A stretch of DNA of 64,000 nucleotides, from positions 4,774,001-4,838,000 of the forward strand of contig CM114271.1 of the NCBI GenBank assembly GCA_050084515.1. The letters are read 5' to 3'. A model generated the notes under the pieces. The model ran no database searches. It was given only the letters and a program-made list of their open reading frames with translations, and was not told the DNA's origin. The position numbers were made by a program, and so were the translations under genes. Below, one piece after another: positions 1 to 64,000 of the stretch (within the stretch, counting starts at the first letter, position 1; each line of letters begins with the position of its first letter). The DNA is from Blasia pusilla (lineage: Eukaryota).

Positions 1-1039
1 TCCTCTGTTCATTGTAATTCTTTCTAGCTTTTAAACATTTCTGTAAGATTCAGCAATTTGAACCTGGTTCTTGCCAGCCATGAAATCGTACCAGCGAGGG
101 CAGGGCCTCGGGAATGGTCAGGCAACTCTGTTCTGCTGATATTGTGGAAATTGTTATGGAAGAGATGACATGAGACCTAGTTTTGTATATGATCAAGTAA
201 GCTGATTTTTTCAAGTGCTTCTCTGGATTAGCTATCGCTCCACAGTCATGGAGTTTCATGCTTTGAAATTCTTCTCCCCTTGTGAGTAGTTTGGTGTGCT
301 TCTAAAGATGGTGTCTCAAACAGGATATTGGTGCCGAAGTATGCAGAGTTGTGTTGAGAGATTGACTGATTTCTGTTCAGTTATTTCCAGGATCCTTTAT
401 GATTCAAGAAAGATTGGGGGAATAAAGGGACTCTGTTGTTCAACCGAGGGGGTCTCGTTTCTAGATTCTATTGCTTGCACCGGAGAGTACTATTGACAAC
501 TGGAATGAATAGACTGGTTCTATTCCTCGTTGTGGCACATCAATGTTGCCTACATTGGCACATTTTTCCTGAATTTGAATGTGTCTTTTGTGGTTGGAGA
601 GTCAGGCTGCCAATTTGGTGACAGGGAACATAATTGAAAGGGATTTGCGAATTGAGAAGGAAGGCACCGTCTTGTTTTTTTTTTTTCATTTTGATTGACC
701 TGTGGAGTGAATGGCCGAGGGAGATCTTACTATATCTGTTCCTTTGAAAGTCTGATTAATTAAATTAATATTACCAAATATTTAAAAAATGCCAAGTAAT
801 CTTCACTATGCAGGCATCATGTTAATATTTTTTATTGGTATTTTATTTCTAATAGATTTGTGTAAGTCAAAATTTCTTTTTAATTTTCTGTTGTTTGAAA
901 AATATTTTCTTATTATCCAATATATTGAGAGGGATATCTGTTCCTTTGAAACTCAGAAGAGGAGCAACAAGGTATCGTGGCAATCGGGACTTACTGCATG
1001 GTTTCTTCTTTCTCATCTCTTACTGTTGTTAGGCCATGG

Positions 1040-4000
1040 CAGGCACTACTTCATGAGCATAGTCTCTGTTATCCCTACTTTGTGTGATGGTGGGGATGAA
1101 ACATTCAGTCACTAAAGTCACTTGCTGTAAAATTTTGAAAACACAGACCAATATTTTAGGTTGAAATTGCATAGCTGAGAGCAGCGGAGCTGTTTTTCAT
1201 GTCCAGTAGGATTCTCTGTCATTATCTGCTGCACTACCAAGCAACATCTTCTGGGGATCCAAATCAAGTAAGGTAGATAGAGTCGTAAAGAGTTTCCCGG
1301 TTGATACCAACACTCTATGTTTCAGCTTTCACTTTATACTAGAGAACTTTCTCCCACTTTTTGGTCCTTCTGTACCCATCCCAGTCTCTAATGGCGTCCA
1401 ACCAGGGCATGGGCTTTCTGGTTGCGAGGGTATGAGAGGGTGCAGATAATGCCAGTAAAGCAGGCCAAATCTTGGATGAAAAGGTTCAAGAGATTGTGCA
1501 ATCAACCAAGCTCCTTGCAGGGCCTGAACTGTGGGAGCAAGATGAGAAACCATTTGTGGATACCATAATCAAAGCAGTGGGCAGACGCTCACAGAAGAAC
1601 AGCACAGAGGAAGCCATGAAAATGTCTGATCTCTCTCTTGACTGTATATCCATAACAAGCAGAACTGAAGAAGTATTTGAGGCGAACCCCTTGCTTGGGA
1701 ACCCCGTTTAAGTTCAAGTTTAGGACGGGGCACAAGAAAAGCAGGATGGGAATACAGCTAAACTCTTGCACCTTGTGTGATGATGGGGATGCAACCTCTA
1801 GTCACTACTTGGTCTCCTGCACAAAATTCACAATACACAGAGCAAGAGCATGTCCTGATATTGCTAAGCTGGTAACACTAGAACTGCTCAACACATTCAT
1901 CAGCCTAGCCTGCCCAATGCTGCTGCACTGGTAAGTAATGTGTGTTAGGGATCCCGGGACTAACACTCTGGATGGTAATTACTCGTGCTAGACGAGAGTG
2001 TCTTCCACCTCCAATATGGTACCGTCATCACTTCTTCCTCTCTCTACACCCATCCCAGTCTTAAGCACCATCCAACCAGGGTGCATGGTCTCTGATGGCA
2101 AGGTTGTGACAGGCACTGCTTAATGAAGACAGTCTCTCCCTCTTGCAAGCACCGTCCAACCAGGGTGTGGGTTCTAGGTGGCAAGGCTAGGACAGGCACT
2201 ACTGAATGAGTACAGTCCTCTCTCTTACCGTGAACAGTTGTGGGAGATCTCATCCCCAGAGCAGTGGTGTCACCTACCTAGGGCGTGGATGACCCACCTT
2301 CAAGAGAGAGAAAACGCCTTGTATGCCTTTAATATGACTATGATCCCGGGTCAAGAATTTGTAATAACCCAGGCCTTCACTGAGAAAAACAAATCTTCTC
2401 AGTGCGAACTCCAAACAGAAAGGTCTGAAATCTGGATGTGAAGGTGCCTGTCCGATGCAATGTTACTGTCACAGGTATGGAAGGTGTCCCATAGGCCTCT
2501 AGGCTTCCTGTGGACTAGAAGTCTAAGTTAATTAAATTAAATTCAAAACCCTCCTGGACAAAATTCACAGAGAGCAACACCATATATTGTGAAGCTGGTA
2601 ACACTAGAATTGTTCAACATATTCAGCAGCCTAGATTCACTGCCCAAAGCTGCTGCATTGGGAAATAATGTGTGTTGGGGATCCCAATCACTTAGAGGAG
2701 ATGGTGTTGTAAAGAGCTTCTCAGTTGACAGTTTGTACGGTGAGCACTCACACGAAATCTCCCTCCTCATATGGTACCTGCTTCAGTTCTTCCTCTGTCT
2801 ACCCCACCCCAGTCTCTAGCAGCATCCAACGAGGGTGCCGGGTCTATGGTCGTAAGGTTAGGAAACACACTGCTTAATAAGTCCTTGTGAGTGAGTGGCT
2901 CAGGGGACTAGATACCCTTCAAAAGCTCTTCATGTGTTAGAGCTTGAGCATTAGGCAAACAATCCCTTTATAGGCTGAATTCTTTGAGGTACAAATGTCA
3001 TACTGTCAAGAATCTGATCACATTCCTCCAACACCTTCAAGATATTAGTGATGATGACACCAACTGCCTTTCTGCAAGAGCTTTTGAAGCCTCACAAAAT
3101 AGTGCCGCAACCGGGGCAAAAAACTGGTACTGTGAATGCTGCAAATGGTTCAGAAAATTGGGCATTTCAATCCATGAACTGCCAACAAGCACCCACCTAG
3201 ACCTGTTGGAGCAACTACACAACAATCATATGTTTATCAATTGGAGTCGGAAACAGGGGCTCTGGGAGAACAAGAGCAATAAATCCAACGTAAATGGTGA
3301 AAAGATGAGAAGCTACCACACTTTCATGAATACCGGAAGATCCACGAAACATGCTGCTTACATCTCTGTTCCCATTCCTACTAAGTGTTGTCATGCAGTT
3401 GCTGGATTGAGTTCAACTAACCTTGAGCTTGAGAAATGTAACTTCTCACAGAAGAAAAGAGAAGACAGATTGCGTGGAGACTGCAACTCAGGGACTCTTG
3501 ATGATGAATAGCAGTACCTTATCAATTGCGATTTCCATAATAACATTAGACTTGCATTTCCTGATCTCTTAAAAGATCCTGCCCTCAAGGTCTCTGAGTT
3601 CATCGCCAGAAAGAACCAGGTTCAGATTGCCTTGTTCTTACATAGGTGTGTGAAAGCTTGAGGGCATCATCTGGCACAAAGAACCTCTTAGGTCCTTGCG
3701 GCTGCCACTTTTCCTTGTCCAATTGCTGTACATTTTCCAAAGGAAAGTCCCATTGTCCTCTGGGGTCCTGGTCCACAATAGTTCCCATTCATTCATGCAT
3801 TCTCTCTCTCTCCAAGCCCAAGCCCTAACCCAGAGCTGTTCAATACATTGGGCAGCCTAAATTCATTGCCTAAAGCTTCTGCACTGGTAAGCAATGTGTA
3901 TTGGGGATAGCAAGCACGTAAGATGGATGGTTTTGAAAAGAGCTTCTTGGTTGATGCTTGGAAGCTCTGAACCACCATTTTATATGTTCAGCACTTGCAC

Positions 4001-4760
4001 TATCTGTGCGTGTATCCCTCCTCGCATATCGTACCTTCCACACCTCTCGCTCCATGCATTAAGAAGACTACTGGGAAAGATGACAAGAAAATGAACGGAC
4101 TTTTGAGTTTCCTGCACTTTATCCATTACTGGGGAATGGCGTGGCAATGTGGGATGCCAACACCAAACAAAGAGACAGGCTTGAAGCTGTGCAGCTGAAA
4201 GCGTTTCAGGGTGAGATGTCAGTTTCCTCATGAAAGGCCAGAGTTGGTGTGAGATCAAAACTTGGAGTGGAACTCTTGGAGGATGGACGTGACATTGCTA
4301 AGTTGAAATGGCGGAGGCAGCTGGAGGCAATGGATTCACATCGCTATCCTTAAGTGGTGATGGGGAAAATTGGACCCAAACAAATCTTGGATGGAAAAGG
4401 TTCAAGAGATGTGCAAGCAACTTAGCTCCCTGCAGGGCCTGAACTGTGAGAGAAAGATGAGAAACCAATTGTAGATACCATAACCACACCAGTGGTCAAA
4501 CCCTCACAGCAGAACATAATGGGGGAAGCCATGAAAGTGTCTGACCCTCTCTTTCTTGACTGTCTACCCTGAACAAGCTGAACGGAAGAACTATTTGTGG
4601 GTTAGAGTGTATGCTGATATTGCTAAGCTGGTAACACCAGAACTGGTCAACACATTCAGCAGCCTAGATTCACTGCCCAAAGCTGTTGCACTGGTAAGTA
4701 ATGTTTATCGGGGGTCGCCCAAAACTGACAAATTGTTTGTGAGATTTTTACCATCTTAGA
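1040..4760 (+). repeat. Cluster of locally repeated, degenerate modules, probably derived from a LINE 3' end
   Basis: The module ...GCTAAGCTGGTAACAC(C/T)AGAACTG.TCAACACATTCAGCAGCCTAGATTCACTGCCCAAAGCTG... recurs at ~1855, ~2585, ~3830 and ~4615. A second module AAATCTTGGATG.AAAGGTTCAAGAGAT... recurs at ~1467 and ~4382. Translation at 1677-1934 gives CTLCDDGDATSSHYLVSC, resembling the C-terminal CCHC of LINE ORF2. Confidence 0.6.
2950..3620 (+). mobile_element. Decayed non-LTR retrotransposon (LINE) ORF2 C-terminal fragment
   Basis: ORF 2984-3511 and the continuation past its stop read YISVPIP...LELEK...REDRLRGDCNSGTLDDE*QYLINCDFHNNIR. This fits the degenerate R-x-C-x2-C...EDE-x-H-x4-C tail of LINE ORF2. 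Confidence 0.55.
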
Positions 4761-4936
4761 TTTGGCCCTACAGATGAGATACAAATGAGTTGATTTGATC
4801 CCAACTGCAACAGGAACATAATGGAGTGTTCATTTCTTTTGGTTCCCTTCTCATACTGTCGCTATGTTGATTTGCCTAACCTCATTGCATTTTTTTTTTT
4901 GAGTGAGCTTCCACGGCCTATGAGATTCGTTGTTAC

Positions 4937-5613
4937 ATGTCTTTGAATGTCCATGAGGAGACTTCTTTGTGGTTTCTTTTGGAAATGTCTTGCAGTGAGG
5001 AGCAGGGTAAAGGAAAAGCAGATGAAGGAGAAGAATCTGAAGATGCCCTTATAACTGGCCTTCCAGATGATCTAGCCCTACTATGTTTGGCCAAGATTTC
5101 ACATGGATATCATGGAATGTTACAAGCAGTCTGCAAGAGATGGAAATCTCTTATCCAAAGTTCGGAATATGCAAGAGCACAATTGCGAGAGGGAAAATGT
5201 GGGGATTGGCTTTTTGTGCTCACTGAAGAACCAAAAGAAGGGAACTGGACAGCCTATGATCCAGCTGCTGGGAAATGGCATGTTCTTCCACCAATGCCTG
5301 GCATCAACAAAGATCATCGTCATTATGGTTTTGCATGTGTAGGGGTGGCTAACAGATTACTTGTCATTGGTGGATATTACACTCCATTGGATCCTCCCAT
5401 GGAGCCCGTGAAGTATTTCGCTATGAATGACGTGATGAAGTTTGACCTTTTCACCAAGAATTGGAGCAGAGCTGCAAGCATGAGAGTTCCTCGGTGTAAC
5501 TTTGCCTGTGCTGTGATTGGAGGGAAGGTGTACGTGGCTGGGGGTTGCAGTTCATGCTCATCTCGAAGAAGCCCTCTGCCACATGCTGAAGTTTATGATC
5601 CATTTGAGGACCG
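4937..5613 (+). CDS. F-box/Kelch-repeat protein, coding exon A
   Basis: F-box LITGLPDDLALLCLAKI...VCKRWKSLI, followed by Kelch repeats (LLVIGG, W..AASM..PR..FACAVIGGKVYVAGG, AEVYDP). Donor CG|GTAGGC at 5613/5614. The start is uncertain: ATG 4937, ATG 4985, or an acceptor TTGCAG at 4995 from an upstream exon. Confidence 0.9.
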
Positions 5614-5792
5614 GTAGGCATGGATGACCCCTGTTTGACTTCATGCATTCACAGCCATGACTCTGATGTTTTGAAATTGGCTCTTCCATGTGCATAAGTG
5701 TTTATGGGAGAGAAATCCTTAGATAATTGTATACCTCTGTGTGCAAGAACATGGTTGAGCTTTGACATCTCCATGGACAATTTTGTTTGTAG

Positions 5793-6399
5793 ATGGGAAG
5801 ACATTGTTCCATTTCCAAATGCAAGGGAGGACTGTGTTGGGGTGGCTCTGGGAGGCCATTTCTACGTGATAGCAGGGTTAGTGGAAAACAATTCTGATCA
5901 GCGAACAGTGGAGGTGTATGACCCTACAAGAGCTACTTGGTACTCTCTTCCCGATGTATGGCAGTTCTCAAGGCAGATACCATGCCCTGTCACATCCCTG
6001 CAAGGGGCAATGTATGCACTGGATGACTGGGATGCAAACACCATCAAAGTCTATGATCCTCACCTTGGGGCATGGGTCAACATCGGCCCTGTCCCTGGTG
6101 TCGAAGTGCCAGGCAAAGACCGCAGACCTAAGGGCTTCAATTTTGGCTTAGTTGGATTACGCAATGAATTGTATGTATTGGGTGGGATGGTATTGAGGGG
6201 GCAGCCTGCAAATGGTCACTGGAAGAAATTTGACATCCTGAGGCTAAATACAGTGATTGCATGTAACCCGTCTAGACGAGGTGAAGATGTGATGTGGAGG
6301 AGAGTAGAATGTATGAGAGAGTCACGAGGTGCAGTTCTTGGATGTACAGTTTTAGAAGAGGAACCCACGGCCCAAGTTACCAGTGAACTTTGTGCCTGA
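5793..6399 (+). CDS. F-box/Kelch-repeat protein, coding exon B (terminal)
   Basis: Acceptor TTTGTAG|A at 5792/5793 restores the frame (CG+A = Arg, then WEDIVPFP). Further Kelch repeats (FYVIAG, VEVYDP, LYVLGG). Stop TGA ends at 6399. Intron 5614-5792 is GT-AG. Confidence 0.9.
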
Positions 6400-7239
6400 G
6401 TACCAACTTCAGAATTTTCCTGCTTCCTATCGCTTTTCTTTCTCTTATAAGAACTTCGCGGTGGAGGACCTCACAAACTGAATCAGACTTGCTTATTTCA
6501 CTTTCAAACAAATGATTCACCTTTTGCCAGTTCTATGGGCAGGTTTGACGGGTAGCCTCGAGCCACCCAGTAACATCAATAGTTTTCATTCACAGACTGA
6601 TGGATTCCTTCAGAGGATCCAGCTTCTTGTTGCATGTAGATCTTGCAGCAAGAGCTTCTTACAGGAGAGTGACATGCATCCCCATGTCCAGTAGAAGAAT
6701 TAGGAGGGAAGTAAACTATATGCTTTAGACTAGATCCAAGTCAAGGTAGATGAGGCTCATCATCATGTTACTTCTGTGGAACAGCTGTAGCTTGAGATCC
6801 TAAACAATTCAGAGTTTATCATTATCAAAGGGTACCTGTACTGATCTCACTGATTTTGATGACATGAAGACTTGTAATTATATTCCATTTGTGAAGGTTT
6901 TACAAGGTGCTCACTATAACTATGAGTCCACACTATAACTACAAGTACACACCAGGTCCATTTGTGTCTGTACCTACATAACTTCATGCACCCTGAATGA
7001 AGAATGAGGTGAGACTACTGTTCTGGTGTTTGGTTACAGTACAACCAATCTGTAGACTCAATGAACTCAAATTTCAGGCTTGTATTTATATCAGAGCTAG
7101 TCTGCTCTATTTCTTGCTGTCGGTGATTGATTTCAAGTTCTCCGGGTGAGGTCTGATTTTGAGTCATCTGGTGTAATGGCAACGGCGTTCCATGAGGTTA
7201 TATTGCTAGATTCTATTCAAGTCTGTTTTGTCTGATGCA

Positions 7240-8900
7240 GTCTTACATTGGTGATGTTTCTTTTAAGGGGCCTTGGCCTAGTATTTCAAAATTCGAGTGC
7301 TGGAGTGAAGATTTTACATGGTGACTGCTCCTTGAGAACCCATATCTGAAAGCTAGATCTAATTGTAATATAATCACCAAGTGGAGTCCCCATGTAGGAG
7401 AAGAGAAAGGATCTAATACATCTGCTAAGGAAACTGTCAGGATTATCATCTACAATTCGGTTCTGGTTACCTTTGCAGAAATCTGTCTTTAGGCTCTGGG
7501 GATTCAAACTATGTGCAACCTGCTGAATCACTAGTTCACAGACACGACCGAGTAAGGCGATTTATACACAGTGCTACCTTGTTTCCTTCTCCTAGGAACG
7601 AGTCCATCTTGTTTCTTAGCTCGCCCATTTTGATGCTACTTCGGACGAACCACTTAAGTTTATTGCTTCCAACCCGGAGCTTTGAATGGAAACTCCGTGC
7701 ATTCAGGTGCATACCTTTGCAAATTGTTTGCTGTCGCCTTGGCAATGATGAGAGCCAGCCCTAAAAGTTTAGGTTCTCAATGTGTTTGAATGGTATGTTG
7801 AGGTTGACGAGCTGAGAGCTAGCACCTAAATACACTGCTTCCAACTCGGAGCTCCGGGTGGAAAGTATGTGAGGTCCATGGTCAGGGGAGTTGTTCTTTC
7901 TTACGTGGGAAATTGTCAGAACCAGAAGTTCATGTTGTTCTAGGGCCAGGTCGAGGCTGAATCCCCCAGGGTTGTCACTTTTCCTGCTCCTATTGTCTTC
8001 TTGAACTCGGCGACTGGGTGTGCAATTTCTGATGAACCGTTTGAGTCCGTTGCGAGGTGATCCTGTTGTTAGTCCGTTCGTTGTTCTTCGCGTGCTCAAG
8101 CAAGTTGTTTGGATTCAACTGGGAAAGGGTCTGAAGAGCCAGACGTGATAGGATATTAACAATTCTGTTCGAGTAGAGTGTCCCCCACTCGTTGCATCGT
8201 ATGTTGTGGTCATTAATTCTTCGTTTCTGGTCAACAGTTCATCAGATACCGCCCTCTTCCCACTCCACTTGGCCATAGATCTTTTGTTGCGTCTTTGTTG
8301 AATCGAAAGCGAGTGATATCTCTTAATGCGCATCACTAGTAATCACACTCACTGCATCAAGCCCTGTATTGACCGTCGACATAAGTGAAGTTCGATCAGT
8401 TTTCCTTCGTGCAAGCTGTTGTCAAGAGATACTTCGAGATTTGGAGGTGAGTGCCGAGCAGCAGTTCCACGAGTAACACCCCTTTCCTTGCATCGGAAGC
8501 TTTTCATTGGATATATATCTGGTGGGGTGTTGACTTTCGTGTGCCTTTTCTCTAAGGCACATCGAATCTCCAGCGTCTGTTCATAAACACTCTTTCTCGC
8601 GCACGGGCTTCGTCTCAGAGAGACGCGTACGGAGTTCAAGGCGGAAATCGGATAGGTGGTGACCAGTTATAATTGGATGTGGTCTCAACAACTTACTGCC
8701 CAGGGGCAGAGAATAGCAGACGAATCGGAATTGGGGAAGCTTCCCCCTGACCAAAATCGTTGACGGTCTGAATTGGCAGCCTCTCGATAGGGGCGCTTTA
8801 CTGTAGGCGAATGTCGCCGACGAAATCTGAGTAAAGACCACGAGCTCTAGACTGCTCTCGGATCCTAGTCAAACCTATTGTTAACTCCCTACGCAATGAA
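7240..8900 (-). mobile_element. Possible highly decayed LINE 5' part (ORF1 and endonuclease start)
   Basis: Chain of broken minus-strand ORFs. MHLNARSF resembles the APE endonuclease N-terminal motif and ...TPLGDY its S-x-x-DY motif. Weak. Confidence 0.3.
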
Positions 8901-9104
8901 AGGTAAGGTTCCCGTCTACGAGTATACTTTGAGAAATGAAAAATTCTGGCAATTCCTTGTAGTGTCTGACCATTGCCTGACTCTAAGAAGACTCCGCCTA
9001 AGACAACAAACGTCCGACATATCCGATGCTTGATGGAGAAACCATTCCGAATAAAGCGTACCTGAATACAGGTAGATCCCCATCGCGTGCACCTCCCTGT
9101 CGTA

Positions 9105-10075
9105 ACTGTATGAGTTACGACAAACTCTACGTATCCAGGTTTTCAACGCCTTCAAAGTTCAAACGTTGGCCCCGAATCGTCTTCTGAAACACGCTATTCA
9201 TGTGACATGAGCAGCGGCGATGAACAGCTGCATACGTACGGTGTAAATACGTATTCAAATCTTCATCGCCAAGTACGTTTAGCTGTGAGTTACGCTGCTC
9301 CAAGTTACAATAAACCGCTCTACGTCTTCTGAAACATAGATTTTCTAAACGATGGCGTGTTTTACAACATTGTTGCAAGTTACAATAAAGCGCCCTTTGT
9401 ATTCCTGCGTTCACCCCTTCATTTTGGAACACTATTTGAGTTCCAGTAGTCCGCGAGACAAATTTGGATCTTGAGGACTCGCGTGCTTTGCTACTCTTTT
9501 AAAGCTACAACAAAGACTATATAAAACTGCTGATTCTTTTTTGTAACTCAATTATTACCTTTATCTTCCTAAGAGCTCACAGTAATCCTTTCTTGAATGT
9601 TTCTCGTATTTATCTTCGGACGCTGCTTGTTTTGCAAGACTGTTCTAAGGAACAATAAACGGCTCTACGAATTCAGGTTTTCAACGGCCGAATTCGGAAC
9701 ACTGTTCGAGTCACAATTAACCGATCTACGTATTCAGATCTTCGGGACCCGAATGTTTTGCAACTCTCTTACAGTTACAATGCCCGACTCTACGTATTCA
9801 TATTCTGAGTTCCTCTGGTTTGCAACACTGTTCAGGTTACAATAAACCGCTCTACGTATTCATATCTCAGACGCCCGCATTTTGGAACAATGTTCCGAGT
9901 GACGATACACTGCTCTACGTATTAAAAAATTCAACGCCAACATTTTGCAAACCAGTTCCAAGTTCCAATAAATCGGTGTACGTATTCCGTTCAGACCTCC
10001 GACGTCTTCAAAGTTAGGACGAAGAGGTCCGAGCGTTCAGATTTTCAACGCTTGCCTCTTCTGCAACCGTGTCCG
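9105..10075. repeat. Degenerate minisatellite, ~61-64 bp unit
   Basis: The core GTTACAATAAACCGCTCTACGTATTCA...TTTTG(G/C)AACACTGTTC recurs; CTCTACG(T/A)ATT-like anchors at ~9663, 9724, 9788, 9850, 9913 and 9976, with looser copies at 9110-9450. Confidence 0.8.
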
Positions 10076-10719
10076 AGGCTATTGAAGGAGAAAGAATCAG
10101 GTCACAATAATCAAACCTGTCCACGCATTCAGTTCTTCAACGCCGCAGCCAGCCATCCAGCATCTTTCATTCGCCACCCCGCACAGCAGGCAAGGAGCAA
10201 GTTGCCTACGGAAACCCCATCGCCGTGAAGACGTCCCGCGATAAGAGAAGGTGCCATGAATGCGATCCGTTGAGCCTGGTCAAAGCAATAAAAGACGCGG
10301 TAGCAGAATCGTGCTCTTTTCATCGCCCGTTTGACTTTCTCCCCGATCTGATGTCAGACGACTTCACACAGTCAGGATTTGTAGATAGGGAGTAGAGGTA
10401 GTACTCCAAATCAGCTTACCTGCTCCACCACATCCGCCGCCGTTCTCAAGACTCTCTCTCCCTCTCTCTCTCGCGCGCGTCCTAACATTCCATAGCCTCT
10501 GACAGTTTCTGCATCGGGTCACAAGCGCTTCGATCATACACTCCTTCTCCTTCGCCACCGCTCAAATCCTCGTGACAGCCTTATAAAAACGACACGTGAA
10601 TCAGTTTTCTCTCGTGAATCCCATTTACGTTAGGGTTTGGGTTTTTCTTTTTCATTGTTGTTATCTCTTGATCTGTCTTATTACGGCCTCTACAAGTGGT
10701 GGTTGTTATTATCTCTTAA

Positions 10720-11268
10720 TCTATATTGTTACCACCCCTACAAGAAGTCCATTTCAAGCGCACAACTTATCAATCTTCATGCTTACTTACCCTAGGATAT
10801 GAGTTTTAAGCGATCCAATTTTAGCATCCGTGCTAATTTTAATTATTCATTAATAAAATATAGGATAGCATTAATATCACACTTATTCTTAGTCGTATCC
10901 CGATCCGTGTTCTTCAACGCATTATTACTCCTGATTCGTGTTCTTCAACGCCGTATTACTCCCTTGTGTTTTCGAACTCCTCGTCGTAAAATTCAAAACC
11001 CAAACAAGGGGCCGTATATTGGTTTTTTCCACGGCCATCTGGACTATCAATATGTCCTATGCACGTATGTGCTAATTACTCTCTTCTCCACCCGTCGTAG
11101 AGGCCACACATTGGTTAAAAGAGTATGGGTTTGAGAACCATTCCTCCTACGTTGACTGGAGTACATTTTTTCCTCCTCTCTCCTCTGGTGCGGACATGTG
11201 TAGTATTCAGGCATAACAGGGTTTAACACATGCCCTTTCACTTGTGCATAACACGAGCACTATACTAG
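10720..11268 (+). mobile_element. Possible short non-autonomous Helitron
   Basis: A|TCTATATT-type start near 10720. 3' imperfect hairpin CTTGTGCATAACACGAG (11241-11257) followed by CTAG at 11265-11268. Confidence 0.4.
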
Positions 11269-11702
11269 CAATTAGTTATTAAATTCTTGTGAAGGACGTG
11301 TGGATAGGCTAGATGATGAGAAAAAAAGGGGAATAGGGGCTAGTAGAAAATACGTAACTAGTATTATAAGATGTTCCATGCCATGCATTAGTGTAAAAGG
11401 GAATGATATACATATAAACATATTTGGAAATAGGTATTTTGTTCGAGTCACAGATTTTTTTTCAACCCATTTCTACAGTAGTCACCTTCTTTGTTTGTAT
11501 GTTCATCACTTCCAATTGTAACTTCTATAATATGGATGAAAAGTTTCTTTCCTGTTCTAGATAATATTTCATAAAAGTGACCATGAGAGAATACAAGAGT
11601 AGGAAAATAAATTCGTACCTTTTGCAAATTTTGATCTTGAGACTGATTAATAATTATAACAAAAGTTGGACGAATAACAAATTGAAACTTAGGTAAGTCA
11701 AA

Positions 11703-13600
11703 CTAGTGTAAGTCGGTGTGATGCACGGCTTTAAATTAACTCCTATTATTAATCTTCAAAGCTCTCAAGTGTCATTTTAAATTAAGTTCGAGCGGATCCT
11801 ATCAGTTCAGAAAATGACTAACCTTATCACTTGAAGGTACCAAGTGTTAAAAGGAGAGGTGTTTGCAAGATGAAAGGGCACTCTCCCATAATAATATAGA
11901 TGGCAAACCAGAGTTAGATGCAATCAATGGGGTACGTGGAACAAAATTTTGATTTTCAATATTCTTCCCTGTGATGATTTCAACATCTATGCAATGTTGG
12001 ATGAACCCACGAATCACCAATCTAGCCACGTTTGTTTGTCCTTGTGATCCATTCATGTTTCGTAAAAGCTTGATTGATGCATCAATCTTCAAACACAAAA
12101 AATATGGAGGTAAGCCTAAAGATAAGCATGTATTCAAAAATTCAGTGGTATGTATGTGGCTCATCCCCTCATTTGGAATAGTATCGATATTGAGGTAAAT
12201 ATGCTTTTGTACGCGGCAAAGTATGAATTAGTGAGAAAAAAAAATAATATATGGTTATCCAAATTTCAAAAGAAGACTTTCCTAAAGATGATATGGAGAA
12301 AAAGTGTAACCTCTCCCGGATACTTCAACATAATGTTTGCATTCATATTGTCAACATCTCAATTTCAAAATAACTCTATCTTTTAAGGAGCCAATGTCAT
12401 GGAATTCGCTAGCAGATTTTCCATAGATAAGATCAATGAGATCAAATACCTTATTACCTTTAGTAACCATTTCAGATGGAACTCGTATAAAGTCTTCATC
12501 CTTCCAAGATTGCAAAGATACTTGACCCTCTTCCACCTTCAATAACTAATTAGCAAAAGCTTGGTGCTCATTGCGCATATGACCTTTCAACCTTTGAACT
12601 CACATGTTTGTTGTTAACTTCATCACTTCTCCATAAGACCAAAGAGACGACCTCTAGATAGTGACTCGGATTATTTGTGGACGGCCCCCATGTTAAACAA
12701 CATGTAACATGTGACGGAAGCCACCATCAAATATCATGAGTTTGTTGCTAAATGGAATTTTTCATAGATCAGCACAGACTCCCATTATATCTTGTACAGT
12801 GAGATTCATTGCGTCAAATGCATGGCGATGAGTCATAGATGCTTGATCCCATATGATAAGCATTGCAACCCAAATCAAACGTGCTCCCGGACTACTCATT
12901 GAGAAACTACAAAAGATAAATTGAAGTAAGTTAAAACTTGCAATTTCTGGTGATAATATGTAAACCGAGTGAGACAATTAGATCTTCAAGGTGTTATTTT
13001 GGATGCTATACATGATGAGCTTGATCAAATATGCGTGAATGGTCCACCATCTCCAGGAATATTTTTCATATACATTCCAAGTCGAATCGGAAAGACATTT
13101 TCATACAATCTTCTTCTTACAAGTGGGCAGAGTGTAAGAGATATAGCTTTGGCTGTGGCATCATCCGGAAGAGCTTCTCTATGTGTAGACGGAGGACGTA
13201 TTGCACATTCATGCTTCAAGATCCCAATAAATCTTCACAAGAATTCCACTTGCAAGTAAGCACCTTATATACTTATTGGCTCATCCCCTCAAGCTCATCC
13301 TATTCCACAATAGTTCCCTTACTTATAACTATCTAAGATAAAATTTTGATAACTTCTTTGTACCCTACGAATCCATCTCTTCTTACTCCAATGATAATAT
13401 GTTGGGAAACCAAAATACAGGTATTTTTGAGCGATGAATTCAGTCAATTAGTTGCAAACCATTGTGTTAGATTTGTCTCTTTATTTTTTTGCAAAATGTG
13501 TTTAAGAGCATCAACATCATTGAAGTAAACTATTTGTTGTTTAGGAAGATGAATTGCTAACTGTTGAATATTTGGATGTTCTACATGTAGACTAAACTTA
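11703..13600 (-). mobile_element. Helitron remnant (PIF1 helicase pseudogene plus 3' terminus)
   Basis: Minus-strand fragments EFLN...GLPP..L.LKI...LLRNMN..QG.TN..RL and DQASMTHRHAFDAMNLTVQDIMG. A Walker A-region piece lies on the plus strand (12969-13259). The minus-strand 3' end is GCCGTGCATCACACCGAC...CTAG at 11703-11729. Confidence 0.8.
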
Positions 13601-15263
13601 AAAGATATACCAATATGCCTATGATGAAGAGAGATATATATGTATAAAAGAATTCAGAGTCTGTAAGTATAATACATGAATTGAAGTGGAAAACACTATT
13701 TAAGGGAAGAGAAAATTCAATTTGCATGAATTTATTGCATCCAAATCTGATGATGTTTAAGGTTGCATATGGACAAAGTCCGTGTCCGCGGACATATCCA
13801 TATCGTGGACTGACCTCTGTCCTATGGAAGAACTTGTCCATTTGAGCCCCACCTTCCCCTCCTTTCTCACCCCTTCTACTTGCCTCCATCTTCTGTAGAG
13901 AATCATGAAGATGATCAACCTCCACATATATTTTGTTGCAGAATTCACTTTCTATGATGATGCGTGCGAGAGCGTCGTATCTTGTCAACTATACTTCTTT
14001 AACAAATTTCTATACTATACCATAAAAAATAGTATAATATTTAATTGAAAGACTTATGATGCCTAAACCCTAAATAATCCCTTATATTGATATTTCTTCA
14101 TAAATCTAATCAATTGACATATATTCCATACTAAGTTGAAGCTTATGTTAAATCTTATTGCATAAATTTTGTCTCCACTTTAGAAAGGAGTGAGGGAATA
14201 ACGATAGCCTTAAAAAATATGCCAAAGTGGATCTATGACCTTTTACAAGATTGGAGCATAAATTTTTAAACACCATCATAGAAATTGAATAATTCCATAA
14301 GACCATATTTTCATATATTTCTATATTTTTTAGTATTATAAGTAAATCCCACTATAATTTACATGTAACAAAAAATTAAGCATAACATCACTAAGAGTTT
14401 CAGAAAGCCCAATATGCAATATCGATGTTAATATTAAATATAAATAAATACGTTATGTATTTATGAGAGAAAAAAATGTATGATCTTATAAGTTATATCA
14501 TGAGTTTATAAATCGAAACCAAAGTAAGGTTGTGATATCATGATAAAAGTACTTGAAAGAGGATATGCTATCTCAAAAAATATTTATCGATACTTTGAAT
14601 ATGATTCTATTTGTTTAACAATTGATATTACTATACAAAACTTGCAAGCTATCAATAAGGTCCATGAAATCGAAGAAAAATTCATCAAATCATACAAATG
14701 ACAAGCACTTCATGCTAGTTTTAAGAAAATAAAAGTGAATATTTTCGTAATTCATTTTTATGTTTCCATTTTTTCCAAAGAATGGTTGATATTTGAAATA
14801 CTTGTGAGATTTAATATCAATGAAATACATTTATGATAAATTTATAAAAACTCTTATATGATCAAATTATACATTGTAGATGTAAAAAAAATACAATGAC
14901 CATATGCTTGTAATATTCTTGCAAGTGATTGTAGAGCACAGTATAATTTCCCTCCAAAATATGATCATAGTGTGTAAGAAATATTATTTTTAATCATTTA
15001 AGAAACTTTTTTACTACTTTTGATTCGATAGCAAATTTTCAGATTCTTATCTTGTAAAATTGAATCTCATTAAAAAAATTTGAAGTTTGAAAGAAAATCC
15101 TTGCACAATAACCTATAGAATAGGATTTATTTGAATTTTTCTTCTATTACAAGTATTAAAATTATTCAAAAGAGGATAAGGTCCAAAGCAGCATAGAAGA
15201 ATGTAGAAAAACCATTGAAAATAGGAAAGGTTCGCAAGAAAGATTTAAGAATGCGATGCAATG

Positions 15264-15338
15264 ACATCAAAATTCCGTGGACCATATTAAACTTCTGAAC
15301 ATCAAAATTCCGTGGACCATATTAGAAACTTCTGAACT
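15264..15338. repeat. Short tandem duplication (~35 bp, 2 copies)
   Basis: ACATCAAAATTCCGTGGACCATATTA(GA)AACTTCTGAAC occurs twice. Confidence 0.85.
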
Positions 15339-17199
15339 ATAAAAAAATACGTTTGCTTAAATACAAATATTCAAACAAGGGAAATAGTAAAAGAAGAAGG
15401 TAGCTTAAACAATGTAACCCCAATAACATGCCCTAAATGATATACTAACATCTTTTCAAATTATGAATATTATATGAGTAAAAGAGATTTGTATCATTCA
15501 TTCTTCTTGTCATAAGGAATAGATCCATCTTTTGTTACTTGAATACAAGCTAAAGATCATTCTTATGAGAAGTAATTTTAGTTGTTAAAAATTAGTTTTC
15601 TATAATTAAAAATAATTATCCTTTTATTTAATACTAATTTCATGGCCTTTAAGTAAAACATCATTTCTTTAAAAATATAAAATTTTAAAAAAGATATTAC
15701 CAAAAGAGTTGAAAGATATTTTAAGTATATGCATATGATATTACTAGCTAGAGTATAAGTCCTAGGAGAAACATATGGATGTGTGCACATATGAAAAGTT
15801 TTGTACATAGAAAAAATTAAGTCATATGTTTGTGCATTGTAGACCATTTTATTTCAAATATGAAAGTTGGTCAAACTAACTAATAAAATTTTAAATAATA
15901 GCAAAAAAGTAATATTTTATAAAAATAATAAGAAAATGCAAGGTGAAAAGAAGGATTTTTGGGGGGAATTCTCCCAAAATTGAATATGAAAAAATAGAAA
16001 TGATAAGTAGAATTCTTGCAAAAATCCATCATGTTATATTTAAATAAATTATAAAATTTTGACAGGTATAAAAAAATGTATCAATCACAATAAATATACG
16101 ACAATAGAATTATTTTCAAGGAGTGCATACTTCTATGAGAATTTTGCATTGGCATCCACCTAATATATAGAGAAAAACAAAACATATACCTTAATTAAAT
16201 AGTCTTTACATTGTCTTATAATTTTTTCAAACCAATGTGTAGAGAAGAGGAGAAAATTCATGTAAATAATCTCATTTTATTAATGCATGTTGTCATAATA
16301 TAAAAGAGTTTTCTTCATTTCTTTCTTTCTTTGTCTACATGCCTCTCTCACATATATATCGTTTGAGTTGTCTCATTCTCGTTGGATACATTATTTTTTG
16401 TATAATGTAAATTATTCCAATGAGCGAGTAGGTATCTCTTTATATTCATGCATGTTTCTTGCACATGATATAATTTTGCTTGTGTGACCTTACAAGAAGC
16501 TATGAAATTCATCTTATCTCTCGAATGGCTTGGGTTCCAGAATTAAACTAGTTGTGTTTTTCCACCAAAAAAAGATGGCTCCATAGCCTCGAAATTTACG
16601 AAAGGGATTTTTCTACATCCGAGAAAGTCATAAACCATTCCGACATAGCTTGAAAGAAAATGAAAACAACCTTGTAAGGAAACAACCAAAGGGATGCATA
16701 TTTCCAACAACAAATGAATCAAACATCCCCAAAAGTGGAGATGGGCCCATTGTATCCTATTTTGGCCCACATAACACTCTCATCTATTGAGTTCAAAGAC
16801 ATTACAAGGAAACACTCACTCCATTGTATTCTCCTCCATCGTTTTGCTCAACCCATATATTTATATTACATTAGAGCTCTCCAATGGTTTACTATATGTT
16901 TTTACCCAGATCTTTTATTGTTTCTTCAACTTAAGCTTTGGTTTGAATTCCCCTTCGGTTTCTATCACGTAGATATATTCTACTACATATATTGTTTGTA
17001 ATTTTCTATGGTGAATGATAGCTTTATGCTTCATCCAGATTATCTTTGATTTCTTCCATATATCCGAAACCTTTTTCTAACTTTCTTTGCTTTTTAGTTG
17101 CAAAGTACCATTGTCAATAAAGTTTTGAAATTTTGTGTTTTGGTATTATATCTTTTTGGCATGAGAGAATTAGACGTTAATAAAAGATTGTATTTACGA

Positions 17200-18710
17200 A
17201 ACGACGCACTAAAGGTGCACTAAAAGAGGTCACTTAGCTATCGCATCAGTCGTTCATGTAAGTTACAATAGTAGAGCAGACGTCGTACTACTGTACTGTG
17301 CGTGGTACGACGGAGAGCCACGGAATTCTACCGCCATCTATTGACTTACCTGACCATAGTTAAGAGTCGCCTTTGACGCATCGCCACCGTCCAGCACCCC
17401 TCGCATCGGCGGAGATCATCGTTCGACGGTAGCGCCGGCGAAAGGGCCCCGTCACCTGTCACCGTTGGATTGGAGCTATCGACGGCGACGGGTGCGAGGG
17501 AGGGAACCCCATCGCGCCCAGACGTTGGATGCGGAAAATCGACGGCGGTACTTGCGGAGCGCTGCTAGCACCGTAGGTCGCTATTGACCACGGAGACCTC
17601 GTGAACCGGAAGGAAGTCGCAACGGACGGGGTGGGCGAAAGAGACAAAAGTATTATTCCGTCCGTTTCCTGTCAGCCAGTCCGGCCACGCACGGAAGTCG
17701 CGCCGGTGCGTCGACGCGACTCCACGGCCCGGCGCGCCGCCGTCCGGCCCGGGCGTCGTCGCGCTTTTCTCCACCTATCGAGTAGAGCCTGGGCCGCGCG
17801 CCATCCTGCGACGAGCGCCGTCGTTCCGTTCGTGAGCGCGACGCCATCCCTTCCTCCGCGGGCGTCAGTGCCACCGAAGGAAGGAGGAGCCGGCCTTACC
17901 TGGCCGAGTGACTGAGCCCGACGGACCGACGGATCGTCCCTGGAGCTGTTGTCTATTGGCGCTGTCCTCCTGTCCTCCCACTCACTCACTCCCTCTCTCT
18001 CTCTCTCCCTCCCTCTCTCTCTCTCTGTCGCTCTGTCTGTGTGTCTGTGTGTGCGCCTGTCTCTCTTTTGTCTGGTCTCGCCGCCTGCCTCATGCGCTGC
18101 TGTGGGTCTCGTCATCTTGACTGCAGTGCCGTGCGATTCGTGGCTTGCGAAATGGTTTTGAATGCGGGGAGAAATCTGAGGAAAGGTCGAGCGATGGTCG
18201 ATGCGCTGCGCTGAGATCGGGCGAGGATGCGTTGCCATTGACAGGGAGCTGTTTGTCACGTCGTAGGCGTTGAGGGTAGGAGGTGAGGAGGTCGGTGTGT
18301 GGACCGACGGTCATGAGTGTTGGTGGCGTCGTCGACGCCGGAGGTGCGGAGACGGAGGGAGAAGTAGAAGAAGAGCGACGCGCGAAAGAGGTCAAGAAGT
18401 TCTTGTGATCGCAGTGCTACGAGGACGGGAGCGGGAGGAGGAATTGGCCGCGAGGGCCATCGCGTTTGCCGCTGTCGGGGATGGATCGGAGATCAAGATT
18501 GAGAGGGAGAGGGTGAGGGTTGACGATTGGGGTTTTGAGTGCTGGAGGATCGGGGTGGAGAGGGAGTTGAAGCATGGACGAGTTCGTGTGGAGTGAGTGA
18601 GGGGGAGATAGACGAAGACGAAGAAGAAGGAGAAGAAGGAGAAGAAGAAGAAGAAGAAGAAGAAGAAGAAGAGAAGCTGGAAACGCGAGCATAGGCAGAG
18701 CTGCGGTGGG
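17200..18710 (+). promoter_or_regulatory. GC/CpG-rich promoter and long 5' leader of the OBERON-like gene, with (CT)n and (GAA)n tracts
   Basis: Abrupt shift from AT-rich to CpG-rich sequence at ~17200. Pyrimidine (CT)n patch at ~17990-18035; (GAA)n at ~18613-18675 just before the ATG. The transcription start cannot be determined. Confidence 0.6.
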
Positions 18711-21162
18711 ATGGGGAAGGAGAGCGGTGTGGAGGCGGTGAAGAGCGAGATGGAGGACGGAGAGGTGGAGGCTATGGCTGATGATGAGAACGTGTCGAAG
18801 ATCGACAAAGGGGGAAAGGTGGATGCAATTTTAGAGGATGAGAGCGGGAGAGAAGGGGTGGGAGAGTCCGGGAAAGAGAGACCCAAGGATGGAGGGAGGG
18901 AGAAAGAAGGGGAGAATCGAGCGGATCAGGAGGTTTCCAGAGGGACTCCGTGGAGCAAGGTTGAGAAGAAAGAGAGCAGAGAGGTGCAGGAGAACATAGC
19001 CCGGGACGGAAAGGAGAATGGAAACGCCAATGAAAGTGAGGAGGAGGAAGGCGCTACCGAAGCCGAAGCAGGGCAGGATGGAGATGAAGAAGAAGCGCAG
19101 AACAGCGAGACGGAGGATGATGGGGATGAAGAGGCCGAGACGCCGGCCAGAATTGAAGAAGACGAAGAGAAGTCCCGCGAAGAAGAGGAAGAGAGAAAGG
19201 ATGCAGAGAAGGACTTGGCTTTGACGATGTCGAGCCCCTGGGCTCCCATGGGGGAGATGGATAGGGATAGAGACGGTGCCGTCCGATCTTCTCTGAAAGT
19301 CGGAAGCAAGAGTGGGAGGGACGAGATGGATATCGAAATTGGAAGCTACAGGGAGGTGCAGAGCGAGGGGTTTAAAGAGAGAGGCCGAACAAGAGAAGAA
19401 GATGGCGAACACAGTAAGGAGAAATCCCGCCAGAAGAAGCAGAGACTCGAGCCTCCTCTCCTCTCTTTGTCTCTCCCAGACACATCCCTTCACCTCGCCT
19501 CCGACCCTGGCCAGAAGGTGAAATCGAAATCCTCAAATCCTGTTCCGACGTCTTCCGACAATGAGAGAAGCTTCAGGTCCATGGCCCAGACTCAGAGCCA
19601 GTCGAATGGTTACACCAACTCGCTGTCGCTTTCTCTCTGCCACCCCTTTTTCCACAATCCCAGTTGCTCTCTGACGCAGAATTCCCTCGATGATAAGGAG
19701 GGTACGACTTGCTCGAGCAGGCAAGTCGCTTCGAAACACGAAGGGACACAAGGATCGCATGACAGTTGCCAGGTTTCCTACAGCCGTGATCAAGCCCTCC
19801 ATGGAAACCATTTGTCGTCCGAGGGTTCGCGCGATAGGAGCAAAAATCGCCGCGAACCTCCTCTGTATCAGAGACTCCTGCAGAATGGGAGCCCGCAGTT
19901 TCTTCAAGGGTCTGTAAATAATGAAGGAACGAGAGATAGTCAGCGGTCATTCATGGACGAAAGAGTCTACGAGGGGTCTCAGGGAGGGCTCAACCGGGCT
20001 CAAAGTAGTGATCAGTATCGATGGAAAGATGATGCGGGCCCTGGGAACGCCATGGAGCGAAGCCGAACTTCTCATGACAGAAATTGGAGCATTCACAAAG
20101 ACAAATGTGAGAGGCATGTTCAGGAGGGCTGGTCTCCCCCCACAAGAAGTGCAAGTTTCCAGGAGAGAAACAAGCTTCTGGACCGAGAAAGAAGACTGAC
20201 TGATCCAGATGGTGGACGAGACCTCAGCCTCTCAGGCAGCAGGGGGTTTCTGGACAGAGATGAGGAATCGACTGGACCCGAGAAGAGCGCAGGCGGAATC
20301 GAAGAAGATTCTACCGTGGCGAAAAATTCACGCAAAGTTGAGCGAATTTGGCTCCACGAAATCGTGTCGGAACCGATCGTTGCGATGGCGCAAAAGCTAC
20401 AAAGAGTTCCCGATGCGTTCCTGGAGAGCTTGAGACGATGCCTTCAAGACATGATCGCGAGCAGTAAGAAGAGAGAAGATTTTGTCAATCTCCGGAGAAC
20501 TCTCCAAAGACGAAAGGATCTGTCGACAGAAACGCTCTTCCAGTCTCATCGGACACAACTGGAGATAATGGTTGCTCTGAAGACGGGAATACCAGCGTTC
20601 CTGCACCCTGAAGTTCCCCTCACAACAGGCGAGATGGCAGAAATCATTCTTGGAACGAAGTGTCGGAACGTAGCATGCAAGAACCAACTTCCCGCTGATG
20701 ACTGCGAGTGCAAGGTTTGCTCACAGATGAGCGGGTTCTGCAACGCCTGTATGTGTGTTGTGTGCTACAAGTTTGACTTCGATTCTAACACCTGCCGTTG
20801 GATTGGGTGTGATTACTGCCTTCATTGGTGCCACTCTGATTGTGGTATCCAAATGGGTTACATCTCATCTGGTATCAGCTCCCAGGGCAGCAGTGAGAAT
20901 GCTGTGATGCTGTTCCGATGCATTGGATGTGGGCATACATCAGAGCTTTATGGCTTTGTGAAGGACGTCTTTATTTCATGTGCGAAAGAGTGGAATGAGG
21001 AGACGTTTTCAGCAGAGCTTGAATGTGTGAGACGGATTTTCCACAGGAGTGATGATTTATTGGGAAAGCAGCTCTTTGGGAGAGCAGAGCAATTGCTCGT
21101 AAAGCTCAAAAGCTCTGGGGATCTTGAGGGGGTCTGCAACAGTATGCTGAAGTTTCTGGACG
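18711..21162 (+). CDS. OBE4: OBERON3/4 (TITANIA)-like PHD-finger protein, exon 1
   Basis: Acidic N-terminus, LSLSLPD and FFHNPSCSLTQNS motifs, and an Oberon-type PHD region (KCRNVACKNQLPADDCECKVC...FCNACMCVVCYKFD...CRWIGCDYCLHWCHSDC...FRCIGCGHTSELYGFVKDVF). Donor G|GTAATT at 21162/21163. OBE3 versus OBE4 orthology is unresolved. Confidence 0.92.
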
Positions 21163-21810
21163 GTAATTTCTAGTAGCCTTCTTCGGCCTGTCCCGTTTTT
21201 GCCGCTTCTTGCTCTTGCACGTCTACTTTCTGCTAACGTCTTTCATTCCTCTTTTCTTGCACCAACCCTTGAGTGCTCTGGAATGCGGATGATCCCTACA
21301 CTACCCGGTTGCGAGCACTGATAACCTGCTCGGATGCTGCCCATTTGCTGTTTTTCCATGTTGAAACTCATGACAAAAGTCCCTTAGCCTTTCAAGCAGT
21401 TTTTCTCATTGTCACCTTGTTTCCATGTATTTGGCCATCTCTCTGAGTATGAATGGAAGAAATTGAATCAAAAAGTGGTGCGTGTGCAGTTTACAAACAC
21501 AGTATTGTTAATATTCAGTTTCATCTGCCACCAAATGGTAGTCATCGGCCATGTATCTAAATGTTAGAGATGTTAGCTAGAGAAGGTTCGTGTGCCCGAC
21601 AAATGATAGAGTACAAAAGGAGTTTTTCCTTGCTTGATCAGAAGCCTTACTATCTGAACTCAGAAACTATTCTAGTGTATTTCTCAAAGTCTGTACTGTG
21701 GTACCAAAGCTCATTTTTTTTCAAGGTCTGGAAATTTGGCTTCTGTGTGTTTTAGAGGCATACTGAATTGCAAAGCGAACCTGAAATCTGACTTCGTTCA
21801 CTGTGTGCAG

Positions 21811-22388
21811 AGCATGAGACGCCAAAGTCAGCTCCGAGACCGGGTGCAGGGGCTGAAGCTGTGGTGGTACAGCCTCGAGATAGGGAAATGACGAGTAGAC
21901 TTGCAGATGCTGTCAGAGAAGCCATCCATGTTATGAAAAGCCCCAATAACGAGGGAACTGACTTGGAGAAGGCACGAGCTGCTCTCCAGTTTTTGGATCA
22001 CGAAGTGGAGGAGAAGAGAGCTGAGGCCTCTGAGCTGCATTATGAGCGAAGTATGCAGAAGTCGCAGATAGATGAACTTGAGAGCATAGTGCAGATCAAA
22101 CAAGCTGAGGCTAAAATGTTTCAAATGCGAGCAGATGAGGTTCGTCGTGAGGCTGAGGGATTGCAGCGGATTGTTCAGGCTAAAAATGAAAAGATTGAAG
22201 AGGAGTACAAAGCCAAGCTCCTCAAACTACAACTCACTGAAGTTGAGGAGAGGAGGCGAAAGTGGTATGAAGAAGTACAAGTCATGGAGAAAGCACAGCG
22301 AGAATACAGTGCCATGAAGATGAGCATGGTCAGTGACATCCGTGAGCTTCTGAAAAAGATGGAGGCTAACAAAGCCCAGATCTCTTAG
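21811..22388 (+). CDS. OBE4: OBERON3/4-like protein, exon 2 (coiled coil)
   Basis: Acceptor TGTGCAG|AG at 21810/21811 is in frame with exon 1. Oberon coiled coil IDELESIVQIKQAEAKMFQMRADEVRREAEGLQRIVQAKNEKIEEEY. The spliced CDS is 3030 nt (1009 aa). Confidence 0.92.
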
Positions 22389-24404
22389 TGGATCAATATT
22401 ATTCGGTGGAGTTGTATAGATTTCTTCTCCACCGCAATTTAGTTTCTCTTCAGTGCTGTGTTGGGAAATGCATCTGGGCCTTCACCAAGGCACTTCTTCC
22501 ATCACAACTTACAGCTGCGTGCACTGATGGCTTGATTGGTCTTGCAGTTGCTGCTCTTGGACAAGCACCCGATTGTGCAATAACTGGTTGCAATTTGTTT
22601 CATCCTCTGCCACAGGGTGGAAAGGTTGACAGTGTGACCAAATGTTTTTTGCTACTAATAACGAAGGCCAGTATGCCACACTAGATTAGTCCCAGCTCTC
22701 TCATAGCATACACTCACGGGACCATCCTTTTTCTCAGGTGGGGATTGGGGAAAGTCGTCAAAGACCTATACTCGGACACATTCAAATAGGGAGCGAGAGC
22801 AGTTGCTCCAACTCTCCTCTCTTGGAACCCACTCGGGGTCTCCGATTCTACATCGTCTTGTAGTGTCGACAGCTACCTTTCAGTACTCACGATACCATGA
22901 CATTATAATTCTGGTGGCCTAGAAATCCCAGTGGTTGAGTAACCCCCATGTGGCGGGATTAGAGAAACTATCCAACATGGCTGATTTAAATGAAGGTAAG
23001 GGGAAGTATATTTAACGTCCTCATGTATATTTAACGTCCTTTCGATGGCTAACGAACGAAACTCGGCCTGACCATGGCAGGCCAGACCTTCAGCTCAGCT
23101 CAGCTCCGTCCTCCTATCCAGTACAGTCGAGCTTCGGCACCCAGTTCCCTCTGCTACCTGGGAATCAGTCTTGGATCATGTTTGTTGTGCACCTAACCTA
23201 GCTAGGAATTCAGCTCTCCATTAAGGCACCTTTCCTACATCGTGCCTGCCACACAACTCTCCCGAACACCACCATTGCGGCCGATAAGAGAACCACTGCA
23301 GCTTGCGCACCAACCCTACCACACCTACTGGCTTGGTCCACTCTGCCGCAGAGCTCTCATCAAATGTTTGACTATCAAAAACCGCAGCTCCCTTAATGTG
23401 CAGAATTATCAGTAGCGTATGCCGGACGATCTGCACGCCACAGGTTGCAAATTAGCCATCAATCCACAATTGACTGGAGCTACAATTTGGCTGCTCGGTC
23501 GCTCGGGCCGGGGTATGCAGTGGGTCAGATGTCAGAGCAGTAAAAGAAACTCACGCACCTTCAATGCAGAGACTAATTCTCGGTACTCACTTCCCCGGTC
23601 CCACCCGCCTCCTGTCGCTACAACAAATCAAGCAATCATGTTTTGGAACACGTTCTCGTGGAAGTCCGACCCGATTCACAAATCGGTAGCATCGTCACGC
23701 AACTCGAGGACAGTTTGCTCTAGATTGCAGGGCGACGGAAGTGGACTCATCAGCAATCGTCTTGATCGACCTCACGCACAATGTCCGGGGAGAACCGGGG
23801 TTACGTGTTGAGTTGGCCGGAAGAATTTGAGATTTTCCGATTCCGTACCTGTTTAGCCGGCGGCTGGAAGGACGAAATCTTCAAAAATTCCCGCTCGGTT
23901 TTGAGAGACCGGAAATGTACCCTAAACGAAAGAACTCCCCGGACGCAGCTTGAGGGCACGCTCGCTCTAGATTGCAGAGCACTCTAATAAAGAGCCCGTG
24001 AGTCAAAGACCGCTGAGCACCGTGCAATGCCTAGCTTCAGGATAGCAGTTGTACTGGATTGCACTGAAGAGAGCACTCTCCAATTCATACGATGGAGGCA
24101 CGAACGCAGCAGTCCGTCTCGTGCTCACCAGCACTCGACGTTACTGATTACTTCCTGATCTCTGCGTAGATGTCGTGATTGCGGATGATTTGGACACAGA
24201 CAGCGGCACTAGGTCTCGTCACTCCACACGACTAGAGCGCCAGTGCAGTCTGGATGGCGCCTGCTCGCAGACGCCGATAAGGTGCAGATGATTCACACGG
24301 GCCGGCCTCGTGAACGGCGAACAGGACATGATTTCATTCCACTCGCTCTGAAGCTTCAAACTCTGACATGTCTAACATGTTCTGCGCGTGCTCTCCTGAA
24401 GACG

Positions 24405-24930
24405 GGACTTCATCTCACTCGCTCATTGCAGACCGCGAAATTCTTGGTACATCCACTCATTGCGGATGCAAGTTCTGGTAAGTCTGGATCAACGGCGACC
24501 TCATCCCCTCATGTTGCACAAATGCTCGTACACTCACTCACTGCGGATGCAAACTCTTGTAAAACTGGACCGCTGACGATCTCATTCCCTCATTGCAGAT
24601 AGCGAGATTCTCGTGCCTTCACTCACGCCGGACGCAGATTCTTGTGAATCTGAATCGGTGAAAACCTCATTCCCTCACTGCAGATCGCGAAATTCTCGAA
24701 CATTCTCTCACTGCGGATGGCAAATTGTTGCAAATCTGGATCGGTGAGGATGTCACTCCCTCATTACAGATTGTGAAATTCTTCAACAGTCAGTCACTGC
24801 GGATGTCAAGTTTGTTGCAAATCTGGATGGGTGAGGATCTCACTGATTCCCTTATTGCAGATTACGAAATTCTTCTTTCTTCATTCACTCACAGCGGATG
24901 CCAAATTCTCGTAAATCTGGATGAGTGAGG
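24405..24930. repeat. Tandem array of ~6 units of 81-95 bp (mostly ~85), each made of two related halves
   Basis: GCGGATG-like anchors at 24462, 24543, 24628, 24713, 24799 and 24894, alternating with CTCATTGCAGA...AAATTCT. Confidence 0.85.
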
Positions 24931-25829
24931 ACGTGCACCACCGACACCACCACAGCACTAGGTCTCCTGACGCGACATGCGGCCGATCACTCCCTCACTC
25001 CGGAGTTGCCCGGAGATGAAATCCCATCGCTTAGACTCCAACGAAAACTCCTTCGCGCTCTCGCTTTCGCGCGCTCACTCTGAACTGCGCACTTCTCGGA
25101 ATGAACTTCCATCAATTAGACACGAACAGCTACTTTTTCGGTTTCGCGAACAACGAAACGAGAGCGCACTCAGAAATCTCGACTGCTGCGCACATCTCGA
25201 AATGATGAACTTCCATTATCTCGACACGAAAGCACAAACGTTCGATCTCGAGATGGGTTTCCTCCCGTCACAAGAACTCCTACTCTTTTATTTCAGTGTT
25301 GTTTCTTTTCATAGAAAATCTGGAGGATATGCCATGACTTCACCCAAATTTTGAGGAACTTTGATTTTCTTTCCATATTGTGATTCCTTCGTTTATGCTT
25401 CATGGCCTTCATTGATGTTATTTGGACCTTTACGCTTTTTTTTAGTTTCCATTTTTTTCTCTTTATCTTCTCTCTTACGGAAAAACCTCCCGAATTCACC
25501 TTTAATCCCTCGACATGAGTCCTAAGTGCCTAACACTCAACCTTAACCATGGTGGAACCGGATAACCCTTTCCTATTTGATTGTTGTACTTGATTTTGGC
25601 CACTGGTAATTTGGGATCAATTTTGGGATAATCAAGGTAACTACTACTACTTTGACGGGGTGTGTGTGTGCGCGCGCGTATCGACCCGCGGATTGTGTGA
25701 CGATGCGTATGTGCACGACAAGTAAGTAGATATTGAAGTAGGATCATATGAAAAACTGATTCTAATATTTGCCATTTGTCCTTTACTCTCTCTCTCTATC
25801 TATCTCTCTCTCTCTTGAATTTGAGTTTC

Positions 25830-26679
25830 GATCATACTATTAGAAAGATATCACTCATGGAATGGCTCTCCATGTCATATGGAATTGACTAGGTCTATGA
25901 CTTGATGAGTTATTAGATATGTGGAATTGAAAATCTTAGATATACTATTGATTGTCGTATTAAAAATCCACAAAATAATCCAATCTGCATTCCATATGCA
26001 AATTATGCCCTAAACTATCATTCATCCCAACCTACCTAGTAATTATGAGTCAACTATTATGACTCGTATCAACCCACATAGTGATTATTAGCCAACAATT
26101 ATAACTCATACCTTCCCACGCAGTAATTGTGAGTCAAATACTAGGATTCGTACCAACCCACACATTAATTCTGAGACAAATATTATGATTGAATCCAACC
26201 TACCTAGTAATTGTGTGAAATCATTTAAGGACTCGTTGGAAGCATTATCTCTACTTGTACAGTCATAAAAATGACTATTTATGCCGAGTCAAAAATTGAA
26301 CCAGTAATCTACGAACACAAGGCAATATTTGTGTTATCGTATGGTGTCCATGTCATTATGACACATTCAATGGACATGTAACATTTGTCATGTATGACTA
26401 AGTCATATGACTTAGTCTGATTTTCTCATATTTTAAATTATACCTTGCTATACGATGTCTATGTGTCAATATCTAGTCATTGTTGAGATTCAATTATATA
26501 TATGACTCAGTAATTGAGAACTTAAGTAAAATATCAAGATGCTTATCCTTATCCATAAACTATATATGACTTGGTTTATATGACTCTATTGGTAATGTGT
26601 CAAAACCAATCATTTCATCGAAAATATTACTCGATCTAGTCATATACGAAAGTCATAAAATACATGATTTCTTCTAGTG
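25830..26679 (+). mobile_element. Truncated CACTA element end
   Basis: Terminal TTTCTTCTAGTG (26668-26679) is the reverse complement of CACTAGAAGAAA. ATGAC/GTCAT-rich subterminal repeats and a ~40 bp array at ~26025-26215. Inverted similarity to 28459-29450. Confidence 0.75.
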
Positions 26680-26689
26680 GGTAGTAGTG

Positions 26690-28458
26690 CAACGTCAATC
26701 TAGTATAGTGTCGTGACGCCCATAGCCACAACATATCACTGGTTTTTGCACTGTGTTGCTTGCGGCCACATTGCCATCTTGATCAGGGAGCCACCTCATG
26801 TTTGAGGATCAAAGCATGTGTTTTCGATATAATAGGGGATTTTTTTTATTTGCATCATGTTATCGAGTGTTGTGTTGTTTATGGCCATTCCATGTTGTCA
26901 TTGTTGTACTGTACCACCTTGACCGCACCGCATCATCGAGGCGGATTGAGTATTTTCATCATTGAGGAGTATGACATGATAATAGAAATATTTTTCTTCA
27001 CGAAAAAGTGGATACCGAGGTTGTAGTTGCCAAGGTGCTACATTGATATTGGTGTAAGATCACTCATTATGGTCTCTTACTTGCACTTGGGAAGGATTTC
27101 TAGGTATTAGATGTTTGTTATAGCATTCGGGTTGTATGGATGTTATGAGCGAAATTTATGTCCGAGTGTAAGAGCCATAGATATGTGTGGGATATATAGG
27201 TTGCTAGTTATTCAAAATTGATAAGAGGATAGATTAGCATAGAGTGTTATTGCAATGTACCGCTTGTTGTCGTATCATACACGTGTCCGAGGGAAGAGTA
27301 TGCATGTTGAGTATTGCTTGTGTTAGTTTTGGGTGACCCAGAGATTACTTGTGGATTTGAGAGTGGTCGTACAAGAAGGCATGAGGGTCATCATGATTTT
27401 CTTTTGAGAGGCAAAGTGATACACCCAAGAGTAGCACTAGAGGATTTATGCATAAATGGTAGAATATATTGAGGGTCTCCATATAAGGGACCACTTCAAC
27501 CTCCTTTTGTATCATCCTCGGACAAAAGAAAGGTCTTAGAGGAGAAGTTTTCCAATGAGTTGCCACGTATGTTGAGTAGTCCTACCATTTGGGCATACGA
27601 GATGGGTGATTAGTACAGAGGGTCGTGTAAGTTTTGAACGATCGTGTGTACTATTGAGTGACACACTTTCATTGCAAATTTTATGATTATGAGTTGGTAT
27701 AACTCACAGAGGGCGAGAAATTATAGAGAGTTCAACCCTTTCATAACATGGAATGGGTTGTTCGAGCACCTAGAGGTGGCGCCCATGTTTGATTACCGTG
27801 ATTTTTCCCTCAAATATTTGCCAAAGATTGACACTTAGAGACTCTTCTTTGATCTACATTATGTGACATGGGTTGAGCCCTTTCAACTTGAGATGAAGGA
27901 GCTAGGGGAGGCTACTTCCTCTGCCACCAATGATCATCATTCAAGAGTGATTCGGAATGGAGAAGTTACACCGTTTAGTTAAGTTGCATGTTGGCCATGT
28001 GAAGGCCAATTGACTGGTAAACACAGAGGTGGTTTGGGCAACCTTCCATTCAAGTTGTTTAATGAAATTATGAGGATCTTGCTGAATTTGGAGGAGCATC
28101 AATCTCATTCTCCAACCCATATTATGGAGAAGGTACTCATTTAGGGTAATTTTTGTTCACAAGTGATAATGAATTTATATTATGTTCTTGCTTGGATAAG
28201 CCCAACAATGTTTTTGGATGCATCAAGCTTAGGTACATAAGCATGTTGATTGTGCCTTTGGTGGACAAAATTGATGCCATATGAGGTTTTGAGGAGGGCC
28301 CCTCCCATTTCTTAGAATCTTGTTGGATCCCATCTTGGATCTTGGACATCAATCATAAGCAATGAGACACGATGAGTGACCTCCGTTGAAGACAATCAGT
28401 AAGGTTGGCATGCAACAAGAAGCCTTTCACTGTATTTATGATTTCTTCCACCTCCTAT
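26690..28458 (+). mobile_element. Old remnant (copy 3) of the DNMT-carrying Gypsy family: leader, Gag N-terminus and DNMT motifs IV-VIII
   Basis: 27690-27885 translates SWYNSQRARNYREFNPFITWNGLFEHLEVAPMFDYRDF...HYVTWVEPF, matching copy 1 Gag. From 27992 it reads WPCEGQ...LFNEIMRIL..LEEHQSHSPTHIMEKV, then WISPTMFLDA...LWWTKLMPYEVLR. It is cut by CACTA at 28459. Confidence 0.85.
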
Positions 28459-29039
28459 CACTAGAAGAAATATTGTGTTTTATGACTCTCATATGACTAG
28501 GTAGAGTCATATTTTGTATGAAATGATTGATAGACTCATATAAACCAAGTCATATACAGGTAATCACTAGAGCTAACCATCTTGGTATATGACTCAAGTT
28601 CTTCATGATTACTTCGTATGTATATATGTGACTTAGAAATTGTAGGATGGCTCATCGGCAATGACTCAATGTTAACACATGGATTTCTTATATTGCAATA
28701 AAATTTATAAATAAGAAAATGACATATGTAATATATGACTTAGTCATTCCAAATAAGTGTCACAATACCAGTCAATTTATCATGCTGACATGGACACCAA
28801 AAGTGCAACCTAATATTGCCATGTGTTGATAGATAGGTTAATGGTTCTTGTTACACGTGGATAAAATGACTTAGTCATAAAACACATTTTCCACATCAGC
28901 ATTGGATGTGTTAAACCTATTGTCTGCTCCCACATATCAATACCACACTTTTTTTTTTATAGTAATGACTTAGTCATTTATCAAACTTAACTCAAATAGT
29001 CATTATTATAACTACTTAAGTAGGAATTATGGTATTGAT

Positions 29040-29235
29040 AGTCATTTGATTCCACAGTATTACTCCATGAGTTGTTATGAGTCATTTGATTCAAAAATAT
29101 TACTCAGTGGGTTGTTACCAGTCATTTGATTCCAAAGTATTATCGGTGGGCTGTTATGAGTCATTTAATTCCAAAGTATTACTCAGTGGGTTGTTATGAG
29201 TCATTTGATTCCAAAAGATTACTCAGTGGGTTGTC
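29040..29235. repeat. CACTA subterminal tandem array, ~5 x 39-40 bp
   Basis: Unit GAGTCATTTGATTCCAAAGTATTACTCAGTGGGTTGTTAT. Confidence 0.9.
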
Positions 29236-30094
29236 AAGAATAGTAATCAATGACTCATATAGTCATTGATATGTAGATGTGTAATGAGGATTGGATGAAT
29301 TTGTAAATTTACACTATGATTCAATCATTTGTTTGAGTAATATTTTTTTCCACCCCTCTACTTAATAACTAATCAAGTCATACAATTACTGAATGCAAGC
29401 ATAACACAAGATATGGAGAGTCATTCCATTAATCATATATACTATGGTAAGCATATCAAAATTATTTGTGCAAAAAGTACAGCAAGAAGTTTATAATTCA
29501 GCATTGAAGAATCTCATGGCTACTAGTAACTCCAGTGAACAAAATAAGAACATGAAAAGTCAGTAAGAAGCAAAGAGAGATTGGGAGAACCAAATAGAAA
29601 TACTCTTATGATGAAGCCCTTGATAACTATATATGTAAATTTTCTGAATAGAAAAGTTCAGCAACCATAAAGACACATCCAATGATTAAACTATGAAGGT
29701 GACAACTATCTGAGGCGATACCTAAGGAAAAGGGAATCTGAAACCAGAAGAGTAAGCATATTGGGTTAAGAAAGAACACATTATAGTCCTTAAACCATGC
29801 ATATATGTTGCAAATCCTATACAAAAAAAAGCAAACATTATTGATATCTTTGTAAGCAAAAAATCATCACAATAGTAAATCTTTGACTATTAAAGAAGTA
29901 GACATGATAAGAATCCAAAAATCCAAAATACTCGTGCATAAACAGAGGAGAACATGCATTCATTATGAATAACAAAAATGTAGTAGAGAATTTAGCATAC
30001 TATATAACAAGAGCAACTGAAAACATCAATTCTGCATAGCAATAATATTCTTGTTGGTGGCTCCCATCTAATGGGAGCACATAAATTTTACTAC

Positions 30095-30350
30095 CTAATG
30101 AACCACTTTCTTCAAATTCAACTCTGGCCAAATGATTGCACTCTCAAGTGTATCCCCAAGTGCATGATGCGGTGGATCATGCACTTGGATCTGTGGCCGT
30201 GTCGTACTTTTAAGGTCTACTCGGACCATACTAGGAGAAATGTCCTTCCCATGGATCTTCTTGCGACCACTCAAGCATGAAATAACACCAGTACCCAAGA
30301 TGTTCCTGCTGAGGTTTGGTTGGGTAAGATGCACCTCGTCCCCACATGCA
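30095..30350 (-). pseudogene. CACTA accessory (Tnp1/TnpA-like) domain fragment
   Basis: VHLTQP...ILGTGVISCLSGRKKIHGKDISPSMVRVDL resembles the En/Spm Tnp1-like domain and lies downstream of the transposase in the same orientation. Confidence 0.55.
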
Positions 30351-31463
30351 ACTGCAAATTTCACAATTACATTGATAATATAGAAGTTAGACAATAAGGT
30401 ATTAAATGATTGAGATACATTTGCAAGTATCAAATTTTCCTGGCTTACCTGGGTGAAGGTCCATTCCTCTATTGGTAAGTTTCTTGAAAATCTCACAATT
30501 ACCACCAAGTTGATTACGGATTATAAGAATATCCCAAGGCATACACGTATGTTTAGGAAAATATACATGATATCTAGTATGTAAAATAAAGCCAACGAAC
30601 ATCAAAACATAAGATCAAAAAATTATTGCTCATGAAAGATTACACGTTTTTTTTTTTGTGATTGGTTCCTCTTAGTTCACCCTCAGTGGTACTTCCAAGC
30701 TTTCCAGCCACATCACTTATTGTATGAATCTTCTTCTTCTTTGGGGAGATGTTGATATCCAAGCTTGGCCAATTTACAAGAATATAAAACAATGATTTCT
30801 ATTCTCTAGAAAAATATACGAAAGAGAAATGAATTTTGTCTAATCTCTATCTCAAAGGAGATTAACCACTCATTATCAGGCTTGAGTAATTCAGTTTATT
30901 CATAGCAAAAAAATGATCACCTCTTGTTCACTCCCTACCGATGGATTTCAAGGACCAAGAAGCATGTACACTTACTTATTTTTGTCTACATATTTCTGAT
31001 CAAGGAGCTTTATAAGTGGAGTGAAATTCAACAATTTTAGACTTATATCATTACCTCCGAAAACCATACTAGAAGCATCATTTAGCTTTTTATTCTCCTC
31101 AACATTCACATCTTCACTACAACACTTCTTTGCACCTTTAAAACTACAAGAAAGATAAGCAAGATATGGTCTTATTTTCTTATGAGAAAAGAATACTCTT
31201 ATTTTCTCAGTCACCCTTTGATATGAACATAAACTCAACAGCAAAGAAAGGTACATTCTTTGATGAAGCATAAGATAACAAACCCACAATGTGAAATGGA
31301 TACTTTCTCCATGGGCCATGGCATATAATTTAAGGTGAAGAACAACATTACCTTCAACCACTTGCACCTTTCTCTTCCTTTTTGGTGAGATCTTCAACTC
31401 ATCTCTTGTCTGAAAACCCATCTTAGCTTTACTTGCAATCACTTCTTTGATACTACTCCCCCT

Positions 31464-31465
<2 letters not shown>

Positions 31466-31527
<62 letters not shown>
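31466..31527. repeat. (AG)n microsatellite, left flank of copy 1
   Basis: Perfect dinucleotide run abutting the element end. Confidence 0.98.
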
Positions 31528-31530
<3 letters not shown>

Positions 31531-31638
31531 CGTGCGCATACACATCACTATCACCGAACACACACACAAACACGCACGATCCCATGCTAACTCATGGCAT
31601 CCAAACAATGAGACAAGAAGTACCAAAATATTTCCAAT
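31528..31638 (-). repeat. Copy 1 short terminal repeat B2
   Basis: TATCGTGCGCATACACATC...AAATATTTCCAAT is duplicated at 32157-32281. Confidence 0.9.
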
Positions 31639-32154
31639 TAAAGTAAGATCCAATCTCTCTCTACACAATCTCACACCATAGCTCTCAAAGGTGTGCACTC
31701 TCTCTCATGTCAAACCAAACCCACTCTCCTAATGAGAGGCTTGGGTTACACTCACAAGGCAAGGGACCATAGCTCCGCCGCCTCATGCCAAGAGGTTCAA
31801 CTAAGAGAGAATGAGCTCTCAAGCTCTCTCTCCTTGGGATATATACCCCTCCCCTCTTCCAAGCTCTCTCCATGGTAACATTTTCTCCCAAGTCACCTCC
31901 TTGGCTCTTGACCTGATGTAGGAGGTCAAGGGCCACTTACCAAAAATATAAAGTCGATCATATACTCAAAATGGTACTTACCTAAAATAGTAAGTTCCTC
32001 AATATGGCTCCAAATGAGCCAAAACGAAGGGGAAACCTGCTCTCTCAGGTTTCCCGGGGCCTCAGCAGGTCATCCTCAACCTCCAAGGCTTGTCCTTCAC
32101 TACTCTTGAAGATTCTCTACTAGATCTCACTGATCTATCCTAAAGGACGTGACA
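31639..32154 (-). repeat. Copy 1 LTR-like long repeat A2
   Basis: TAAAGTAAGATCC...GGACGTGACA is a direct repeat of 41412-41888, with scattered substitutions and one ~40 bp indel. Confidence 0.95.
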
Positions 32155-32156
32155 GC

Positions 32157-32292
32157 TATCGTGCGTATACACATCGCTACACAACATACATTGTCACCGA
32201 ACACACACACAAACACGCATGATCCCATGCTAACTCATGGCACCCAAACAACGAGATAAGAAGTACTAAAATATCTCCAATCGCCCCCCTAG
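32157..32292 (-). repeat. Copy 1 short repeat B1 with adjacent purine tract
   Basis: B1 is 32157-32281. The minus strand reads CTAGGGGGGCG immediately before it (polypurine-tract-like). Confidence 0.85.
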
Positions 32293-32467
32293 CTGGTGGT
32301 TAGGTCCCTCTAACTCCAAATAGCCATCTATCCCTACCTACCATGACATACATCTCTCGGACGCTAAGAGCGAGAAGGCCGGATGCTCATGTGGCCCCAT
32401 CGTTAGTCGCCTTCCTATCATCCATATCAGAGAAAAAGTCGGGATCAAAACCTACCTAGTATCTCCT

Positions 32468-33781
32468 CTATGTACATTTGGGATACATCCATTGTCCTCG
32501 AGGAACCCTAGTGAGAGGTGGTCTCATACATGCCATATGCCAACCTCTCGAACAACTATCACAGACTAGCATCATGGCCGCACCACGGGCAGAACCACAG
32601 AACATACAACGCAAGCCTGTAGGAACTACTGCTAAGCTCGGATCCACTGTACCATCAATGTTAGGAAGGTGACATGGTGCACAATTACGCACATGGTCCT
32701 TCCATACCATACCATCGCGTCCCTCCAGCAAGAGAACACCGGATGGCAAAACGTCACGCACTCTCAAGATAGTGCGCCCTGCAGTCATATCCAACGTCGT
32801 CGGTGAAGTCTGCTGCAAGTAGACATAATCTCCCTGATGAAACCTCCGGATAGTTGGTCGATAACCACCACCCGGAATAGTCGCATACCTCAACGTATCC
32901 CGATGCTGCACAATCGCCAAGTTCTCGAACGCCATGAGCATCACTCTCCGAAACAACTCAACCCTCTGAGAACATGCTCGGATCCATACATCTGGGTCAT
33001 CAAGGTCCACCACCTCACCAGCATCTTGACAAATGGCCGCAGGTAAATCTGGCTCTCGGCCATAAAGTAGCAAGTACGGTGAAAAAGACGCGAAGGATGC
33101 ATGCCTGCTGAATCTGTATCCCATCGCCAACCATGGCAACTGGAGGTCCCAATCTCCTACGTGACCTCTCTGCAAGCCATACTTGCGTAAACCCCTCTTC
33201 ACCGTCTGCACAACTCTCTCCGCTAATCCATCCGCCTCGAGATGATCTTGCAAAGTTGTGCGGTGGTCGATCAGCGCCTGATCACACAAGGCTTGAAACT
33301 CACCGCGAAACTCGATATCCTGGTCTGTCAATACCTTAGCCGGTGCGCCATAATGACTTAGCACTCTGTCAAGGAATGCATAAGCTACTCCCTCACTCAC
33401 TTTGTCAGGCAATGCAACCAACTCGATCCACTTCGAGAAGTGCTCGATCACCACCAACACATAACGATTGTGACGCTCCGTCAAAGGCAAAGGTCTTGCA
33501 AAATCCAAACTCCATATATACCCTAAGCCCATGATCGGAAATGGATGCAACTATGCAGTCAGAGCATTGAACAATGCTCAGACCCGATCACACACCATGC
33601 ACATGGAAACAAACTGCTGAACGTCAGTTTGCATGCCTCGCCACCAATACTGAATCTGGAGCAAGTTGTACCTCCGCTGTAACCTAAAGTGACCCAACTC
33701 CTCATGGGCATGCTGCACTAGTCGTGCTCTCTGCGAAGGATGCGGCACTACGCGTATTCTGCCATCCTCCCAAACCCTCAA
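32468..33781 (-). pseudogene. Copy 1 integrase (HHCC plus DDE core) with C-terminal PHD finger
   Basis: HAHEELGH...CMVC; WSLDF...VLTDQ...LAERVVQTVK. Terminal CMFC...LVCDSC...WHMAC..PPL..VP.G.WM(Y)PKC. Confidence 0.93.
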
Positions 33782-33817
33782 AACATGTGTCCCCTTCCAA
33801 TGGAACCGTCTGGCCCG

Positions 33818-35520
33818 CTATAGGATCCGATCCCGCTCTCTAGCATCCACGATGCTCTCAACGCTGCCAGTACGAAGGTACTCGAAGACTACTCCATTAT
33901 CATGAATATCTCGGCCACTTGTCGTGTTCTCACTGGCCTTGGGATCCAAGGACTCTCCACTAGACCTCGCCATCGAAGTCTCCACACTCTGGCTCTCCAT
34001 AGCCAACATGCCTAAATAGGCTGACGCGTGCCATCCTGGCACCGACTCCTCATCACTCTCTCCATGCCATCGAGCTCCAGTCGCATCTCGGTGACTCGGG
34101 CATGGGTTACGACTCAACCCATCTGCATCATGGTTGAGCATCCCAGGTCTATGTACCACCTGAAAATCATACTCCTGCAACAACAGAGCCCATCTCGCAA
34201 GCTCCCCTGTAAGCTTATCGGACTCCATCAACCACTTCAGTGGTTGATGATCAGTGATGATGGTAAAGGGGTTGCCGAATAAGTAACACCTGAAATGCAC
34301 GACAACCCACACCACAGCCAAGCACTCACCCTCATACGAGCTGTACTTTGCCTCTGCAGCGTTGTTCGAGCGGCTAGCATAAGCCACCACAAACTCTCTA
34401 CCCTCATCATCATGTGGGGTGAGCACCGCTCCAAGCCCCAACATGCTCCAATCTGTGTGCAACAGGAAAGGACGCCTCCGGATCGGTCTCCTCAAGATGG
34501 GCGCAGACGTCAACCTGTCCTTGAGCAACTGAAATGCTCGCTCTTGCTCATCCTCCCAGTGCCACTCATGATCCACCTTGATCAGCAAGGTCAGGGGATT
34601 TGCAATCGAACTGAATCCCTTGACGTACCGCCGATAAAAGTTCACCAATCCCATGAATGTGCGAACACGACTCACATCTATAGGGCGTGGAATGCGTGAG
34701 ATAGCCTCTTCCTTTGTATGTTGAATACCAAGGCCCCGTGGGTATATCGTAGAAGAACTTGCACTTGCCTGGATGTAGCTTCAGCCCATATAATTGCAAT
34801 CGTCAAAACATCTCCTCTAGATGTCGCTCATGCTCCTCAACCGTGGCGCTAAAGACTATGATGTCATCAATATAACACTTAGAAAAATCCAGACCAGCCA
34901 AGATCCTATCCATGACCCTTTGAAACTCAGTCGGGGCGTTCTTTAACCCAAATGGTAAGAACCGCCACTGGTACAAACAATCCTTCCCGTGAGGATCGAT
35001 GCCCCAAAATACCGTCTCCTGCCTGTCCTCCAATATGATAGGCAATTGATGGTATCCGGCTCGCAAATCCAATGAACTGAAGACCTTCGCGTGACCAATC
35101 ACATCAAAGATCTCTTCAGCGGTGGGCATGGCATACCTATCAAACTTTGTGTGTCGATTGATAGGTCGGTAATCCCTACACATCCGTCTATCCATCCAGT
35201 TGTCATGCACATCCTTCTTGGTGGGCATGACAGTGGCAGATGCATACTCCCCATGGGACATCTCCACTAGTCCTGCTCCGATTAAGTCTTGGCTCCTACT
35301 CTGAATCATAGCCCTCTCCATATCACTTTACCTGTAGGGTCGTCGAAAGATCGGCGTGTCACTCGACAACTCAATGCGGATCCCCGGTCCCTCCAGCGTA
35401 CCCAAATCCTCCATGCTAAATGCAAAGCAGCTCTTATAACTTCTGAGGAACTGATGTATCCGGCGCTGCTCTCCTCTTGTCAACTTAGGGCCCATAATTG
35501 GCTCCCAAATCTCCATCGTG
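33818..35520 (-). pseudogene. Copy 1 reverse transcriptase and RNase H
   Basis: RRMCRDYRPIN, SLDLRAGYHQ, LPFGLKNAP, CYIDDII; then LHTDWS..GLGAVL, YSSYEGECLAVVW, ITDHQPLKWL, ADGLSR. Confidence 0.95.
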
Positions 35521-35849
35521 ACTACGGTAGGACTCTTTGGCGCGGGTATCGGTGGTTGCTATGGTGCAAGCCAATCTTGAACAACAACACTCGGCTGCTC
35601 TTGTGTTGCCAACTGCAAATTTTGATCTCCTCCACGTGCAGTGCTCTAAACCACGCTCGATGTTGTGGCTATCATCTCCTGGCGTACCTGCAAAACATCC
35701 CAAGAAGTCCAAGGATGTCTCTCCCGATCTCCCATGGTGTGTCGATCTCCTCAGGTCCCGCCCCCAGCCACTGGCTCCACCGTCTTGGTACGCATGGGGC
35801 TCAGCAACGCAACCATTGTGATGTGTCTCGATCTCATCCGACGCTACTC

Positions 35850-36870
35850 ATCCACTCCCAAGCTGAAGATCCATGTCAAGCACTTTAGGTCCATCGCCTG
35901 ACCCAAGACATGGCGTCGTGATGCCTCTGATACTGACGGGACTGCCGTCACTCCTGTGGGAAATCCCATCGCCCGCTCTCTCTCATCGGCGTCGGGCTCC
36001 ACCAACCTCTGAACCGGGTCATCCCAAACCAAGCCAGGACCGGCCTCCTTGTATGCATAGGAAGCGGGAAAACTCACAAACGTGGGAAAGGCTGCCTGCG
36101 GCCTGCCTACCCTATTGACCACAGTCAGCGATGGTCGATCATGGTGCCTCACTGCTTGTGATCGATGACCTGGATCTATAATGGAATCCACTAATAAATG
36201 GGAGGGGCACTCCACTCTTGCATACACCCCCCGTAACACCGTATGGGGCACCAAGTTGGTCCACCATAGACGCGTGCGATGGGCTCTAGAACCTACACTC
36301 GCCGCATCCAAGAATACTGTTGGGCCGATCCAGGCACGCACCTGATGAGCATTCGTCACCACCCGTGACCTGGAGTCTCCTAAGATAGGCACATTCTCCA
36401 GAATGTAGGCTAGAGAATAAGACTAGTGCTCCTGCAACTACTGTAAGACCCTCAACATCTCCCAAAACAATCTGGACCGAGTGTCAGCCAACCCGCTACC
36501 TCATCCAGCACTTGATTGGCCCTGATATGGCCAACGGCTGATGTATCTGAGCAACCATCCAAGCCTCACATTCGGCGATATGGCCAACCGGAAATGACCA
36601 AATCAATGGTCCCTACCCGCTCTAAGTCATGCGCCCCCAACGACGAAATATCCCTCGGTAGGGAACTCTGGTATCCCTGTACCGCGGACGCAGACAATAA
36701 GTCGCGAAAATGTAGACGTAATTGCGCCACATATTGTAGTGAGACGCGCCTTGCAACATCATCACTCTCCACATACAGGTACTGTTGTACTCGCACTCCT
36801 GCCTGCAAATCAACAGCTAACCCGGTGCTAATCCCTCCAAAGAGATCTAACACTCGAATACCCTCCTCCG
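35850..36870 (-). pseudogene. Copy 1 DNMT3-like C5 cytosine methyltransferase domain
   Basis: Motif I RVLDLFGGISTG (DLFGG at 36833-36847), II YVE, IV GWP(Y)QG.SSAG, VI ILENV (ENV at 36390-36398), VIII DAASVGSRAHRTRLWWTNL, IX ERERAMGFP, X RRHVLGQAM. Confidence 0.92.
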
Positions 36871-37078
36871 GGATACACCACACAATGGGTGTGGTATCCA
36901 AGGGTGTCATCATAGCACTCCCTGCTACCTCGGGTTCCTCAGACCCATCCCGCTCCGATGCAAACGCCTCACTCCACGCGGTTTGCACGTGCTCATCTAC
37001 CAATCGTCGAAGCTTCTCAGTCGAGCCCCACAACGGCACCACTCCTCTACGGAATGATGCAGCTACCATAATACTCCT

Positions 37079-37618
37079 CTACATAGAAATGTCAGGAACG
37101 GGAGTATCCTCTGCATGGACATGTCCCTCAATAAAATCACTAGGCCAAGTGATCGCACTGCTAAATGCTGCTAAGGTCGCGATCTCTCCTGGCCGTTGCT
37201 CGATCACTTCACTTGTGAATCGAACGGGTAATGAACTAAGGCGCCCATCACCTGACTGCCATCCTGGTCTGTAGGACGCTGACTCCTCCCAATAATCCAG
37301 GGCAAACCCCATTGGGTATAACACTGCTCCACCAACCAAGATGTCATAAGACTCTACATCAATCACTATCGCCTTGGCTCGCACCACGGACTCATCTGTA
37401 CGATGTCCCGGGCGAATTCTCACCACGACCTCCTGTCGGGTGATATACTGTGTGGTACTCGCTCCACCCAAGGATGTCTGTATCCGGAATGGACAACACT
37501 CCACATTGGCTCTTGTCAAGCCCAATCCTCTGAATGACGCTTTCCCCAACATCAGGGGTTGCGCCTGAATCAACAAGGCAGCCTGCGGACTAAAAGCTCT
37601 ACCTCCGAGACTCACCAA
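37079..37618 (-). pseudogene. Copy 1 retroviral-type aspartic protease region
   Basis: Degenerate LLDSGAQP (copy 2 reads DSRAQP) and YDILVGG, located between Gag and the DNMT. Confidence 0.7.
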
Positions 37619-38194
37619 CTAGAATACCTCTCCTCGGTTATCCAGCAACACAACACTAGGAGAAGCCATGGCACGCTCTATCGCGGGTCTAGCGGGCATC
37701 TCCACCATCCTAGCAGCCGCAGCCTGCCATGCATCTAACGTGGACGGCCCGAGCATCCGCTCCAAGGGCAGGTCCATCACCTCCTCTGCAATCAACTCTG
37801 AACATGATGCAGGAACTCCAACTCTGCACTCACATAGTGAAGCGGCCAGCCGAAAAGCCTTGGCGGGCGTACCCCCCAATCTCATAACATCGGAAGCAGA
37901 AAATAAAGGAGTGCGGTACACAACGGTGGCCGCCCCCAACAACGTGCTCGACACATGCCCCACCTCAGCATCAACAATAGGAGTCGTCGTAATCGCTTCT
38001 CCCATCACCCTCCGTGCCTGCACACCAACAACATCACCAGCTCTCCAAGGACTCTGATCAAGACCCATCGATGGGGTCCTCATCGCCTCGGACAACGTGA
38101 AAGATTGAGGAAGCCTAGTCTCTTTCGTGGCTTCCCCTCGCTGTGGATCCAACTCTGCGGTTGCTCCACGCGTCACAACTGCGGCGGCCTCCAT

Positions 38195-39990
38195 CTAGGC
38201 AACCACGCACATCCAACCAGGATCCTCCAGATCTCTGGCTGCTCCAAATGATGTCGATGCCACGGATCCGGCATCGGGTAACCTCAATGGCATAGCGGTA
38301 ATCTCCTCATGTAGCTGACTGATGTATCTGAGCAGCCATCCAAGCCTCACATCCGGCGTCTCCCTCGGCGGGTCTAGGTGGTGGTACTCTACCTCCTCCA
38401 CGGACAGCTCCACCACCCTGTCGGGCAACTCCAGCTCCTCGTCCCCCAACGGGACCATCTAGTGCACGATCTCTAGGCCCACCTGGACCGGGTACTCGCT
38501 TTGGTGCCCTCTCTGGCCCTCGGTCCGGACGTAACTCAGGATGTAAACTGAAACACCTGGCGTGTGTATGACCATACCTCTGACAATAGTCACACTGATA
38601 ACCTTCTGGTGGAGCACCATCTCCTCCTCCATGTTGAGGCACATGTCCATGACCTTGACGAGTGCAATCGCGCTAATGATGGGCTCCACCACATGACCAA
38701 CAAGTAATAGTAGGCGGCTGCTGTTGAGCCGCATATGAAGGCGCAGGTCTCTGTGGCACGGCCTCCAGGTGTCCTCCTTGAGCTCGTGGTGCCACAGTCA
38801 ACCTATCCCGGAGTCCACGTTGCTGCACAAGTGGTGCAGACAATCGTGACTGCTCTCGCCCAGAACCCATGGTGGCTAGGCTCTCCTCCGCCATGTTGCG
38901 CTCAATGTTCTCGGCAGTCCTAAAAACATCTCTCAACGTAGGGGAGGTGTTCATAAGAAGCACCCCCTCCCACACCCGTGTGTGCAGGGTCCGGTCTAGC
39001 ATCGCGTACCATGACTAGATAGCCTGAGCCTCTATCATCCCTTGAGTAACGTTGATCAACCGGCGCAAGCAAGTGTAAGCCTCACGCAAACTCTTACCCG
39101 GGCGCATTTGGAAGTCGTGGATGCTCTGCAACTTCTTCATCCGTACCCCATGGTAGCTCGCCCTCAATTCAGCAAAGAACTCAACCACAGGGTTGAACCT
39201 GGGACGAGCCCGACTAGACGCTGCAACTGCTCCCATGCGAGTGACCCCTCTTAGAACGTCACTAGTGGAAGAAGAAGTACCCTCTCCTGACTCCTCCTCC
39301 TCCTCCGAGAACGGCTCCGTCCATGACACATAGTGTGGGTCATAGTAGAGTCGCCGTGCCTCAATCTCCTGGGCATATCTATGGGAAAACTCATGGTAAT
39401 CGTCCATGGGTGCCCCCTCTAAATGCTGGAAAATACCGTTCCATGCTATAAACGGGTTGAACTCTCTAGAGTTCCTGGCCCGCTGGGAGTCACACCAACT
39501 CCTAAACTCTGCAATAAAATCGTGCAACTCAATCGTACCTATTACACCTGAAAACCTATGCGGTCCTCTACCCCGGTCGTCCATCTCGTACGCCCAACTG
39601 GTAGGACCACTCACAATGTGTGGAGATGTGCTCACAAACTCCTCTACACCCTCCCCCTTGTTTGACGATGACACAGAAGGAGTTCGAGGTGGTCCCTAAA
39701 GTGAAGATTCTCGGAACCTCACGCCACTCCGCGTAAAACCTCTAGAGCTACTCTCGGGTTCACCACCTCACCTCTCCAAGTCCTGAACGGACGACGTGAT
39801 GACCCTCGTGCCCTTCTCACCCGATCACTCTTGCCTTGCGAGTAATCCCTTAATCACTCATCCCAAACATGCGGCACTTGATCTACACTCTCCCTCCCCG
39901 AGACATGTAACGTGCGGCAATAAGCAGCGTGGTGGGGCAAATTGACCAGGCTATCATTTCATTGATAACCTACCCTCAACTCCGGACATC
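38195..39990 (-). pseudogene. Copy 1 Gag with two zinc knuckles
   Basis: CWSCGGAHH*RDC and CDYCQRYGHTHARC; QMRPGKSLREAY major-homology-like motif. The start codon is uncertain. Confidence 0.8.
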
Positions 39991-41411
39991 CCACACAGGT
40001 CTATGTCCCCTAAACCACATACATAAATGATGCTCTCAGCATCCACACACCCAGTATCCCCAAATAAACTACCCAAATCCCATAATCCCTCACACGTGCA
40101 GGATAAAGAACCAGAATGGGTAACCTCAACACATGTCAATGTCGCTCCTCAGCAATTGCAAATCTCGACACCAACTCGGTCGTGGAGACAACTCCTCCAA
40201 TCAGCAAGTCATACTCCTCCCGTATTGACGTTGCTCAAAACTCCTCGATAGACGGTGCGGTTCCAGCGGAACAATGCAGCGTTGCAGGCGGCACGGAATG
40301 GCTACCAACGGCACGGCCCTTGATGATGGGTTGTGGCACTTGGCGGCATACCCTCCTCAATCAACAAAAAACCCACACTCTGATCCACAATGCCGGAGCG
40401 GCTCCGCGATCAAGACGTTGTGGTGCGGCCACGATCGGCACGGCGCGGCAATTGGCAGCGCGTTGCGGCTACGTACAGGCGTCACGACACGGTACCCGAT
40501 CGTCGTTGAGCGGCTACCAATCACAACATAGCAGCATGAAATCAAAACTCAAACACTATAATAGGAGGTCATATGCCATCACACGTTGATGACGGTGGCG
40601 GCCAAAACAAAATACCTGATGGCGACGCAAGTCCAAGAATCAACGAACGTTGTGGAAGACCCTCCACTCTGTAAGGGCGGCAATGGCAACCAAGGGTGGA
40701 CAACGGACGGTGGACCATTGACTGTGACGGTTGACCATTGATGGTGAAGGCCGAACGGTGATGGTGACGATTGACCGTCGCTTATGACGGTTGACCATTG
40801 ATGGTGATGGTTGACGGTCGATGGTGACTATGACGGCGATAGCCGCCGCCGGTGTGGCGGCTGGTTTAGGGTTTGCACAATTTAACCCTAAAAATCGCCT
40901 AGCAATGGAAGTTTTGCAAGATTGACGATAACTTTTTGCTTGCAACTCCAAATTGCACACTATTTACTGCATAGCGTGCATAACTTTACAATCTACGCTA
41001 ACATGAAAAATATTTAGAATCAAACATTCCAGTAAAAACTGACGGGGACTGTCGTAAAGTCCAATGTCTCTTTCTCCTACACAAAATTTGGCAGCGCTTC
41101 CACGCTGATTCCTCCCAACAAAAATGTAAAACCTGTAAAAATGCAAATCAGCAAGCAACATGGTGCTCCTAAAAGCACCGGCATGGGGCAATCCGCCCCC
41201 ATACTCAATCCCTATCAGAAATTGGGCAGCGCTTCCGCGCGCCACTCTTCCACACGAAAAAATGGCAAATGCAAAGAATAATCCAAGCAACCCTTGCTCC
41301 GATGAGCACTCCCATGAGTCGTTGAACGGGGAACACCGTCCCCAACTTGCAAATACAACGAGTGACCAGCAAGCTCCCCCATGAAGCTCTCTCACTCTCT
41401 CATTCTCTCTT

Positions 41412-41885
41412 TGTAAAGTAAGATCCAATCTCTCTCTACACAATCTCACACAATAGCTCTCAAAGGTGTGCACCCTCTCTCATGTCAAACCAAACCCACT
41501 CTCCTAATGAGAGACTTGGGTTACACTCACGAGGCAAGGGACCATAGCTCCGCCGCCTCACGCCAAGAGGTTCAACAAAGAGAGAATGAACTCCAAGCTC
41601 TCTCCATGGTAACCTATTCTCCCAAGTCACCTCCTTGGCTCTTGACCTGACGTAGGAGGTCAAGGGCCACTTCCAAAAAAATATAAAGTCGATCATATAT
41701 TCAAAATGGTACTTACCTAAAATAGTAAGTTCCTCAATATGGCTCCAAATGAGCCAAAACGAAGGGGAAACCTGCTCTCTCAGGTTTCCTGGGGCCTCTA
41801 CAAGTCATCCTCGACCTCCTAGGCCTGTCCTCCACTACTCTTGAAGAAACTCTACTAGATCTCACCGATCTAACCTAAAGGACGT

Positions 41886-41888
<3 letters not shown>
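41412..41888 (-). repeat. Copy 1 LTR-like long repeat A1 (5' end)
   Basis: TGTAAAGTAAG...GGACGTGAC. No TGG-type primer-binding site follows on the minus strand. Confidence 0.95.

Positions 41889-41978
<90 letters not shown>
41889..41978. repeat. (GA)n microsatellite, right flank of copy 1
   Basis: Perfect dinucleotide run. Confidence 0.98.
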
Positions 41979-41980
<2 letters not shown>

Positions 41981-43729
41981 CTACATATTGGCTTACATGT
42001 GTAGGGCTTGGAGTCATGGTTGGAGATGCACACAATTGACTAGCACTAGGGGAAAATACTCCCCTAGTGTATCAAGTATGGTGCACTCTCAAGCATATAA
42101 GTATGGTGCATCTAATGCTCCTCCCTGTTGATATCACATATAAATCAGATACTAACCATAAATAAAGCATAAAGAAGATAAATTTTGTAGACTAGAGTTC
42201 ATACATAATAATTTTAAATAGGATACGATAAAACAATAATGATTAAGACGTATAATTGGAACCCATGGCTTTTGTGAAGAAATACTACTCCATGCCCATT
42301 GTGGATGTCGTGCCAATGGATAAGACCATGGACTATAAGGTTGTGGTGGAGGTGCAGGGGCAAACCATCCTCCTAGGGTAGGATTCCATTGCATCCCGCT
42401 TGGGCCCCATCCCTCCCCGGGATATGACGGTGGAGGTGCACTCCCTCTTCCTATGCACCCATCTTCTTTACCAAGCAGGAATGCTCCAACGTTCAGCCAT
42501 ATACTCAGGGGTCTCTCTACCTTGATCTTTGATTCTACATGCTTCCTTCCCATTATTCCCTTTGAGCTTTTTAAGTAGGCTAAGCTTGAGAACATTCAAG
42601 TGTAATATATTTTATCAAACTTGAACATTATCTACTGACCTACCATAAAGCCATCCATGACAATACATGTTCTTGATAGAGATATTTAGTGACTAAAAAA
42701 TTGAACAATGCCATTTTATCTAGAAGAGGATGATGAGATAGATCTTCATCCTCTTGAAGATCAAATTCAAGCTCCTCATATTAGGACATGGCACGAAGTA
42801 GATTGGGTAGAGGACTGCGATGCTTGTTTTCCCCTATATTCAAAACCTGCTTTTTGAACCTAGAAACACCTAGCTAGATCTTGTAATGAAAGACTCCGCC
42901 TTGATGGTTGATTGGAGGCCTTTACATTAAGAGATGATTTCTCTCTCCTTGTGTGAGACTTCTCTGGATTGGAGAAACTTCCACAATCCAAGATCACCAA
43001 TTAGGAGTAAAGAAGACATGAAATAAATCTGTTCTAAATCCCAAGTATAGAGCTTATAAATTTCCCCAAAAAATCTGCTTAGCCAAACTTACACTAATGG
43101 AACACTACCAAAGATGATAACTTCACAAGGCTTTCTCAACCTCACATTTTCCTCACGCATAAGTTCATAAGGATTTTGAGGAGGGTCCTCCTCAAGATTC
43201 AAATGTGTACAATCTCTGAGGGATGCTGAAAAATCGGATTTGACGTATTTCTCCCATCCCCCTCACATACTTCCTTTCTATCTTTGATGCAGGAACTCTC
43301 TACCTCGGTGAATTTCATATTCTCAACCATTGGCTCTGAAAAAAAAGGCATAATCAGGTTCCCCTTCATTAAACATCAATAATCTAACATGCCAACTTAG
43401 TCATGCTCCTCATCAGACTCTTCACTTGATGAGCCAATTTCAAAACACACATCTACAGCCGCTACATTGCCAAAGTCTCTACGTGCTATGGCCATTTTCT
43501 TGTCAGTTAGATCTATATCTCAAAGAGTGTTCAATACTAAAAATCTATCAGGCAAACGTATATGAGCCTCAAGATCACTATAGCTTTCATGTTCCTCGTA
43601 ATTCACATCAGTCTCCTCTACAAACACTCCGCATGCCCTAGCTTCTTTTTGTATGACCACTTTCCACTCACTTCCTTCCCTAGCATGAGCAAAAAATACT
43701 TGCTCAACTTGGGAAGGAAAAACAAAAGG

Positions 43730-44858
43730 TTAGTGTGATGGTGATTCACATGACTTCAGATTAGCTAATAGAAAACCTTCCTTGTCTCTTTTCATAGATC
43801 TCTGATGAGATCCCCATTTAGCCCTAACCCACCTTCCTATCATTAAGATAATCATCCAATTTGCAATACCATAGTCAAATGCCAAGATATTTATGAGAGT
43901 GAAAACATAGCTAAAGATAGAGTTAGTTTGAGGCAGACGCTCATCCACACATATAGCCCTAATATCACTATCAGAAGTGCTAAACGTATTGATTCCATCC
44001 CTTCCTTCTACCCTATAATGATTCCCATATCCTTCCATAATCTTGTATGAAAACACCTTAGTTTGAGGTGGTATGGACAACTCAAATGTCATTGGGTCAA
44101 TAAACCACTAGTTTCTCCTTAGCCTCTCGGAGAATTGCTTTATGAACCCAATCTTCAAAGGGTATATGTGGATTCTCCAATTCATACTTACTGCACATAA
44201 AAAGTGTAGAAGTGTAAGTAAGAAGAAAGAAATTGATTAGACAAATGAAGCCAAAATATCATATCTTAATCTAAGGTTGCAAAAAAATTTCCATGAATTT
44301 CATAAACAAATTCCAAGTACAACTCATCGAATCCAGATTTGCATTGATTTTTTGTTGTCTAAAATATAGTGATGACCCAACAGTAACAAATCACAAGAGA
44401 GTCGCACAGATATCCATGCCCCCCTTCTAGCTCCTCACCTATTACTCGGTCTTCCTTGCCATTATCCCAAACACGTGTCATAATAGCCTCAAATCTCTTC
44501 ATATATTCTGTAACAAATCCAATGGCCTCATCCTTAACATAACCTTCTACCATGGATTCCTCTGGTCGAGCTCTTGATCTCACATACTTCTTAATTCTTC
44601 CCAGATATCTTTCCATCGGGTACATCCATCGACATGCCACTAGTCCATAAATATCAACTCTTCTACAATATGGATGAGTAAATGTGTCATAACATCAAGG
44701 AACGAAGGAGGGAAATGCATCTCTAATAGATAAAAGGTCACAATAGTATCCTTGCAGAGCCTCTCTAGTTGGGATGGATCATAAACTTTGACACATAAGC
44801 TTCTCATGACCCTACTTAATCTCATGATAATCATTCTCACCTCTTCGTTCATGAGCCT
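43730..44858 (-). pseudogene. CACTA transposase C-terminal part (DUF4218/DUF4216-like)
   Basis: LEMHFPPSFLDVMTHLLIHIVEEL and RWMYPMERYLGRIKKYVRSRARPEESMVEGY are conserved CACTA TnpD motifs. Confidence 0.9.
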
Positions 44859-45484
<626 letters not shown>

Positions 45485-46979
45485 AAGAAATTTGATCGAT
45501 TTACAGTCCAGCCAGCCACTACGTACGCCGCGCTACTACCTGGAATTGCCTCCGTAGCGGGTAGAGCTCAACATGTACTTTCTCCGCCCTCACAACATTC
45601 GGAAAGTGTCGGCCACTGTATCGTGTCTCATCTATTGCTACATTTGCGTTGAACCTGCCTAACGCACTAAGCCTTCGCATGTAGCCAACCGCTCTACCAA
45701 AGTCGTTGTGTCACCGCCCCCGCATTTGCCGCTGCACGTCGTCCATCGCGGCCCTATGACACACGCTTTTGTTGCCGCATGCCTCTCGCCGCCACCGGTC
45801 CTTATTGCTGTTGGTATGACCCGGTCCTCATTGTTGCGCCGTTGCTGCCCGATTGCGTACCTACTATGTCCGGACACCGCACTACATGTTGTTCGTTGGC
45901 CAAGCCATTCAGCCTCGGTAGCCATGCCGTTGCAAAACCGCTACCGCGTAGCTGATGTCTACGATGTCCAATCATTCTCTACCGCGGTTGGGTCTTTGTC
46001 GTCCGAAAACCTTACATCCATCCACTTGCGTCCGTTTGGATTCATTCGACGACATCAACGGCCATCCTCTACCGTTTGCTACCTGGTTGGAAATTGGGCA
46101 AAGAGACTTGGGGACCATTGATTTTAATTTGCGCTTCCACCACATATCAGTTTTGGTCGCCGCCGTCTAGGAAGTTGCATCATCGACCGGCGAGGGCTTG
46201 TGATCCTTGGATTTATGGGGTCCAAGTGTTTTTCTGCTTTGCTATGTTGTGGTTGGTAGCCGTTGGACTACGATTGAGTATCATAACCTAAAGCAGCAAC
46301 GCGAATCCGATTTCCGCCTTGTGTCCCTCATGACCGGACCGCACCATCTTGATCGCGAAGCCACACCATCTGTGGAAGTAGAGCGCACGTGTTTGTTGAG
46401 GAGGGTATGCCGTTGAGTGTCACATCCCATTCCCGAGTGCCATGCAGGTTGTAGCCGCACCGTACCGCTGGAACAGCACTGCACATCGAGGATATTTGAG
46501 CATCGTCAATACCAAGAGAGTATGACATGCTATTTGGAGGAGTTTGTCTTCACGACCAAGTTGGGATCGAGGTTGGAGTTTCTGAGGGGCGACGTCGATA
46601 TTTTTTTCAAGTTACCCATTATGGTATTTTATCCTACATATGTGAGGGAATTCCGCATATTGGGCAGTTATGTTGAGAGCATTATTGATATATGTGGTTT
46701 AGGGGACATAGACCTCTGTGGGATGTCCAAACTTGAGGGTATGTAATGTCGATGAGATGATAGGGTGATGGCCGATTTTCTGGACCACGCGGATTGTTGC
46801 CACACAGCACAGGTCTCCCTAAGAGAGCGTAGATTGAGTGCCACCTGTTTAGTTTGAGTGATTACTCGCAAGATTGAGAGTAATCGCGTGAGAGGGGCAC
46901 GAGGATCATCACGGCGTCCTTTCGGGACTTTAAGAGGTGAGGTGATGGACCTGAGAGTAGCTCTAGAGGGTTTATGCAT

Positions 46980-49420
46980 AGTGGCGTTTTGAGGATCTCC
47001 ACGTGAGAGAACACCTCAATCTCCTTATGTGTTGTCTTCAGACCAGGGGGAGAGCGTAGAGGAGTTTGTCATTGCATCAGTGCACACAATGAGTGATCCT
47101 ACAATTTGCGCATGCGAGATGGACGACCGGGGTAGAGGATCACGTAGGTTTTCAGGTGCTTTAGGCAATATAGAGTTGCACGACTTCATTGCAGAGTTCA
47201 GGAGTTGGTGTGACTCACAAAGCAGGCTAGGAACTCTAGAGAGTCCAACCCGTTCACAGCATGGAACAGTATGTTCCAGCATTTAGAGGGGGCACCCATG
47301 GACGATTAACATGAGTTCTCTCACAAATATGCCCAGGAGATTGAGGGCATGGAGACTCTACTATGACCCACACTATGTGTCATGGATTGAGCCGTTTCCA
47401 AATGAGGAGGAGGACTCGAGAGAGGCTACTTCCTCTTCTACCCGTGATGTTTTAGGAGGGATGACTCAAACTAGGGCAGTTGCACCATCCAGTTGGGTTC
47501 ATCCCAAGTTCAACCCCGTGGTTGAGTTCTTTGTTGAGTTGCGGACGAGCTACCAGGGGGTACGGACAGAGAAGTTATGGAGCATCCACGACTTCGAGAT
47601 GCGGCGGGATGAGAGTTGCGTAAGGCCTACACTCGCTTGCGCCAGTTGATTAATGTCATTCAGGGGGTGATAGAGTCCGAGACTATCTAATCCTAGTACG
47701 CGATGCTGGATCAAAACCTGCGGACACGGGTGAGGGATGGGATGCTTCTTATGCACACCTCTCCTACGTTGAGAGATGTTTTTTGACCGCCGAGAACATT
47801 GAGCGCAACATGGCAGAGGAAAGCATAACCACCATGGATTCTAGGCAAGAGCAGTCACGATTGCATGCACCACCAGTGCAACAACGTGGATTCTGAGATA
47901 GGTCTGTGGCACCACAAGCTCAAGGAGGATATCGAGAGGCCGAGCCACAAAGACGGGCGCCTTCATATGCGGCTTAAAACAATCTCCTGCAATTATTTGT
48001 TGGGCATGTCATGGAGCCCATCACTAGTGCGATTGCACTCGTCAAGGTCATGGACGCGTGCCTCAACATGGAGGAGGAGATGGTGCTACACCAGAAGTTG
48101 ATCAGTGTGACTAGTGTCATAGGGACGGTCAAACACACGCCAGGTTTTTCAGCCTATACCCTAAGTTACGTCCCGACCGAGGGCCAGAGAGGGCACCAAA
48201 GCAAGTTGCTGGTCCGGGTGGGCCTAAAGGTCGTGCACCAGGTGGTCTTGTTGGGGGACAAGGAGTTGGATTTGCCCGAGGGGGTGGTGGAGTTGCCTGT
48301 GGAGGAGGTAGAGTTCCACCACCTAGACACGCCAAGGGAGACATCGAGCGTGAGGCTGGGATGGCTGCTCAAATACAGCAGCTACAACAACAGATTTTTG
48401 CTATGGCATTGAGGTTATCTGATGTCGTATCTATGGCATCGACGTCTTATGGAGCAGCCGGAGATATGGAGGATCCTGGCTGGATGTGAGCGACTGTCCA
48501 CTTGGAGGCAGCCGATGTTACTACACGTGGAGCCACTTTAGACTTGGATCCATAGAGAGGGGAAGCCAGGAAACAAACCAAGCTTCCTCAATCTTTCACA
48601 TTGTCCAAGGCAACGAGGACCCAATCCATGGGTCCTGATCAGAAATCCTGGGGAGTTGATCTTGTTGGTATGTAGGCACGGAGGGCGATGGGAGAAGCAA
48701 GTGCAATCACTCTTATTGGTCATGCTAGAGAGGAGCATGTGTTGAGTACGATGTTGGGGGCGGCCACGATGGTGTAGTGTGCTCCTTTGTTTTCTGCTTC
48801 CGATGTTATGACGTTGGGAGGTACGCCCACCGAGGTTTTCTGGCTGGACACTACGCTATGTGAGCGTGGAGATGGTGTTCTTGCATCGTGTTCAGAGCTG
48901 ATTGCAAAGGAGTTGATGGACTTGCCCTTGGAGCCGATGCTCAGGCTGTCCACCTCATATTCATAGCAAGTTGCGGTTGCTAGGATGGTGGAGATGCCCG
49001 CTCGACCCGCGATAGAGCGTGCCATGGTTGCTCAAAGTGTTGTGTTTCTGGATAACCGCGGATAGATCTTCCAATTGGTAAGTCTAGGAGGTAGAAAAAT
49101 TTTCCGCAACGTGTCTTGTAAGATTCAAGAGCGCAACCCTTGATGTTGGGGAAAGCGGCATTTGGAGGGTTGGGCCTAACGAGGGCCAATATGGAGCGTT
49201 GTCCATTCAAGATAAAGACATCCTTGGGTGAAGCGAGTACCACACAATTTATCACCCGATAGGAGGTCGTGGTAAGGATTCGCCCTTGATATCCTATAGA
49301 TGAGTTTGTAGTGCGATCCAAGGCGATAGTGATAGAATGGAAAGTCCTACGACATCTTGGTTGGTGGAGCAACGTTGTACCCGATGGGATTTTCCGTGGA
49401 TTACTAGGAGGAGTCAACAT
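46980..49420 (+). pseudogene. Copy 2 Gag and protease remnants
   Basis: EMDDRGRGSRRFSG..G.IELHDFIAEFRSWCDSQ and FNPVVEFF match copy 1; DSRAQP at ~49122. Confidence 0.85.
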
Positions 49421-49829
49421 CCTACAGATCAGGTTGGCAGTCCGATGATGGACGACTTAGTTCATTATCGTTCGATTCACGGGTGGAGTGATCGAGTGAC
49501 AACCAAGAGAGATGGCGACTTTAGCAGCATTTAGCAACGCCATCACGTGGCCTTCTGAGTTGACTGAGGGGCATGTCCATGCAGAGGAAAACCCCGTGCC
49601 TTACACTTCTAGGGAGAGGAGCATTATGGTAGCCGCATCATTCAGTGGAGGAGAGGTGCCGTTGTGGGGCTCAAGTGAGGAGCTTCGTCGCTTATCTGAT
49701 AAGCACGTGCAGACAGCCTGGATTGAGTCATTTGCACTAGAGCGTGTCGAGTCAGAGGGACCCAAGGTAGCCGTGAGTGCTCCTAAGACCCCTTTGAACA
49801 CCACACCAATTGTGTGGCGTATCCCAGAA

Positions 49830-50830
49830 GAGGGTATCCGTGTGTTGGATCTCTTTGGAGGGATCAACATTGGCTTAATTGTTGTTTTGCAAGCGAGAGT
49901 GCGCGTGGAACAGTATTTGTACGTTGAGATTGATGATGTTACGAGGCACGCTTCACTTCACCATGTGATGCAATTACTGCTCTGATTTCCCGACTTGTTT
50001 TCTGCGTCCGCCATCCAAGGTTACCAGAGTTCCCTACCAAGGGATATTTCATTGTTGGGGGCGTAGGACTTGGAGCGGGTAAGGACCATAGATTTGGCCG
50101 TGTTAGGGCCAATCAAGTGTTGGATGAGGTAGCAGGTTAGGTAACACTTGGTCCAAGTTATTTTGGGAGATGATGCAGATCCTGCGACACTTATAGGAGC
50201 ATCAGTCTCGTTCTCCTGCATACATTATGGAGAATGTGCGGACTTTGGGCGATTCGAGGTCCCGCATGGTGATGAGTGCATATCAAGTGCGCGTATGGAT
50301 CGGCCCGACAGTGTTATTGAATGTCGCGAATGAACATTCACCAGCTCATTTCCCGCGTCTCTAGTGGACCAACAAGGTGCCACATGAGGTTTTGCGGAAG
50401 GTGTATGTGAGAGTGGAGGGCTCCTCCCAGTTGTTGGTGGATTCTATTGTGGATCGAGGTTTCCAGTCACAGGTAGTACGACACAAAGATCGACCTCCAT
50501 TGACTGTGGTCTATAGGATTGGCATGCCGTGCGGAGCCTTTCCCATGTTTAAGAGTTTTCCTGCTTCCTATGCATTCAAGGAGGCCGAGCCTGGCTTGGT
50601 TTGGGATGACTAGGTACAACGTTTTCCTGCTTCCTATGCATTCAAGGAGGCTGAGCCTGGCTTGGTTTGGGATGACTAGGTACAACGGTTGGTGGAGCCA
50701 AACTCTGATGAGCGAGAGAAAGCGATGGGATTTCCCACCATAGTGACGGCAATATTGTCACTATCAAAGGCATCATGACATCGTATCTTGGGGCAGTCGA
50801 TGGATCTGAATTGCTTGACATAGATTTTCA
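49830..50830 (+). pseudogene. Copy 2 DNMT3-like methyltransferase domain
   Basis: RVLDLFGGINIG (DLFGG at 49848-49862). Catalytic Pro-Cys codons CCG TGT at 50098-50103, ENV at 50230-50238, EREKAMGFP, ILGQSMDL. Confidence 0.9.
50555..50686 (+). repeat. 66 bp tandem duplication inside the copy 2 DNMT
   Basis: GTTTTCCTGCTTCCTATGCATTCAAGG...TAGGTACAAC occurs twice with one mismatch; single copy in element 1. Confidence 0.95.
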
Positions 50831-51199
50831 GCTTAGGAATAGTTGAGCAACGTCGTTTGAGGATGCGATTGATCACAATTATTGCGTTGGTGAGCCCCAT
50901 ATCGAGACGGTTAAGGCAATGGCTAGGGGTGAGACTCAAGGAAATCAACGCACCAGGGATGATCAGGAGAGAAACCCTTGGACTTCTTGGGGTGTTTCAC
51001 ATGTATGCCTAGAGATAATAGCCATAGAATCGAGCTTGGTTCCAAAAACTGCACGTGGAGGAGATTAGAGTTTGCAACTGGCTGCAACAAAGTAGTCGAG
51101 TGTTGTTGTTCGAGACGGGGTTGCACCATAGCAACCACCACCACCCGCGCCAGAGAGTCCTACCCTAGTCACGATGGAGACTTGAGAGCCACAGACTTG

Positions 51200-51768
51200 G
51201 TCCCTAAATTGACAGGAGGAGAGCGGCACCAGATACATCAGTTCTTTAGGAGTTTTATGAGTTATTTTGCATTTGGCTTGCATGATTTTGGTACGCTGAA
51301 ATGTCTAGGGATCCGCATTGAGTTGTCGAGCGACACGCCGATCTTCCAACGACCCTACATGTACAATGATATGGAGAGGGCTCTGATTCATAATAGGAGC
51401 CAGGACTTGGTTGGAGCACGCTTAGTGGAGATGTTGCATGAAGAGTATGCATCTGCCACTATCATGCCCTGGAAGAAGGATGTGCATGGCAACTGGACGG
51501 ATAGGCAGATGTGTGGAGATTACCAACCTATCAATTGGCATACGAAGTCTAATAAGTATGCCATGCACACCCCTAAGGAGATCTTTGATGCTATTGGGCA
51601 TGCAAAGGTCTTTAGTTCGTTAGATCTTCGAGCCGGATACCATGGATACCATCACCTGCCTATCAGATTGGGGGACAGGAAAAAGACTATACTTTGGGAC
51701 ATCCATCCTCACGGGAAAGATTGCTTGTAACAGTGGTAGCTTTTACCATTTGGGTTAAAGAATGTCGT
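51200..51768 (+). pseudogene. Copy 2 RT, N-terminal part
   Basis: RQMCGDYQPIN, SSLDLRAGYH, LPFGLKN, then cut by an LTR. Confidence 0.9.
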
Positions 51769-52770
51769 TGTCGCGCCCCTACTCTCCTTGAACGTCAATC
51801 TTTAGTGTTGCGGAAGCGTGCGTTCAATAGGTCACGAACTCATCGCCGATCTGCACCCAAACACGCACTCTCGTTAGTCGGGTTTGGCCAACCGGCGTTC
51901 CAACCCACCGAGTCCTCAACTCGGCGTCTCATCAAGCTCAACCTTCCTTAGTTCCTAGCTTCCAACACATGGCAAGTCCTTCAAGACTTGGAACAGACTT
52001 CATGGTTAGTCCAGGGATCTGAAACGGCACTTGCGCGCCTAGCGATCCCAATTATTCAACGGTCCTCGGGTGAGTTCTGAACCGAGACCCAAGTAATTGA
52101 GTCGCGGGGTGGAATCCAAGAGGGATGTCTAAAATCGCCTCACTGGACTTGGTGCAGGTTTTCCAACCCAACCCCCAAACTCGCGTTCCGTTCCACGCCC
52201 TTGAGCCGCCCCGCGGCGCCCAAAGTGGGGTTTGGGTTCCAAGCACTCTCGGAGACCTTCCCCCTTACTAGTACTTCTGCGGTTCTCCAATAACCCCTCC
52301 CCTTTGGGAAAAGAGGGTCGGGCCCTTCATTGTGGCCCTCAACCTGACTCCACTTACAGTCGTTTTCGGGTCGTATCTCGGCCGCTGCTTATGTGTTTGC
52401 AGCGATCTTTGGTGCGTTTGGACCGGCTCTCCATAAGCTTTCCAACGCACCCTTATTTGCTCCAAACGCATCTTGGCGCTAAAAGTTATGGCCATAAATA
52501 CAGTCGGAAACTCTCAAACGCTAGTGGCGTTCCAAATCCGGATCTTCCCTTTGGCAACCCACTTCCTAGACTCGACTTCTTTCAAGTCTCATTCCGCGTT
52601 TGGTCCAGGTTTCTCAATCGCGACCATAACACCTGAAACGCAACTCCTCGTTCGCGTCTCGTCTCTTGTCTCCTCTTTGAGACAACTCCAACGCGCAAAC
52701 CATCTTAGCGTGAGCCCGCTAATGTTCCGATGTTCCGCTTGGCACTTGTTTGGTCATGAGGGTCGCGACA
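51769..52770 (-). repeat. Chromovirus 3' LTR (1002 bp)
   Basis: TGTCGCG...CGCGACA inverted termini; near-identical to 58107-58989. Confidence 0.97.
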
Positions 52771-53460
52771 CTCACCCCTCTTTTAGAGGTTGATGCCCTC
52801 ATCAACACAAACTTTTATTATGTCAAGTCTCTGGCACCTACCCTTGACATTGAATTGCGTTCTGGTGGCTAACCCGCAATTCCTCTTAGTCTCTAGTTGT
52901 CGCTTTGCCCCACTTAGAATTATTAGCCTCTCCTCTTCGATAAGCCTGGACTTGTTCCCAGGAACTAACCTATCAAATAAGCTAACTAAGTGTGCAACCT
53001 TAGACTCTTTCGACTCATTCATCGTAAACATCACACTGTTTACTGGTCCACAAATCGTACTACTATTGGGTCGCTCTCGTATTCGACTTAGGCGCGTCAC
53101 TAAGTCTACTTATGTGGCCACAAGTAAGATCACCCCAAGCCCCAAGACAGACTTCATCCGCCCGCCGACGCTAGGGCGAGCCCGAGTGTAATCCAACACA
53201 AGGTCCTGTTCTAGGTGCTTATCCACATACTGAGCTCTCACCTCAAATACTCCTTTGTCTGCAGTCCTCTCTTGTCGTACATTCTAAGCCTATGATGAAC
53301 GACTCATAGCCATGCACTACCACATACAAATTGCAATCAACACGGTATCGAATCTCCAAATCCATACACTCCTTTATTGCAACACTAGCATATTCTAGTT
53401 ATAAACGGCCTTCGCCCAAGATTCCATGGTTACAAGTCATGTCTCTAGCTTCTCCTCGTA

Positions 53461-55036
53461 CTAACGTATGTGCTTCGCTTGTGTTCGCTTGAAGTCACGC
53501 AACAACTCTTGCGCGTGTTCCAAATCAGCCTCCGCAATCCAAGTCGCCTCCTTCACATGGTAGCCCTTCCATTTTACCAAGTATTCATACTTGTTGGCTC
53601 GACGTCTCGAACGTAAGATGGTCTCCACCTCAAACTCCGGCTCTTCATTTACGATGACCGGGTGCGGTCTCACCACTCTCCGCTCGAACGCGTCCATTAT
53701 CTTGAAGATATTTCTTCAACAATGACACATGAAAGGTCGGGTGAATCTTGAACTCGTCCGACAGCCTCAACATATACACATCCTCAAACGGGTTTGCCAC
53801 AATCACATACGGTCCAGCATACTTGGCCGACAGCTTCGTAGACAACTCTTTCGGAAGAGTGAGATTCTTTACACTCAACCACACTTGTTCTCCAACTTGG
53901 AATCGTACTTGGCGCCGACTCTTGTTAGCATGCTTAACGTACCTCATTTGAGCCTTTGCAAGACTTCGCCTCGCGCGCTCTTCTTGTTCTCGCATCTCTA
54001 CCAACAAACCTTATGCCGCCGCTTGTCGTGTTCGTGCCATCGTAGTACCCTTGAAAGGGCTAGATCAAGAGGCCCTTTCGGCTCGTCCATTTGCCAGAGA
54101 AACGGAGATTCTCCGATTGAGAGTGCTTGGTCGAGTTGTAGTGAGATTCCGCCATGCTCACCACGACCCAATCGCGTTGATCAAAGACTCGACATAATTC
54201 CTTAAGTACTAATTCACGATAGAGTTTACCTTTTTCAGTCCTGGTCCATCCGCGTCAGGTGGAAAGCCGTCATCGAAACTCAACTTGGTCTTAAACCTTC
54301 GAACAAGTGCTTCGAAAGCACTTTGGTATACTTTGATCCCGATCAAACAATGCTCCTCGGCAAACCATGAGCACGCCACCAGCTATCGAGAAATAGTTGC
54401 GCCGTTGTGGAATCCACCGTCGGCACGAATCTCGCCATCTTGCTAAACCGATCAACAATCACAAGTATAGCGTTGTATCCCTCAGATTCCGGAAGACTCG
54501 TGATGAAATCCATACTCACACTTTGCAAGGGTCCTCTCGGGATGGCAAGGTATGCAAAGCAAGCCCTGTTTCTTATCATAAGAGACTCTATTCGCTTGGA
54601 AGGTCACACAGGTCTTCACATATTGAGCAACATCCTCCTTCATGTTGGGCCAAAAGAACCGCTTTGACAGAACAGGTAGCGTAGATTTCTCTCCTTTGTG
54701 TCCTGCCAAGGGCCCATCGTGACATTCCGCTAACACCTTGGTTCGCATCCTGCCTTGCCCTACATAGATCCTACTCTGTTTGAACCTTTGTAAACCGTGC
54801 CTCAAACTTATGTTGGCCACCTTCTCACCCTGCTTCAACTTCCTCAGGTATTCCCCTGCTTGAGCATCCTTCATATATCCTTCACGAATCCTTCTTTCCA
54901 GATCTGTTTCCTTAGGGAACATTGCTCTCAAGACCTGTGTCATCGATGGCATGTGTTCCTCCTTGCGACTTAACGCATCTGGAATCACATTATCTTTACC
55001 TGGCTTGTGAATCAATTCGACATCCATAAGCGCCAA
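53461..55036 (-). pseudogene. Chromovirus integrase and chromodomain (frameshifted)
   Basis: [51 protein letters not shown]...EYLVKWKGY...TW. Confidence 0.93.
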
Positions 55037-55048
55037 GGTATCATGCCA

Positions 55049-57549
55049 TCATAGTTGTTTCGGTGTCACTCGATCCTGGGTCTCAAAATAATTGAGTGAT
55101 ATATTATCGGTGAATACTCGAGTCCTGTGGAGCCCTAGATAATGCCGCCACTTCCTCAAGCAATGTACCACCGCGAACAACTCTTTCTCGTGAGTAGGCC
55201 ATCTCCTTTCAGTATCGCTAAGCTTCTTGCTCTCATATGCCACCGGTCTCCCTTCTTGCACCAACATTCCTGCAACCGCAAAATCACTAGCATCGGTATG
55301 CACCTCGAACGATTTGTCAAACTCCGGCAGCTTCAACACTGGTTCCTGCGAGAGAATCTGCTTCACTCGGTTGAATGCCTCATTAACTTCCTGGGTCCAA
55401 GTCGTGTTGGCAAAATTTGCTGTCCAATCCGTGAGAGGTCTCACAATTCCCGAAAAGTTTTTCACATAAGTACGATAAAATTGCACCGCACCTATGAACC
55501 TCCTCATCCCCTTTACAGTGGATGGGGGTTCCCACTCGGAAATCGCCTTTACCTTCTCCATGTCTGGACTGACGCCATCTACACTGACCACGTGACCCAA
55601 GAATTTGATCTTACTCAAACCAAATTCGCTCTTCTCTACATTCGCATACAGCTGATTTGCCCTTAGCTTAGACAAGACCGCTCTCACATGTCGAACGTGC
55701 TCCTCTAGTGACTTCGAATAGATAAGTATGTCATCGATAAAGATGATAACATACTCATCCATTTCCTTGTGAAAAATGGAGTTCATCAATGTGGTGAACG
55801 TTGGAGGCGCGTTACATAGACCGAAAGGCATCACTACAAACTCAAAGGAATCGTATCTCGTCCCCGCACGCATCTTCTCCACATCCGCTCGGCAATCCGA
55901 ACCAGTAATATCGACTTCAAGTCAATCCTACTGAAATATCTCGCGCCTGCCAACCTATCAAAGAGATCATCTATCCTCGGAAGAGGATAATTGTTCCGAA
56001 CCGTCACTTTGTTCAGTGCACGGTAATCAACACACAACCTCATTTTTCCATCCTTCTTCTTTACAAAGAGAACAGGTGCTCCATAAGGTGACTTGCTAGT
56101 CCTAATGTAACCCTTTTCCAAGAGCTCACTTAACTGCTTTTTCAACTCAAGAAGTTCCTCCTGATTCAACCTATATGGTGCTTTTGAAGGCGGTTGGGAA
56201 CCGGGTATGATCTCTATCTTACGATACACGGCTCTATGCGGCGGCAATTCAATCGGAAGCTCATTTGTCAAGACATCCTCAAACTCCTTGACCACTTCCT
56301 GGAGTGGTTCTGGGATTCCCCTTGAAGCAGTATGCTGATCTCTGCGTATAGTGCTTGTAGCCTTCTCCACTTGTCTCATCAAGCAGAGAAATCCATCCTC
56401 CAACTCAGTCATGCTCCTCCTTGTGATCGAGTTCACTAACTCCATTTTCGCTGGAACCTCACGGACCAACCGCACCTGTAACCGTTTGCCTTTTAGCAAG
56501 ACGCTCAACCTCAAGGGTCTACGTCTTAACTCCACCTCATACGCATCTAGGAATGTATTCCCCAAAACTCCGTCAATGCCATCCATTTCGCACACAGTGA
56601 AATTCTCCTTCAACTCGAATACCCCGCATCCTACTGTCAAACCCAAGACCAAATCAGAAGTCCGATGAGACTTCCCTCCTGCAAATCCTACTCGAATGGG
56701 CTCGTCCGCCTTAGAGGTAGACAGCCCCAGTTCCTTCACGATTCTCGGGCTTAGGAAGGAGTGCGAAGCACCTGTATCCACGAGCAACAACACATCGCGA
56801 TCAACAATCTTGGATCTTAGGTACACCAAATTGTGCGTCCTCTTGGTGACTTGAAGGGACGTCTCGAGATCACCCGCTAACAGATGCTTAGCAGAAAACG
56901 CAATCATACTCCCATTACTAACCTTCGGTTTTGAACACCCTTTCGACAGGTGCCCCGGTTCGCCACAGTTGTAGCACACGACCTTGCCGTTCCCTGACTT
57001 TGAGTGTTGTCCTCCTTTCGGCTTCGCATGAAGTTCCACTCATTTTGCTGCCGGGGCAGATGACTCTCCTGGTTTGTGCTGGCCCCCACTCCAGCCTCTT
57101 TTGAACGCCTCCTTATTTTTCGACTTCTTCGAAAAATCTTTTGGCTCGAAGGGTTTCTGGGTCTGGACCTCATCGTCCCCAATCCGCTCCGCTAGCTTCA
57201 AAAGGTCCGCGCAGGTCTCTGGCAACGTCGGCATTCGGTAAAGGGCCTTTTCAGCGCTCGGCTTGAGTCCACTAATGAAGATAGCTTTCTTCGCGTGCTC
57301 ATCCATCTTTGAACTAGAAGTCAGTTTGGCACTAAACTCCCTCACATACGCGCTTAAGGAACCACTCTGCTGCATCCGAACGCATTCCACCGTGTCGTGC
57401 AACCCTTGGTACTCCGGAGTGAACCGATCCCCAATCAACTCCTTGAACTCCTCCCAACTCAGAGGTGACTCGCCGCCCAGATATTCCTCTCGTTGAGTTG
57501 TCCACCATTGTAGAGCATGATCCTTCAGGAAAGTAAAGGCTACCGTCAC
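55049..57549 (-). pseudogene. Chromovirus Gag, protease, RT and RNase H
   Basis: [59 protein letters not shown]. In-frame TGA at 57040-57042 and a frameshift near 55880. Confidence 0.95.
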
Positions 57550-58092
57550 CTTGTCCGCTTTCAGCTGACCCTCTCGCGCCTCAAGTCTGATTCGCCGTAA
57601 GGAAATCCTTCACTTTCATGAGCGCCCCACTCCGTGAATGGCGTGGGCGAGTTTGTCTTAGAGAGCTTTTGCCCGCACCGGGTTCGAGTGGCCTCTAACT
57701 CGCAATCCGCTTGTTTTTCTTTGGGACATCTGCTCCACCAACACCTTCAACAAGTCCAACGTCTGGCTCGACTCCGTCCTTTCCCCGAGTTTGGGCCCAC
57801 GGCCCCGCGGGAAGGATTCGCCTCCGGAATGTCCTCACGAACTGGCGTTCAGCTCTTCGGGAGTCTCCGTCTCTCTATAGCTTCACGGCCGGCATTGGTT
57901 CCTCTCTTGGTTCACGCCGCTTGATTCGGGCGCTTCTTGGGTTGTTCTCCTTGATCGCCATTTCCAAGCCAACTCACACAGATCTCCTCCTCGTTTCTTG
58001 CGTCCCTCCTCGGCGTCGAGTCTAGCCGCTACCTTGAAATTTCCCAAGCGTCGGCTGATCCCACGACCCCAAGTTCTCGCTCACCAAGGATT

Positions 58093-58104
58093 AGCTCGAT
58101 ACCA
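58093..58104 (-). promoter_or_regulatory. Primer-binding site, tRNA-iMet-like
   Basis: TGGTATCGAGCT, 2 nt inside the 5' LTR; the plant consensus is TGGTATCAGAGC. Confidence 0.85.
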
Positions 58105-58106
58105 CT

Positions 58107-58989
58107 TGTCGCGCCCCTACTCTCCTTGAACGTCAATCTTTAGTGTTGCGGAAGCGCGTCGTTGATGGGTCACGAACTCATCGCCGATCTGCACCCAAAC
58201 ACGCACTCGTTAGTCGGGTTTGGCCAACGGCGCGTTCAACCCACCGAGTCCTCAACTCGGCGTCTCATCAAGCTCAACCTTCCTTAGTTCCTAGCTTCCA
58301 ACACATGGCAAGTCCTTCAAGACTTGGAACAGACTTCATGGTTAGTCCAGGATCTGAAACGGCACTTGCGCGCCTAGCGATCCCAATTATTCAACGGTCC
58401 TCGGGTGAGTTCTGAACCGAGACCCAAGTAATTGAGTCGCGGGGTGGAATCCAAGAGGGATGTCTAAAATCGCCTCACTGGACTTGGTGCAGGTTTTCCA
58501 ACCCAACCCCCAAACTCGCGTTCCGTTCCACGCCCTTGAGCCGCCCCGCGGCGCCCAAAGTGGGGTTTGGGTTCCAAGCACTCTCGGAGACCTTCCCCCT
58601 TACTAGTACTTCTGCGGTTCTCCAATAACCCCTCCCCTTTGGGAAAAGAGGGTCGGGCCCTTCATTGTGGCCCTCAACCTGACTCCACTTACAGTCGTTT
58701 TCGGGTCGTATCTCGGCCGCTGCTTATGTGTTTGCAGCGATCTTTGGTGCGTTTGGACCGGCTCTCCATAAGCTTTCCAACGCACCCTTATTTGCTCCAA
58801 ACGCATCTTGGCGCTAAAAGTTATGGCCATAAATACAGTCGGAAACTCTCAAACGCTAGTGGCGTTCCAAATCCGGATCTTCCCTTTGGCAACCCACTTC
58901 CTAGACTCGACTTCTTTCAAGTCTCATTCCGCGTTTGGTCCAGGTTTCTCAATCGCGACCATAACACCTGAAACGCAACTCCTCGTTCG
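58107..58989 (-). repeat. Chromovirus 5' LTR, outer ~120 bp missing
   Basis: Identity with the other LTR stops after CCTCGTTCG. Confidence 0.95.
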
Positions 58990-61203
58990 GCCCACAAATG
59001 TGAGTCAAGTTTGTGCATTCATGGGATTGGAGAACTTTTATCAACGGTATGTCAAGGATTTTAGTTCGATTGCAAAGCTGCTAACCTTGCTGATCAAGGT
59101 GGATCAGGAGTGGCACTGGGGGGATGAGCAAGAGAGAGCATTTTAGCTTCTCAAAGAGAGATTGACGTGCGCGCCCATATTGAGGAGACCAATCAGGGGG
59201 CATCCTTTCCAGTTGCATACATATTGGAGCATGTTGGGGCTTGGAGCCGTGCTAACCCTACATGAAAATGAGGGTAGAGAGTTTGCAGTGGCTTATGCTA
59301 GTCGCTCAAACAACGCTGTAGAGGCAAAGTATAGATCGTATGACGGTGAGTGTTTGGCTCCAATGTTGGCTCTCTTGCATTTTACGTTTTATTTAATCGG
59401 AAACCCCTTTATCATCATTATTGAATATCAACCACTAAAGTGGTTGATGAAGTCCGACACGCTTACAGGTAACCTTGTGAGGTGGGCTCTTTTGTTGCAG
59501 AAGTATGACTTCCATGTGGTACATAGACATGAGACGCTCAACCAGGATGTAGACAGTTTGAGCGATAACCCACACCCGAGTCAGCAAGATGCGACTGGAG
59601 CTCGTTGGCATGGAGAGAGTAAAAAGGAGGTGGTTTGAGGATGGCATTCGTCAGCCTATTTGGCCTTGTTGGTTATAAAGAGCCACATTGCTAAGACTTT
59701 GATGGCGAGGTCTGATGGAGAGTCCTTAGATCCAAAGGTCGATGAGAAGATGATAGGTGGCCGAGATATTTATGACCATGGAGTAGTCTTGGAGTACTTG
59801 CGTACTTACAACGTTGCGAGCATAGTAGGTGCTAGAGAGCAGGATCGGATCCTACAACGAGCCAGATGGTTCCGGCGGGAGGGGACATATGTGTTGCAAG
59901 TTTGGAAGGATGGTAGAGTACGTGTAGTGCCTCATCCTTCACAAAGATCACGTTTGGTGCCTCATGCCCACAAGGAGTTGGGTCATTTTGGAGTGAAGCG
60001 GACGTATTGCTCCAAATACATTATTGGTGGCGAGGTATGGAGACTGACGTTCAACAATTTGTTGCCAGATGCATGGTTTATGATAGGGTCCGGGCATTGT
60101 TCAATGCTCCGACTCCACAGTTATATCCACTTCCAATCATGGGTTTAGGTTATAGATGGAGTTTAATTTGCAAGAACTTTACCTTTGACCAAGCGCCATA
60201 GTTAATATGTGTTGGTGATGGTTGAGCACTTCTCAAAGTTTGATAGAGTTGGTTGCATTGCTCGACAAAGCGAGTGAGGGAGTAGCGTATGCCCTCCTAG
60301 ATCAAGTGTTGAGTCATTACGGCACAATAGTTGAGGTGTTGACAAACCAGGGTACAGAGTTTCACGGTGAGTTTCAAGCCTTGTGTGATCAGACGCTCAT
60401 CAACCACTGCACCACTTCGCGAGATCATCTTGAGGCGGATGGACTAGCAGAGAGGGTTGTGCAGACGGTGAAGAGAGGATTACGCAAGTATGGCTTGTAG
60501 AGAGGACACCTGGGAGATTGGGACCTCTAGTTTCCTTGGTTGGCGATGGGATATAAATTCAGCACGCATGCATCTTTAGCGTCTTTCTCACCATATTTGC
60601 TTCTTTATGGGTGAGAGCCAGATTTACCTGCGGCAATTTGTCGAGATGTTGGTGAGGTGTTGAACCTTGATGACCCTGATGTATGGATGCGAGCAAGTTC
60701 TCAGAGGGCTGAGTTGTCTTGGAGAGTGATGCCCATGGCCTTTTAGAACTTGGCGATTGTGCAACATCGGGATATGTTGAGGTATGCGACTACTTAGGGA
60801 GGTGATTATCAACCTACTATCCGTAGGTTTCATCAAGGAGACTATGTCTACTTGTAGTAGACAGCATCCACCATATTGGATGTGATTGCAACACGCACTA
60901 TCTTGAGAGTGCGGGAGGTATTGCCATCTGGTGTTCTCTTATTGGAGGGATGCGATTGTATACTTTAGAAGGACCATGTGCATAACTATGCGCCATGTTT
61001 AACTTTCTAACATTGACCGTACAATTGATCCGAGCTTAGTAGTAGTTCGTGCAGGCTTGCGATGTATGTTGTGTGGTTCGGCCCATAGTGCGGCCACTAT
61101 GCTAGTCTGTGATGGATCTTCGAGAGGATGGCATATGGCATGTTTGATGCCATCTCTCACTAGGGTACCTCGGGAACGATGGATGTGCCCTAGATGTACA
61201 TAG
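58990..61203 (+). pseudogene. Copy 2 RT connection, RNase H, integrase and PHD finger
   Basis: AFMGL.NFYQRYVKDFSSIA, AYASRSNN, ADGLAERVVQTVKRGLRKYG. PHD at 61063-61197: CMLC...VCDGS..GWHMAC...WMCPRC. Confidence 0.9.
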
Positions 61204-61376
61204 AGTAGGTAGTTTAAGATTCCGACTTGTGTTGGTGACATGGATGACAAGAAGGCAACTAACGATGGGGCCATATGAGCACTCGGCCTCTTCTTGCTCT
61301 TAGCGTTCGAGAGATGTATGTCATGGTAGGTAGGGATAGATGGCTATGTGGAGTTAGAGGGACCTAACCACCTTCT

Positions 61377-62026
61377 AGGGGGCTATTGGAGATATTTTGG
61401 TACTTCTCATCTCGTTTTTTGGATGCCATGAGTTACCATGGGATCATGTGTGATTGTTCGGTTACACTGATGTGTATGCATCTTTTAGGATACATTTGAG
61501 AGATCTAGTAGAGTGCCTTCCAAGATATTGGAGGAAATCCTTAGGAGGTCAAGGATAACCTGCTAAGGCCACAAGTAACGTACGAGAGCAACTTTCCCTT
61601 TTATTTAGCTCATTTGAAGCCATATTGAGGAACTTATTATTTCGGGTAAGTTACTGTTATGGTATAGTTAACTTTCCAATTTGGGAAGTGATCCTTGACC
61701 CGCTAGAGAAGGTCAAGGGCCAAGGAGGTGACTTATGAGCATATGTTATCGTGGAGAGGGTTTCAGAGAGGGAAGTGGGTATACCTCCAAGAGAGAGAGC
61801 TTGAGGGCTCATTCTCTCTTTGTTGAACCTCTTGGCATGAGGCAAGAAAGCTATGGTTCTCCTTATCTTGTGTGTGTAATCCAAGCCTCTCATTAGGAGA
61901 GTGGGTTTGGTTCACATGAGAGAGAGTGCACACCATGGAGAGCTTGGTGTGAGATGTTGATGGAGACATTTGATCGATTTATTGAAGATATTTGTATGTT
62001 ATGTAACGATGTGTATGCGCACGACA
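61377..62026 (+). repeat. Copy 2 3' terminal block: purine tract, B1, A2, B2
   Basis: AGGGGG then ATTGGAGATATTTT...GATGTGTATGCA (B1), the long repeat A2, then ATTGAAGATATTT...GATGTGTATGCGCACGACA (internally deleted B2). Confidence 0.88.
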
Positions 62027-63929
62027 ACCTACATAAAGAATAAGGTAGGATAGAGTGAATAAATACATGATAGTCATGGAACTTCATGTTGCCCAACTTT
62101 TTCTTGGCCACATACGTTTTCAACTCCCCACAATATTATGAAGGCTTTTTTAAGGCCTTAATCCTTGAAAGGAAAATTTTTAACTCATGAGGAGAGAGGA
62201 CATAATCTGGTAGAGGTGTGACAAGAGACCCTCTGCGTTTAGGATTTGGTTGAAGCCATAATGGGGTGACACTCGTCTTGCTTCCATATCTCATCTCACT
62301 TTCACTGTATCTTAAAGGCCAAAGATAGTCTTCAAGATATTCTCAACAATGTTTTTTTCCATATGCATGAAATTAAATGTATGTTGAATGAGGAGATGTT
62401 GATTTTTTTATCAAAGAATCAACTTTTGAATATCGAAAGACCAATCCATCATAGAGAAATAAAAGTTCATAAGCTCAATCATTCCAAGTGTAGGTTGGTG
62501 GATAGTTCCCAATAAGGTAAGTCAAAGAGAAAACTCCTCCTCTTTACTCCGGTTCTTTTATACGGATCATTGGGATCGTCCTCTTGACCCCCACTCTTAT
62601 CATACATGCGCTTTTCTTCTGCCCATTTCAAGATCTCCTCCACTGTGATCCTCTCAAATGATGTATTAAGCTCGCCACTACCATTAAAGTGTATGCTAGA
62701 TTGTCTTTCCCTCCATAGATGATATGAAGGTACATATCTTCTATGGCCCCCAAATATCGACTTCCCACATTCCTTGATAAAATTTGAATCCATTCTTGGC
62801 CCACAAATTGCGCAAATTTTGATTTCCCACTGGACTTTGCCTGCAATAGTACCATATGTTGGATAGTCGTTTATTCTCCAAAGTATCATGGCTTTGAATG
62901 TAAACTCCCATGGCCCATCTGGTTTTCTAATATCATGGAGTTTAAAACCTCTCCATAACTCCATAAACTCTTCCACTAATGGACCAAGATAAGTGTTGAT
63001 ATTATTTCCACCTACACTCTCCTTCCATTGTATGAAGAGGGCAAGCACTAAAAATTGTTTGTAACCAAGGAGGTAATTCATAATTTACGAACAGTGTTGG
63101 CCATATATACCAAGAAGTCGACTTATCGAGGCTCTTGTGCCGAAGACCCTTTGCACAAAGTAGGGATTTCCCCACCTACTTAAACTTGGATTGGTCACAC
63201 TTAGGAAAAACCAAATAATCTTTCAAGTCCCCACGAAACAACACGCATCCCTTTGGACATGCATGGTAGGAATTATAAGTCATCCCAAGCTTTCTTATAA
63301 GCTTATTGGTTGCATAGTAACTAGGTGGAACATGGTCAGCAATACTAGTTTTCCAAGAAGCTTCAAATTTTCATCTATAGCAACATTGGGAACATTGTGG
63401 GTTGCAGCGGCATTGAACAACAACATCACAAAGCTAAGATTGAAGTTTTAGATCCTAGAAAAGTGGCTTACAAGCTTTAGAGAGCTCAAGGTAGTCTTCT
63501 TGCGGTGCTGGAGTGTTGTATTGGTTTGTTGAATCGTAGGGAGCACTATCTTCATCACGTTCATCATCCCTCAACTCACTATCTCTATGGCTCTCATGAA
63601 GATGGTCATATTGAGTGAACTTGTCTCTTAATATCCTTTGGACATCTATGTTGGGATCCTCTTAATTGTCGGGCTCATCTGGTGAGGATGTGGCATTGGG
63701 TAATCCATCTCGGGTCTTATTTTACCATTTTTGTTACTTGGTCCTTGAAAGACTCTCTCTGGAGAATAGACCATTCCTCATCTATGGAGTCCCATTCTTG
63801 GTTATTTCTTGGGGTTCTAAAGAGGTGAAACCGCTCAAACTTTATAAGGTGTTCTTCAACCCTATGTAGAGAGAGATAAGTCTCACCCATACATTGATTA
63901 TAGGGGCACCTAACTCTCTTTAGACCCAA
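62027..63929 (-). pseudogene. CACTA transposase N-terminal part (transposase-associated and Tnp2-type domains)
   Basis: RCPYNQC...VEEHLIK; INTYLGPLVEE..ELW.G; INDYPTYG...CAIC...GHRRY; FLFDLPYW; MKFHDYHV. Confidence 0.9.
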
Positions 63930-64000
63930 CTTATAAGCTAAAACCTGCTCTTTCGCTACAATTTATAATCATGTGCAAGCACTCGTTACGGATGATCAAG

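What the first reader, a model, noticed from the sequence alone, without database searches (positions are those of the whole stretch)
31528..32292. Split direct repeats (A1-ORF-B1-A2-B2) instead of a plain LTR pair on a DDE-integrase element
Seen: copy 1 ends with B1 (32157-32281), A2 (31639-32154) and B2 (31528-31638), while its 5' end has only A1. Copy 2, an independent insertion in the opposite orientation, shows the same order. Its outer ends TGTCAC...CACGACA are fixed by a 4 bp target duplication and by the rejoined CACTA reading frame, so B2 belongs to the element. Known: split direct repeats characterise tyrosine-recombinase retroelements (Ngaro/PAT types), whereas this element has an HHCC-DDE integrase and Gypsy domain order. 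Inference: replication differs from the canonical LTR pathway, and LTR finders would mis-set the 3' boundary. I recall, without being able to verify it, similar termini in 'Troyka' Gypsy-like elements; this should be checked before claiming novelty.
Basis: partly seen in the sequence, partly recalled or inferred. Interest (0 to 1): 0.85.

Follow-up and report, generated by a model that had tools for sequence, protein, structure and literature searches.

The report
Gypsy retrotransposon with split direct repeats
Two old copies of a liverwort Gypsy-type retrotransposon carry an extra short repeat outside the 3' long terminal repeat, a layout already noted once in an algal relative, and the junction sequences suggest the element is inserted as a rotated copy of a circular DNA form.

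Summary
Two independent insertions share the order A1-internal-B1-A2-B2: copy 1 at 31528-41889 (- strand) and copy 2 at 44859-62026 (+ strand). B2 lies inside the inserted unit in both. The element has a Ty3-like RT/RNase H, an intact DDE integrase ending in a PHD finger, a DNMT3-like domain and no tyrosine recombinase. The host is a liverwort.

The Troyka recollection is wrong: Troyka means 3-bp duplications and CG..CG ends in animals. The true precedent is KnitGypsy-Dnmt3 of Klebsormidium (de Mendoza 2018), described as having DIRS-type repeats with Gypsy domains. This is therefore a new member of a known kind.

New anatomy found here:
- A 15-nt perfect self-primer site lies directly after A1 in copy 1.
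- A G-run lies directly before B1 in both copies.
- The A2|B2 joint reads as U5 end joined to U3 start.
- B-end/GC/A-start forms a TG/CA palindrome.

My best reading (confidence about 0.4) is that the true LTR is B+A. The cDNA ends are joined into a circle, and integrase cuts the internal palindrome and inserts with a 4-bp duplication. This rests on two copies only, and no plant genome DNA could be searched.

The parts
41415..41889 (-). Copy 1, A1: the 5' repeat (U3-R-U5). It starts CGTCAC and carries a 40-bp deletion that removed the TATA-like box.
41575..41589 (-). Copy 1: TCATTCTCTCTTTGT, the putative first 15 nt of the transcript (the self-primer). The same position in A2 lies 31 nt after TATATAT.
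41400..41414 (-). Copy 1: ACAAAGAGAGAATGA, a 15-nt perfect complement of the putative RNA 5' end, starting at the A1/internal boundary. Read as a self-priming primer binding site.
   Evidence: 0 of 5000 shuffles reach 15 nt; the fold pairs the two arms, z -2.97
40593..41399 (-). Copy 1 leader. It cannot be aligned with copy 2's leader (45503-46179).
35600..39572 (-). Degenerate first reading frame, collinear with ~1250-aa Marchantia proteins. It holds a protease-like part near 37.3-37.6 kb and a DNMT3-like domain at 35847-37078.
34746..35537 (-). Reverse transcriptase.
33821..34780 (-). RT thumb and RNase H. The best solved-structure match is Ty3.
32471..33817 (-). Integrase: H2C2 zinc finger, DDE core (D16, D76, E111 of the 360-aa frame) and a C-terminal PHD finger.
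32282..32290 (-). AGGGGGGCG, a polypurine-tract-like G-run directly upstream of B1. The copy 2 equivalent is at 61376-61382.
32157..32281 (-). Copy 1, B1 (ATTGG...CACGATA).
32155..32156 (-). GC spacer between the B1 end and the A2 start; the centre of the TG/CA near-palindrome.
31639..32154 (-). Copy 1, A2 (TGTCAC...CTTTA), with the TATA-like box at 31839-31845.
31528..31638 (-). Copy 1, B2: the outermost 3' repeat, followed at once by (CT)n.
44859..45481 (+). Copy 2, A1 (TGTCAC...), with a (GA)n expansion at 45180-45306. The ACAAAGA remnant of the primer site lies at 45482-45488.
61385..61479 (+). Copy 2, B1. Its joint with A2 lacks about 16 nt, including both end motifs.
61480..61980 (+). 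Copy 2, A2.
61981..62026 (+). Copy 2, B2 (internally deleted; ends CACGACA). The flanking 4-nt duplication is GCCT at 44855-44858 and ACCT at 62027-62030.
26922..28458 (+). Third fragment of the same family: internal part only, 64-68% identical to copy 1, with no A or B.

Best explanation
The element is a roughly 10.4-kb Ty3/Gypsy-type retrotransposon of the green-lineage group that carries a DNMT3-like domain and a PHD-tailed DDE integrase. It sits in a liverwort genome. The A1-X-B1-A2-B2 layout is inherited through transposition and is not a local accident.

Most likely mechanism:
1. The functional LTR made by reverse transcription is B+GC+A.
2. Transcription starts about 30 nt after a TATA-like box inside A.
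3. The first 15 nt of the RNA fold back on the complementary site that directly follows A1 and prime the minus strand (Tf1-type self-priming).
4. The plus strand starts at the G-run directly before B1.
5. The resulting linear cDNA, (B-A)-X-(B-A), has tips (ATTGG... and ...CTTT) that lack the TGTNR ends Gypsy integrases use.
6. The tips are joined, giving the A|B joint now seen as A2|B2.
7. The integrase cuts the TG/CA palindrome between B and A (..GACA GC TGTC..) in one of the two LTRs of that circle and inserts the opened molecule with a 4-bp duplication.
8. Cutting the palindrome in the 5' LTR gives exactly A-X-B-A-B. This form still has a promoter-bearing A at the 5' end and a complete B-A at the 3' end, so it can replicate again.

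Shown: the anatomy, the junction sequences, the complementarity, the duplication and the domain content.
Inferred: the transcript ends, both priming events, circle formation and the cut.
For: Inheritance of the layout:
- Two insertions in unrelated targets have the same order and the same junction positions, although they differ by about 20%.
- B1/B2 and A1/A2 of copy 1 are equally diverged (8/111 vs 26/475).

Integrase ends:
- The outer ends TGTCA... and ...CGACA fit the TGTNR pattern that PMC2836005 reports for most Gypsy elements (passages read).
- D, D and E are invariant in an 11-sequence alignment.

Minus-strand priming:
- A 15-nt perfect inverted repeat links 41589-41575 with 41414-41400, the latter exactly at the A1/X boundary.
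- 0 of 5000 dinucleotide shuffles of A1 reach 15 nt; the maximum was 13.
- The minimum-energy fold pairs the two arms (z -2.97; 1 of 200 shuffles folds as well).
- The upstream arm starts 31 nt after TATATAT in A2.
- Self-priming is documented for Tf1/Sushi and predicted for the Tcn1 clade of mosses and club-mosses (PMC6317226, passages read).

Plus-strand priming:
- A G-run lies directly before B1 in both copies, and there is no purine tract before A2.

The A2|B2 joint:
- In copy 2 it equals the last base before the primer site joined to the first base of B.
- In copy 1 it has one extra A.

The palindrome:
- B end + GC + A start is a 10-bp perfect palindrome when copy 2's end is used, and matches 9 of 10 positions in copy 1's own joint.

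Precedent for the cut:
- PFV and HIV-1 integrases cleave the palindromic LTR-LTR junction of 2-LTR circles (abstracts of PMC1180852 and PMC1905944 read).

Internal control:
- An ordinary Gypsy nested in copy 2 has a plain LTR pair, and its LTR ends ..GACA followed by AG and then TGGTATCGAGC.
Against: - Only two copies exist, both old and degenerate.
- The self-primer pairing is strong only in copy 1. Copy 2 keeps 7 complementary nt at the homologous place, which is within chance.
- The TATA-like box is deleted from A1 of copy 1, so the start site is inferred from A2 and from copy 2.
- The G-run is short (6-7 G) and is called a plus-strand primer by position alone.
- The GC spacer is seen once, because copy 2's joint is deleted.
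- The model needs a circle as an obligatory intermediate and an internal cut by the integrase. Neither is shown for any retrotransposon.
- The model predicts by-products (A-B-A-X-B, A-X-B, solo A-B) and none is in this window. However, 64 kb is a very small sample.
Confidence: 0.4

Rival explanations
1. DIRS/PAT-like end regeneration. The transcript lacks the outer part of A1 and of B2. The internal B1-A2 joint, an image of the joined termini, serves as template to rebuild both ends during reverse transcription. The completed DNA is then inserted by the DDE integrase instead of a tyrosine recombinase.
For: - The layout is the one defined for PAT/Ngaro/Viper elements, A1-internal-B1-A2-B2 (passages of PMC4157794 and PMC8969392).
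- De Mendoza 2018 equated the repeats of the algal relative with those of DIRS.
- The internal joint contains both outer ends separated by 2 nt.
Against: - No tyrosine recombinase was found in either copy: 0 of 26 ORFs on the sense strand of copy 1 and 0 of 83 further ORFs covering the opposite strand of copy 1, both strands of copy 2 outside the nested element, and one frame of the third fragment.
- A 4-nt duplication is present, whereas DIRS-type elements are described as lacking duplications.
- The self-primer site after A1 and the G-run before B1 give ordinary start points for both strands. These leave the A2|B2 joint, not the B1|A2 joint, as the thing that needs explaining.
- This model does not predict that A2|B2 should equal U5 end plus U3 start.
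Confidence: 0.25
2. Some other replicative route gives the same layout, for example template switching by reverse transcriptase from the end of A to the start of B, or integration from a head-to-tail concatemer, without a ligated circle.
For: - The A end and the B start share ATTGGA-like words in copy 1, which could guide a switch.
- The layout is clearly heritable.
Against: - The shared word lies 10 nt inside A, so a switch there would delete the last 10 nt of A, and these are present.
- No run-off point for the polymerase at the B start is evident.
Confidence: 0.2
3. B2 is a local tandem duplication or unequal-recombination product in a family that normally has two plain LTRs, or a plain LTR equal to A+B that lost B at the 5' end.
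For: - Tandem and recombinant LTR arrangements are common in plant genomes (general knowledge).
- Only two copies were examined.
Against: - Two independent insertions, about 20% diverged, have the same order with junctions at the same bases.
- B2 lies inside the insertion limits in both.
- B1/B2 is as old as A1/A2.
- Under standard reverse transcription, U5 of both progeny LTRs comes from the 5' LTR, so a B lost at the 5' end could not reappear at the 3' end of progeny.
- The CAAAGA that follows A1 is shared by both copies, so the A1/internal junction is ancestral.
Confidence: 0.05

Closest known systems
KnitGypsy-Dnmt3 of Klebsormidium nitens, called 'Gypsy-DNMT3' of streptophytes (de Mendoza et al. 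2018, PMC5890265; named again in bioRxiv 10.64898/2026.05.21.726589)
   Same: - Gypsy-type domains plus a DNMT3-like domain.
- Repeats described as DIRS-like, that is A-coding-B-A-B.
   Different: - The host here is a liverwort.
- The DNMT3-like part lies upstream of RT and is collinear with a separate ~1250-aa frame in Marchantia. Chlorophyte relatives instead have RT-RH-DNMT-IN.
- I could not see Fig 4c or the supplements, so the domain order, termini and duplications of the Klebsormidium element are unknown to me.
- No sequence comparison with it was possible.
PAT-like, Ngaro and Viper tyrosine-recombinase retrotransposons (DIRS order)
   Same: Split direct repeats A1-internal-B1-A2-B2, with the internal pair near the 3' end.
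   Different: - They encode a tyrosine recombinase and make no target duplication.
- This element has a DDE integrase, TG..CA ends and a 4-nt duplication.
- Its methylase-like domain is of the C5 DNMT3 type, not the Dam-like type of DIRS.
Tf1/Sushi and Tcn1 self-priming Ty3/Gypsy elements
   Same: The predicted RNA 5' end is complementary to the site directly after the 5' repeat.
   Different: - Those elements have two plain LTRs and usually a chromodomain.
- Here there is a PHD finger and an extra B.
- That the Tf1 primer is 11 nt long is my recollection and comes from no call.
Retroviral 2-LTR circles cut by integrase at the palindromic junction (PFV, HIV-1)
   Same: A CA..TG palindrome that an integrase can open to give two processed ends (abstracts).
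   Different: - In retroviruses the palindrome is the joint of the two LTR tips, and the circle is at most a side route.
- Here the palindrome lies 125 nt inside the LTR and the tips themselves lack TG/CA.
- The spacer is 2 nt. The 4 nt I quote for retroviruses is recalled and comes from no call.
Troyka (Kojima 2025, PMC12440569)
   Same: A Gypsy-like lineage with unusual termini.
   Different: Troyka has two ordinary LTRs, CG..CG ends and 3-bp duplications, and occurs in animals only. The parts of the paper I read contain nothing about split repeats.

Membership tests
Ty3/Gypsy (Metaviridae) LTR retrotransposon | Domain order RT - RNase H - integrase, with an RT/RNase H of the Ty3 type | tested here: met
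   - Pfam finds RVT_1, RT_RNaseH, Integrase_H2C2 and rve in that order.
- The window RT/RNase H frame best matches Ty3 structures 4ol8 and 7q5b, E 1.2e-28.
Ty3/Gypsy (Metaviridae) LTR retrotransposon | DDE integrase, TG..CA (TGTNR) ends and a 4-6 bp target duplication | tested here: met
   - D16, D76 and E111 are invariant.
- The ends are TGTCA.. and ..CGACA.
- The duplication is GCCT/ACCT with frame rescue at 4 nt in copy 2. It cannot be read in copy 1.
Ty3/Gypsy (Metaviridae) LTR retrotransposon | Two plain LTRs as the outermost parts, with the polypurine tract abutting the 3' LTR | tested here: not met
   - B2 lies outside A2.
- The only G-run lies 127 nt upstream of A2, in front of B1.
Ty3/Gypsy (Metaviridae) LTR retrotransposon | gag and aspartic protease | tested here: inconclusive
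   - No Pfam hit in copy 1, even at E 5.
- Relative P0374, which aligns to 37645-35859, carries Asp_protease_2.
- A UniRef name for Marchantia relative P0361 mentions a CCHC-type domain.
Gypsy-DNMT3 (KnitGypsy-Dnmt3 type) | DNMT3-type C5 methylase domain inside the coding region | tested here: met
   - Two window frames match the N-terminal part (E 0.03) and the C-terminal part (E 0.006) of the DNMT3A catalytic domain, in the right order.
- 24 of 34 relatives of the second frame carry PF00145.
- The match in the window copy itself is weak and the frame is broken.
Gypsy-DNMT3 (KnitGypsy-Dnmt3 type) | Repeats arranged A-coding-B-A-B | tested here: met
   compared with the legends read
Gypsy-DNMT3 (KnitGypsy-Dnmt3 type) | Sequence kinship with the Klebsormidium elements | not testable with these tools
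   - No Klebsormidium sequence was returned or available.
- Named relatives are chlorophytes and bryophytes.
DIRS order (PAT/Ngaro type) | Split direct repeats | tested here: met
DIRS order (PAT/Ngaro type) | Tyrosine recombinase and no target duplication | tested here: not met
   - 0 of 26 ORFs and 0 of 83 ORFs hit Phage_integrase.
- A 4-nt duplication is present.
Troyka | CG..CG termini and a 3-bp duplication | tested here: not met
   - The ends are TG..CA. Only copy 1's first base reads C.
- The frame is restored by removing 4 nt, not 3.
Self-priming LTR elements (Tf1/Sushi, Tcn1) | RNA 5' end complementary to the site directly after the 5' LTR, and no tRNA-type site | tested here: inconclusive
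   - Met in copy 1: 15 nt perfect, with 0 of 5000 shuffles reaching that length.
- Only 7 nt remain in copy 2.
- A motif of the type used by the nested Gypsy occurs at chance frequency, 14 found vs 12.45 expected.
- The transcript start is not mapped.

The most novel reading that the evidence does not exclude
This Gypsy lineage has made the circle that retroviruses treat as a dead end into its normal integration substrate. Reverse transcription yields LTRs whose tips cannot be used by the integrase. The tips are joined, and the DDE integrase opens the circle at a TG/CA palindrome 125 nt inside the LTR. Every productive insertion is then a rotated provirus with split direct repeats. That would be a mechanistic bridge between LTR elements and DIRS-type elements, reached without a tyrosine recombinase. 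It would also explain why split repeats arise repeatedly.
Probability: 0.3. Interest if true: 0.8.

Novelty: new member of a known kind. Interest (0 to 1): 0.55.

Why it matters
- Split direct repeats are taught as the hallmark of tyrosine-recombinase retroelements. A DDE-integrase lineage with the same layout has been mentioned only in one figure legend, and its mechanism has never been addressed.
- The junction anatomy found here turns that oddity into a concrete, testable model: a self-primer after A1, a G-run before B1, a tip-to-tip A|B joint and a TG/CA palindrome at B|A.
- The model's predictions can be checked by counting element permutations in any bryophyte assembly and by looking for circles.
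- In practice, LTR finders will truncate these elements at A2, and classifiers may call them DIRS.
- The family is present in Marchantia, Calypogeia and Sphagnum proteomes as 'hypothetical proteins', some labelled as DNA methyltransferases. This can mislead counts of host DNMT genes.

Tried and rejected
- Troyka as precedent: rejected after reading.
- RNA structure in B: three B copies fold no better than shuffles (z -0.12, +0.97, -0.88).
- tRNA-type primer site: there are no tRNA genes in the window. The motif of the nested Gypsy's site, allowing 2 mismatches, gives 14 hits against 12.45 expected.
- Two of those hits, at 40163 and 46562, are homologous. However, they lie in a conserved, probably coding stretch shared by all three copies, so I dropped them.
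- gag and protease in copy 1: nothing by Pfam, even at E 5.
- Tyrosine recombinase: none.
- Protein atlas search of the IN-PHD frame: it returned only generic integrase/PHD clusters, best score 0.91, with no new lead.
- Cluster look-up of six close relatives: almost all are unnamed metagenome or read-assembly records, so it gave no help on taxonomy.
- Search for more A or B units, or predicted by-products, in the window: none found.
- Plain A+B LTR with a lost 5' B, and A-only LTR with a duplicated 3' UTR: both considered and rejected, because neither can regenerate B2 in progeny.
- DNA-level cut-and-paste by the integrase, as in Ginger transposons: considered and rejected, because RT is present and A1/A2 behave as LTRs.
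- Literature: 10 of 10 searches used. 'KnitGypsy' occurs in one paper only. I found no text describing termini, duplications or a replication model for this lineage. The searches cover open-access text only, and I could not open figures or supplements.
Full report
**1. What is in the sequence**

The window is plant DNA.
- A large exon at 18612-21170 and the next at 21792-22385 encode an Oberon-type protein.
- Its best named relatives are liverworts: Marchantia polymorpha 64%, Riccia sorocarpa 61% and Calypogeia fissa 58% identity.

Repeat searches and BLAST define two full copies of one retroelement family in opposite orientation, plus one internal fragment.

Copy 1 runs on the minus strand from 41889 to 31528:
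- A1 41889-41415
- about 9.1 kb of internal sequence
- B1 32281-32157
- the dinucleotide GC
- A2 32154-31639
- B2 31638-31528

Copy 2 runs on the plus strand from 44859 to 62026:
- A1 44859-45481
- B1 61385-61479
- A2 61480-61980
- B2 61981-62026
- It is interrupted by a nested, ordinary Gypsy element at about 51768-58649.

Profile searches find four A and four B units in the window and no others.

**2. Is B2 part of the element?**

Yes, in both copies.
- Copy 1 lies in a (CT)n tract. The tract runs up to the first base of A1 and resumes immediately after the last base of B2.
- Copy 2 lies in a CACTA transposase gene on the minus strand, between the Transposase_21 part (62482-63084) and the DUF4218 part (44362-44858).
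- Removing the element together with 4 nt rejoins the reading frame.
- The rejoined protein has 10 residues between the conserved LLP and VR motifs, the same as homologue P0339.
- The 4-nt duplication is GCCT/ACCT, so 3 of 4 bases match.

In copy 1, B1/B2 differ at 8 of 111 aligned sites and A1/A2 at 26 of 475 (Fisher p 0.50). Both pairs therefore arose together. In copy 2, A1/A2 differ at 79 of 494 sites, which makes it much older.

- Copy 2's B2 is internally deleted (46 nt).
- Copy 2's B1|A2 joint has lost about 16 nt.
- Copy 1 starts CGTCAC.
- Copy 1's duplication is unreadable.

**3. What kind of element it is**

- On the element strand of copy 1, 4 of 26 frames of 70 aa or more carry retroelement domains, in the order RVT_1, RT_RNaseH, Integrase_H2C2, then rve plus a C-terminal PHD finger.
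- The RT/RNase H frame is closest to Ty3 among solved structures (E 1.2e-28).
- The D, D(35)E triad and the C4HC3 pattern of the PHD finger are invariant in an alignment with ten relatives.
- No frame matches a tyrosine recombinase. This holds for the 26 frames and for the 83 frames (the other strand of copy 1, both strands of copy 2 outside the nested element, and one frame of the third fragment).
- Upstream of RT, two frames match the N-terminal and C-terminal parts of the DNMT3A catalytic domain, in the right order (E 0.03 and 0.006).
- The second of these frames has 34 relatives at E 1e-5 or better. Of these, 24 carry PF00145, 14 are named Marchantia polymorpha, 2 Calypogeia fissa and 3 Sphagnum.
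- Marchantia proteins of about 1250 aa are collinear with 39572-35600. One relative has an aspartic protease before the methylase domain.
- Relatives of the integrase-PHD frame: 246 at E 1e-3 or better, with the best 120 listed. Eleven of the 120 carry PF00145, and the named ones are chlorophytes.
- In five chlorophyte or unnamed relatives the methylase-like part lies between RNase H and integrase, whereas in the window it precedes RT.

**4. Comparison with the literature**

Troyka is not the precedent. It is defined by 3-bp duplications and CG..CG termini, in animals (abstract, section 14 and a term search of PMC12440569).

The precedent is de Mendoza et al. 2018 (PMC5890265).
- The legend of Fig 1e defines the DIRS arrangement as 'A-coding region-B-A-B'.
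- A 2026 preprint refers to 'streptophytes (Gypsy-DNMT3)' (passages read).
- 'KnitGypsy' occurs in no other paper of the library.

The REXdb survey of plant LTR elements does not mention PHD at all (0 occurrences).

I could not see the figure or the supplements. I therefore do not know whether termini, duplications or priming sites of the algal element were described.

**5. New anatomy bearing on mechanism**

(a) A self-primer site after A1.
- In copy 1 the 15 nt that start at the A1/internal boundary (41414-41400) are a perfect complement of 41589-41575 inside A1.
- None of 5000 dinucleotide shuffles of A1 gives a complement longer than 13 nt.
- The minimum-energy fold of the 195-nt stretch pairs the two arms (z -2.97; 1 of 200 shuffles folds as well).
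- In A2 the upstream arm begins 31 nt after TATATAT, which is where a transcript would start.
- This is the arrangement of self-priming elements, known for Tf1/Sushi and predicted for the moss and club-moss Tcn1 clade (passages of PMC6317226).
- Copy 2 keeps only ACAAAGA at the same place, 7 nt, which is within chance.
- Beyond this site the leaders of the two copies are unalignable for about 700-800 nt.

(b) The only purine-rich run near the 3' end, AGGGGGG, lies directly before B1 in both copies and not before A2.

(c) The A2|B2 joint.
- In copy 2 it is exactly the last base before the primer site joined to the first base of B.
- In copy 1 it has one extra A.

(d) The B1|A2 joint.
- In copy 1 it reads ..CACGATA GC TGTCACG..
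- With the end as kept in copy 2 (..GACA), the 10 nt around the GC are a perfect palindrome.

(e) The outer ends.
- TGTCA.. and ..CGACA fit the TGTNR pattern reported for most Gypsy elements (passages of PMC2836005).
- The B start (ATTGG) and the A end (..CTTT) do not fit it.

(f) Control.
- The nested ordinary Gypsy in the same window has gag, protease, RT, RNase H and integrase detectable by Pfam.
- It has a plain LTR pair.
- Its LTR ends ..GACA, followed by AG and TGGTATCGAGC.

**6. Most likely mechanism (inferred)**

Points (a) and (b) place the start of the minus strand at the end of A1 and the start of the plus strand at the beginning of B1.
- Ordinary reverse transcription would then give a linear DNA (B-A)-X-(B-A), whose tips are not integrase ends.
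- Point (c) is what a tip-to-tip joint of that molecule looks like.
- Points (d) and (e) place a double integrase site between B and A.

Opening a circle with two tandem LTRs at the palindrome of the 5' LTR gives A-X-B-A-B, the layout observed. That product keeps everything needed for another round.

Integrase cleavage of palindromic LTR-LTR junctions is documented for PFV and HIV-1 (abstracts).

The model predicts non-productive sister products: A-B-A-X-B, A-X-B and solo A-B with duplications. None is in this window, but two insertions cannot test that.

I give this model 0.4. I give 0.25 to a DIRS-like end-regeneration route, 0.2 to some other replicative route, and 0.05 to a local rearrangement. 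The remainder is unassigned.

**7. Limits**

- There are two copies, both old and broken.
- The self-primer evidence rests on copy 1.
- The GC spacer is seen once.
- Transcript ends are not mapped.
- Supplements and figures of the key paper were not visible.

**8. Verdict**

The element is a liverwort member of a lineage whose split repeats had already been noted, so the kind is known. The junction anatomy and the model it suggests are, as far as my ten text searches show, not in print.

Noticed in passing
window 51768-58649 (- strand): An ordinary Gypsy element is nested in the RT region of copy 2. It has gag, zinc knuckle, protease, RT, RNase H and integrase. Its LTRs are partly 100% identical (300 nt). 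A tRNA-type primer site, TGGTATCGAGC, lies 2 nt after an LTR end ..GACA. The LTRs may extend beyond the coordinates reported by the repeat finder (to about 58680).
   Followed up: partly
window 35847-37078 (- strand) and relatives P0032, P0040, P0042, P0055, P0070: The DNMT3-like domain lies upstream of RT in the window and in Marchantia proteins. In chlorophyte-type relatives it lies between RNase H and integrase, so the domain order has been permuted within the lineage.
   Followed up: partly
window 32471-32620 (- strand): The integrase ends in a PHD finger (C4HC3) where chromoviruses carry a chromodomain. All 10 compared relatives keep it.
   Followed up: partly
proteins P0352-P0385: Fourteen Marchantia polymorpha, two Calypogeia fissa and three Sphagnum database proteins are parts of this retroelement family. 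They are annotated as hypothetical proteins or as DNA (cytosine-5) methyltransferase, which could inflate counts of host DNMT genes.
   Followed up: no
window 26922-28458 (+ strand): A third, much more diverged internal fragment of the same family (64-68% identity to copy 1), without A or B units.
   Followed up: partly
window 40593-41399 vs 45503-46179: The leaders following the primer site are unrelated between the two copies over about 700-800 nt, although the rest of the elements aligns at about 80%.
   Followed up: partly
window 61470-61490: In copy 2 the internal B1|A2 joint has lost about 16 nt centred on the palindrome. This could be a palindrome-prone deletion or a repaired cut.
   Followed up: no
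window 45180-45306 and 41590-41600: A (GA)n tract expanded to about 125 nt inside A1 of copy 2, at the place of a short native (GA)n. A 40-bp deletion in A1 of copy 1 removed the TATA-like box.
   Followed up: no
window 31902-31935 and 41636-41669: A conserved 13-nt inverted repeat (TGGCTCTTGACCT / AGGTCAAGGGCCA) lies inside A, upstream of the TATA-like box. It is also recognisable in copy 2.
   Followed up: no
window 42155-44858 and 62027-63673 (- strand): A CACTA (EnSpm-type) transposase gene with Transposase_21 and DUF4218 parts, split by copy 2.
   Followed up: partly
window 4907-6396 (+), 11850-13256, 18612-22385 (+): An F-box/Kelch gene, PIF1-helicase fragments on both strands (possibly Helitron remains), and an Oberon-like gene whose nearest named relatives are liverworts.
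   Followed up: partly
window 14001-16000; 1466-4716: A very AT-rich stretch (GC 0.25), and a set of 100-160 nt direct repeats at 1466-4716 (families D5 and D7).
   Followed up: no

What the first reader, a model, noticed from the sequence alone, without database searches (positions are those of the whole stretch)
35850..36870. Retrotransposon polyprotein carries its own DNMT3-like cytosine methyltransferase
Seen: between protease and RT lies a complete C5-MTase domain with motifs I, II, IV, VI, VIII, IX and X in order. Removing a 53 bp insertion puts its two halves in the same frame as the protease region. The same domain occupies the same place in copy 2 (49830-50830) and partly in copy 3 (27992-28458). 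The catalytic Cys is TAT in copy 1 but TGT in copies 2 and 3, and the next codon is CAG, TAG or GAA, so the copies reconstruct GWPCQG...ENV...RxR. Known: RVLDLFGGISTGL, AHRTRLWWTNL and ERERAMGFP resemble DNMT3 (RVLSLFDGIATGL, AHRARYFWGNL, EMERVFGFP). DNMT-carrying retrotransposons have been reported in dinoflagellates and a charophyte alga, but are not part of the standard land-plant Gypsy architecture. Inference: the enzyme is a stable family component that could be packaged with RT and methylate the new cDNA or the target site. Novelty depends on the host being a land plant, which I cannot confirm.
Basis: partly seen in the sequence, partly recalled or inferred. Interest (0 to 1): 0.93.

Follow-up and report, generated by a model that had tools for sequence, protein, structure and literature searches.

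The report
Liverwort retrotransposon carrying a DNMT3 methyltransferase
Three decayed copies of a liverwort Gypsy-type retrotransposon carry a DNMT3-like DNA cytosine methyltransferase inside their polyprotein, a design already described in a charophyte alga and here seen in a land plant.

Summary
Both halves of copy 1 match DNMT3A best among solved structures. Without a copy-specific 53-bp insertion, protease, both methyltransferase halves and RT share one frame.

The host is a liverwort. A neighbouring OBERON-like gene is 70-74% identical to Marchantia, Riccia and Calypogeia, against 55-57% for mosses.

The element belongs to the Gypsy-DNMT3 lineage described in Klebsormidium nitens (PMC5890265). 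Relatives are abundant in Marchantia, Calypogeia and Sphagnum. It shares with that lineage the PR-MTase-RT position and an unusual A1...B1-A2-B2 repeat layout. Relatives of unknown host share the C-terminal PHD finger.

The domain is under purifying selection, with dN/dS 0.19-0.30, like RT at 0.25. The catalytic Cys is kept in 179 of 182 family domains. Related copies without the 53-bp insertion are transcribed in sense.

All three window copies are dead. Enzyme activity and the proposed cDNA or target methylation are inferred, not shown. I rate it a new member of a known kind, of moderate interest.

The parts
41414..41888 (-). Copy 1, 5' terminal repeat A1 (LTR-like). It starts TGTCAC in the other three repeats aligned; this copy reads CGTCAC there. 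It abuts a (TC)n run at 41889-41978.
   Evidence: It is 87% identical over 516 columns to 31639-32153. See also the alignment A1 and the sequence.
39015..39695 (-). Copy 1 gag-like ORF
   Evidence: ORF. It is homologous to the N-termini of the Marchantia proteins. No Pfam hit.
38307..38672 (-). Copy 1 CCHC zinc-knuckle region (C-X2-C-X4-H-X4-C seen by eye)
   Evidence: ORF. It matches the ZK segment of homologues, and the distant homologue P0052 has Pfam zf-CCHC. No Pfam hit on the window ORF itself.
37079..37618 (-). Copy 1 protease region, decayed, with frameshifts relative to transcribed relatives around 37563-37582
   Evidence: It matches the PR segment of homologues, and P0026 has Pfam Asp_protease_2 there. 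Indels appear in most RNA reads. No Pfam hit on the window ORF.
36569..37078 (-). Copy 1 MTase first half: N-terminal linker and helix, the RVLDLFGGISTGL block, through to GWP-Y. The catalytic Cys codon is TAT.
   Evidence: Family HMM 1.2e-41 over 37024-36572. DNMT3A is the top PDB hit at E 0.03.
36527..36579 (-). Copy-specific 53-bp insertion that splits the MTase. A 12-nt GTTGGCCATATC is duplicated at 36588 and 36535, with a filler between them copied from the element's own 38318-38348.
   Evidence: Repeat positions. The filler matches 29 of 31 bases. RNA reads skip exactly 53 bp: 22, 14 and 29 reads in three runs, plus 1 DNA contig.
35847..36536 (-). Copy 1 MTase second half: WPYQGQSSAG, ENV, HRTRLWWTNL, ERERAMGFP and LGQAMD blocks. 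It has 3 in-frame stops and ends at a TAG that is CAG in copy 2.
   Evidence: Family HMM 3.6e-109. PF00145 22.6 bits. DNMT3A 1.2e-5.
34803..35327 (-). Copy 1 reverse transcriptase
   Evidence: Pfam RVT_1 1.2e-18
33818..34780 (-). Copy 1 RNase H
   Evidence: Pfam RT_RNaseH 3.7e-35
32468..33817 (-). Copy 1 DDE integrase with a C-terminal PHD finger (PHD about 32474-32608)
   Evidence: Pfam rve 6.7e-11 and PHD 7.6e-9
32157..32281 (-). Copy 1 repeat B1, directly upstream of A2. A purine run (AGGGGGG) precedes it.
   Evidence: Local alignment to B2 covers 125 nt with one 14-nt gap, score 164.
31639..32153 (-). Copy 1 3' repeat A2
31528..31638 (-). Copy 1 repeat B2, the 3' end of the insertion, followed by a (TC)n run
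49674..50886 (+). Copy 2 MTase domain: Cys codon TGT followed by TAG, a frameshift at 50092-50108, a 66-nt tandem duplication at 50555-50687, and several stops
44857..51762 (+). Copy 2, 5' part: A1 at 44857-45488, then gag to RT
   Evidence: It is 76-80% identical to copy 1.
58998..61975 (+). Copy 2, 3' part: RNase H, integrase, B1 at 61385-61479 and A2 at 61481-61975. It is separated from the 5' part by a nested younger element.
   Evidence: A B2 after A2 could not be shown (score 23 against a shuffle maximum of 26).
27403..28458 (+). Copy 3: an AT-rich, deleted remnant with gag-like sequence at 27403-27979 joined to the second MTase half at 27983-28458. The Cys codon is TGT and the next is GAA.
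   Evidence: GC is 0.33-0.38 there.

Best explanation
The window holds three dead copies of one family of Ty3/Gypsy-type retrotransposons of a liverwort. In this family the single gag-pol reading frame encodes a DNMT3-type C5 cytosine methyltransferase between protease and reverse transcriptase. It also encodes a PHD finger at the end of the DDE integrase. The family belongs to the Gypsy-DNMT3 lineage first described in the charophyte Klebsormidium nitens.

Shown here:
- The domain is homologous to DNMT3.
- It sits in frame in pol.
- Family members keep the catalytic residues.
- It evolves under purifying selection as strong as RT and integrase.
- Related copies are transcribed from the sense strand.

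Inferred:
- The enzyme is translated as part of Gag-Pol, so it is present where cDNA is made.
- It methylates the new cDNA or the DNA at the integration site. This would set the epigenetic state of the new copy, for example by marking it as self or dampening its own activity.
- The PHD-integrase reads chromatin to guide insertion.

The three window copies themselves are inactive. They carry stops, frameshifts, a Cys-to-Tyr change in copy 1, a nested insertion in copy 2 and a large deletion in copy 3.

The confidence given is for what the element is. I put the inferred mechanism (methylation of its own cDNA or insertion site) at about 0.35.
For: - Identity: a family HMM built without window rows hits only the three copies.
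- DNMT3 affinity: the profile scores DNMT3A 2.2e-25 (92.7 bits), DNMT3C 2.7e-24 and DNMT3B about 4e-23. DRM scores 5.9e-16, M.HhaI 1.9e-8 and DNMT2 1e-7. No DNMT1 appears among the 57 hits.
- Fold: an AF2 model of homologue P0002 has pLDDT 68.8 overall, with core blocks mostly near 90. Its best Foldseek matches are DNMT3B, 3A and 3C, E 8e-17, target TM 0.77-0.82.
- In frame: MT1 and MT2 are contiguous in all homologues that have both. The order GAG-ZK-PR-MT-RT-RH-INT recurs among the 63 homologues. Single ORFs hold PR-MT-RT-RH-INT.
- Selection, copy 1 against copy 2 (dN/dS): MT1 0.19, MT2 0.30, RT 0.25, INT 0.28, PR 0.33, gag 0.32.
- Selection, intact MT ORFs from other loci: 0.13-0.17 in 5 unsaturated pairs. 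One near-identical pair gives 0.82.
- Residues in 182 family domains: catalytic Cys 179, Glu of ENV 181, Arg-x-Arg 179 and 177.
- Lineage: the profile hits K. nitens GAQ93235.1 at 2.3e-113. The window copies nest in a clade with 8 Marchantia rows and 1 Calypogeia row, local support 100.
- Repeat layout: A1...B1-A2-B2 is seen in copy 1. It is also seen in 5 complete and 3 partial loci of the 33 related loci of 9 kb or more. The 2018 paper says the Klebsormidium elements have DIRS-like repeats.
- Expression: three RNA-seq runs of the same species label cover all 30 bins. The strand bias is roughly 6- to 50-fold in most bins and points to the element's sense strand. Reads skipping the 53-bp insertion number 65 in all (22, 14 and 29).
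- Host: the OBERON-like gene is closest to liverworts.
Against: - No enzyme activity has been shown for any member of this lineage. The K. nitens domain gave no methylation in yeast, which the authors called inconclusive.
- Pfam PF00145 only just passes on the window pieces, and 3 of 5 pieces get no hit.
- Almost no RNA reads are 99% or more alike to this copy (0, 3 and 0 of 4816, 4367 and 5191 reads). Expression is therefore of relatives whose intactness I could not check.
- I could not see whether transcripts carry TGT at the catalytic codon, because only 40 of 1644 differences were listed.
- Pairwise dN/dS between dead copies mixes selected and neutral history.
- No host-type plant DNMT3 was available, so no tree places the domain relative to host DNMT3 or DRM.
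- The MT tree is FastTree only.
- B2 could not be shown in copy 2.
Confidence: 0.85

Rival explanations
1. The domain is kept but is not a DNA methylase. It could act as a DNMT3L-like regulatory or binding module that recruits or blocks host methylation machinery, or it could methylate RNA.
For: The K. nitens Gypsy domain showed no de novo DNA methylation in yeast. In 80 of 182 family domains the residue before the catalytic Cys is Glu instead of the usual Pro. These are mostly in the other architecture, not the window's clade.
Against: The residues needed for catalysis are kept: Cys 179 of 182, Glu of ENV 181 of 182, Arg-x-Arg 179 and 177 of 182. The window's clade has the standard GWPCQG. 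Human DNMT3B also failed in the same yeast assay.
Confidence: 0.1
2. The methyltransferase acts mainly in trans on the host genome. Its retention would then reflect an effect on the host methylome rather than on the element's own cDNA.
For: The family is abundant and transcribed. The 2018 authors raise this possibility for Symbiodinium.
Against: Nothing here measures methylation. K. nitens has an ordinary plant-like methylome despite its copies. Embedding in Gag-Pol argues for action near the cDNA, which is inference.
Confidence: 0.1
3. The MTase is a chance capture or a separate insertion in these copies only, or an artefact of reading degenerate sequence.
For: Raw ORFs give no Pfam methylase hit, and the read-through hits are marginal.
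Against: Three window copies carry the domain, at the same position in copies 1 and 2. There are 63 homologues with the same order and 562 cluster representatives at E of 1e-30 or better. The 53-bp break is absent from transcripts. dN/dS is like RT.
Confidence: 0.01

Closest known systems
KnitGypsy-Dnmt3 of Klebsormidium nitens (de Mendoza et al. 2018, PMC5890265; I read sections 9, 10 and 11 and keyword passages)
   Same: A DNMT3-type domain sits inside the Pol ORF of a Gypsy element, with motif order not rearranged and purifying selection acting on it (they report Ka/Ks below 0.2). Its repeats are described as DIRS-like. Direct homology is clear: K. nitens proteins P0055 (36% identity, 1.9e-29) and P0067 (2.3e-113 to the family profile). 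In P0055 the RT starts right after the MTase, as in the window.
   Different: The host here is a land plant, a liverwort. The liverwort copies form their own clade. Identity to the alga's domain is only about 36%. A PHD finger on the integrase is shown here; I could not see their figure to compare.
SymbioDIRS-Dnmt3 of dinoflagellates (same paper)
   Same: A retrotransposon polyprotein carries a DNMT3-like domain. That one was shown to methylate CG de novo in yeast.
   Different: The backbone there is DIRS. The window's element has a DDE integrase (Pfam rve) and the Gypsy domain order. The authors treat it as an independent acquisition.
Cellular DNMT3 (animal DNMT3A/B/C; plant DNMT3 such as PpDNMT3b, PMC6453930, passages only)
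   Same: These are the best sequence and fold matches, with the same linear block order.
   Different: Identity is about 20-23%. Pfam reports no domain other than PF00145 around the MTase in the homologues scanned. The domain is embedded between protease and RT of a mobile element.
DRM (domains rearranged methyltransferases)
   Same: DRM is a related catalytic domain and the second-best group in PDB (5.9e-16).
   Different: DRM matches only profile positions 82-213, mapped to the C-terminal part of the chain. This is consistent with its permuted order, which I recall rather than tested. The window's domain is collinear with DNMT3A.
Chromoviruses (Gypsy elements with a chromodomain at the integrase C-terminus; recalled)
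   Same: A chromatin-reader module is appended to the integrase.
Split direct repeats of Ngaro/PAT-type DIRS-like elements (layout recalled, not from a call)
   Same: The A1 ... B1-A2-B2 arrangement of terminal repeats.
   Different: Those elements use a tyrosine recombinase. This family has a DDE integrase.

Membership tests
C5 cytosine DNA methyltransferase (Pfam PF00145) | Profile match above the curated cutoff | tested here: met
   Window copy 1 second half scores 22.6 bits and copy 2 scores 22.2, against a cutoff of 22. Three of 5 window pieces get no hit. Seven of 8 homologues scanned score 30-54 bits; the eighth, the K. nitens model P0055, gets no hit.
C5 cytosine DNA methyltransferase (Pfam PF00145) | Catalytic Pro-Cys, ENV and Arg-x-Arg blocks present in order | tested here: met
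   For the family: Cys 179 of 182, Glu 181 of 182, Arg 179 and 177 of 182. In the window, copy 1 has Tyr for Cys and copies 2 and 3 keep Cys. All three copies carry stops.
C5 cytosine DNA methyltransferase (Pfam PF00145) | Transfers a methyl group to C5 of cytosine in DNA | not testable with these tools
   The only published assay of the lineage, on the K. nitens domain in yeast, was negative and called inconclusive.
DNMT3 clade | Closer to DNMT3 than to DRM, DNMT1, DNMT2 or bacterial enzymes | tested here: met
   Profile against PDB: DNMT3A 2.2e-25, DRM 5.9e-16, M.HhaI 1.9e-8, DNMT2 1e-7, no DNMT1. Foldseek's top matches are DNMT3A, 3B and 3C. No tree with plant host DNMT3 could be made.
DNMT3 clade | Catalytic blocks collinear, not permuted as in DRM | tested here: met
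   Three collinear stretches align to DNMT3A: profile positions 81-116, 153-273 and 359-398 to chain residues 13-48, 68-185 and 246-285.
Gypsy-DNMT3 lineage (KnitGypsy-Dnmt3) | DNMT3 domain inside the Pol ORF of a Gypsy-order element, in one frame | tested here: met
   Frames. Homologue architecture. RNA reads lack the 53-bp break.
Gypsy-DNMT3 lineage (KnitGypsy-Dnmt3) | Sequence homology to the K. nitens retrotransposon DNMT3 | tested here: met
   P0055 scores 1.9e-29 to the window piece. P0067, which is GAQ93235.1, scores 2.3e-113 to the family profile.
Gypsy-DNMT3 lineage (KnitGypsy-Dnmt3) | [quoted passage not shown] | tested here: met
   dN/dS is 0.19 and 0.30 between window copies, and 0.13-0.17 between intact ORFs of related loci.
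Gypsy-DNMT3 lineage (KnitGypsy-Dnmt3) | DIRS-like (split) arrangement of the terminal repeats | tested here: met
   Shown in copy 1 and in 8 of the 33 related loci of 9 kb or more. Not shown for copy 2. The paper's figure was not visible to me, only its legend.
Ty3/Gypsy LTR retrotransposon | Order PR-RT-RNase H-integrase with a DDE integrase | tested here: met
   Pfam RVT_1, RT_RNaseH and rve in that order on the minus strand.
Ty3/Gypsy LTR retrotransposon | Two identical LTRs that bound the element, with a target-site duplication | tested here: inconclusive
   A1 and A2 are 87% alike, but an extra repeat B2 lies outside A2. Both ends sit in (TC)n, so no duplication can be read.
DIRS-like (tyrosine recombinase) retrotransposon | Encodes a tyrosine recombinase instead of a DDE integrase | tested here: not met
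   The integrase ORF hits Pfam rve and Pfam reports no recombinase on it. No dedicated search for a tyrosine recombinase was run.

The most novel reading that the evidence does not exclude
An ancient streptophyte lineage of Gypsy elements, carrying DNMT3, a PHD-integrase and split direct repeats, has persisted from charophyte algae into land plants. It is still transcribed in liverworts, including relatives in the genetic model Marchantia. Its enzyme is active and methylates the element's own cDNA or insertion sites. Part of the liverwort methylome would then be written by transposons rather than by host enzymes.
Probability: 0.3. Interest if true: 0.75.

Novelty: new member of a known kind. 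Interest (0 to 1): 0.5.

Why it matters
What retrotransposon-encoded DNMTs do is an open question. The 2018 paper could not show activity for the Gypsy type, and its host alga is a limited experimental system.

This window shows the same lineage in a liverwort, under selection and with transcribed relatives. The protein searches show many relatives in Marchantia polymorpha, which has genetics and published methylomes. That would make the question testable in a tractable land plant.

It also warns annotators. "DNA (cytosine-5-)-methyltransferase" entries in bryophyte proteomes can be transposon pol fragments. DNMT3 counts in land plants should exclude them.

In my searches and the passages I read, I found no paper that describes these elements in liverworts or any land plant. 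Two papers speak loosely of "streptophytes" and cite the 2018 work. Supplements were closed and may hold such rows.

Tried and rejected
- No whole genome is held for the window. A genome-wide census of intact copies was therefore impossible.
- Pfam on the raw ORFs gave no methylase hit. A Copper-fist hit there is below its cutoff, and I treat it as chance.
- The look-up of sequencing runs listed no indexed RNA holder. Organism names are coded, so the species could not be named.
- A2 contains one row I entered in the wrong frame. It was not used for any search, and A3 replaced it. I used it only to read off the RT-like sequence that follows the MTase in K. nitens P0055.
- A tree with host DNMT3 and DRM could not be made, because no such sequences came from any tool.
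- The protein atlas gave only a generic Streptophyta methylase cluster.
- Most of the 80 metagenome loci are decayed: only 18 ORFs of 300 aa or more carry the MTase.
- A B2 repeat in copy 2 was looked for and is not supported.
- A search with the family alignment for longer proteins named no species beyond Marchantia and Sphagnum. This is weak evidence on vascular plants.
- I considered and rejected the reading that the LTR is simply B+A or A+B. The sequence after A1 and before A1 is not B-like in either copy.
Full report
**What is there.** The region lies in a retrotransposon on the minus strand. Stop-to-stop frames and Pfam give the order gag (39695-39015), a CCHC knuckle region, protease (37618-37079), two unexplained ORFs (37078-36566 and 36422-35844), then RT, RNase H and integrase. 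The scores are RVT_1 1.2e-18, RT_RNaseH 3.7e-35, rve 6.7e-11, and a C-terminal PHD finger at 7.6e-9. This is the Ty3/Gypsy order.

The two unexplained ORFs are the two halves of a C5 methyltransferase.
- Read raw, they give no Pfam methylase hit.
- Read through with X at stops, PF00145 just passes on the second halves of copies 1 and 2: 22.6 and 22.2 bits against a cutoff of 22. It fails on both first halves and on copy 3.
- Against all PDB chains, the second half hits only DNMT3A, 3B and 3C, best 1.2e-5.
- The first half has DNMT3A on top, at a weak 0.03.

**Is it more than chance, and are there three copies?** I built a profile from 18 database homologues, with no window sequence in it (A3). 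I then searched the six-frame translation of the window. It hits three places and nothing else:
- copy 1 at 37024-36572 (1.2e-41) and 36542-35637 (3.6e-109)
- copy 2 at 49674-50886, in three pieces
- copy 3 at 27983-28300 (2.8e-20) plus a weak tail

**The 53-bp break.**
- The 12-mer GTTGGCCATATC occurs at 36588 and again at 36535.
- The filler between the two is a 29-of-31 copy of the element's own sequence at 38318-38348.
- Protease and the first half have codon starts in one class modulo 3. The second half, the linker and RT are in another. Fifty-three bases is exactly the difference, so without it all are in one frame.
- The stop after ...GVDE is CAG in copy 2.
- In every database homologue that has both halves, the first ends where the second begins.

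**Host.** No genome is held and run names are coded. The window does carry an OBERON-like PHD gene (18612-21173). Its conserved part is 72% identical to Marchantia polymorpha, 74% to Riccia sorocarpa and 70% to Calypogeia fissa. It is 55-57% identical to mosses and 53% to a lycophyte. The host is therefore a liverwort that is none of those three.

**Relatives.**
- The second half finds 63 longer proteins. The best are Calypogeia fissa (67%), many Marchantia polymorpha "hypothetical proteins" (57-65%), Sphagnum, and Klebsormidium nitens (36%, 1.9e-29).
- The family profile, run against 1.84 billion cluster representatives, gives 562 hits at E of 1e-30 or better. One is K. nitens GAQ93235.1 at 2.3e-113.
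- A scan of metagenome contigs gave 403 relatives, of which 80 loci were kept.
- In a FastTree of 184 domain rows, the two window copies are sisters. They sit in a 14-row clade with 8 Marchantia rows and 1 Calypogeia row, local support 100.

**What is known.** de Mendoza et al. 2018 (PMC5890265; I read sections 9, 10 and 11) described KnitGypsy-Dnmt3 in K. nitens. It is an intronless DNMT3 inside the Pol ORF of a Gypsy element, with Ka/Ks below 0.2 and repeats "the same as that of a DIRS retrotransposon". The window's family is the same lineage.
- That paper does not mention Marchantia or liverworts (0 occurrences).
- Later papers say "streptophytes" while citing it.
- Five searches, and the passages I read in a Marchantia review and the Marchantia 4mC preprint, turned up no description of these elements in a land plant.
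- Supplements were closed, and subscription papers are not in the library.

**Is the domain maintained?** Nei-Gojobori dN/dS between copy 1 and copy 2:

| Region | dN/dS |
|---|---|
| MT1 | 0.19 |
| MT2 | 0.30 |
| RT | 0.25 |
| Integrase | 0.28 |
| Protease | 0.33 |
| gag | 0.32 |
| RNase H | 0.48 |
| Linker | 0.61 |
| Knuckle region | 0.85 |

These values include neutral decay after insertion. The domain has therefore been at least as constrained as RT.

Between intact MT ORFs of related loci, the five unsaturated pairs give 0.13-0.17. One near-identical pair gives 0.82, as expected for recent copies. Most other pairs were saturated.

In 182 family domains the catalytic Cys is present in 179, the Glu of ENV in 181, and the two Arg in 179 and 177.

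**Expression.**
- Three 2026 RNA-seq runs of the same species label were laid on 32400-40500, at 85% likeness or more.
- All 30 bins are covered in all runs.
- First mates lie on the plus strand roughly 6 to 50 times more often in most bins. For the usual stranded libraries this means RNA of the minus strand, which is the element's sense strand.
- Almost none of the reads are 99% or more alike (0, 3 and 0), so they come from related copies, not this one.
- 22, 14 and 29 reads, plus one DNA contig, skip exactly the 53 bp.
- Transcribed relatives therefore carry an unbroken MTase frame at that point. Whether they are otherwise intact is unknown.

- Copy 1 has the layout A1 (41888-41414), internal region, B1 (32281-32157), A2 (32153-31639), B2 (31638-31528).
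- A1 and A2 are 87% alike. B1 and B2 align over 125 nt with one gap.
- Both outer ends abut (TC)n runs, which places B2 inside the insertion.
- The same layout appears in five complete loci (L057, L058, L064, L067, L075) and three partial loci, out of 33 related loci of 9 kb or more.
- It could not be shown for copy 2.
- As I recall it, this is the split-direct-repeat layout of Ngaro/PAT-type elements. Here it goes with a DDE integrase. How such an element is copied is unexplained.

**How it most likely works.**
- Shown: the enzyme module is an in-frame, selected part of pol in a transcribed family.
- Inferred: it is made as part of Gag-Pol and so sits with RT and integrase. It methylates new cDNA or DNA at the insertion site. 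The PHD-integrase reads histone tails.
- The purpose is open. The 2018 authors list self-marking of cDNA, protection from deamination, an effect on local chromatin, and self-restraint.
- Against the inference: the K. nitens domain gave no methylation in yeast. Human DNMT3B failed there too, so the authors call it inconclusive.

**State of the window copies.** All three are dead.
- Copy 1 has Tyr for the catalytic Cys in both copies of the duplicated 12-mer. It also has the 53-bp insertion, three stops in the second half, and frameshifts in the protease region.
- Copy 2 has a small deletion at the same TTGG...TTGG spot, a 66-nt tandem duplication and several stops. A young nested element also splits it between 51762 and 58998.
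- Copy 3 is AT-rich (GC 0.33-0.38) and lacks everything between gag and the second MTase half.

**Verdict.** The interpretation as a stable family component is supported. The functional idea is reasonable but untested. The novelty is smaller than claimed: this is a known kind, Gypsy-DNMT3, found in a new host group, with relatives sitting unremarked in Marchantia annotations. Interest 0.5.

Noticed in passing
proteins P0064-P0230; P0047: Most family representatives from metagenomes have the methyltransferase in a different place: RT-RNase H-MTase-integrase-PHD (39 complete). The window's order PR-MTase-RT-RNase H-integrase has 3 complete examples. On the MTase tree the two layouts need only one change (39 against 96 typed rows). 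The hosts of the second type are unknown.
   Followed up: partly
182 family domains: In 80 of 182 domains the residue before the catalytic Cys is Glu (WEC) rather than the usual Pro (WPC, 93 of 182). This is unusual for C5 methyltransferases.
   Followed up: no
window 36537-36567 and 38318-38348: The filler of the 53-bp insertion is a near-exact copy (29 of 31) of a stretch 1.8 kb upstream in the same element, flanked by a 12-nt duplication. It looks like a templated repair insertion.
   Followed up: partly
window 51768-58995: A different, younger Gypsy element on the minus strand is nested in copy 2. It has gag, PR, RT, RNase H and integrase ORFs. Its LTRs are 100% identical over 300 nt (52015-52314 and 58350-58649).
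   Followed up: partly
window 34348-35394: 14, 26 and 14 RNA reads join 34348 to 35394, skipping 1045 bases of RT without canonical splice ends. Internally deleted family members appear to be transcribed too.
   Followed up: no
window 18612-22388 and 4907-6399: There are two host genes. One is an OBERON-like PHD protein, whose large exon was used to place the host among liverworts. The other looks by eye like an F-box/kelch-repeat protein; I did not search it.
   Followed up: partly
window 40706-40845: An array of five 20-nt tandem units lies in the long untranslated stretch between A1 and gag of copy 1. That stretch differs from the matching part of copy 2.
   Followed up: no
window 31465-31527, 41889-41978, 45172-45330: Long (TC)n/(GA)n microsatellites lie at both ends of copy 1 and inside the 5' repeat of copy 2.
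   Followed up: no
proteins P0026, P0029, P0030, P0035; locus L052 976-5082: In one subfamily the long ORF runs gag-PR-MTase and stops about 115-150 residues after the MTase in five separate sequences. RT may therefore be in a second frame there.
   Followed up: no
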